Shown here: one piece after another, positions 1-32,882 of the stretch
How positions within the stretch are numbered: the stretch's first letter is position 1
Layout of the letters: the number at the start of each line of letters is the position of its first letter
Source of the DNA: Fistulifera solaris
Taxonomy: Eukaryota
Assembly: GCA_030295235.1 (NCBI GenBank)
Contig: AP026145.1
Location: 930,001-962,882, forward strand
Direction: 5' to 3'
Length of the DNA stretch: 32,882 nt
Position numbers and translations under genes: made by a program
The notes under the pieces: model-generated
What the model was told of the DNA's origin: nothing
Databases searched by the model: none
Seen by the model: only the letters and a program-made list of their open reading frames with translations

Positions 1-56
1 GCAACACGACACAACACAACTTAAAACTCCTCGAAATACACAACACGACAACTTAC

Positions 57-108
57 TCGTCTTGGAGGATGCTGGGCTGTTCTTGGGAATCGAAGTAGCA
101 AGGATCAT
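57..108 (-). CDS. Possible first exon of a gene running off the left edge (MILATSIPKNSPASSKT...)
   Basis: ATG at 108, then 17 codons plus 1 nt ending at a canonical GTAAGT donor (56-51), followed by GT-rich intron-like sequence. No recognisable homology. Confidence 0.3.
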
Positions 109-531
109 GATATTGTTCAGTTTTGTTGATCTTTGGAGAGCAATGACCGGAAGAGGAAGAAAATGAATGATCTCTTTGGCGCAGAAAATCAACAGAAGAA
201 GCAGAAAAAAAGATCGATGGATCCGTGTCACAAGGATACCATGTCACGCGGAGTCGCAGTATGCAAAAAAGAGTGCAATCGAAATGAAGCTCTACATCAA
301 AACACACAGAACACGGAAGAACAAGGGGCTGTAGGGTCACTGGGATCTTTGTGTTCTATAAAAAGCCGTACGTGGTGTTCTTCTACCAATCAAAACGACG
401 GAACTAACGATCGTTCGAAGATACGCTAACGTCACGGAACGAACAAAGATTAGGAAAGACTAGACTCGTATCGTCGCAATCATTCATTATACATCTTCAA
501 TAGATTAACGTGAACACTACTCATTGCAAAT

Positions 532-1838
532 CTAACCCTCATAATCTGGAATAATCTCAACACCGGGCAGCTTATCACCCGCCAAGAGTTCAAGCGTGGC
601 GCCACCTCCGGTGGAAACGTACGTAACCGAGGACGTCTTGTCAAAAGCAGCTAGGGCCGCCACACTATCACCGCCTCCAACGACGGTAATAGTACCGTTG
701 CGGGTCACTTTCTCGAGTTCGTCAACCAGCATACGAGTACCTTGATCGAAAGGGGCAATTTCGAAAACTCCCATGGGACCATTGAAGCAAATCTTGCTAG
801 ATTCAGCCAATGCCGATTTGAAGGAGTCAATAGTTGCCGCACCGCAATCAAGACCCATCCAGCCTTCTTCAATTCCGGCGCCGACTTTCATCTCAAATGT
901 CTTGGTGTCTTGAGGATCCATGGGACCCTTGGGAAATCCTTGCGCACAAACGGCATCGACAGGCAAAAGATCTTCTTACCAGCGGCTTCAGCTTGCTCTA
1001 ACAAGTTCTTGGCAGTATCAATCATGCCTTCTTCGACCAAACTGGTACCAATGTTGATACCCTTGGCTTTCAAAAACGTAAAGGCCAGGCCACCTCCCAA
1101 GATCAAATTATCCACGTTACTAAGAAGGCCTTGGATGACGGGAAGCTTGGTACTGACTTTGGATCCTCCGATGATGGCCGTGATCTTGTCGTCGGACGTG
1201 TGGCGGAAATCGAGAAAGGCCAGCTCGGAAGCGACCAAAATACCGATACCGACTTTACTCTTGTCCTCCATGCACGCCGGAACACCGTGTGTCGACGCAT
1301 GCGCACGATGGGCTGTTCCAAAAGCATCGTTGATGTAAGCATCGGCGTAACTGGCCAGAATTTGTGCCATTTCTGGATCATTCTTCTCTTCCTTCTTGTA
1401 AAAACGTAGATTCTCCAACACACAGATTTGTCCTCCAGACAATTGAGACACGATATCTTTCGCGTCGAGACAATCGGGAACAAATACGACATCTTTGTTG
1501 AGCAACTTGCCCAAGTACTCGGCAATGGGCTTGAGAGACAAGGACTGGCGTTCGTGACGCGTCGCATCATCGTCGGCGCCGGCTTGCACCAACTTGGGAC
1601 GTCCCATGTGACTGCACAAGACGGCATTGCATCCGGCGTCAATGACACATTGAATCGTCGGCAAAGCGCCACGGATACGACTATCGTCGGTAATGTTGCC
1701 ATTGGAATCCATGGGAACGTTGAAATCAACTCGAATCAAAAGAGTCTTGTTGGGCTCTCCGAGGGTTTCGAGAACATCGTATACGTTGCGTTTGCGGGTC
1801 GCGCCGACGGGCATGGGAGGAATTCCGGGTTGTGACAT
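532..1838 (-). CDS. PGK: Phosphoglycerate kinase (no obvious targeting peptide); one frameshift near 965-968
   Basis: Motifs RVDFNVP, SHMGRP, LENLRF, NDAFGTAHRAHAS, GGSKVSTK, NGPMGVFE, GGGDS and STGGGA. ORFs 888..1850 and 532..966 join if one base is restored in a T run (KIFLPVDAVC). Confidence 0.97.
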
Positions 1839-2419
1839 GATAGAAAACAAAGTAATGAACTGTTAAGAAGGAAAGGAAATCATGTGAGACCGTGTCAAAG
1901 AAGAGAACGAAATCTTCGACGCTTTTCTACGACCTCGTCTGCCGTCGAAAACATGAGCAGAAACTCCCCACAAGCAACCTGCTCTCTATCCGCCTTTCCT
2001 TCCAAGCCAACACTATCAATTGGGTGGATATCAATTGGGTAGATTGCAGTACTATCATCGTACCTTAGGTTGTTATTATCAATTCAGTCGATCGTTGTGT
2101 TTTTTCTTTGAACTTTATTATGTAGGAGATCGCATCTGCCGTCGAATGAACACGCTTCCAACACACGAAAAAGATTTGGGATTCGCATCGATCACACTAC
2201 CAATAAACAGTACACAGGCGCGCGGAGAAGCCTTCGGTCGAAGCTATTCGACAGAAAGTAGGACGCGTCACAAGAGTAAGGTGTCAGCTGGTCAGTCCCA
2301 TTTCGATGACTCAGTCACGTGTAAGCTGTCACGAACGACGGCCAAATAATATTTATATGTGGCCTTCTTCTAGCAAAAATCCTATGCTTCATGTTACTCT
2401 ATTCATAACAACGCTTCCA

Positions 2420-3118
2420 TTAATTTGTCTTTTTAGAATCACCATGTTTTGCTTGCTTCCCCTTCTTGGCCGACCTAAACAACCCTTCGACAAGGATTTT
2501 CCCCATTTTAATGTACCAGTACCAATTCAATGCATAAAATCCCATCACCGCCAATACAATCGGGTGTTGCCATTCCATACCTTCGTTCCGACATTCCTGG
2601 ATCATAATCGGAATCCACACAATCCGACACATTGTATACACTAGAACAAATAATAAAAATTGCAATGGTTGTCGCGTCCGCTTGGCCCAGTGCATGAACG
2701 GATTGCTGAGTTCACACAGGGCTGCCTTACTGTTGGTGCGCAAATGCCGACATACCGGGTGGGTATAATTGGCGAGACCGAGTCCGAGACACAAGATGCC
2801 GTGCAGTAAATAGGGTCCATCGCTTCGGAGGCTGCAGTCGATGATATCAATCAAAAAGTAACCGACGGACCATAAAATACCGATTCGTTCATTGAAACGA
2901 GTGTCGTCTTGATAATATAAACTCATGATTCCCAACGCAATGGCTCCTAAATTGTGTAAATTGTGTAAAGTTTCCCATTTGTGAAACGAGAATTGAGAGT
3001 AGCGCGCGTACGCGTACGCCGTCGTCCACAGAATCAGGGGTATACTGAAGGGTGCGATGGCAACGGGCGCATTGTAAGCTGACCAAGCGCTAGTCAATGA
3101 TTCTGTGAGCATTGTCAT
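2420..3118 (-). CDS. TLC (TRAM/LAG1/CLN8) domain membrane protein
   Basis: Multiple TM segments; motifs GYFLIDI, LLHG, ELSNPFMH, CRIVWIP and LNWYW; C-terminal KKTN di-lysine ER retrieval signal. Start taken as ATG 3118. Confidence 0.85.
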   Translation of the reverse strand: MTMLTESLTSAWSAYNAPVAIAPFSIPLILWTTAYAYARYSQFSFHKWETLHNLHNLGAIALGIMSLYYQDDTRFNERIGILWSVGYFLIDIIDCSLRSDGPYLLHGILCLGLGLANYTHPVCRHLRTNSKAALCELSNPFMHWAKRTRQPLQFLLFVLVYTMCRIVWIPIMIQECRNEGMEWQHPIVLAVMGFYALNWYWYIKMGKILVEGLFRSAKKGKQAKHGDSKKTN

Positions 3119-3264
3119 TGTGTTTCGAATTGTCCTTTGTTGACTTGTGTCTTTGTTTGTGATCGAATGTGGCTCTTTGTTCTTGGCATGCGTTGTGCGT
3201 TTTGCAAAGAAATTTCCCTGAAGCGCGACAGTCTGTCCGTCGTACATCGGCATTCGCACGAAAA

Positions 3265-3590
3265 TGTGTTGTTTTCACGTCTCCAGAAAATCTGGGTGAG
3301 TGTTGTTTTCACCTGTCCAGAAAATCTGGGCGTGTGTTGTTTTCACTTGTCCAGAAAATCTGGGCGGGTGTGTAACGGGTGTGACTATGTAACGAATAAT
3401 TTTACTTGTTTTCACTTGTCCAGAAAATCTGGGCGGTTGTTGTTTTCACGTTTCCAGAAAACCTGGGCAGGTGTAGGAAATCGGGCGTGACTTACGTGTC
3501 CCGAGTCCAGAGATCTGGGCGTGTGTTCTTTTCACGTCTCCAGAAAATCTGGGAGTGTGTAGTTTTCACATATCCAGAAAATCTGGGTGA
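3265..3590. repeat. Tandem array of ~34-bp units GTTTTCACnnnTCCAGAAAATCTGGG (7 full plus 1 partial)
   Basis: Units start at 3271, 3305, 3339, 3408, 3442, 3528 and 3562, with a partial unit at 3507. The core CCAGA-AAA-TCTGG is an inverted repeat. Confidence 0.95.
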
Positions 3591-3630
3591 TTACAATCTA
3601 TACCGCAAGAAACATGCGTTTGTTGTTCTG

Positions 3631-3692
3631 ATTGTTAATTGTTATGATCGCCCTCTCATTCATTGTTAATTGTTATAATCGCCCTTTCATTC
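3631..3692. repeat. 31-bp tandem duplication (ATTGTTAATTGTTATRATCGCCCTYTCATTC x2)
   Basis: Directly visible, with 2 mismatches between copies. Confidence 0.85.
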
Positions 3693-3742
3693 TGCTTAAC
3701 GTAATCTGTCACTTTCTGATTTACTTCCACGAAAGAGCCGCC

Positions 3743-4204
3743 ATGAAGGAATGCAGTAACACGGTAGAAACAGCCATAATCGATCAGATCGCTTGCATTC
3801 TGAGTTACAACGGTACGGTTCCGGATACGGTTTTAAATTACGCAATCTTGTCAGCACATTTGTACGCGGAACGCATCTCAACCTCACGTCGCTCTACCGC
3901 GACGACTCTCTCCTGCTTCCTATTTGTTGTTGTGTTTCAAATTGTACTGTGCTTGGTGGTAGGATGTTCCGGCATCTCCATAATCTGGTGTGCTTGTTTG
4001 GGATGGCAGTATCGGCAACTGCCTCTGTGGTTAGGTATTCTCGACGGTCTACTGCTCCTGTATTATGCCGTAACAGCGGAATGGATTACGACCGTTGCAC
4101 ATGCTTGTGCGATTGTTATGGGCCAAGGCCTCTACACGTTGTCTTTGTATGCGGAAGAGTCGTTACAGCAACGACCTTTGTATCGCCCTATTGATACGAA
4201 ATGA
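3743..4204 (+). CDS. Hypothetical small multi-pass membrane protein
   Basis: Open frame with about 4 hydrophobic segments; ATG in GCCATG context. Family not recognised and start uncertain. Confidence 0.6.
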   Translation: MKECSNTVETAIIDQIACILSYNGTVPDTVLNYAILSAHLYAERISTSRRSTATTLSCFLFVVVFQIVLCLVVGCSGISIIWCACLGWQYRQLPLWLGILDGLLLLYYAVTAEWITTVAHACAIVMGQGLYTLSLYAEESLQQRPLYRPIDTK

Positions 4205-4303
4205 AGGAAAGAAGATAAAAAGTAATGACTCGTGATTACTATGAAAGAGAGAAATCTACGATCAATTTACATGTATCAGGAAACGCCGTCGTAGCATCCA
4301 TTT

Positions 4304-5229
4304 TCAGGCTTTCCCAACCGAAGTGTTGCAGCAACAATTTTCACATTCAGTTGCAGGCGGGGATATCGCTTTCGCGTTTTCGAGACAACATGATTTTGCG
4401 CAACAACAGCAACTACCGCACGAATGTAAGCATTCCAGATGTTTCAAGAGAAAGATTTCAATTTCTTTTAGATCACTCGATCGAAAGATCCAATACATCA
4501 CATACCACACGGTAAGAAGCATTCCCCAAAAGGCCCCATAGAAAGCTTTGAACCATCGTGCTGTGCACTTTTGATGCTGAAGCAAGGTTGCCATGTCTTG
4601 CCAGTGATGCAAGGCTCGACTACAAGAAGGATGGACGTTTTGCTCGATCCATGCGTTTTGCAAACAATCACTGGGAAAGCTTGTAGCTACGATCGGAGAG
4701 GAATGGCTCACAGGAGATTCTTCTGTCAAGCGACGGCGACTGGTTGATGTGCGAAGATATTGTGATGCAGCAACCGAAAAGGTAGTACGAGGAACAGAAC
4801 CTGTTGGTGATGTTGCTGAGTCAAGTATATTGCGTTTTTCAGTGCTGGAATCCAACGACTGAATCAAGTGAGGTGCACTGTCTCGTTCTAAAGCCAAAGT
4901 TAAAGTCCAGACGTCCATTTCCGGCGTTGCTGCAGCATGTGACGCCTCGGATGAGCCGCACAGTTCCCGCTCGTCTCGAAGACACAGATCGTGCACCGCT
5001 TCGTACGCCGCCTCCACATCTTCATAAGCTCTATTCCAGTAGTCGTTAAGCACTTGATCTGTGAGAAATTTAATAGAACGTTATGGAAATTTCAAGTACA
5101 TGAGAAATGATGGAAGAGTAAAGATAAGAAAGAGGCGTTTCTTCATTTCTTACATTGTCGAACGACCGAGACAGAGCACGCAATCGTCAATAAAAGAGTG
5201 AGAAACGACTGAAGCCTTGTCATTTTCAT
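4304..5229 (-). CDS. Single-pass membrane protein with short Cys-rich C-terminal tail (exons 5229-5154, 5058-4304); paralog of 8673-9991
   Basis: Exon 1 encodes a signal-like MKMTRLQSFLTLLLTIACSVSVVRQ. A phase-1 GTAAG...CACAG intron (5153-5059) joins in frame. Then RRRLTEES, a TM helix and the tail CGSCCCCAKSCC...CENCCCN. Confidence 0.8.
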
Positions 5230-6121
5230 TCTTATTTATAGAGATATAAAATAAAGTCGTTTATCAATTGCAAGGCGTTGATTACTCGTCCACTTTCGTT
5301 GCGTGTTATTCGACATGAGAAATGAGAACCCACCAAGCTCTTTTTTCTGAGAGTCACCTCTCCCGTGATCCTTTTCCCTTCAAAACTCGTGCCAGCGAAA
5401 GCTGCATGTCAGTGCCGGTGTTCGATGGTGTTCGTCGTGATACTCAATTGTTTATAGTCCCGTTCCAGTGCGTCCGTGTCTGTTTTCCTATGAGCAATCT
5501 TACCGGTACCCAATGTGTTATCTGAAAAACTTCAACTCGTGACTGTAAAGCAGTCGTGAAGAAAGGTAATATACATTCGGAGCTATAGTAAATATGAACG
5601 ACAACCATTTACGCTAGCCTTTTTGACCGTAAAGAATCGGTGCATGAAATACCAAGTGAAATACAATAAGTGCTGTTGTTAATACTTGGGTCGTGATAGA
5701 AAAGAATTTAGTTGAAAGGGTTGCAGAAAGACTGGAGTTGAACTTCGAACTACCAATCGAGCTCGAAAAACTGATTATTCATGGCTGAGCGAAATATGAA
5801 AGGCAGCAATCTCCAAAGCCATTTGGACGTAAGGATACGTTGTCTGCATTGCAGATGTGTTGCTTACATCGTAATTTACTTTCGATAGACCTAAATACAT
5901 TGTTGCGTCGCATGCTTGCAATACAGTAGCGATGATTCTTCAATTTCAATTGCTACTATGAGCTGAAGTGTACTGTAAAGGTATCTCTCGTTTTGCGTAA
6001 TGCAGCGCGCATTTTGCACTTTTGCATTGTCATTGTTGTGTAACTCATCATACGCTTCCATCATACGCAAGGTTGCAGCTGATTGAAGCGATAATTACTA
6101 CGACGAATTATAGCCTTAAAG

Positions 6122-7699
6122 ATGCCGTATCGACTATCAAAGTATGATAGTCTTTTGGAGGTAATTCCAGAGGAATTACGAACTCCCGAACAAGTCGCTC
6201 AGTGGCGCGGCGGGCACCAAACGCCTACTTACAAACTGCGTAGAGACCCACGAAATTTCTGCGAAGTCGAGCGGTATGAAGAAATGACAGCCATCTGGAT
6301 GGAAAATGAGACTCTTGTACAAGTGACGCAAGGAGTAAGGTTCCCTCATTTTGACAAATTTCAAAACGTTGAAAATAGCCTACGCTTGGTGGTCGCTTTG
6401 TTCAACCCCACAAGGAATATCGTGATTGAGATATCAGGAAAAGCTGATGACGCTGTTGCGGATACAGCCATGTACTGGTGGAGTCTACATTGCCCGAAAA
6501 CTGCGACCCTTGCCTAAGAATCGACAATCAATGTGATAAGTTTGACTTCGGAACCATCAAAATCAAGCATCTGGCTACACTTTTCGCGCGTAATCCGACC
6601 CGACGTTTACGAATTAACGGTGTGAAACTGAATTCGGATCAGCTGTCCTTTCTAGCCACTAGGGATCACCCGATCGATTTGACATTCGAGTACTCAAACG
6701 TTCTGGAAGATGAGGGTGATGCATTTGTGCGATCGCTTCAGATTCGGGAGCTCCCTTTTGGCTCGCTTCACTTTCTTGGCACAGCTTTTCCCATAAGTGA
6801 TGATAATGTTGAGCGACTTGTACAGCTACCGATTTTTGATAAGCTGACGCTACCGGAATGGGACGATGACAGAGAATTTCTCCCCTTTTCAGCCCGGTGA
6901 GGGCATTGGAATACCGAATTCATACCAGCAAAGTGCAGGCAGCCAATATTCAGGCTATAAATGTCGTACCTGAGGACCTGACCGTCAAAATATGGATCGA
7001 CGATTGGGACGATGGAGAGGAAGAAGCTACTTTGTCTTTGCTTAGTCGGCTGGCTGGTAGCGGACAGCTCCATCACCTTGGTGTGAAGTTCGAAGGCGGA
7101 GGCATTGATTTTGTTGAGCCGAATCACTCGAAAAGCATCTCGGAAGAACTTATCAAAACCGTGTTAGCAAACAAAGAGCTAGTATCCTTGGATATCGACG
7201 TCAGCTTCATTTTTCAGCAAGTTCATTTGACGGAATTTTTAGAATCGCTGGATGATCATAAAGCGTTGCATACCGTCACGATTGAAGTACACGAAGAAGA
7301 CGTAGACTTCTCCGATAGTTCGTGGTTGAAAATTCTGCTGTCTCGCAATCGACGCATTGAAATATATGGCGATTGGATGCTTTCTGTCATGAATTGGGAC
7401 GACCTTCATAAGGTGCATTCTTTCAACCGTTTTTACACTGGATGCAAATCTCTTAAAGAGTCAACGCGTTCCTTCCGAACAAAAATGTTAGTGACAGCCC
7501 TGGAAGAATGCGCTTGTCAAGACTTTAAGCGCACCGCCTTCTTGCTGACCAGCTCACCGACTCGTTGTGCGAATTGATTCAGTCGGTAATCCTTGACGTC
7601 GGCGACCTCACTGATGAGGATGAAAGCGAGTTCTCGGTTGATTCTTTTGAGCGATCATCTCGCATGAAACGTATTAGAACGGATTATGACAGAAAATAG
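6122..7699 (+). CDS. Hypothetical protein (LRR/RNI-like appearance) with three frameshifts (~6493, ~6895, ~7550); sequencing errors or pseudogene
   Basis: ORFs 6122..6517, 6478..6900, 6897..7577 and a final frame (TDSLCELIQ...DRK*) tile end to end. Two of the breaks are at CCC runs. Confidence 0.65.
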
Positions 7700-8038
7700 G
7701 ATCTCTAGTTCAGTCGCGGATTCGGTCTGACTCATTAATTGCTCTGGTAAAGCGCTTTGCTTGGAATCACCAGTGAAACCAAACAGCTAGGCATTGCTGT
7801 TGACAATCTATTTGAACGACATCAGTTTAAGTAGTTGTAGTAGACTTTTCTCCAACTATAAACTCGAGTTCTATCCCAATTTAAGCTACGAAACTTGCCA
7901 ACAAAAACTTGTCAAAGGAAAAAGCATTACGGAGTATAACATTGTAGACTAGGTCTACTACAAGGTGAAATGAATTAATAATATATATTTTCCTCTATAG
8001 ATAAACGTGAGATGCTCGTCTGTCTCTCTGATTGAACT

Positions 8039-8198
8039 TTACGAAGTACTGGTGTGCGTTTTGCAACAGGGGCACTCGGAGCAGCATTTGCAATCATCCG
8101 AGCGACTGCTATCATTTTTACAGCAGTGGCAGTTGTCACCGCACTTGCAATCGGGGGGAGCCGCATGGGCAATGAGTTGTAGGCGCGGAGGAAGTCAT
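8039..8198 (-). CDS. Metallothionein-like protein, 52 aa with 13 Cys; needs removal of one base from the G6 run at 8153-8158
   Basis: Corrected translation: MTSSAPTTHCPCGSPDCKCGDNCHCCKNDSSRSDDCKCCSECPCCKTHTSTS*. CxC and CxCC clusters, no aromatic residues. Confidence 0.8.
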
Positions 8199-8672
8199 GA
8201 TTGCGGATCGTCCTGTCTTACTTCTTCAAAAGAAAACGGGACATCAAGAAATAATGAGGAAAGAGTTGAAATAGTATCAAACGGCGACGACAAACATGAC
8301 AAGCGAGAACGTTCAAAGCTCAATTCACAAAACGATTTCTCCCGTAATGCGATGCTTACCTTCTCGTTTGTGAGTGCGAGGAAAATGAAAGTAAAGAGCA
8401 TTTAGTTTTGTTGTCATGGGTTCACGCTTCGGAAAAGATATCACGGCGAATTTCCATCGAAGAACCTGTTTTCAATAAGAACTACAATCTCGTCCTTATT
8501 AAAGGGGAACTCTTCCGATGAAAGATCGTGCATAATCGATGATTAAGATATGCGTGTTAGAGTGGATTTTAATGTATACGTGACCTGAAGAGGATTTACA
8601 ATCAGAACACAAAGTAAACCGAATCTTGGACTCACGGGCATAAATGAGATTGTAGAAATAAGAAGAAAAAAA

Positions 8673-9991
8673 TTATACGACGAGTATGCGAATCAACGTT
8701 TCGTCGTCATTTGTCGTGGGCAGTTTAGAAGCGGAAGAGGATCCACCACCGCAGCACGAAGCACAAGCTGCACTACAGAGGCCCGTGCCGTTGCAACAAT
8801 TGCAGCAAGTTTCACCAAGAAACGGATTGTCGGAAGAAGTCTTGCAGCAGCAGCAAATGCAAATATCGGCACCCTGCGCATCACGGTTGCTTGCTTGCTT
8901 ACGCTCCGAGCAGCAGCAGCAACTATCACTGCAGCAGCAGCAATCTTGAGAGCAGCACTTGGTTTCGTGGCAGCAGCCCTTTCCATTGCAGCATGCTCCT
9001 GCGCTGCAGCAACATTTGCCGGAGCAACATTCACCTGCGCTGCAACATCCCATGCTATTGCAACAATCATCTCCAGAGCAGCAGCAACAATTGCTACCGG
9101 AGCAGCATCCACCTTCACTGCAGCAGCAGCAGCCGTTACTGGAGCAGCATTTATTGCAGCACGAGCAGCAAGAACAAGCATCGGTTGCCTGAATCATCAA
9201 TCGTTTCATGATTCGAAACAACATCCATACGGCGTATCCAAACCACATGGCACAAACGAATATCAGCACCGTCTGGCACATCCATTTATGCAAATTCTGC
9301 ATTTCCCTTGTGCTTTGCAAATGATTCAAGGCTCGGCTACACTCGCGACGCACGCCTTGTTTCATCCAAGCCTCGTACAAGCACAAATCCGGGAAGGGCG
9401 ACGACTTGTGAGTGCAGGGAAACGACTCTTCCGTCAAACGACGATGACGCATCGTCTCGCTGCGCAGCTGAGTTTCTTGCATTTTCGCGACGTCATCGGA
9501 AGTCGATGCTTGGGGAAGCAATAGGAGGTCTCCGGCTTGTTCGCCTTCGTGATGATTCTCTTGATGACGATTGTCATGAATCCAAATCCAAGTGGTCGTA
9601 GAACCCACAAAGTGCGGAATACTTTCGGCTTGTTGAGATACCCACAAAAAGGTCATCAAAAGATTCGCTTCTTCCATGAGGAACGAAAATTCGGGAGTAT
9701 TGTAGTAACGCGGAGATTCACAGAATCGCCATTGATCCAGCTGACACTGTTCCTGGGCCATCTGATACGCCACAGCGACGTTTTTTTGCGTCATATTCCA
9801 CGACTTTTTCATTTCATATACTAGCGGCGTTTATAAGGGGTAATTTAGTGTAAAAAGATTAAGCAAAACGAAAAGCAGAAAGAGTGTCAGGCCATCACAT
9901 CGTGTGAGACGCTCGATCTTCGACATCTATTCTGCTTACATTGATAGATATTCGCCAAGAGAACAATCGCTAAGCCGTACATGTGTTTCAT
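8673..9991 (-). CDS. Single-pass membrane protein with very long poly-Cys (metallothionein-like) C-terminal tail (exons 9991-9940, 9820-8673)
   Basis: Exon 1 encodes MKHMYGLAIVLLANIYQ. Phase-1 GTAAG...CTAG intron at 9939-9821. Then RHRRLTEES, the TM segment VLIFVCAMWFGYAVWMLF, and about 53 Cys in about 145 aa as CC/CCC/CCCC blocks. Confidence 0.85.
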
Positions 9992-10503
9992 GTTGTTTGC
10001 GCTTTTTATTTTGTATGGAAAATGACTGATAACAGAAATCGCAACACTTTGAAATGAATAAAGAAGGCTGCAAATGGGAGAAATGAGGCGCCAGCGGCGG
10101 TGTTTTTTTACACAAAAATCGTGTAGATATCGTACCTGGTACAGGGCGTCAAGTTCCGCGACGAATGCGCGTGCTGTTTTTATTGTTCAGAATGATCAGT
10201 AGCGCGTCTTCATTCACGAATAGTTGACCTCCTGAAATATGTCGCACCAGGAACAAAACAAGCGATGGTCAGCGATGCCGAACCGGCACTGCTCTTTTAT
10301 AGTAGACAGTACTATCGCAACAGCCCACGTCACGAGCGAACCGGTTTGGCGTTGTTGAAATTTTTTTCGAAAAAAGGCCACGGAAAAGACACGCACAAAA
10401 CCATTGGCAGTTTGTGTTTTCATGTTATTCGTTCTCTTCTTTTGTGTTTGTTTATAGAAACGTCTTTCTATTCAGTCATATTCTATACTCATAAAGCAAC
10501 AGC

Positions 10504-11598
10504 ATGACAAGATATCTGATAGTTTGGGCAGCCTTCGTGACAACGACGTCGTATGCCTTTGTTACGAGAAACGACGCTGCTTTCTCATCAATTCGTTTGC
10601 ATTCATCGCCACAATCGCAACCCGATGGTCGTCCTGCCGTCGGATACAATACTCCCAATAATATGCCTCCTCCTCCGGACTTCGCACCGCCCGGTGGAGA
10701 ATTAGCTCGGCCTCCCCAACAGCAGCCGTGGCAACCTCCTCAACAACAACAAGTGTGGCAGCAACAAGCTCCTCCCCAACGGGCCGGTCCTCTCAATCCA
10801 GATGACAACTGGAGACGCCCTCTTCAAGTAGATAATTATCAATACCGTACCGTTCAAGGAAATAGTCGGAAAACATTTAATACGATGGGAGGTCGCAATG
10901 AAGTCGAATTCTCCACGGACGGACGTGAACTCTATACCGACATGGAAGTGTGGCAGGGCCCCGACAACACACCGCAAACCATGAAGTGGTACGCTCAGGA
11001 TGGAAATCATCGCATTCGCGCGACTGTGACGTCCAGTCAATATCATTCCATCGAAACCAGAAACAGGGGAACGCTCGAATTCCCCATGAATGTACAAATG
11101 CAACCACAAGCACCCGGTTCTCCAACGGAACAACAACACCAACCCTTTCACGGCACCAATTCCGTTCCGGCAGTCGAATTTCGTCCCATCCCGAGTCATG
11201 AGGATCGCATGGCGAATCGCGATCCGAGTCGCGGCACGACCATTCAAGGAGATGGCAGTGTCAAGACGTACCCGATTGACCCTTACACGTCCAGTGTCCA
11301 AGTATTGCTGGACGGGCAAGGATTTCCAGTATACGCTCGCATTGAACTGTTGCAAGGACCGGATTGTGTCAAAATATTGGGTGAATTGTACAACGATGGC
11401 TTGCAAAATGGCGGTGAACCGGTCCGGACGGTTTTGGAAACACCCGGATACGGCAGTACACTTCGTGTGGTCAACACGGGGCCGATGGAATATCCCATCA
11501 TTTGCACCGTCGCCCCGGCTTCGTATGGTGAGCCAGTGCACAGTTATCAGCAACAGCAGAGTGTCTTTGATTCGAATGGACGGTATATCGGGTATTGA
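10504..11598 (+). CDS. Algal hypothetical protein with two internal repeats and a probable bipartite plastid presequence
   Basis: Signal peptide ending SYA-F (ASAFAP-like) and a P/Q-rich linker. Repeated module VQGNSRKTF..WQGPD..GTLEFPM / IQGDGSVKTY..LQGPD..GPMEYPI. Confidence 0.85.
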   Translation: MTRYLIVWAAFVTTTSYAFVTRNDAAFSSIRLHSSPQSQPDGRPAVGYNTPNNMPPPPDFAPPGGELARPPQQQPWQPPQQQQVWQQQAPPQRAGPLNPDDNWRRPLQVDNYQYRTVQGNSRKTFNTMGGRNEVEFSTDGRELYTDMEVWQGPDNTPQTMKWYAQDGNHRIRATVTSSQYHSIETRNRGTLEFPMNVQMQPQAPGSPTEQQHQPFHGTNSVPAVEFRPIPSHEDRMANRDPSRGTTIQGDGSVKTYPIDPYTSSVQVLLDGQGFPVYARIELLQGPDCVKILGELYNDGLQNGGEPVRTVLETPGYGSTLRVVNTGPMEYPIICTVAPASYGEPVHSYQQQQSVFDSNGRYIGY

Positions 11599-11960
11599 GA
11601 GACATGCATGCAAGCTATAGTGAAACGATATACTTATGCTAAATGGAAACTAAGACTCGATAGAAATAACTACACAATGCATTTTAACAAGTATTTGCTT
11701 GTAAAAGTATCCTTAGTTCGGTGGATTTTTTCAGATAAAGGCGCGCGCACCGCGGCCGTAATCAATGGAAACCCAATGTACAATGTAAGCTATAGTCATT
11801 CTCGGTCACCCGATAACTGAAGTAGCCTTCCGATGACTGTTTTCTTCCACAATATTCTTTCACAAAACGAAAACAATTGTTGCCCTTCATAAACACATTA
11901 AACAATCAGCAAACATTTCGTTCACATATATTTACTGCATTGAAGAGAATAAGAAGATCG

Positions 11961-13376
11961 ATGAGACGAAATAATTGCTTTTTAGGCTGTCTGTTGCTTC
12001 TTTTGCAGCAAAAATCACAAGGAGACGGCATTCAACAATCGGCACATCGGCAACTACAAGCAACAATCGACGCCACAACAGGCGATCTTACTGTTCTTGC
12101 TGGAACGGACTTTTGCTGTTCAAATGGTCTTCCGACATCAACCTCGTCGGCTAGCGCGGCGGCGAAGAATCGTCGAATGCTAAATACTCAACCGCATATT
12201 GGATGGACGGATCCGGGTGATTGGGTGGCTTATCCAGTGGAAATAACTTCGGCTGGTACTTATCAAGTTCACTTTCATGTATCCAGTCCATTTGGTGACG
12301 GAGGATTCGAGTTGGTGGATTTACAAACGCAGCAGTTATACGGAACCGTGGATACCATGCCCGTGACTACGAGCTGGGACACGTTTGAAACTATTTCTCT
12401 GCCCGTCACGTTGCCGGCTGGTCTCGTTTCGTTGCAAATACGACTATTGTCAGCCGGTTGGAATCTGTTGTGGCTAGCGGTAAGCAGCGAGGATAGTGTC
12501 GGAAGCATTCCGGGTGTAATTGTACCGCCACCGTCACCGGATGTAATTCTATCTCCCGACACCACTGCAATTCCAACAATACCCGCTGTGAGTAATCCAG
12601 CTACATCGACAGTAGCCCCCAATGTGACAGTGGCATTCGATGAGGTTACGTCTTTTCCTTCCATGAGCAGTTCCTCTTCAGAAACAATCATGCCAACACC
12701 AAATAATGCGACGTCACCAGTTCTTCCGATGCCGACACCGAATACAATTGCCACACCTTCGGTTCCATCCATACCGGTTGCTGTCCCAGTCCCTGCACCT
12801 TCGGCAACATTGCCTTCACCTCTAGCCACTGCTCCCATTCCATCTCCTTTGGCTGGCCCGACATCTACACTGCCAAGCGTTCCAGCCGCCAAACCACCGC
12901 ACAACAAACGTCCCTTCTTACACGAATTTATTACGTTCGAAGATTTTACGCGCACATCTCCCGACATTGTATGGCAGACGAGTGAAACGGAACAGCGCAC
13001 ACAAGCGGTTGAGTTGAAAACGGGCGACTGGATGGAATTTCAGTTAGCGATTCCCGTGGCTGGTCCGTATCAAGTACACGTTCGCACGTCCAGTCCCAAT
13101 GGAGAAGGTTCCTTTGAACTGGTTCACGTCGAGATGAACGAACTAACTCGGAACGAAACGGAAGTTTCGTTGGGTATGTTTACAGGATTCCCCACAACTG
13201 GTTCTTGGGAGGAGTACCTTCGAATGGAGCAAGAAATCACTTTACCAGCCTCGCCTTTGGGCGATGGCTTGTTGATGCGCATCAATGTTTTGGAGCCAGG
13301 ATTCAGTCTATCGTGGCTGTACATCGAACCTAGTGATCTATGGGACGCGATTGATGCTAGAGACGATGCAAACTAA
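11961..13376 (+). CDS. Secreted protein with two CBM6-like modules joined by a Pro/Thr/Ser-rich linker
   Basis: Signal-like N-terminus. Modules IGWTDPGDWVAY..SAGTYQV..TTSWDTF..GWNLLW and KTGDWMEF..AGPYQV..TTGSWEEY..GFSLSW match the CBM6 pattern. Confidence 0.85.
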   Translation: MRRNNCFLGCLLLLLQQKSQGDGIQQSAHRQLQATIDATTGDLTVLAGTDFCCSNGLPTSTSSASAAAKNRRMLNTQPHIGWTDPGDWVAYPVEITSAGTYQVHFHVSSPFGDGGFELVDLQTQQLYGTVDTMPVTTSWDTFETISLPVTLPAGLVSLQIRLLSAGWNLLWLAVSSEDSVGSIPGVIVPPPSPDVILSPDTTAIPTIPAVSNPATSTVAPNVTVAFDEVTSFPSMSSSSSETIMPTPNNATSPVLPMPTPNTIATPSVPSIPVAVPVPAPSATLPSPLATAPIPSPLAGPTSTLPSVPAAKPPHNKRPFLHEFITFEDFTRTSPDIVWQTSETEQRTQAVELKTGDWMEFQLAIPVAGPYQVHVRTSSPNGEGSFELVHVEMNELTRNETEVSLGMFTGFPTTGSWEEYLRMEQEITLPASPLGDGLLMRINVLEPGFSLSWLYIEPSDLWDAIDARDDAN

Positions 13377-14471
13377 ACAGTGGAAGAACAAGAGTTGAGA
13401 TGACTCATTCGTTCTATCATGATCCTGCAAAACGAAGCAATTCGGGCACTTAAACGGGCACTGACGAACAGGCTGTGCTTTCGATGATCTTGGACTCCCA
13501 TTGATAAGTTTATTTGTTTTTCTCCCTCAATTAAAAAGCATGGAGCGCGACCACGTCTGTTTAAGACTAAAGCATGACGCGTTGAAAACAATGTAGCAAC
13601 TTGACTGTTATCAAGTATGGTAGAAAAAAAGTTTCGTGTATAGTCTTATGATTACTCTGGCGCAACTTTCGTCACTGGACAAAGACTTTCACAACAATGC
13701 TCCGTTGTTTCGAGTAGCGGCGCCCATACATAGTTTTGTTAAGTCCCGAGTCTCGAGTCAGTCTGTAACCATTTTGCGGTTTGCACTTTGCGTTCATGTA
13801 TGATAAATCTTACCTAACCCCTTTTCACTATTGATGAGCCTGTAGTCGTTAGTGACACAGCCTGTACTTTATAAAACAAAATTGATTTTTTTAATATTGC
13901 CTTATGCACGTAATACAATAAGGAGAAAGGACAAGAGCCAATCAAAACTCACAGAGAAAAGAAAGGCATCCGTTTTCCGTAGTTTTTGTTTTTCCTTCAA
14001 GATACAGAACATAGTGCACGATAAGGATATTTAGAAGTTGCTCGGGATCCTTCAAATCCCACCCTACTTAAAGTTTTGCACTCTTTTAAAGACTAAGCAA
14101 ATTGGTCTTAGAGCATCAACCTTTGGTCCCACTTTTTAGTACAAGAAAAAGACATTCCAAATTTATTTAGGGGAAAGTGTGACATCGGCATAAATCCGAA
14201 AGTATTAGACATCTCAGGTGATTACGCCGTATTTATCCTTCGGTCGAGATTAAGCTCCGTTGGGACGGCTATTCTGCGCGCCATGGACCTGATAGAATTC
14301 ACGGTAAAGTGTAGTCGGTATTCGTTAGGCTTCGCCTTTAGGAATAGCTGATCGTAAAAGCCCTTTCCGACCAAGAAAGGACAAGATGCTTCACACAAAA
14401 TCACGTTTGTTGCCCCTCGTTTTTGTTTCGTTTCTTCATTTCCTTGCAAAGAAAGACAACAACAAATAGCC

Positions 14472-16069
14472 ATGTATCGATCACTTCTTATCAGTTTATT
14501 CTTGACATTGGTCCCTCGCGTGTCTGCAGAATGCGACGGCACTTGTACGCCCGACGGCGAAGCCTGTCAAGTCGATGGAATGCCGTGTTGCGAAACGGGA
14601 AGCTCTTGTTACGGATTCAACTTTTACAAGAAATGTCAGCCCCCTCCTCCGTGCTTGCGCGAATGGTTTGATTGCACGAGCGGAATGGCGGGTAATGTGC
14701 CGTGTTGTGACGGTATGGAATGTGTTTTGGGTGACGGCGAGCAATACGAATGTCAGCACATTTACGAGCCGATTCTTGTGGAAGACGTTCCTACTACTCC
14801 CGTGGCTCCTGTGGCTCCCGTTTCTGCTCCGGTCGAATCTACACCTGTTGCTTCTCCGGTCGAGCCGGTCGCAGAAGAAGAAACGGCCCCGATCACTCCT
14901 TGGTCGCCCGCCGATGAAGGTTACTTGTTCTTTGCGAACATGACCAACGCAGGTTCGCAAGATCCTTCGGCCTCAAATTATCAAGTGGTCGCCAAGGCTT
15001 ACATCAAAGCCGATTGTGCGGGTCCTCACTTGTGCATTTACGTCATGGCAGAGCCCGGTGTGGCTATTTCGTCGAACGAAGGATGGTTCAAAGATTATAC
15101 TTATTCGACTTCTACCATTCCCTTTGTCGCACCCGGATTGACTTTTCGCGAAGAGAATGGAGTGATTGTTGGTTGGTTTGGCTGCGTCACGGTTCCCTTT
15201 GATCTAGGAGCGACCGGAATGGGAGTTGAAATTCACGCCAATTGGGGACTAAAAGGCTCCAACTCGTTCGGGAACACGGCTTCTACTGGTAAAACGGGAA
15301 CTGCATTAGTCACCATGGAATATCCGGTATGCTTGAAACCGGCCTTTGTAGAAGGAGAAACGGCCCCCGTCGCACCGACTCCTCAGGCGACCCCCATTGC
15401 CGCACCGATCGAGTCTCCCGTCGCCGCACCAACTCCTACGTCTTCCGGTGCGATTGCCCCGAGCCCGGTCGCGGCCCCCACTCCGGTAGCTACTGAAGAA
15501 GCGGCACCGGTCCCCGTGACCGCTGCGACTCTCACAGAGGAAGGATGGACGTCGCTCTTCAGCATGTACAACGCTGGAAACCCCGACACGACGACTTCCG
15601 GCTACCAGTTGGCAGGAAAAGCGTGGTATAAGTACGATTGTGCGGCGCGATTGATCTGCTGGTTGGTCATGGCGGAGCCTGGCTTGAAATTTCCGGAACG
15701 GAAGCATGGTTCAAGGACTACGGTCATGGCAACAGTGCGGTAGAAGCCGTAGCTCCCGGCGTCACCTTCAAGATGACCAACAATGTCCGCACTGGCTGGA
15801 CTGGATGCTTCTATGAGCCCCTCGGCGCCACCGGGTCCATTGAAGTGCACGCCAACTACGGAGTCGCTGGAAGCGGAAAACTCGGCAACACCATGTCGAC
15901 CGGTAAATCAAATACTTTGGGCGGATACGCCAAGATCGATTACGATCACCACTGTGTTGGATTAGCTCCCACGTGTGCGGCTGCCGGTGCTAAATGCAAC
16001 GGAAGTATGCCGTGCTGCAATGGGCGAACGTGTCCGACCAGTGGCCCGAAAGTGTGCCCGAGCAAATAA
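14472..16069 (+). CDS. Secreted modular protein: 2 knottin-like modules, PA/T-rich linkers, two copies of a ~130-aa unknown domain, C-terminal knottin; frameshift ~15690
   Basis: Signal peptide and 6-Cys modules. ORFs 14472..15743 and 15638..16069 join at a T run, which restores alignment of the second domain copy with the first. Confidence 0.85.
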
Positions 16070-16795
16070 AAATACGAGATTCTTTCGTCTCACTTTCATC
16101 TTTGTATCCTCTGGTAACAACGCACCATCTCCTTTTGCATAATATATTCGTAAACATGAATCAACCTTATCCGAATGAATAATATAAGCGATTTTAATTG
16201 CATGTTGTATCGTCGTTAGACGGTGTATGTTTCGTGCGAAATAATTGTGTTGATCATTTTGCACTTTAAATTTTTTTATCGAGCAAATGAGCAAAGTGTA
16301 GGCGTAACTTCAAAATTGAAATTTAGTCATGAGTACAAAGTCGTCTTTGGTCCTTCATTTTCTTTTCTTGTCACTTTCATTACTTAGCCAAATCGGTTGC
16401 GATAGCGAACTATTGAAAAATTTTTGAAAGGTCTGTTGGAAGCACATAACATTTGAATTTGGAATGTTGTCCTATAGTACAATATCTTAGACTCATGACT
16501 GAAATGTCAGTCATGGCCAAAAACGGACAACTACGTTGTACTATAGTAGAACTCCAACGAAGGATCCGCGACGAATTTCGACAAGTTAAAGTGCTGTGTC
16601 TTGCAAACGGAGCTAATTTGGTAGCTTTAGCGTAAGGATGGCTATAGAAGAGAGCTTTGAGCTGTGACTTACGTAAAAATGAATACGAATCTACTTTTTT
16701 AAGTTCATGACTGAGTATCCAGTCTTGAAAAAGGTCTTTACTTTTCGATAGTAGCTCTTTGAAGTGACTGATTCGATCTTTTAGTCACGAAGGAG

Positions 16796-16811
16796 ACGTG
16801 GCGCGCCACGT
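16796..16811. promoter_or_regulatory. Perfect 16-bp palindrome ACGTGGCGCGCCACGT (two G-box-like ACGT cores)
   Basis: Directly visible about 145 bp upstream of the EamA ATG. Function is inferred. Confidence 0.35.
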
Positions 16812-16955
16812 GATACACAAAAGATACGTTTTCAATAACGCTCTTCGACCTTCGACCGCAAAAGAAAAACGCTCATTCTTGTCTCCTTTTGACTATTATA
16901 AGGTGTCAAACAAGGCGGCGTGTTTTTCTAGACAGCCAAACCCTGTATAGAGCTC

Positions 16956-18185
16956 ATGTTTCTGCTGCCGCTCGGAATATTAGCGTGTTGTGTGATGTTG
17001 GGCGAATCATGGACGTCTACTTCCAACTTGGTTCATCATCATCGTGGTCGTCAACACAACAAATTGCACCAAGCGCCTCTGTCGGAAACGGTAGCCTTAA
17101 GATCTTCCTTCAATACAACCGTGGGAATGGCAGATCCGCTCGATATCGGCAATGCTGTTGAGGACTATTCGGCATTTCCTTCCTTACCGATGCAATCACA
17201 ATCGACCTATCAATCGGGTTTGATCACCATCGGTTTTTGCACATTGGCTTTTGCCAGTTTATCTCCTATTTCAAAATTAGTATTGAGTGGTGAACAGGAA
17301 ATGAGTGTTTTACTTCTCAATGCAATGACAAGTACTTTGGCATTTCTCTTTGTTTGGATCGGAGGCCGTCTCTTGGAAACGACCTTTTTATCTTCGTCGG
17401 ATGATTTGAATATTCGTGATGAATCATCGAACACGAACAACGAAAATGCCTGGAAAGGGGGTCTCGAATTAGGATTATGGAAATCGTTGGGGACTACCGC
17501 TAATTTGTACGGCTTGAGTATGACAACGGCCGATCACGGTGCTTTTCTCATACAATTGACGACACTGATCGTTCCTACCGTGCAAGCCCTCTGCGGTGTC
17601 CCCATTCCGCGTCGCATACAAGGAAGTGTTTTCCTGGCACTCATGGGAGTCTTCTTATTTACACAAGACAGTACCTCTAGTGTAGCAGGCGCCACAACTA
17701 CGACGCATTCCACACAACAATTGGGCGACTTGTTATGCGTCGTGGCGGCTGGTTTCTACGCAACATATGATTTACGACTGTTTCAATGGGGACAGCGTGT
17801 TGCTCCACGGCCGCTGATGGTACGAAAGATATTCTTTCAAGCCATCTTGGCAATCACCTTTCTTTGCATCAGTCCGGAGCCGGTGGGGGAATTATGGCAA
17901 GATGCTGCTCGTTGGTGCACGCCGACGACCTTTGCGCTGGTGGTATGGAGCGGATTTATTGTCAATGCATTAGTACCGTTTCTACAAGTCACCGGCCAAC
18001 AAATCATCGGACCGACACGATCACAAACGATATACGCATCACAACCCTTATGGGCTTCTTTGATGAGTTTTGTACTATTGGGAGAGACTGTCGGCTTTCA
18101 AGGATTTGTCGGCGGTTCTGCGTTCTTGATAGCACTGATGTTGGCAGCCACTGCTGAACCACCGGAAAGCAAAGATGCGGCCTAG
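16956..18185 (+). CDS. EamA/DMT family transporter with N-terminal signal plus transit-like peptide
   Basis: About 10 TM segments; motifs GGLELG, AFLIQLTTLIVP, GDLLC, IYASQPLWA and LLGE. The N-terminus GES-W resembles a plastid bipartite cleavage site. Confidence 0.9.
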   Translation: MFLLPLGILACCVMLGESWTSTSNLVHHHRGRQHNKLHQAPLSETVALRSSFNTTVGMADPLDIGNAVEDYSAFPSLPMQSQSTYQSGLITIGFCTLAFASLSPISKLVLSGEQEMSVLLLNAMTSTLAFLFVWIGGRLLETTFLSSSDDLNIRDESSNTNNENAWKGGLELGLWKSLGTTANLYGLSMTTADHGAFLIQLTTLIVPTVQALCGVPIPRRIQGSVFLALMGVFLFTQDSTSSVAGATTTTHSTQQLGDLLCVVAAGFYATYDLRLFQWGQRVAPRPLMVRKIFFQAILAITFLCISPEPVGELWQDAARWCTPTTFALVVWSGFIVNALVPFLQVTGQQIIGPTRSQTIYASQPLWASLMSFVLLGETVGFQGFVGGSAFLIALMLAATAEPPESKDAA

Positions 18186-18229
18186 TCTTAGGCTCATGAG
18201 CCCTGGCAACGTTACTATCTATTTTATTT

Positions 18230-20108
18230 CTACTGAAGCGTATCTCCGACACACTGTGCAAGTCGTTGCTGATCCACATTCGAGAGTGAACCGTCACCCA
18301 ACAATGTGCCTCCTTCTCGAACGATTCGAATCACAATTTCGTTGCTGGACGTTGTATGCGCTGAAGGTTGCGTACTTGACGATCGGGTCGGTTGTATCAA
18401 AAGGACGTAGAATCCATAGCATCCCAAAAACAAACCATAGGCAAGTCACGACTCCGACACACAGCAATGCCCACTTCCAATGACGTGAAGCAGAAGATGA
18501 ACTATCCGCTTTTGGTAGAGATTGTGCCAGTAAACGCTGCTTCAGCGTCTCTAAGGAGGAAGTTGAATGTTTTACTCGACCTTGCGTTTGGGAGGCTAAA
18601 GTCGTCGTCGAACGTTTTTCTTCAAGAACCGAATCAAGGACGCGATAAAAATGTTGCACGGCCGTTTCTCCTTCCTTTGATTTAATGAAGGCTGGGCCCC
18701 ACGGATCACTAACGAGTGGAGCGCCATTCTCTGAGTCCAAAGTGGCTCGTGTACGGCTCGCTTCAAATACTTTCTTGGATTCTAGCGGTACATCTTCTAC
18801 ATCACATTTGATTGCAGACTCATCGTCGTCATTTATTGTTGTTGTCATCTCAATTTCGCTGTTTTCTGTAGTTCCATTCTTAGGCTGGTGCGTTCCGTGT
18901 TCATCGGCCGCCTCAATATTTCGAAATATCCCCTTTTGGAGAAACTCGACGTCGACTTCTTTCCGCACTTTTTCTGGCATTCCATCCATAGACCCGTCGA
19001 GCTGCTGTCGAATGGAAGATTCTTGATCCCAGTCAATGCACGCATGTCTTGAATCATGATTGCCTTCCTCCGATGGATCCTCGTTCTCATGTTCGTCATC
19101 ATCATCATTGCAAACAATTTGTGTGGGTAAATCGTCTGGTAACTTGCCCATACTACTCAATATAGCTTCTTCCACTGTGATCGGTGTACCATCGGGCTTG
19201 GTTCGATGGAGCAAGGAGAGTCGCGCATGGTGCAAATTCTGTTGATAGACATCTCGATCATGTCGCTGTTGTGGATTATTGTTCAATGTCATCTTGGCTT
19301 GTTCCATTTCCAGCGCATAACACAAATACGCCGTCACTTCTGCCCAGGCCGTCGTCGTTTGTGGATCATTCAATACTTGCGCTAACGACTGTACTACCGT
19401 CTTGCAATCCAAAATCAGTTGTTGTGTCTTCCCTGAACTGAGTACTTGCAACACTCGAATCCAGTACACACACAACTGATCGAGATAATCGTGACACTCG
19501 GTCGAATCACACCACGCGGCAAATTTAACCCAACAAGCCGTAAAATCCATCAAGGCTTGTCGACTCGCATCGGTCGCCAAAACTTGCACCAAATCCGCCC
19601 ACACAATCAAGAGTCGTTCGCGCAAGGCTTGACCGGACACCGTTTCGCACAATACCGAAAAGAAATGATACACACTACTCGACACAATCCGAAACCAATC
19701 TTGCAATCGTTCCGGTGTTTCGTTCTGCAACAAGTCCAGAACGGCATGCCACAATTGCGGCAAGACATATTTCTGTGTCACATGCAACGGCGGTTGGAGG
19801 AGCGTCCCCGTCGTCGAAAGAGTCACACCACCGGCAATGCGTAAGAATTCTAACGAAGCGGCTACCGCGGAACTAGCAATGCGATCGTGTAACGGAATGT
19901 CGTCTTCTTCTTGTACAGTCGTCACTCTCGGTGTATTTGGTTGTGTACTGCTTCGACTGCGATTATCGACACGTTGTGTATTTTGTCGATCAATCGAAGG
20001 ATATCCATTGCGTAGGGATGTAGCAGGAGAGTAATTGTGTACACTGGCTTGCGAAGAGGAGCCCGAACGACGTCGCCGTGAAGCGGAAGACGAATGCGTC
20101 GATGACAT
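18230..20108 (-). CDS. Hypothetical protein with C-terminal TM helix; probable frameshift ~18428
   Basis: ORF of about 600 codons. Removing one T from a T run gives a continuous TM (CLWFVLGCYGFYVLL) and an end at 18230 instead of 18294. Confidence 0.75.
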
Positions 20109-20606
20109 TGTCAAGCAAATTCAAATTGCGCTTACGACACGATTGATTCGCAAATCCGTTTCGCTTTAATTCTACACGAGTAACGCTAAAATTTTTAAGC
20201 GTAATAACGCACGTCGAAAATGATGAGATTATTGCAACAATGACAATACAAAAGGAAAATGATCGATGCGTCTTCTTCCTTGTCGGTCGATCTCGTCTTC
20301 GCGTGTTTGCTTCGATGACGACGATCGGCGATGACAGTCCAGTTTGTACTAGTTAAAATTGGTTTACGCGGATACTATGTCCATCCGTTACTCCACATTT
20401 AGACCCTTCAGTCTCGCATCGCGCTCTCGCAGCCTCTCAATTCATCTCATCGACATTTTTGTTTCTCGTCGTCAATAACAAAGTCATCTTCTCGAAAACA
20501 TGCATCTTATTATTCTTTTCTTATCTTTTCTTCTTATTAATATCCTTCCTATGAAATACTCTGTCACACATCAACAGAGAAGACAACAATTCTCATTTCA
20601 ATTCGT

Positions 20607-23539
20607 TTACTTGGGACGGCACTGACCGTTGGTGCAAACATCGCGCGTCGTATCACAGCACGGCATCGTGCTGCTGCAAGCATTCCACTGAGGAGCACAC
20701 GAGGGCTGGCACTGTCCGTTCTTGCAAGCGAAGCGACTACTATTGCAGCAACCAGCACCCGTCGAGCAAGGTTGCCAGTCATTAGCGCACGAAGTAATCG
20801 TCGGCTTGCACTGACCTCCCTGGCAACTGTAATTCTTCGAGCAGCAACCCTTCGTGCTACTGCACGAGTTCAATCGAAAGCACAGTTCGGCTGACAGGTT
20901 CCATTCGTACACGCGTAACCGCTGTTGCAGCAACCAAGAGTCGAAGTGCAGGGCTGCCAGTCATTTCCGCACGTGGGTTTCGGTTTGCAAGTTCCACTTT
21001 GACACGTGTACGAAGTATCACAGCAACCGAGTTCGGAAGTGCACTGCTGCCAGTTTCCTCCGCACGTTGGCTTGGGCTTGCAAATACCTCCTTGGCAGGT
21101 GTGAGTGCTATCGCAGCACGGTTGATCGGCACTGCATTGACCCCAGTTGCTGGCGCAAGCGGCCTGGCACTGAGAAGTGGCGAATCCCCTGACTGTCGGT
21201 GAACGAAACACATTTCAACGGCTTGGGACCATCCTGGCAACAGCCAACATACGCACAGCTCTGCCATTCGTTGACACACTTGGGAAGTTTGCGACATGAA
21301 CTGCGTCCGTATTCAGTGACACACGTCAAACCATCACAGCATTTGAAATCGGCACTGCAAACTTGCCATTCGTGGGCTTGGCACGTAGGAACGTTACGGC
21401 ACGTCTTGCGTTGCGAGTGGACATCGGTGATGCACTTGAGACCGTTGCAACAATCCACGCCGAGACTGCAATCTTGCCATTCGGGCATGCACGTGGGAAG
21501 GTTACGGCACTGCGCTGTTCCATCGGGAAGATCGACGCACTTCAAGCCGTTGCAGCAACCGACATCCTTGCACGAACGCCATTCGGGCATGCAAGTGGGC
21601 AAATCCATACACGTCTTGGGACCCCAAGGCTGTTGCACGCATTTGAGATTACCGCAGCAAGGAGTAAGCGTACCACAATTGGCCCATTCACCGACGCATT
21701 GTTGTTCATTTATGACACATTCCTTGGCGAAACCATTTACTTGAGCACATTTGAGACCGTTGCAGCAGCTAGAGACATCGCATTCACCGCCCTTTCCGTT
21801 ACATGTAGTCGCCACGGCTTTGCGACTCGCGACCGTACTCGCTGCAGCTTCCACTCCCATCAAACGAGCATCAATGATGCACATGATTTCATTTTGCAAA
21901 GCTCAATCACTTTCGGGTCCACGTCTCGAAGATATTCTTCAACGGTACTGCCGTGCGGCAAGTTGCAATGCATGATATCTTCAAACCAGTCCAAACCGAG
22001 CTCCTTGTGCGCAAAGAGAGAGTCGGCCTGTTCGCGAATGCACCAATGGGTCGTACAGTAATCGTATCCAGCCCATCGCAATCGGTCCGTCAACGACGCC
22101 GGAACCGGCAACAATTCACCATCGCGTGTCTTCCAATCGTTTGAGGTGTCGCCATCTGCCGAACCGAACATACCGGTGGTCTTGTCGACATCCGGAACGT
22201 GCGTGCAAACTTCAAAATAGCAACCATTGGCGTACGCGACGTTGGCGGTGACTTTGAACTGCGATGCGGTGTACAGAATTTCGACAGTTTTACGCGTCCA
22301 CGTAACCTTGACCTTGGGAGAACCGGAACCATCGTTCAAATCGCGCTGGACTCCATCGACATAGAACAAAACTTTGCAGTTCTCTTGTCCGATGGTGTTA
22401 GGCGCAAACGAATCCGGAAAGATGGGAAAGGAAAGCTCGACCTTGGGCGTATCACCTTCATCTTGAGTGACAAAACCCTTAACGACGGCCCATGCCCTAT
22501 ATAGAAGGAAGGTTTAGCATGGAGTGTTAGATGACTATAGTTTGAATGACAAGCATTTGACGCCTTTCGACTTACCAACCAGGGCTGAAAATATCGGCAA
22601 AGAATGCGAAGCGACCTTGGACTTCGCGCTGCGTGATGGTCGATTTCATCAAAGTGAACTCTCCTTCGGCTCTGATGGATGATAAGACAATTTGAGGTCA
22701 AACATAGGCAAAAAGTTGCTCAATTGCGCCCACAAAAAGATCCACTTACTGGCAATCATAAGCTAACGGTGGGTTGAAAGTTACAAGTTTTGTGTGAGGA
22801 AAGTTGGTGTTGTGAGATAATGAGAGATATCGCGAACAAATTACAAAGCAAAACCAAAGCAAAACAGCACATTCAGCAACCAAACCCAAACCAGGGGCGA
22901 TTTTTTCTTACCAAGACCATCGAAACTGGAAAGTGGGGTGGTGTGAGATAATGAGAGACAGGGATATCCGCACGGAACACCAAAATTTTCGTACCTATAA
23001 ATGTGTGGGTCACCGACCGCACAAGCCGTCTTCGTTTTGACTGCTGCTCCAGGAATAGCTGTAGTCTTCAAGTTTGGTCCAGTGGGTGGCAAGGTCGGAG
23101 CCGGCGTTGGAATTTTAACCGGAGCGACAGGAGCCGCAACGGGAGCGGCCACAGGAGTCGGCAAAGGAGCTGGCACAGGGACCGGAACAGGAGCCACAAA
23201 AGGAGCACTTGTTGAGATGAGGTCAGCACCCGTCAGATTGGTCTCGAGGGTGCGAACTTGACATTCGCTCGCCCCGCCTTCTGTAACGGCACAGACGAGA
23301 TCTCCACAACAAGGCATTGAATTACTGCAATCGTACCATTCAGCAAGGCACGCCGGAGGAGTTCGACAACGCTTGAAGAAGTTGTAGCCGAAGCAACCAA
23401 GGCCATCGCAGCAGCCCTCTGGGTTGTGCGTGCATCCTTCATTCTCGGCGATACAAGTGCTTTCCGCGCATTCTTCCGCAGCCGTAAAGGACACAACAAC
23501 TGCTAACAACAGCAAGTACAAAGATCTTTCGATCTGCAT
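20607..23539 (-). CDS. Secreted GDPH/VWD-domain protein with 2 N-terminal and 12 C-terminal knottin-like repeats (exons 23539-22995, 22925-22912, 22762-22750, 22671-22576, 22496-20607); frameshifts ~21895, ~21187, ~20871
   Basis: Splicing four GT-AG introns gives GDPHIYSFDGLAYDCQAEGEFTLMKS (VWD start) and, later in the domain, TTGMFGSADGD. The repeats follow C-x6-C-x4/5-CC-xn-C-xn-C with a conserved Trp. Confidence 0.85.
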
Positions 23540-24449
23540 GATACGATTGTGTTTCTTTTGTTTGTATTTTCTCTCTTTCGTCGAGGAATGAGAGAGAAGT
23601 GATTTGTCGAACGAAAAAAAGAGACGAAAAGTTTTGCGTTTTTGTTTGCCGCAAAGTCTTGCTCCGAGACTTCCCCACTGTTCAACATAAAGTGTACTTC
23701 TGAATGTCATTGTGTGAGTCAGTTGCAGTAGTGAAAACGGTGAAATTTTTCGAAACGTTAACCTTAAGGGTCATTATTTTCCGTGCTAAACAGTAAGGTA
23801 CACTACAAATACCCAGCAAGATTCCCAACAACAACAGTTTAATATAAACTATGAATTAAATTGTAGTGGTCACAAGTCACAGACACGATAACCGATAAGA
23901 TCTATGTAGTAGGTACTGTACTGACACACTAACACTTGACAAGACAACGACCAACGACATTCTCTGTTAAGTATTTACTGTTTTTTGTTTCTTGTAGATC
24001 GTGAATGACATTTTCTCATAACTCATAACACTCATAAACCACTACGACCAGAACGATAAGAAGTAAACAATGACCCAATATTTTTTCTCGCATCGCATCT
24101 CGCATGTTCGCATTTGACCGTCTGACCCCTGCCCCAAGAGAAAGCATGCCCCCTGCGCTCCAACCTCTAACTTACTTTCGGTTCCAACAAAACAGCAAGG
24201 GTGTCCTTCGTTGCTGCTAAAAGTGTTCATTCGTTTGAAGTGTGACAAAGATGCAGAGCACCACGCGCTGGCTAACCACACAATCTACTAGGGGGAGGCT
24301 CACCACCTCACCACCCTTCCCGAAAAAAGCGGTTTTTGTACAAGACGAAGAATGAATGATATGCTTGCCGTGGTATTGCCGTTTGCAGCAGATGAAAGCA
24401 AACGAAGGACGAATCTTTTTCAATCTTCTGCGAGAGTCGTATGTGCATG

Positions 24450-25270
24450 ATTCTTCGTAAATATTCAGACAACCCGATTTTATACAGAATTGCTGACGGT
24501 GCCCGGTTGTGTTACTCTCGAAAATGCCGTCAATTTGCAAGTTCCTCGTTGCATCAAATTGATGATTTTCGGATCGGTTCATTTGTGTTCGGCAACTCGC
24601 GATGTTGGACCGAACTGTGAAGATATCGGATGGAAGGTTTCGTCGGAAAAGCATCCTACCACGGCGAATTGGCCGGTTGATCATGATTTTTGTGTCCACG
24701 AATTCGTTGTGCAAGACTACTTGTGGATGATTGGAAATTTTGGCGGAGCCAGTGTCATGACAACCGATGAATAAAGTCAAGCAGCAGCTGCAGAACACAT
24801 TATTGCAGGTGGGGAAGCCGTAACTCCTTCGGATGTTCCGGCGGCGGACAGGATTCTTCCATAATGGAACCACTTTGCAACACGGGCTCGTTGGATCACG
24901 CATCATTCGAAGTGGAGTACAGTTGCCACCGTTGTTTCTAGTTCCTAACAGTAGCTCAGAAGAAGCGAGTTCCTCTTCGGTCTTTCCAAACATTCGGTCG
25001 ATTGCGGGTGTCAATTTGTCGACCAGTACGGGACGTCCGCTCTTTCACTTGCAGAATGCTGATACTTCGGCCGTTAATATTAAAGCAATCGGCAATCACA
25101 TTGTTCTGAGTGTGTCGGAAGCTTCTTTGCCGAACGCGAAAGTGACGCGAGACCGTTGGGCGGACAAGAACTGGGACTATCCAGTTTCTTTGCCGTTAAA
25201 GCGTTCGAAATCAAAATGCCTTCGGTTTTATCGTCTTTTCAGCGCGCTATTCACAAGCCGGTGTATTTAA
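24450..25270 (+). CDS. Possible hypothetical gene, fragmented; boundaries unresolved
   Basis: Consecutive plus-strand ORFs 24490..24774 and 24833..25270 in GC-richer sequence converging on DPY-30. No recognisable motif. Confidence 0.3.
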
Positions 25271-25412
25271 CTATCGCTGTCAACTGGGCCGTGATGGGAT
25301 TTTACCGTTCGCAAATGAAATAAATGGTACACAAAAACTCGCTTTTAAGATTTGTTGAAAGTAATCATCCGGTATAAATGTCAAAATTAATAATGTCGTA
25401 TCCGCTTCAGCA

Positions 25413-25802
25413 TTATTTTTGCGACGATTGGGCAGCTTGAGCAGCTGCGGCAATGCGTTGCGGATCATGCTTCAACAAATAGTTGGCAAGATATTCGATC
25501 GGATTCGCCGGGCGCTCTTTCACCAATTCCGACATTCCTTTTTATTGAATAATTTATTAAGGAAAGGCACTCAGTCAATAAGAACAGTGATTGATGAGGC
25601 AATCATATCTGAAAAGTAACATACCATCAAGCAACAGCGGAACGACCGTTTGATCCAAATAAGCACGAATGGGCAAGCGCTGCATATCGTTTCCTTGTTG
25701 AGCCTGGTGTTGTTGCTGTTGTTGCTGCTGCTGCAACATCATTTGCTGGAAATGTTGCTGCTGTTGTTGCATCATCATTTGCTGAGGATTGGAGGCGTCC
25801 AT
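25413..25802 (-). CDS. DPY30: DPY-30 (COMPASS subunit) homolog, 100 aa, Q-rich N-terminus (exons 25802-25625, 25537-25413)
   Basis: The spliced product contains [40 protein letters not shown]. Intron GTATG...AAG at 25624-25538. Confidence 0.93.
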
Positions 25803-26415
25803 GGTAGATAAAAGATTCGGTAAAAGATACGTAGTAAGAAAAGAAGAGCGCTCTTGTGTGCTATTTCGACGCAGACAGCGTTATGCTGCGATTATCAGGG
25901 AGTATCAGAGAAGCAGATTGGGGGAAAGTGCTGAAAAGACGACACGCAACGATGGAGCTTTCCTTACAACATGAAGTAGCAATAGCAAATGAATTGTTTC
26001 AATGATCAACAGCGCGAAAGAACGCGATGAAGACAATAATGAAGACCAAATAATGAAGACAAAACTCGAACGTACGGAGTACGGACGCAAGTAACGGATG
26101 GTTAACGCTCATCGCGCGCCTCCGCCTCCGCCTCCGCCCCTCCTCCTCCTCCTCCTTATTGCTCCTTGCGGTTGCGGCGCAACACGAAAAAAAGAAGACG
26201 AAGCAGCGCTTGTAAGCTTGTTGCCGTGCAAAATGATTGCATTCATCGCAAAAGAAACCGAAACCAGGGTAGTGATGCTTTCTGAAACGAGCGAAGAATA
26301 GGTACGATGTTAAGCGAAGCATACATCGCTGGGACTTCTGACTACATTTGTTTCGTGCTGCACTGATTTATTTGTCAACCGTCAGCTATCGACGAATGGA
26401 TCATCGCCTGCTCCC

Positions 26416-26658
26416 CAAGGAAATAACACAGGAGCCGACTCTACGTAGAAATTTCCTGTAGAAATGTCAAATCATTTCCTCCGAGTATTACCGTCCGCCG
26501 TCCGTCGTTGTGGTACATTTCTACACAACCTACGTAAATATATCTACTTTTAGTACCTCAAAACATTTAGAGCAAAAGCGATTAGGACGGTAATCCTCCG
26601 AGGAAATGATTTTATTTTGGTCCAGTACTATGGTGTCAGCTCCTGGGTTATTTCCTTG
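26416..26658. mobile_element. 243-bp non-autonomous DNA transposon (MITE), hAT-like
   Basis: TIRs CAAGGAAATAACACAGGAGCCGAC / GTCAGCTCCTGGGTTATTTCCTTG, plus a second internal inverted pair (~26469-26496 vs ~26585-26612). Perfect 8-bp TSD CTGCTCCC at 26408-26415 and 26659-26666. Confidence 0.9.
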
Positions 26659-26783
26659 CTGCTCCCTGCTTTCTCGAATGCTTAGGTGTCTCACCTCATA
26701 ACGTTGCTCCGAATGATCCGCTTTCCTTTCTTACAAATCCGCGCTTTAACAGGATGTTGATTTGCTGATCGCGACGGAAGTTT

Positions 26784-27112
26784 TGTCAATGTTGCGTCGC
26801 CAAATCAAGAACTCTCTTTTTCGTCTTTACCTTCCAGATGAATTAGGTCTAATGAGCGTGACAGATAGTTGGATCACTCCGCGCCTCCTTTTTGAGTCAG
26901 CGGTCATTTGGTTTTCCGCAAGACAACGCTGTGACACAAACAGTATGTCTAACACGGATTGTGGATTTTGATTCGGGGAGTATCGCGGTTTCACGGCATT
27001 AGATAAGCGAGCTTTCTAATCATAATTTTGATCTGTCTTTGCCTTGTTATTCGTTTATTCGTTTACCGCCTTGTGTTTCTCCCCTTTTGAGTTGGAGGAG
27101 CACTTGTTGACA
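26784..27112 (+). repeat. Candidate 5' LTR of the copia element
   Basis: TGTCAA...TTGACA inverted termini, about 260 bp upstream of the gag-like ATG. There is no second copy in the window to confirm it. Confidence 0.45.
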
Positions 27113-30100
27113 GATTGTAAAACACTATACCCTCCTGGATAGTGTGCTGAAGCGTAGGGTCGCGCCTACTTTTTCCTCCGTTCGATTGTTGTCGTCTCTC
27201 CCGTCCGGTCGAGGGGTGACTAACGATTCACGACAGAGGTGCAATTCCTTCGAGTAATTGTCAGATTAACAGTGCATAGCGATTCTCTCGTTGAAGCTTG
27301 TCTGTCCATACAAGTTACTCTCGTCTGTTTGAGTGATTCATTCTTCCTTCTTTCGTCGTTACCGCAGCATGGGTAAAGGCAAGAAAGCGTGGCAAGGCAG
27401 CAAGGCGCCCGTCTACCACCTCGGTAACACTCCTGACCAGGTTGATGAGACCAAGACTCAGAGCGTTGATGCCGATGGACGTTCTCTTGATCCGGATCCT
27501 GACAAGAAGGAAGAAAAACAAGTCGGACGACAAAGAAGAATCGAAAGAGGAACATGTTGAAGTGAAAGTCGAAGACACAGGACAAAGTGTCAAAGAAGAG
27601 AAACCCAAGGGATTAACTCCCTTTCAACACATCATGTTCAATGTGTTCGAATTGTATGAGGATGACCCTCTACACAAGGCTTTAGTGCACAACGGGATGG
27701 CTACTTGCGTACATTTGAAGTTCGACAACGATCCGCGGTACTTCAGCGTCGATTAGCTACCGCGAAATGGGAAATACTATTACACCAATCCCTGGAGCTA
27801 TTATATCTTTTACGAGGTTCTACCGGTTCATTAAGTCACTTCTTCCCCGCGAATTCTGTGACGAGACAGCTTTCTTTGGTTTGACTTGTGACATGTGGGA
27901 AGAGTTTGATATAAAATCCACGGCCGAATGGAATGCTCCTGTTGAGCCGACTCCTGAAGGGTATCGCACTCCGCCTACGCATGGAATTGCCGATCAAGAC
28001 CGCTCTGGCTCCGGCGAAGGCACAAATCTTCCAGAAGACTAAAGCGTAACGAAACTGCCTTCATGGTTCTAAAACATCAGAACCAGTGGTTGGATTGGTA
28101 TGATTCCACGCGCCGTCATGCGAACAATCAAGATTGCAGCGCCGTTTTGGATCCAGACTACGTGCGGACACTGATGAAGGCGAGGAGCTGTTCAAATATC
28201 AAAAGCGGTACATGCTGGCAGTGTTTGACACCATCCTCAAGACCGAGAAGAGTCGTCAAATCTTGAATGCCCATAACGATGATCAGGACGCTCAAGCCGT
28301 TTTTCGCGAAGTGGTGGAGTACTACCGCGAACTTCGGCGAACTTCGGAGTTAACGGCACAGGATCTGCTCTCGAAGTTGATGCAAGCTCGTATGCTCCGC
28401 GGACGGTAAAGGTATCCGATATGAGACTGACCTCCTCAAGTTTCACGAGAAGCTACGCTATTCACGATTTGTTGGTACCTCCGTCTGAGCGACTCTCTGA
28501 TGCATTGAAGAAATCACTTGTCATCAACTTGATCAAGGGAATTCCGTGCTTGATGAGCGTCCGCAGTGAAAGCCAATATCATGGGTGTTGGAACTGGATG
28601 CGAGTTTGACTTTCGACAAGTACATGGAAGGATTGAATCTCGCTGCACTTTCGATCATGACGATTTGTATCGAGGAACTGGAAGCTCCAAGGCAAACAAG
28701 CTAATGGTGTATAACCATGTGCTCTTTGGCGGCGTAGAGTGCAGCGGTGGTGGATTGTCGTCTCAAGATGACTTGTATGAAGCATACATGGCTTCCGGTC
28801 AAAGTGGATACTTTCCCAAGCTCACTTTCGTGAGCAATGGTCAAAACTTTCGCCCGAGGATCAAAGCGTTTGGGATCAGCTTCCCGATGCAGGCAAGTCT
28901 ACTATCATGCATTAGATGAACATGGCGTCGAAACCTCTGCCTCCGAAGCGAAGCAAAAAGTACCCAGGCACACTCCGCAAGGTCAACTTCAACGATCACG
29001 GATCTCAGCTCGGTTTCACTCGGAGGCGTGTTGAATGCTTATGTCCATGGTCGTGGCGACTCCTACGAGGAAGACGAGGAAGAAGAATCGCCACCGATCG
29101 AAGTCAATCAAGCCAACACCGGTACTGGACACGGCAAGAATGAAAAGTATCCGACTCATCCGGCCTCTTTTCATCAAGCGGCTCGAGAAAAGCGTTACCC
29201 GAAGAGTGGGGAGAACAGTACAGCGAAACGTGGTGTCCATTTCAGTCGTCTTGAAGCGAATGCTGCACACACTTATTCTGTCAGCAACCATCTTCTGGGA
29301 GACTCCAAGAAATCTTTGATCGATCGTGGAGCCAACGGTGGCGTTGCAGGTGAGGACATCGCGACTGATTAGGTACAGTTCCTGACCGGTTTGTCGACAT
29401 TCAAGGCATCGATAACCATCAGTTGCCAAAAGTTTTGATTGCAACCGTGTGCGGTGTCATTGAAGACACAAGTTGGAGAGCAGATTGCTATTTTCAATCA
29501 GTACGCCTACGGGCCGTGGAGTCAGTATCCATTCCTCAGGCCAATTGGAGCATTATGGCCACAAAGTTGACGACCGGCTCCGTCAAAGTTGGGGGTACCC
29601 AGCGCATTCTAAGGCATGGGGGTACATTATGCCACTCGTCATGGTCCGAGGTCTATGCCGATTGGAAATCCGACCTTTCAGTGACAAAGAATGGCGTGAT
29701 TTGCCACATATCTTCATGACGAATGATGAGGAATGGGATCCGAGTGTTCTTGACCACAAAATGGAAGAGAAGCGAGTGGATTGGTCCGCCACCTCCGGCA
29801 CTGGAAGACACGTCGAACCAGAATATCTTTGGCAATTTGGTGAATACCGTGAGTACATTGATGCTTACATCACGGATGGTGTTATTGCCAACGCTATTGC
29901 GCGAGTTGTTGCCAATGTCATCATGTCTGTGCCGCCATTCGACCCAGGAGAAGACCACGATTGCATGGACCCAGTCCAAGACATCGTGGACAAGTTGACT
30001 ATTGCCGATCTTGAGACAAACCCTTCTGTGCCAACAGAAGCCGCAGTTCAATCGATTGATCCGCCAACCCGGTACCTCGCAGTTGACTCTTCCGGAGAAA

Positions 30101-31110
30101 GAGACTATCGACACCGGCGATCCTCCCCCTGATTGCCGACGATTCCCCCAAGCATGTTGTTGCTTAGCAGCCTGATGTAAAGCGCAAACCGGTTGACATG
30201 GAGCGCGTCCGCCCGATGCTAGCCTACCTCGGTTTTGATATCATCAAGGAGACTTTTGCACGAACCACTCAGTTTGCCCGCGAGTACAACTCGCCGGTGC
30301 TTCAGAAGATGTTCAAGTCGCCACATCCAGCATTGAATGTGGCCGCGTCGCAAGAAACCATCGCCACCGATACGATTTACTCCAACACCAAAGCTCACCG
30401 GCAGCGGTGTCAAGCATGCCAGTTGTTTGTTGGCGTCGATTAGATGCGTCATTGACATCTATCCCCTCAAGAACCAGGCGCGGTTTGCATCGGTCCTATC
30501 GGGATGTCATTCAGCGGCGTGGAGCCCGACTCGGTTGCTCAGCGACCAAGCCAAGGCCAAGATTGCTGACTGCGTCAAGGATATCCTTGCACTCTCTTTA
30601 TTGGAGACTGGCAAAGCGAAGGCGGATACCAGCATTAGAATTTTGCAGAACGCCGTATTCCAAGATGTCAAGCGAATTTGTGACATTGTCATGGATGCGT
30701 TCTGAATTAAGCCCGGCGATCTTTGGTTGGAGTGCCTTCTTTATGTGGCCGATATCCTGAACCATACTTACAATCGGACCTTGAAACCATTTTCTCGACT
30801 GCGACACACCCCATATCAGTCCCTTTATTCGTTTTCGGTTCTCACGAGAAGGTGTATTATCGCGTCGAGCACCACTCCTTTCCGTCCGATTCACGTGAAG
30901 CCATGGGCTACTTTGTTGGTGTATCTAAGAATGTCGGTCAAGCCATGACATTCAAGATTCTTACCATGGGGACTACGTCATTATCATCCATCGTTCCGCT
31001 GTTCATTCTGCTTTGATGACTGACAATCCGAATCGTCGTGTCGAACTTCCTGGGGAGACAAATGCTGATCGCCTCACCGATACGGTTGATGGGGAGATGG
31101 CACCCCTCCT
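26784..31110 (+). mobile_element. Degenerate, 3'-truncated Ty1/copia (CoDi-like) LTR retrotransposon: gag, protease and integrase remnants
   Basis: gag-like fragments from ATG 27369; protease SLIDRGANGGVAGED (~29312-29357); WDPSVLD; integrase-region ATDTIYS, QLFVG and GYFVGVSKNVGQAMTFKILT. Many frameshifts. No RT/RNase H or 3' LTR seen. Confidence 0.88.
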
Positions 31111-31568
31111 ACTCGCAACCTTGTGTTGAACTTCGGCTTAGAAGAGTAAATGTCAAATGAAGTAAATAGCGCCTCTGATGTCATGGTTGATTGTTGTCGT
31201 TTTGAAAAAAAGAATTCCAAAAGCGGACACAACTGGCGCATGTCATAAAACACCCTACAACATGAAATAATTATGAAACTGCGAAAATCAGTAAATCATA
31301 CGGGTCTAGCTACCTTAATTGCTATAGTAATTTTTCAGCTCGTAAAAAGAACAAAAATTGAGAAAAGGTGCACACATGGTGGACTGACTATAGAGCCCAA
31401 CATCCTTCTTAGACCCAAGTGTGAAAGTCATTTGGGAATAGGTACTTTTGTTGCTAGAGTTAGCCCGTCTTTTTGGATTGCGAATACAATCACGACTACA
31501 AAGTGTGAACTATTACAAAGCGCCCGTTGCTGGCTTTAACACGACAAACCGCGGAAACTAAACTGCAA

Positions 31569-32324
31569 CTACGATCACAAAATCTGTGTTTGAGTTTCAC
31601 ATGCCAGGTCATTTGATGGTGGCAATCATCATTTCTTGCTCACAATTTGTTCAAGAATGAATTGCTTGCTTGCGTTTCCTGAATCTTTTTCAAAAAATCA
31701 AACAGCCTCCCAACCATTTCTACAATGGACTACAACAAGAACTCCAACAGCGAACCCTTTGATCCTTCTCTCTCAGAGGGACTTGAGGATTTGGGCCGAT
31801 AGTTTGGCGTAAAAGAATGCGATGGCGGTGATTTTAGCACTGCTGAGAGTCCTGCACCCGAAGGATGGTGGAGCTGGTGGCGGAAGCATCAAGAGTCCAG
31901 CAACGAGTGATGGTGATTTTGGAGGTAGCAGCATCAAAAGTCCAATGCTTTTCAAAACCGGTGACGGCGGAGGCGGTGAAGGAAGCAGTTTCAAGAGTCC
32001 ACGTCAAGTGATAACCGGTTTTAGTCCGGAAAAAGGTCAAATTGCCAATGTCATTCTCCTCTTCTCTTTTCTCTTTCAATCAATTGCTAAAACAATTTCT
32101 AAAAATTGCTGTTGCAACATGAGTTTGGCAAGCGCATTCTTCTGGAATGGAGGTATCAAGACCATCTCTCTCTTCCCTAAACAAAGATGGCAACTAAAAG
32201 CGAATCAAACAGCTCAAAAGATGGCAACTTGATCTGCAGCCAAAACAAATCAAACAGCGCCAAGTCCAAAGAGGAGAAGCAAGAGGAAGTTTGCAGAGGT
32301 TACTCAAGAATTAGATAAAGTCAT
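31569..32324 (-). pseudogene. Decayed 252-codon reading frame interrupted by 12 TGA codons and no TAA/TAG
   Basis: Manual translation from ATG 32324 to TAG 31571-31569. Several stops fall in Arg-like contexts (ID*KRKEKRR, SL*ERRIK, KK**L). Confidence 0.65.
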
Positions 32325-32384
32325 ACCACCTGGTGAGCGTGCATATGCTTACCCGACTTCATAGGGCTAAAAATCCTCGAACAA

Positions 32385-32882: not shown

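What the first reader, a model, noticed from the sequence alone, without database searches (positions are those of the whole stretch)
4304..9991. Candidate metal-handling cluster: soluble metallothionein between two paralogous membrane-anchored poly-cysteine proteins
Seen: three co-oriented minus-strand Cys-rich genes within 5.7 kb, namely a 52-aa/13-Cys peptide and two paralogous signal-lumenal domain-TM-poly-Cys proteins. An unrelated opposite-strand gene (6122-7699) interrupts the cluster. Established: CxC/CC-rich small proteins without aromatics are typical metallothioneins, which are normally soluble. Inference: a system pairing a free metal buffer with membrane-tethered thiolate arrays (sensing, or metal hand-off at a vesicle or plasma membrane). 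I do not recognise this combination as described.
Basis: partly seen in the sequence, partly recalled or inferred. Interest (0 to 1): 0.8.

Follow-up and report, generated by a model that had tools for sequence, protein, structure and literature searches.

The report
Diatom metallothionein beside cysteine-tailed membrane proteins
A diatom carries an overlooked small metallothionein-like gene next to two related, undescribed membrane proteins, one with a metallothionein-sized cysteine tail facing the cytoplasm; the genes are real, but nothing yet shows that they work together on metals.

Summary
The three genes are real and lie in Fistulifera solaris (gene A = FisN_7Hh398). A (399 aa) and B (276 aa) have introns confirmed by spliced contigs. 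They are paralogous only in the lumenal/TM part. The 52-aa, 13-Cys peptide needs one base removed. That base is probably an assembly error: another copy is intact, a second strain lacks the base, dN/dS is about 0.15 and all 13 Cys are kept in three copies. No public protein matched it.

A and B belong to an unnamed family (signal, 4-Cys lumenal hairpin with an RxL-type motif, 1-3 TM, cytosolic tail). Tail Cys counts run from 1 to 55. Only A has a true poly-Cys tail (53 Cys in 181 aa); B has 12.

The adjacency is conserved in both subgenomes and unlikely by chance: 400 kb of background held no genuine Cys-dense segment. Against a dedicated system: three other family loci have no metallothionein nearby, and a duplicate metallothionein stands alone. 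Peptide and tails show no shared ancestry, and nothing shows co-regulation.

Best reading: a soluble metallothionein beside a membrane protein with a metal-binding (Zn/Cd) tail, working independently. Palmitoylation is a serious rival, especially for B.

The parts
4304..5229 (-). Gene B, 276 aa: signal peptide, lumenal 4-Cys domain with RRL, one TM, short tail with 12 Cys
   Evidence: Splice model; RNA joint 5058/5154 and poly(A) ends near 4216-4223 in X3 and X4; family profile
5059..5153 (-). Intron of gene B (95 nt, GT..AG)
   Evidence: Joint in runs X3 and X4
4484..4546 (-). Predicted TM segment of B (AFYG...YWIF)
   Evidence: Read from the sequence; part of the long confident helix in the model. 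It fell below my Kyte-Doolittle cut-off of 1.6, so it is inferred from the alignment with relatives
4307..4483 (-). Cytosolic tail of B, 59 aa, 12 Cys (CCCC, CC, CCC)
   Evidence: 10 of 12 Cys columns kept in the C22 homoeologue; dN/dS 0.32
6122..7699 (+). Interrupting gene of a large F. solaris multi-copy family; no Pfam match; frameshifted in the assembly
   Evidence: At least 151 matches in G000; indels; mostly deleted in the C22 homoeologue, where only the last ~200 nt remain
8039..8198 (-). Metallothionein-like gene, 52 aa and 13 Cys once the extra base near 8153 is discounted
8213..8359 (-). Probable 5'-UTR intron of the metallothionein gene (GT..AG at matching places in the C21, C22 and C40 copies)
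   Evidence: Sequence comparison; inferred, not seen spliced
7677..8663 (-). Stretch duplicated to G000:C40: metallothionein with its upstream and downstream DNA, without A or B
   Evidence: blastn 87.6% over 1021 columns; the same loose end at 8663 in runs X1 and X2 matches the C40 junction
8673..9991 (-). Gene A (FisN_7Hh398), 399 aa: short signal-like N-terminus, lumenal 4-Cys domain with RRL, one TM, 181-aa tail with 53 Cys
9821..9939 (-). Intron of gene A (119 nt, GT..AG)
   Evidence: Joint in run X3
9216..9272 (-). Predicted TM of A, followed at once by RIMKR (positive-inside, so the tail is cytosolic)
   Evidence: Hydropathy 2.04; the positive-inside rule is established knowledge
8907..9179 (-). 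Poly-Cys block of A (91 aa, 40 Cys, Gly/Ser/Asn/Asp spacers, no aromatics), specific to A and its orthologues
   Evidence: length differs between homoeologues by in-frame indels; one extra codon in strain X2 at 9119
8676..8867 (-). C-terminal Cys module of A (CxCCK...P...E-S/T-CCxxCxGxGxCxxxCxxCC), shared with unlinked paralogues
   Evidence: Alignment; 0 of 1000 shuffles reach the score for 4 paralogue tails; 35 bits to the C13 paralogue

Best explanation
Two kinds of gene sit side by side. (1) The 52-aa peptide is a soluble, cytosolic metallothionein, built of two similar D-C-K-C...C-x-CC-K halves, that buffers Zn/Cd/Cu. The window's frameshift is an assembly error. (2) A and B are an old tandem pair from an unnamed family of secretory-pathway membrane proteins: a lumenal helical hairpin with four invariant Cys (probably two disulfides) and an RxL-type processing site, then 1-3 TM helices, then a cytosolic tail. 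Many members end in a small conserved Cys module that probably binds Zn. In A alone, TGC-codon expansion has added a 40-Cys hydrophilic block, making a metallothionein-sized thiolate tail tethered to a membrane. It most likely loads Zn/Cd, as the di-Cys tail of plant HMA4 does, with a few membrane-proximal Cys possibly palmitoylated. The genes are probably kept together as a loose neighbourhood. The metallothionein does not need A or B, and no direct hand-off is assumed.

Shown: gene models, splicing of A and B, selection, family, synteny in the two subgenomes. Inferred: topology, disulfides, metal binding, location, independence of action.
For: Peptide: 25% Cys, no aromatic residue, only CxC and CxCC clusters. 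This meets the definition in PMC7216689 section 5. dN/dS is 0.14-0.17, with 13 of 13 Cys kept in three copies. The C40 copy is an open frame. Contigs of run X2 with window-like letters lack the extra base, and both X1 and X2 show the same single-base difference from the assembly at five other places nearby.

Tail of A: 53 Cys in 181 aa, 29%, polar spacers, against 54 Cys in 181 aa for TpyrMT-2, where CCC and CC clusters are typical (PMC4862169 passages). dN/dS is 0.34 and 45 of 48 Cys columns are kept. A precedent for a metal-binding di-Cys tail on a membrane protein is HMA4 (PMC6255694 abstract).

Independence: the metallothionein is found at only 3 places in G000. The C40 copy has no family gene in 20 kb, and three other family loci have no metallothionein in the 10-18 kb scanned.
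Against: No Pfam or NCBIfam model matches the peptide or the tails, and metal binding was not measured. The C22 copy carries an extra base at the same run as the window, so a shared real frameshift is not fully excluded. In run X1 the only listed contig over that place carries C40-type letters. The Cys adjacency is unlikely by chance, which argues for more coupling than this reading grants. The model of the C-terminal module is of low confidence (pLDDT 46.6). One antisense frame gives the same dN/dS (0.32) as the tail, so dN/dS alone does not fix the frame; the splicing direction and the continuous ORF do.
Confidence: 0.45

Rival explanations
1. A dedicated metal-handling cluster. The three genes are co-regulated by metal, and the soluble metallothionein exchanges Zn/Cd/Cu with membrane-tethered tails on a vacuole or plasma membrane, for sequestration or sensing.
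For: Gene order is kept in both subgenomes at dS about 0.3. The metallothionein starts 474 nt after A's stop. There is no genuine Cys-dense segment in 400 kb of background. Peptide and tails show no common ancestry, so local duplication does not explain the adjacency. Acidic dileucine motifs occur in 5 of 20 and YxxPhi motifs in 3 of 20 family proteins, hinting at endosome or vacuole sorting. Orthologues of A and B in another assembly share the same longest-contig length, 18,310, which suggests one contig.
Against: The lone C40 duplicate is intact, and other family loci lack a metallothionein. Tails with 1-2 Cys occur in the family. B's tail is short and unrelated to A's. An unrelated gene sat inside the group already in the common ancestor of both subgenomes. 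A's dileucine motif is missing in its homoeologue and orthologue. There is no animal-type MRE in about 500 nt upstream of any of the three genes; this is weak, as that motif is recalled and not established for diatoms.
Confidence: 0.18
2. The tails are lipid-modification or scaffold elements. A and B are RxL-processed trafficking or silica-vesicle membrane proteins whose cytosolic Cys are S-acylated (like CYSTM/CYSPD proteins) or cross-linked, and the metallothionein is a neighbour by accident.
For: The architecture signal-RxL-TM-cytosolic tail is that of diatom SAPs and SiMat7-like proteins (PMC5647440, PMC5501833 passages). An RxL-like motif occurs in 16 of 20 family proteins. The first Cys cluster lies about 14-19 residues after the TM in A and B. 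Yeast CYSTM proteins, once read as metal-tolerance TM modules, proved to be palmitoylated (PMC10840359 abstract).
Against: 53 acyl chains on a polar Gly/Ser/Asp tail is implausible (inference). The family has four invariant lumenal Cys rather than eight, and no Ser-rich block of the SAP type. Chance adjacency is disfavoured.
Confidence: 0.27
3. A's poly-Cys block is a weakly constrained TGC-repeat expansion with no special role, and the family's function lies in the lumenal domain and the C-terminal module.
For: The block differs between homoeologues by in-frame indels and has the highest dN/dS in A, 0.46. One extra codon occurs in strain X2. Tandem Repeats Finder reports 21-nt arrays there. 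Only A-type proteins have it.
Against: 32 of 34 aligned Cys columns are kept at dS about 0.27 (alignment favours Cys matches), and a third assembly retains a 53-Cys tail (P0005).
Confidence: 0.07
4. The window's metallothionein and its C22 homoeologue are true pseudogenes, and only the C40 duplicate is functional.
For: Both copies have one extra base at the same run, and X1's listed contig there is of C40 type.
Against: Window versus C22: dN/dS 0.17, with all 13 Cys kept on both sides of the break. X2 contigs with window-like letters lack the base.
Confidence: 0.05

Closest known systems
Metallothioneins (sequence definition of Ziller and Fraissinet-Tachet as cited in PMC7216689)
   Same: The peptide is small (52 aa), 25% Cys, has no aromatics and no signal peptide, and has CxC/CxCC clusters
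   Different: No match to any Pfam metallothionein model or public protein; metal binding untested. That review (2020) lists a predicted diatom MT only for Thalassiosira
Tetrahymena subfamily 7a Cd-metallothioneins (e.g. TpyrMT-2, 181 aa, 54 Cys; PMC4862169)
   Same: A's tail has near-identical length, Cys count and share, and CC/CCC-type clusters
   Different: A's tail is fused to a TM and a lumenal domain. It has CCCC runs and Gly/Ser spacers. No homology was tested or is claimed
Plant HMA4 P1B-ATPase cytosolic C-terminal extension (PMC6255694)
   Same: A di-Cys-rich cytosolic tail on a membrane protein; in HMA4 it binds Zn with nanomolar affinity
   Different: A and B have one TM and no transporter or ATPase domain; tail function untested
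CYSTM/CYSPD proteins (PMC10840359)
   Same: Membrane-bound proteins with C-terminal Cys clusters, linked to metal tolerance and palmitoylation
   Different: CYSTM proteins are 60-150 aa with 5-6 Cys in the anchor itself. A and B have a signal, a lumenal domain and a separate TM; no Pfam match
Diatom SAPs and SiMat7-like/silicanin proteins (PMC5647440, PMC5501833)
   Same: Signal peptide, RxL motif, lumenal domain, TM, cytosolic C-terminus
   Different: Four invariant lumenal Cys rather than eight; no Ser-rich block; Cys-rich tail; direct homology could not be tested
Cys_rich_FGFR / GLG1 repeat (PF00839), a resemblance recalled from memory
   Same: C-x2-D-x4-C ... C-L-x(n)-C spacing of the four lumenal Cys
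   Different: The halves are separated by a 45-110-residue low-confidence insert; no Pfam match for full proteins or halves

Membership tests
Metallothionein (peptide 8039-8198) | Small, at most 300 aa | tested here: met
   52 aa; definition
Metallothionein (peptide 8039-8198) | 15-35% Cys in CxC/CC/CxCC-type clusters, under 10% aromatic | tested here: met
   25% Cys, 0 aromatic, 3 CxCC + 2 CxC
Metallothionein (peptide 8039-8198) | Protein-coding gene under constraint | tested here: met
   dN/dS 0.14-0.17, 13 of 13 Cys kept in 3 copies; the frame in the window needs one base discounted
Metallothionein (peptide 8039-8198) | Homology to a described MT family | tested here: inconclusive
   No Pfam, NCBIfam, PDB or protein-database match; MT families are mutually unrelated
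Metallothionein (peptide 8039-8198) | Binds several d10 metal ions in thiolate clusters; metal-inducible | not testable with these tools
   Needs biochemistry and metal-stress RNA data
Metallothionein (tail of A as a domain) | Cys share, clusters, few aromatics | tested here: met
   29% Cys, 2 aromatic residues in 181 aa
Metallothionein (A or B as whole proteins) | Soluble cytosolic protein with 15-35% Cys and no TM | tested here: not met
   Signal, lumenal domain and TM are present; B is 6.5% Cys overall
CYSTM/CYSPD | Small protein whose C-terminal 5-6 Cys segment is the membrane anchor | tested here: not met
   276-399 aa, with a separate TM before the Cys tail; no Pfam match
SiMat7-like/silicanin | Eight conserved Cys in the lumenal domain | tested here: not met
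   Four invariant or near-invariant lumenal Cys versus eight
SiMat7-like/silicanin and SAP | Signal peptide + RxL + TM | tested here: met
   RRL in A and B; RxL-like motif in 16 of 20 proteins; signal judged by eye and hydropathy only
SAP (silicalemma-associated proteins) | Ser-rich lumenal block and conserved 28-aa cytoplasmic domain | tested here: inconclusive
   No comparable Ser block seen in A or B; no SAP sequence was available for direct comparison
Cys_rich_FGFR/GLG1 repeat PF00839 | Profile match | tested here: inconclusive
   No match for full proteins or halves; the genome search rang nowhere, controls included
DnaJ-type zinc finger | Paired CxxCxGxG motifs (recalled) | tested here: inconclusive
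   One motif in 7 of 20 proteins, a second only in the three A-type proteins; no Pfam match; model pLDDT 46.6

The most novel reading that the evidence does not exclude
F. solaris has a membrane-tethered metallothionein: a single-pass, RxL-processed vesicle or vacuole protein whose 53-Cys cytosolic tail loads well over ten Zn/Cd ions. It is kept next to an independently evolved soluble metallothionein because the two are co-induced and exchange metal at the membrane. That would be a metal-detox gene cluster in a eukaryotic alga, built from an undescribed protein family.
Probability: 0.15. Interest if true: 0.8.

Novelty: new variant of a known kind. Interest (0 to 1): 0.45.

Why it matters
Diatom metal tolerance is usually credited to phytochelatins, and a 2020 review lists a predicted metallothionein for only one diatom genus (PMC7216689). 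This gives a concrete, selected, unannotated candidate in a species that can be gene-edited (PMC13276009, seen as a search listing). Gene A offers a direct test of whether a metallothionein-sized domain works while tethered to a membrane by a protein that is not a pump. The family behind A and B has no name or profile, and its RxL-TM architecture places it among candidate diatom vesicle proteins whichever reading holds.

Tried and rejected
RNA cover of the metallothionein: runs X3 and X4 (RNA by guess, contigs only) have no contig over 8009-8430. No RNA holder is on record, so this is not used as evidence, and contig depths were not used to rank genes.

Homologue searches: the peptide found none among proteins of 28-91 aa. 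A's lumenal part found 2 of 102 candidates. The family profile found 2 of 6509. The ESM Atlas gave no usable hit for P0002 or P0020.

Profile search: 19 hits; I dropped 2 (P0018, P0023) as repetitive ORFs without the family anatomy.

Synteny outside G000: the metagenome scan matched 194 stretches and confirmed none. A loose Cys pattern gave 117 stretches, 80 listed. The 65 translated matches were Cys-rich readings of simple repeats, none like the peptide, and no family gene was in the flanks. Linkage in other species therefore stays untested.

Folds: the model of B is confident only for a helical hairpin and the TM helix. Foldseek gave no match at E<=0.001, and the best Z was 7.8 to generic coiled coils. 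The C-terminal module model was too poor to search. PDB sequence searches gave nothing significant.

Origin of the peptide from a family tail: rejected. Against 14 tails, the Cys-fixed shuffle test gave 17-932 of 1000 reaching the score; the best single case does not survive 14 tests. The positive control gave 0 of 1000 for 4 of 6 comparisons.

My early note that the interrupting gene is an insertion absent from C22 was wrong: C22 keeps its 3' end, so it is a deletion there.

Earlier findings of the scan: none. Supplements of PMC5935921 hold no mention of the gene ids or of metallothionein; bioRxiv supplements could not be seen. No complex prediction was run, since no binding is claimed.


Full report
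Setting. The window is G000:C21:930001-962882, ending in TTAGGG telomere repeats. Gene A is identical over the 215 residues searched to the named record FisN_7Hh398 of Fistulifera solaris, and the record's 399 residues match my splice model. G000:C22 is a collinear homoeologue at about 80-85% identity, and it encodes FisN_7Lh398.

Gene models. A: ATG 9991, intron 9939-9821, stop 8673. B: ATG 5229, intron 5153-5059, stop 4304, 276 aa. Contigs of two RNA-like runs skip exactly these introns (A in X3; B in X3 and X4), and B ends in poly(A) near 4220. A and B align over the lumenal and TM parts (E=3e-14, 29% of 214 columns). Their tails do not align better than shuffles (359 of 1000). A's tail has 53 Cys in 181 aa: a 91-aa block with 40 Cys, then a C-terminal module with 13. 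B's tail has 12 Cys in 59 aa. Basic residues follow A's TM directly, so the tail is read as cytosolic. B has a clear signal-like N-terminus and one later hydrophobic helix, which gives the same topology. This is inference; no signal or TM predictor was available beyond hydropathy, and B's TM fell below my cut-off.

The peptide. In the window the frame from ATG 8198 stops after 20 codons because of a six-base run near 8153. G000 holds three copies. C40 is an open 52-aa frame with 13 Cys; C22 has one extra base at the same run as the window. Both DNA-like runs lack a base at 8153. In X2 two contigs do so while keeping window-like letters at four nearby sites where the C40 copy differs; in X1 the single listed contig is of C40 type. 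Both runs also differ from the assembly by one base at 6019, 6492, 6892, 7752 and 8666. Comparing 50 codons on either side of the run gives dN/dS 0.14-0.17 at dS 0.16-0.30, with 13 of 13 Cys kept in all three pairs. I conclude that the gene is intact and constrained and that the shift is very probably an assembly error. It has 25% Cys, no aromatics, three CxCC and two CxC clusters, and an internal repeat. That meets the definition in PMC7216689. No public protein of 28-91 aa shares words with it and the exact sequence is not in the collection, so it appears to be unannotated.

The family. A profile of six G000 lumenal domains found 19 proteins among 1.84 billion representatives. I kept 17 and dropped 2 repetitive ORFs. 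None of the 17 carries a name beyond 'hypothetical protein', and the only organism named in their clusters is F. solaris, so the taxonomic range is unknown. The conserved core is C-x2-D-x4-C, a variable insert, R-R/x-L, then P-x2-C-L-x3-W/F-x4-V-x3-C-S-x-A-L. AlphaFold places it as a confident helical hairpin running into the TM helix, with the insert and tail unresolved; fold searches gave only generic helical matches. No Pfam or NCBIfam model fits. Among the 18 proteins tabulated, Cys after the lumenal domain range from 1-2 (P0021, P0019) to 53-55 (P0005, A); all others have 17 or fewer (the P0011 count is whole-protein). The C-terminal module of A is truly homologous to the tails of unlinked, multi-TM paralogues (0 of 1000 shuffles in 4 of 6 comparisons; alignment). 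It holds CxxCxGxG in 7 of 20 proteins. Acidic dileucine motifs end 5 of 20 and YxxPhi motifs 3 of 20, but A's own dileucine is not kept in its homoeologue. The reading of these motifs is recalled knowledge. The poly-Cys block is therefore a special feature of A, added to an older Cys module.

Is the group a cluster? For: the order B, peptide, A is the same in both subgenomes. In 40 evenly spaced 10-kb stretches, all 5 segments with 8 or more Cys per 30 aa were shorter frames overlapping longer ones, while the window has three segments with 10-15. Counting A and B as one tandem event, zero in 400 kb puts the chance of such a neighbour within 5 kb below about 4% (rule of three, my estimate). The peptide shows no ancestry with any of 14 tails, so local duplication does not explain it. 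Against: three further family loci (C13, and two on C14, one of them with an in-frame stop) have no metallothionein in the 10-18 kb scanned. A 1-kb duplicate carrying only the metallothionein has stayed intact on C40, with no family gene in 20 kb; its junction appears in both X1 and X2. The interrupting gene belongs to a family with at least 151 matches. It was present in the ancestor of both subgenomes and is mostly deleted in C22. Linkage outside G000 could not be tested. The only hint is an equal longest-contig length for orthologues of A and B in another assembly.

How it most likely works. The peptide buffers Zn/Cd/Cu in the cytosol (about 0.8 on its own). A presents a polar 53-Cys tail on the cytosolic face of a secretory-pathway membrane. 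Its size and clustering match the largest Tetrahymena Cd-metallothioneins (181 aa, 54 Cys), and the di-Cys tail of HMA4 shows that such tails on membrane proteins bind Zn. I put metal loading of A's tail at a little over even. B's short, membrane-proximal Cys patch is as likely to be palmitoylated, as yeast CYSTM proteins turned out to be. The signal-RxL-TM plan is shared with diatom silica-vesicle proteins, though the eight Cys of SiMat7-like proteins are absent. Direct hand-off between peptide and tails is possible but has no support beyond adjacency.

Literature seen. PMC7216689: passages and section 5. PMC5501833, PMC5647440 and PMC4862169: passages. PMC6255694: outline and abstract. PMC10840359: abstract and start of the introduction. 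PMC5935921: supplement search only, no hits. PMC13276009: search listing. Passages of one preprint were read and nothing here rests on them. Searches for a described combination of metallothionein with a membrane-anchored Cys-rich protein and for F. solaris cysteine-rich proteins listed nothing on this; one search showed 15 of 274 papers, and the library lacks most subscription journals.

Verdict. What stands is an unannotated diatom metallothionein candidate and an unnamed membrane-protein family, one member of which has a metallothionein-sized tail. A functional cluster remains a minority reading. New variant of a known kind; interest 0.45.

Noticed in passing
window 10504-11598 (+): Gene directly upstream of A matches Pfam DiatomPyrShell (PF25192, E=6e-49): a pyrenoid shell protein.
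   Followed up: no
window 532-1838 (-): Phosphoglycerate kinase split over two frames, in C22 as well at a similar place; probably the same kind of assembly indel or an unmodelled intron.
   Followed up: partly
window 3266-3590: 34-nt tandem repeats. Similar TCCAGAATTTCTGG-type motifs flank the duplicated metallothionein on C40, suggesting a mobile element moved it.
   Followed up: partly
window 4480, run X3: A 217-letter loose end leaves gene B just after its TM. It was not found in the regions held; possibly another 3' end or a chimeric contig.
   Followed up: partly
G000:C14:469135-470004 (L153:5135-6004): A further family member interrupted by an in-frame stop before its second TM region.
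   Followed up: partly
G000:C13:596837-597928 and C14:574937-575908: The syntenic family members on C13 and C14 are only 34% identical. In another assembly their two relatives (P0007, P0008) share a longest-contig length, hinting at an old tandem pair with reciprocal loss.
   Followed up: no
window 11961-13376 (+): Secreted protein with two CBM6-type domains and a Pro/Thr linker.
   Followed up: no
window 14358-16069 and 20541-23770: Secreted proteins with short 6-Cys repeats and Pro/Ala linkers; the three ORFs tested there had no Pfam match.
   Followed up: no
window 27700-31050 (+): Fragmented frames that look like a decayed LTR retrotransposon (recalled resemblance; the two ORFs tested had no Pfam match).
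   Followed up: no
window 32385-32882: TTAGGG telomere array, about 82 copies; the group lies about 23 kb from the chromosome end.
   Followed up: yes
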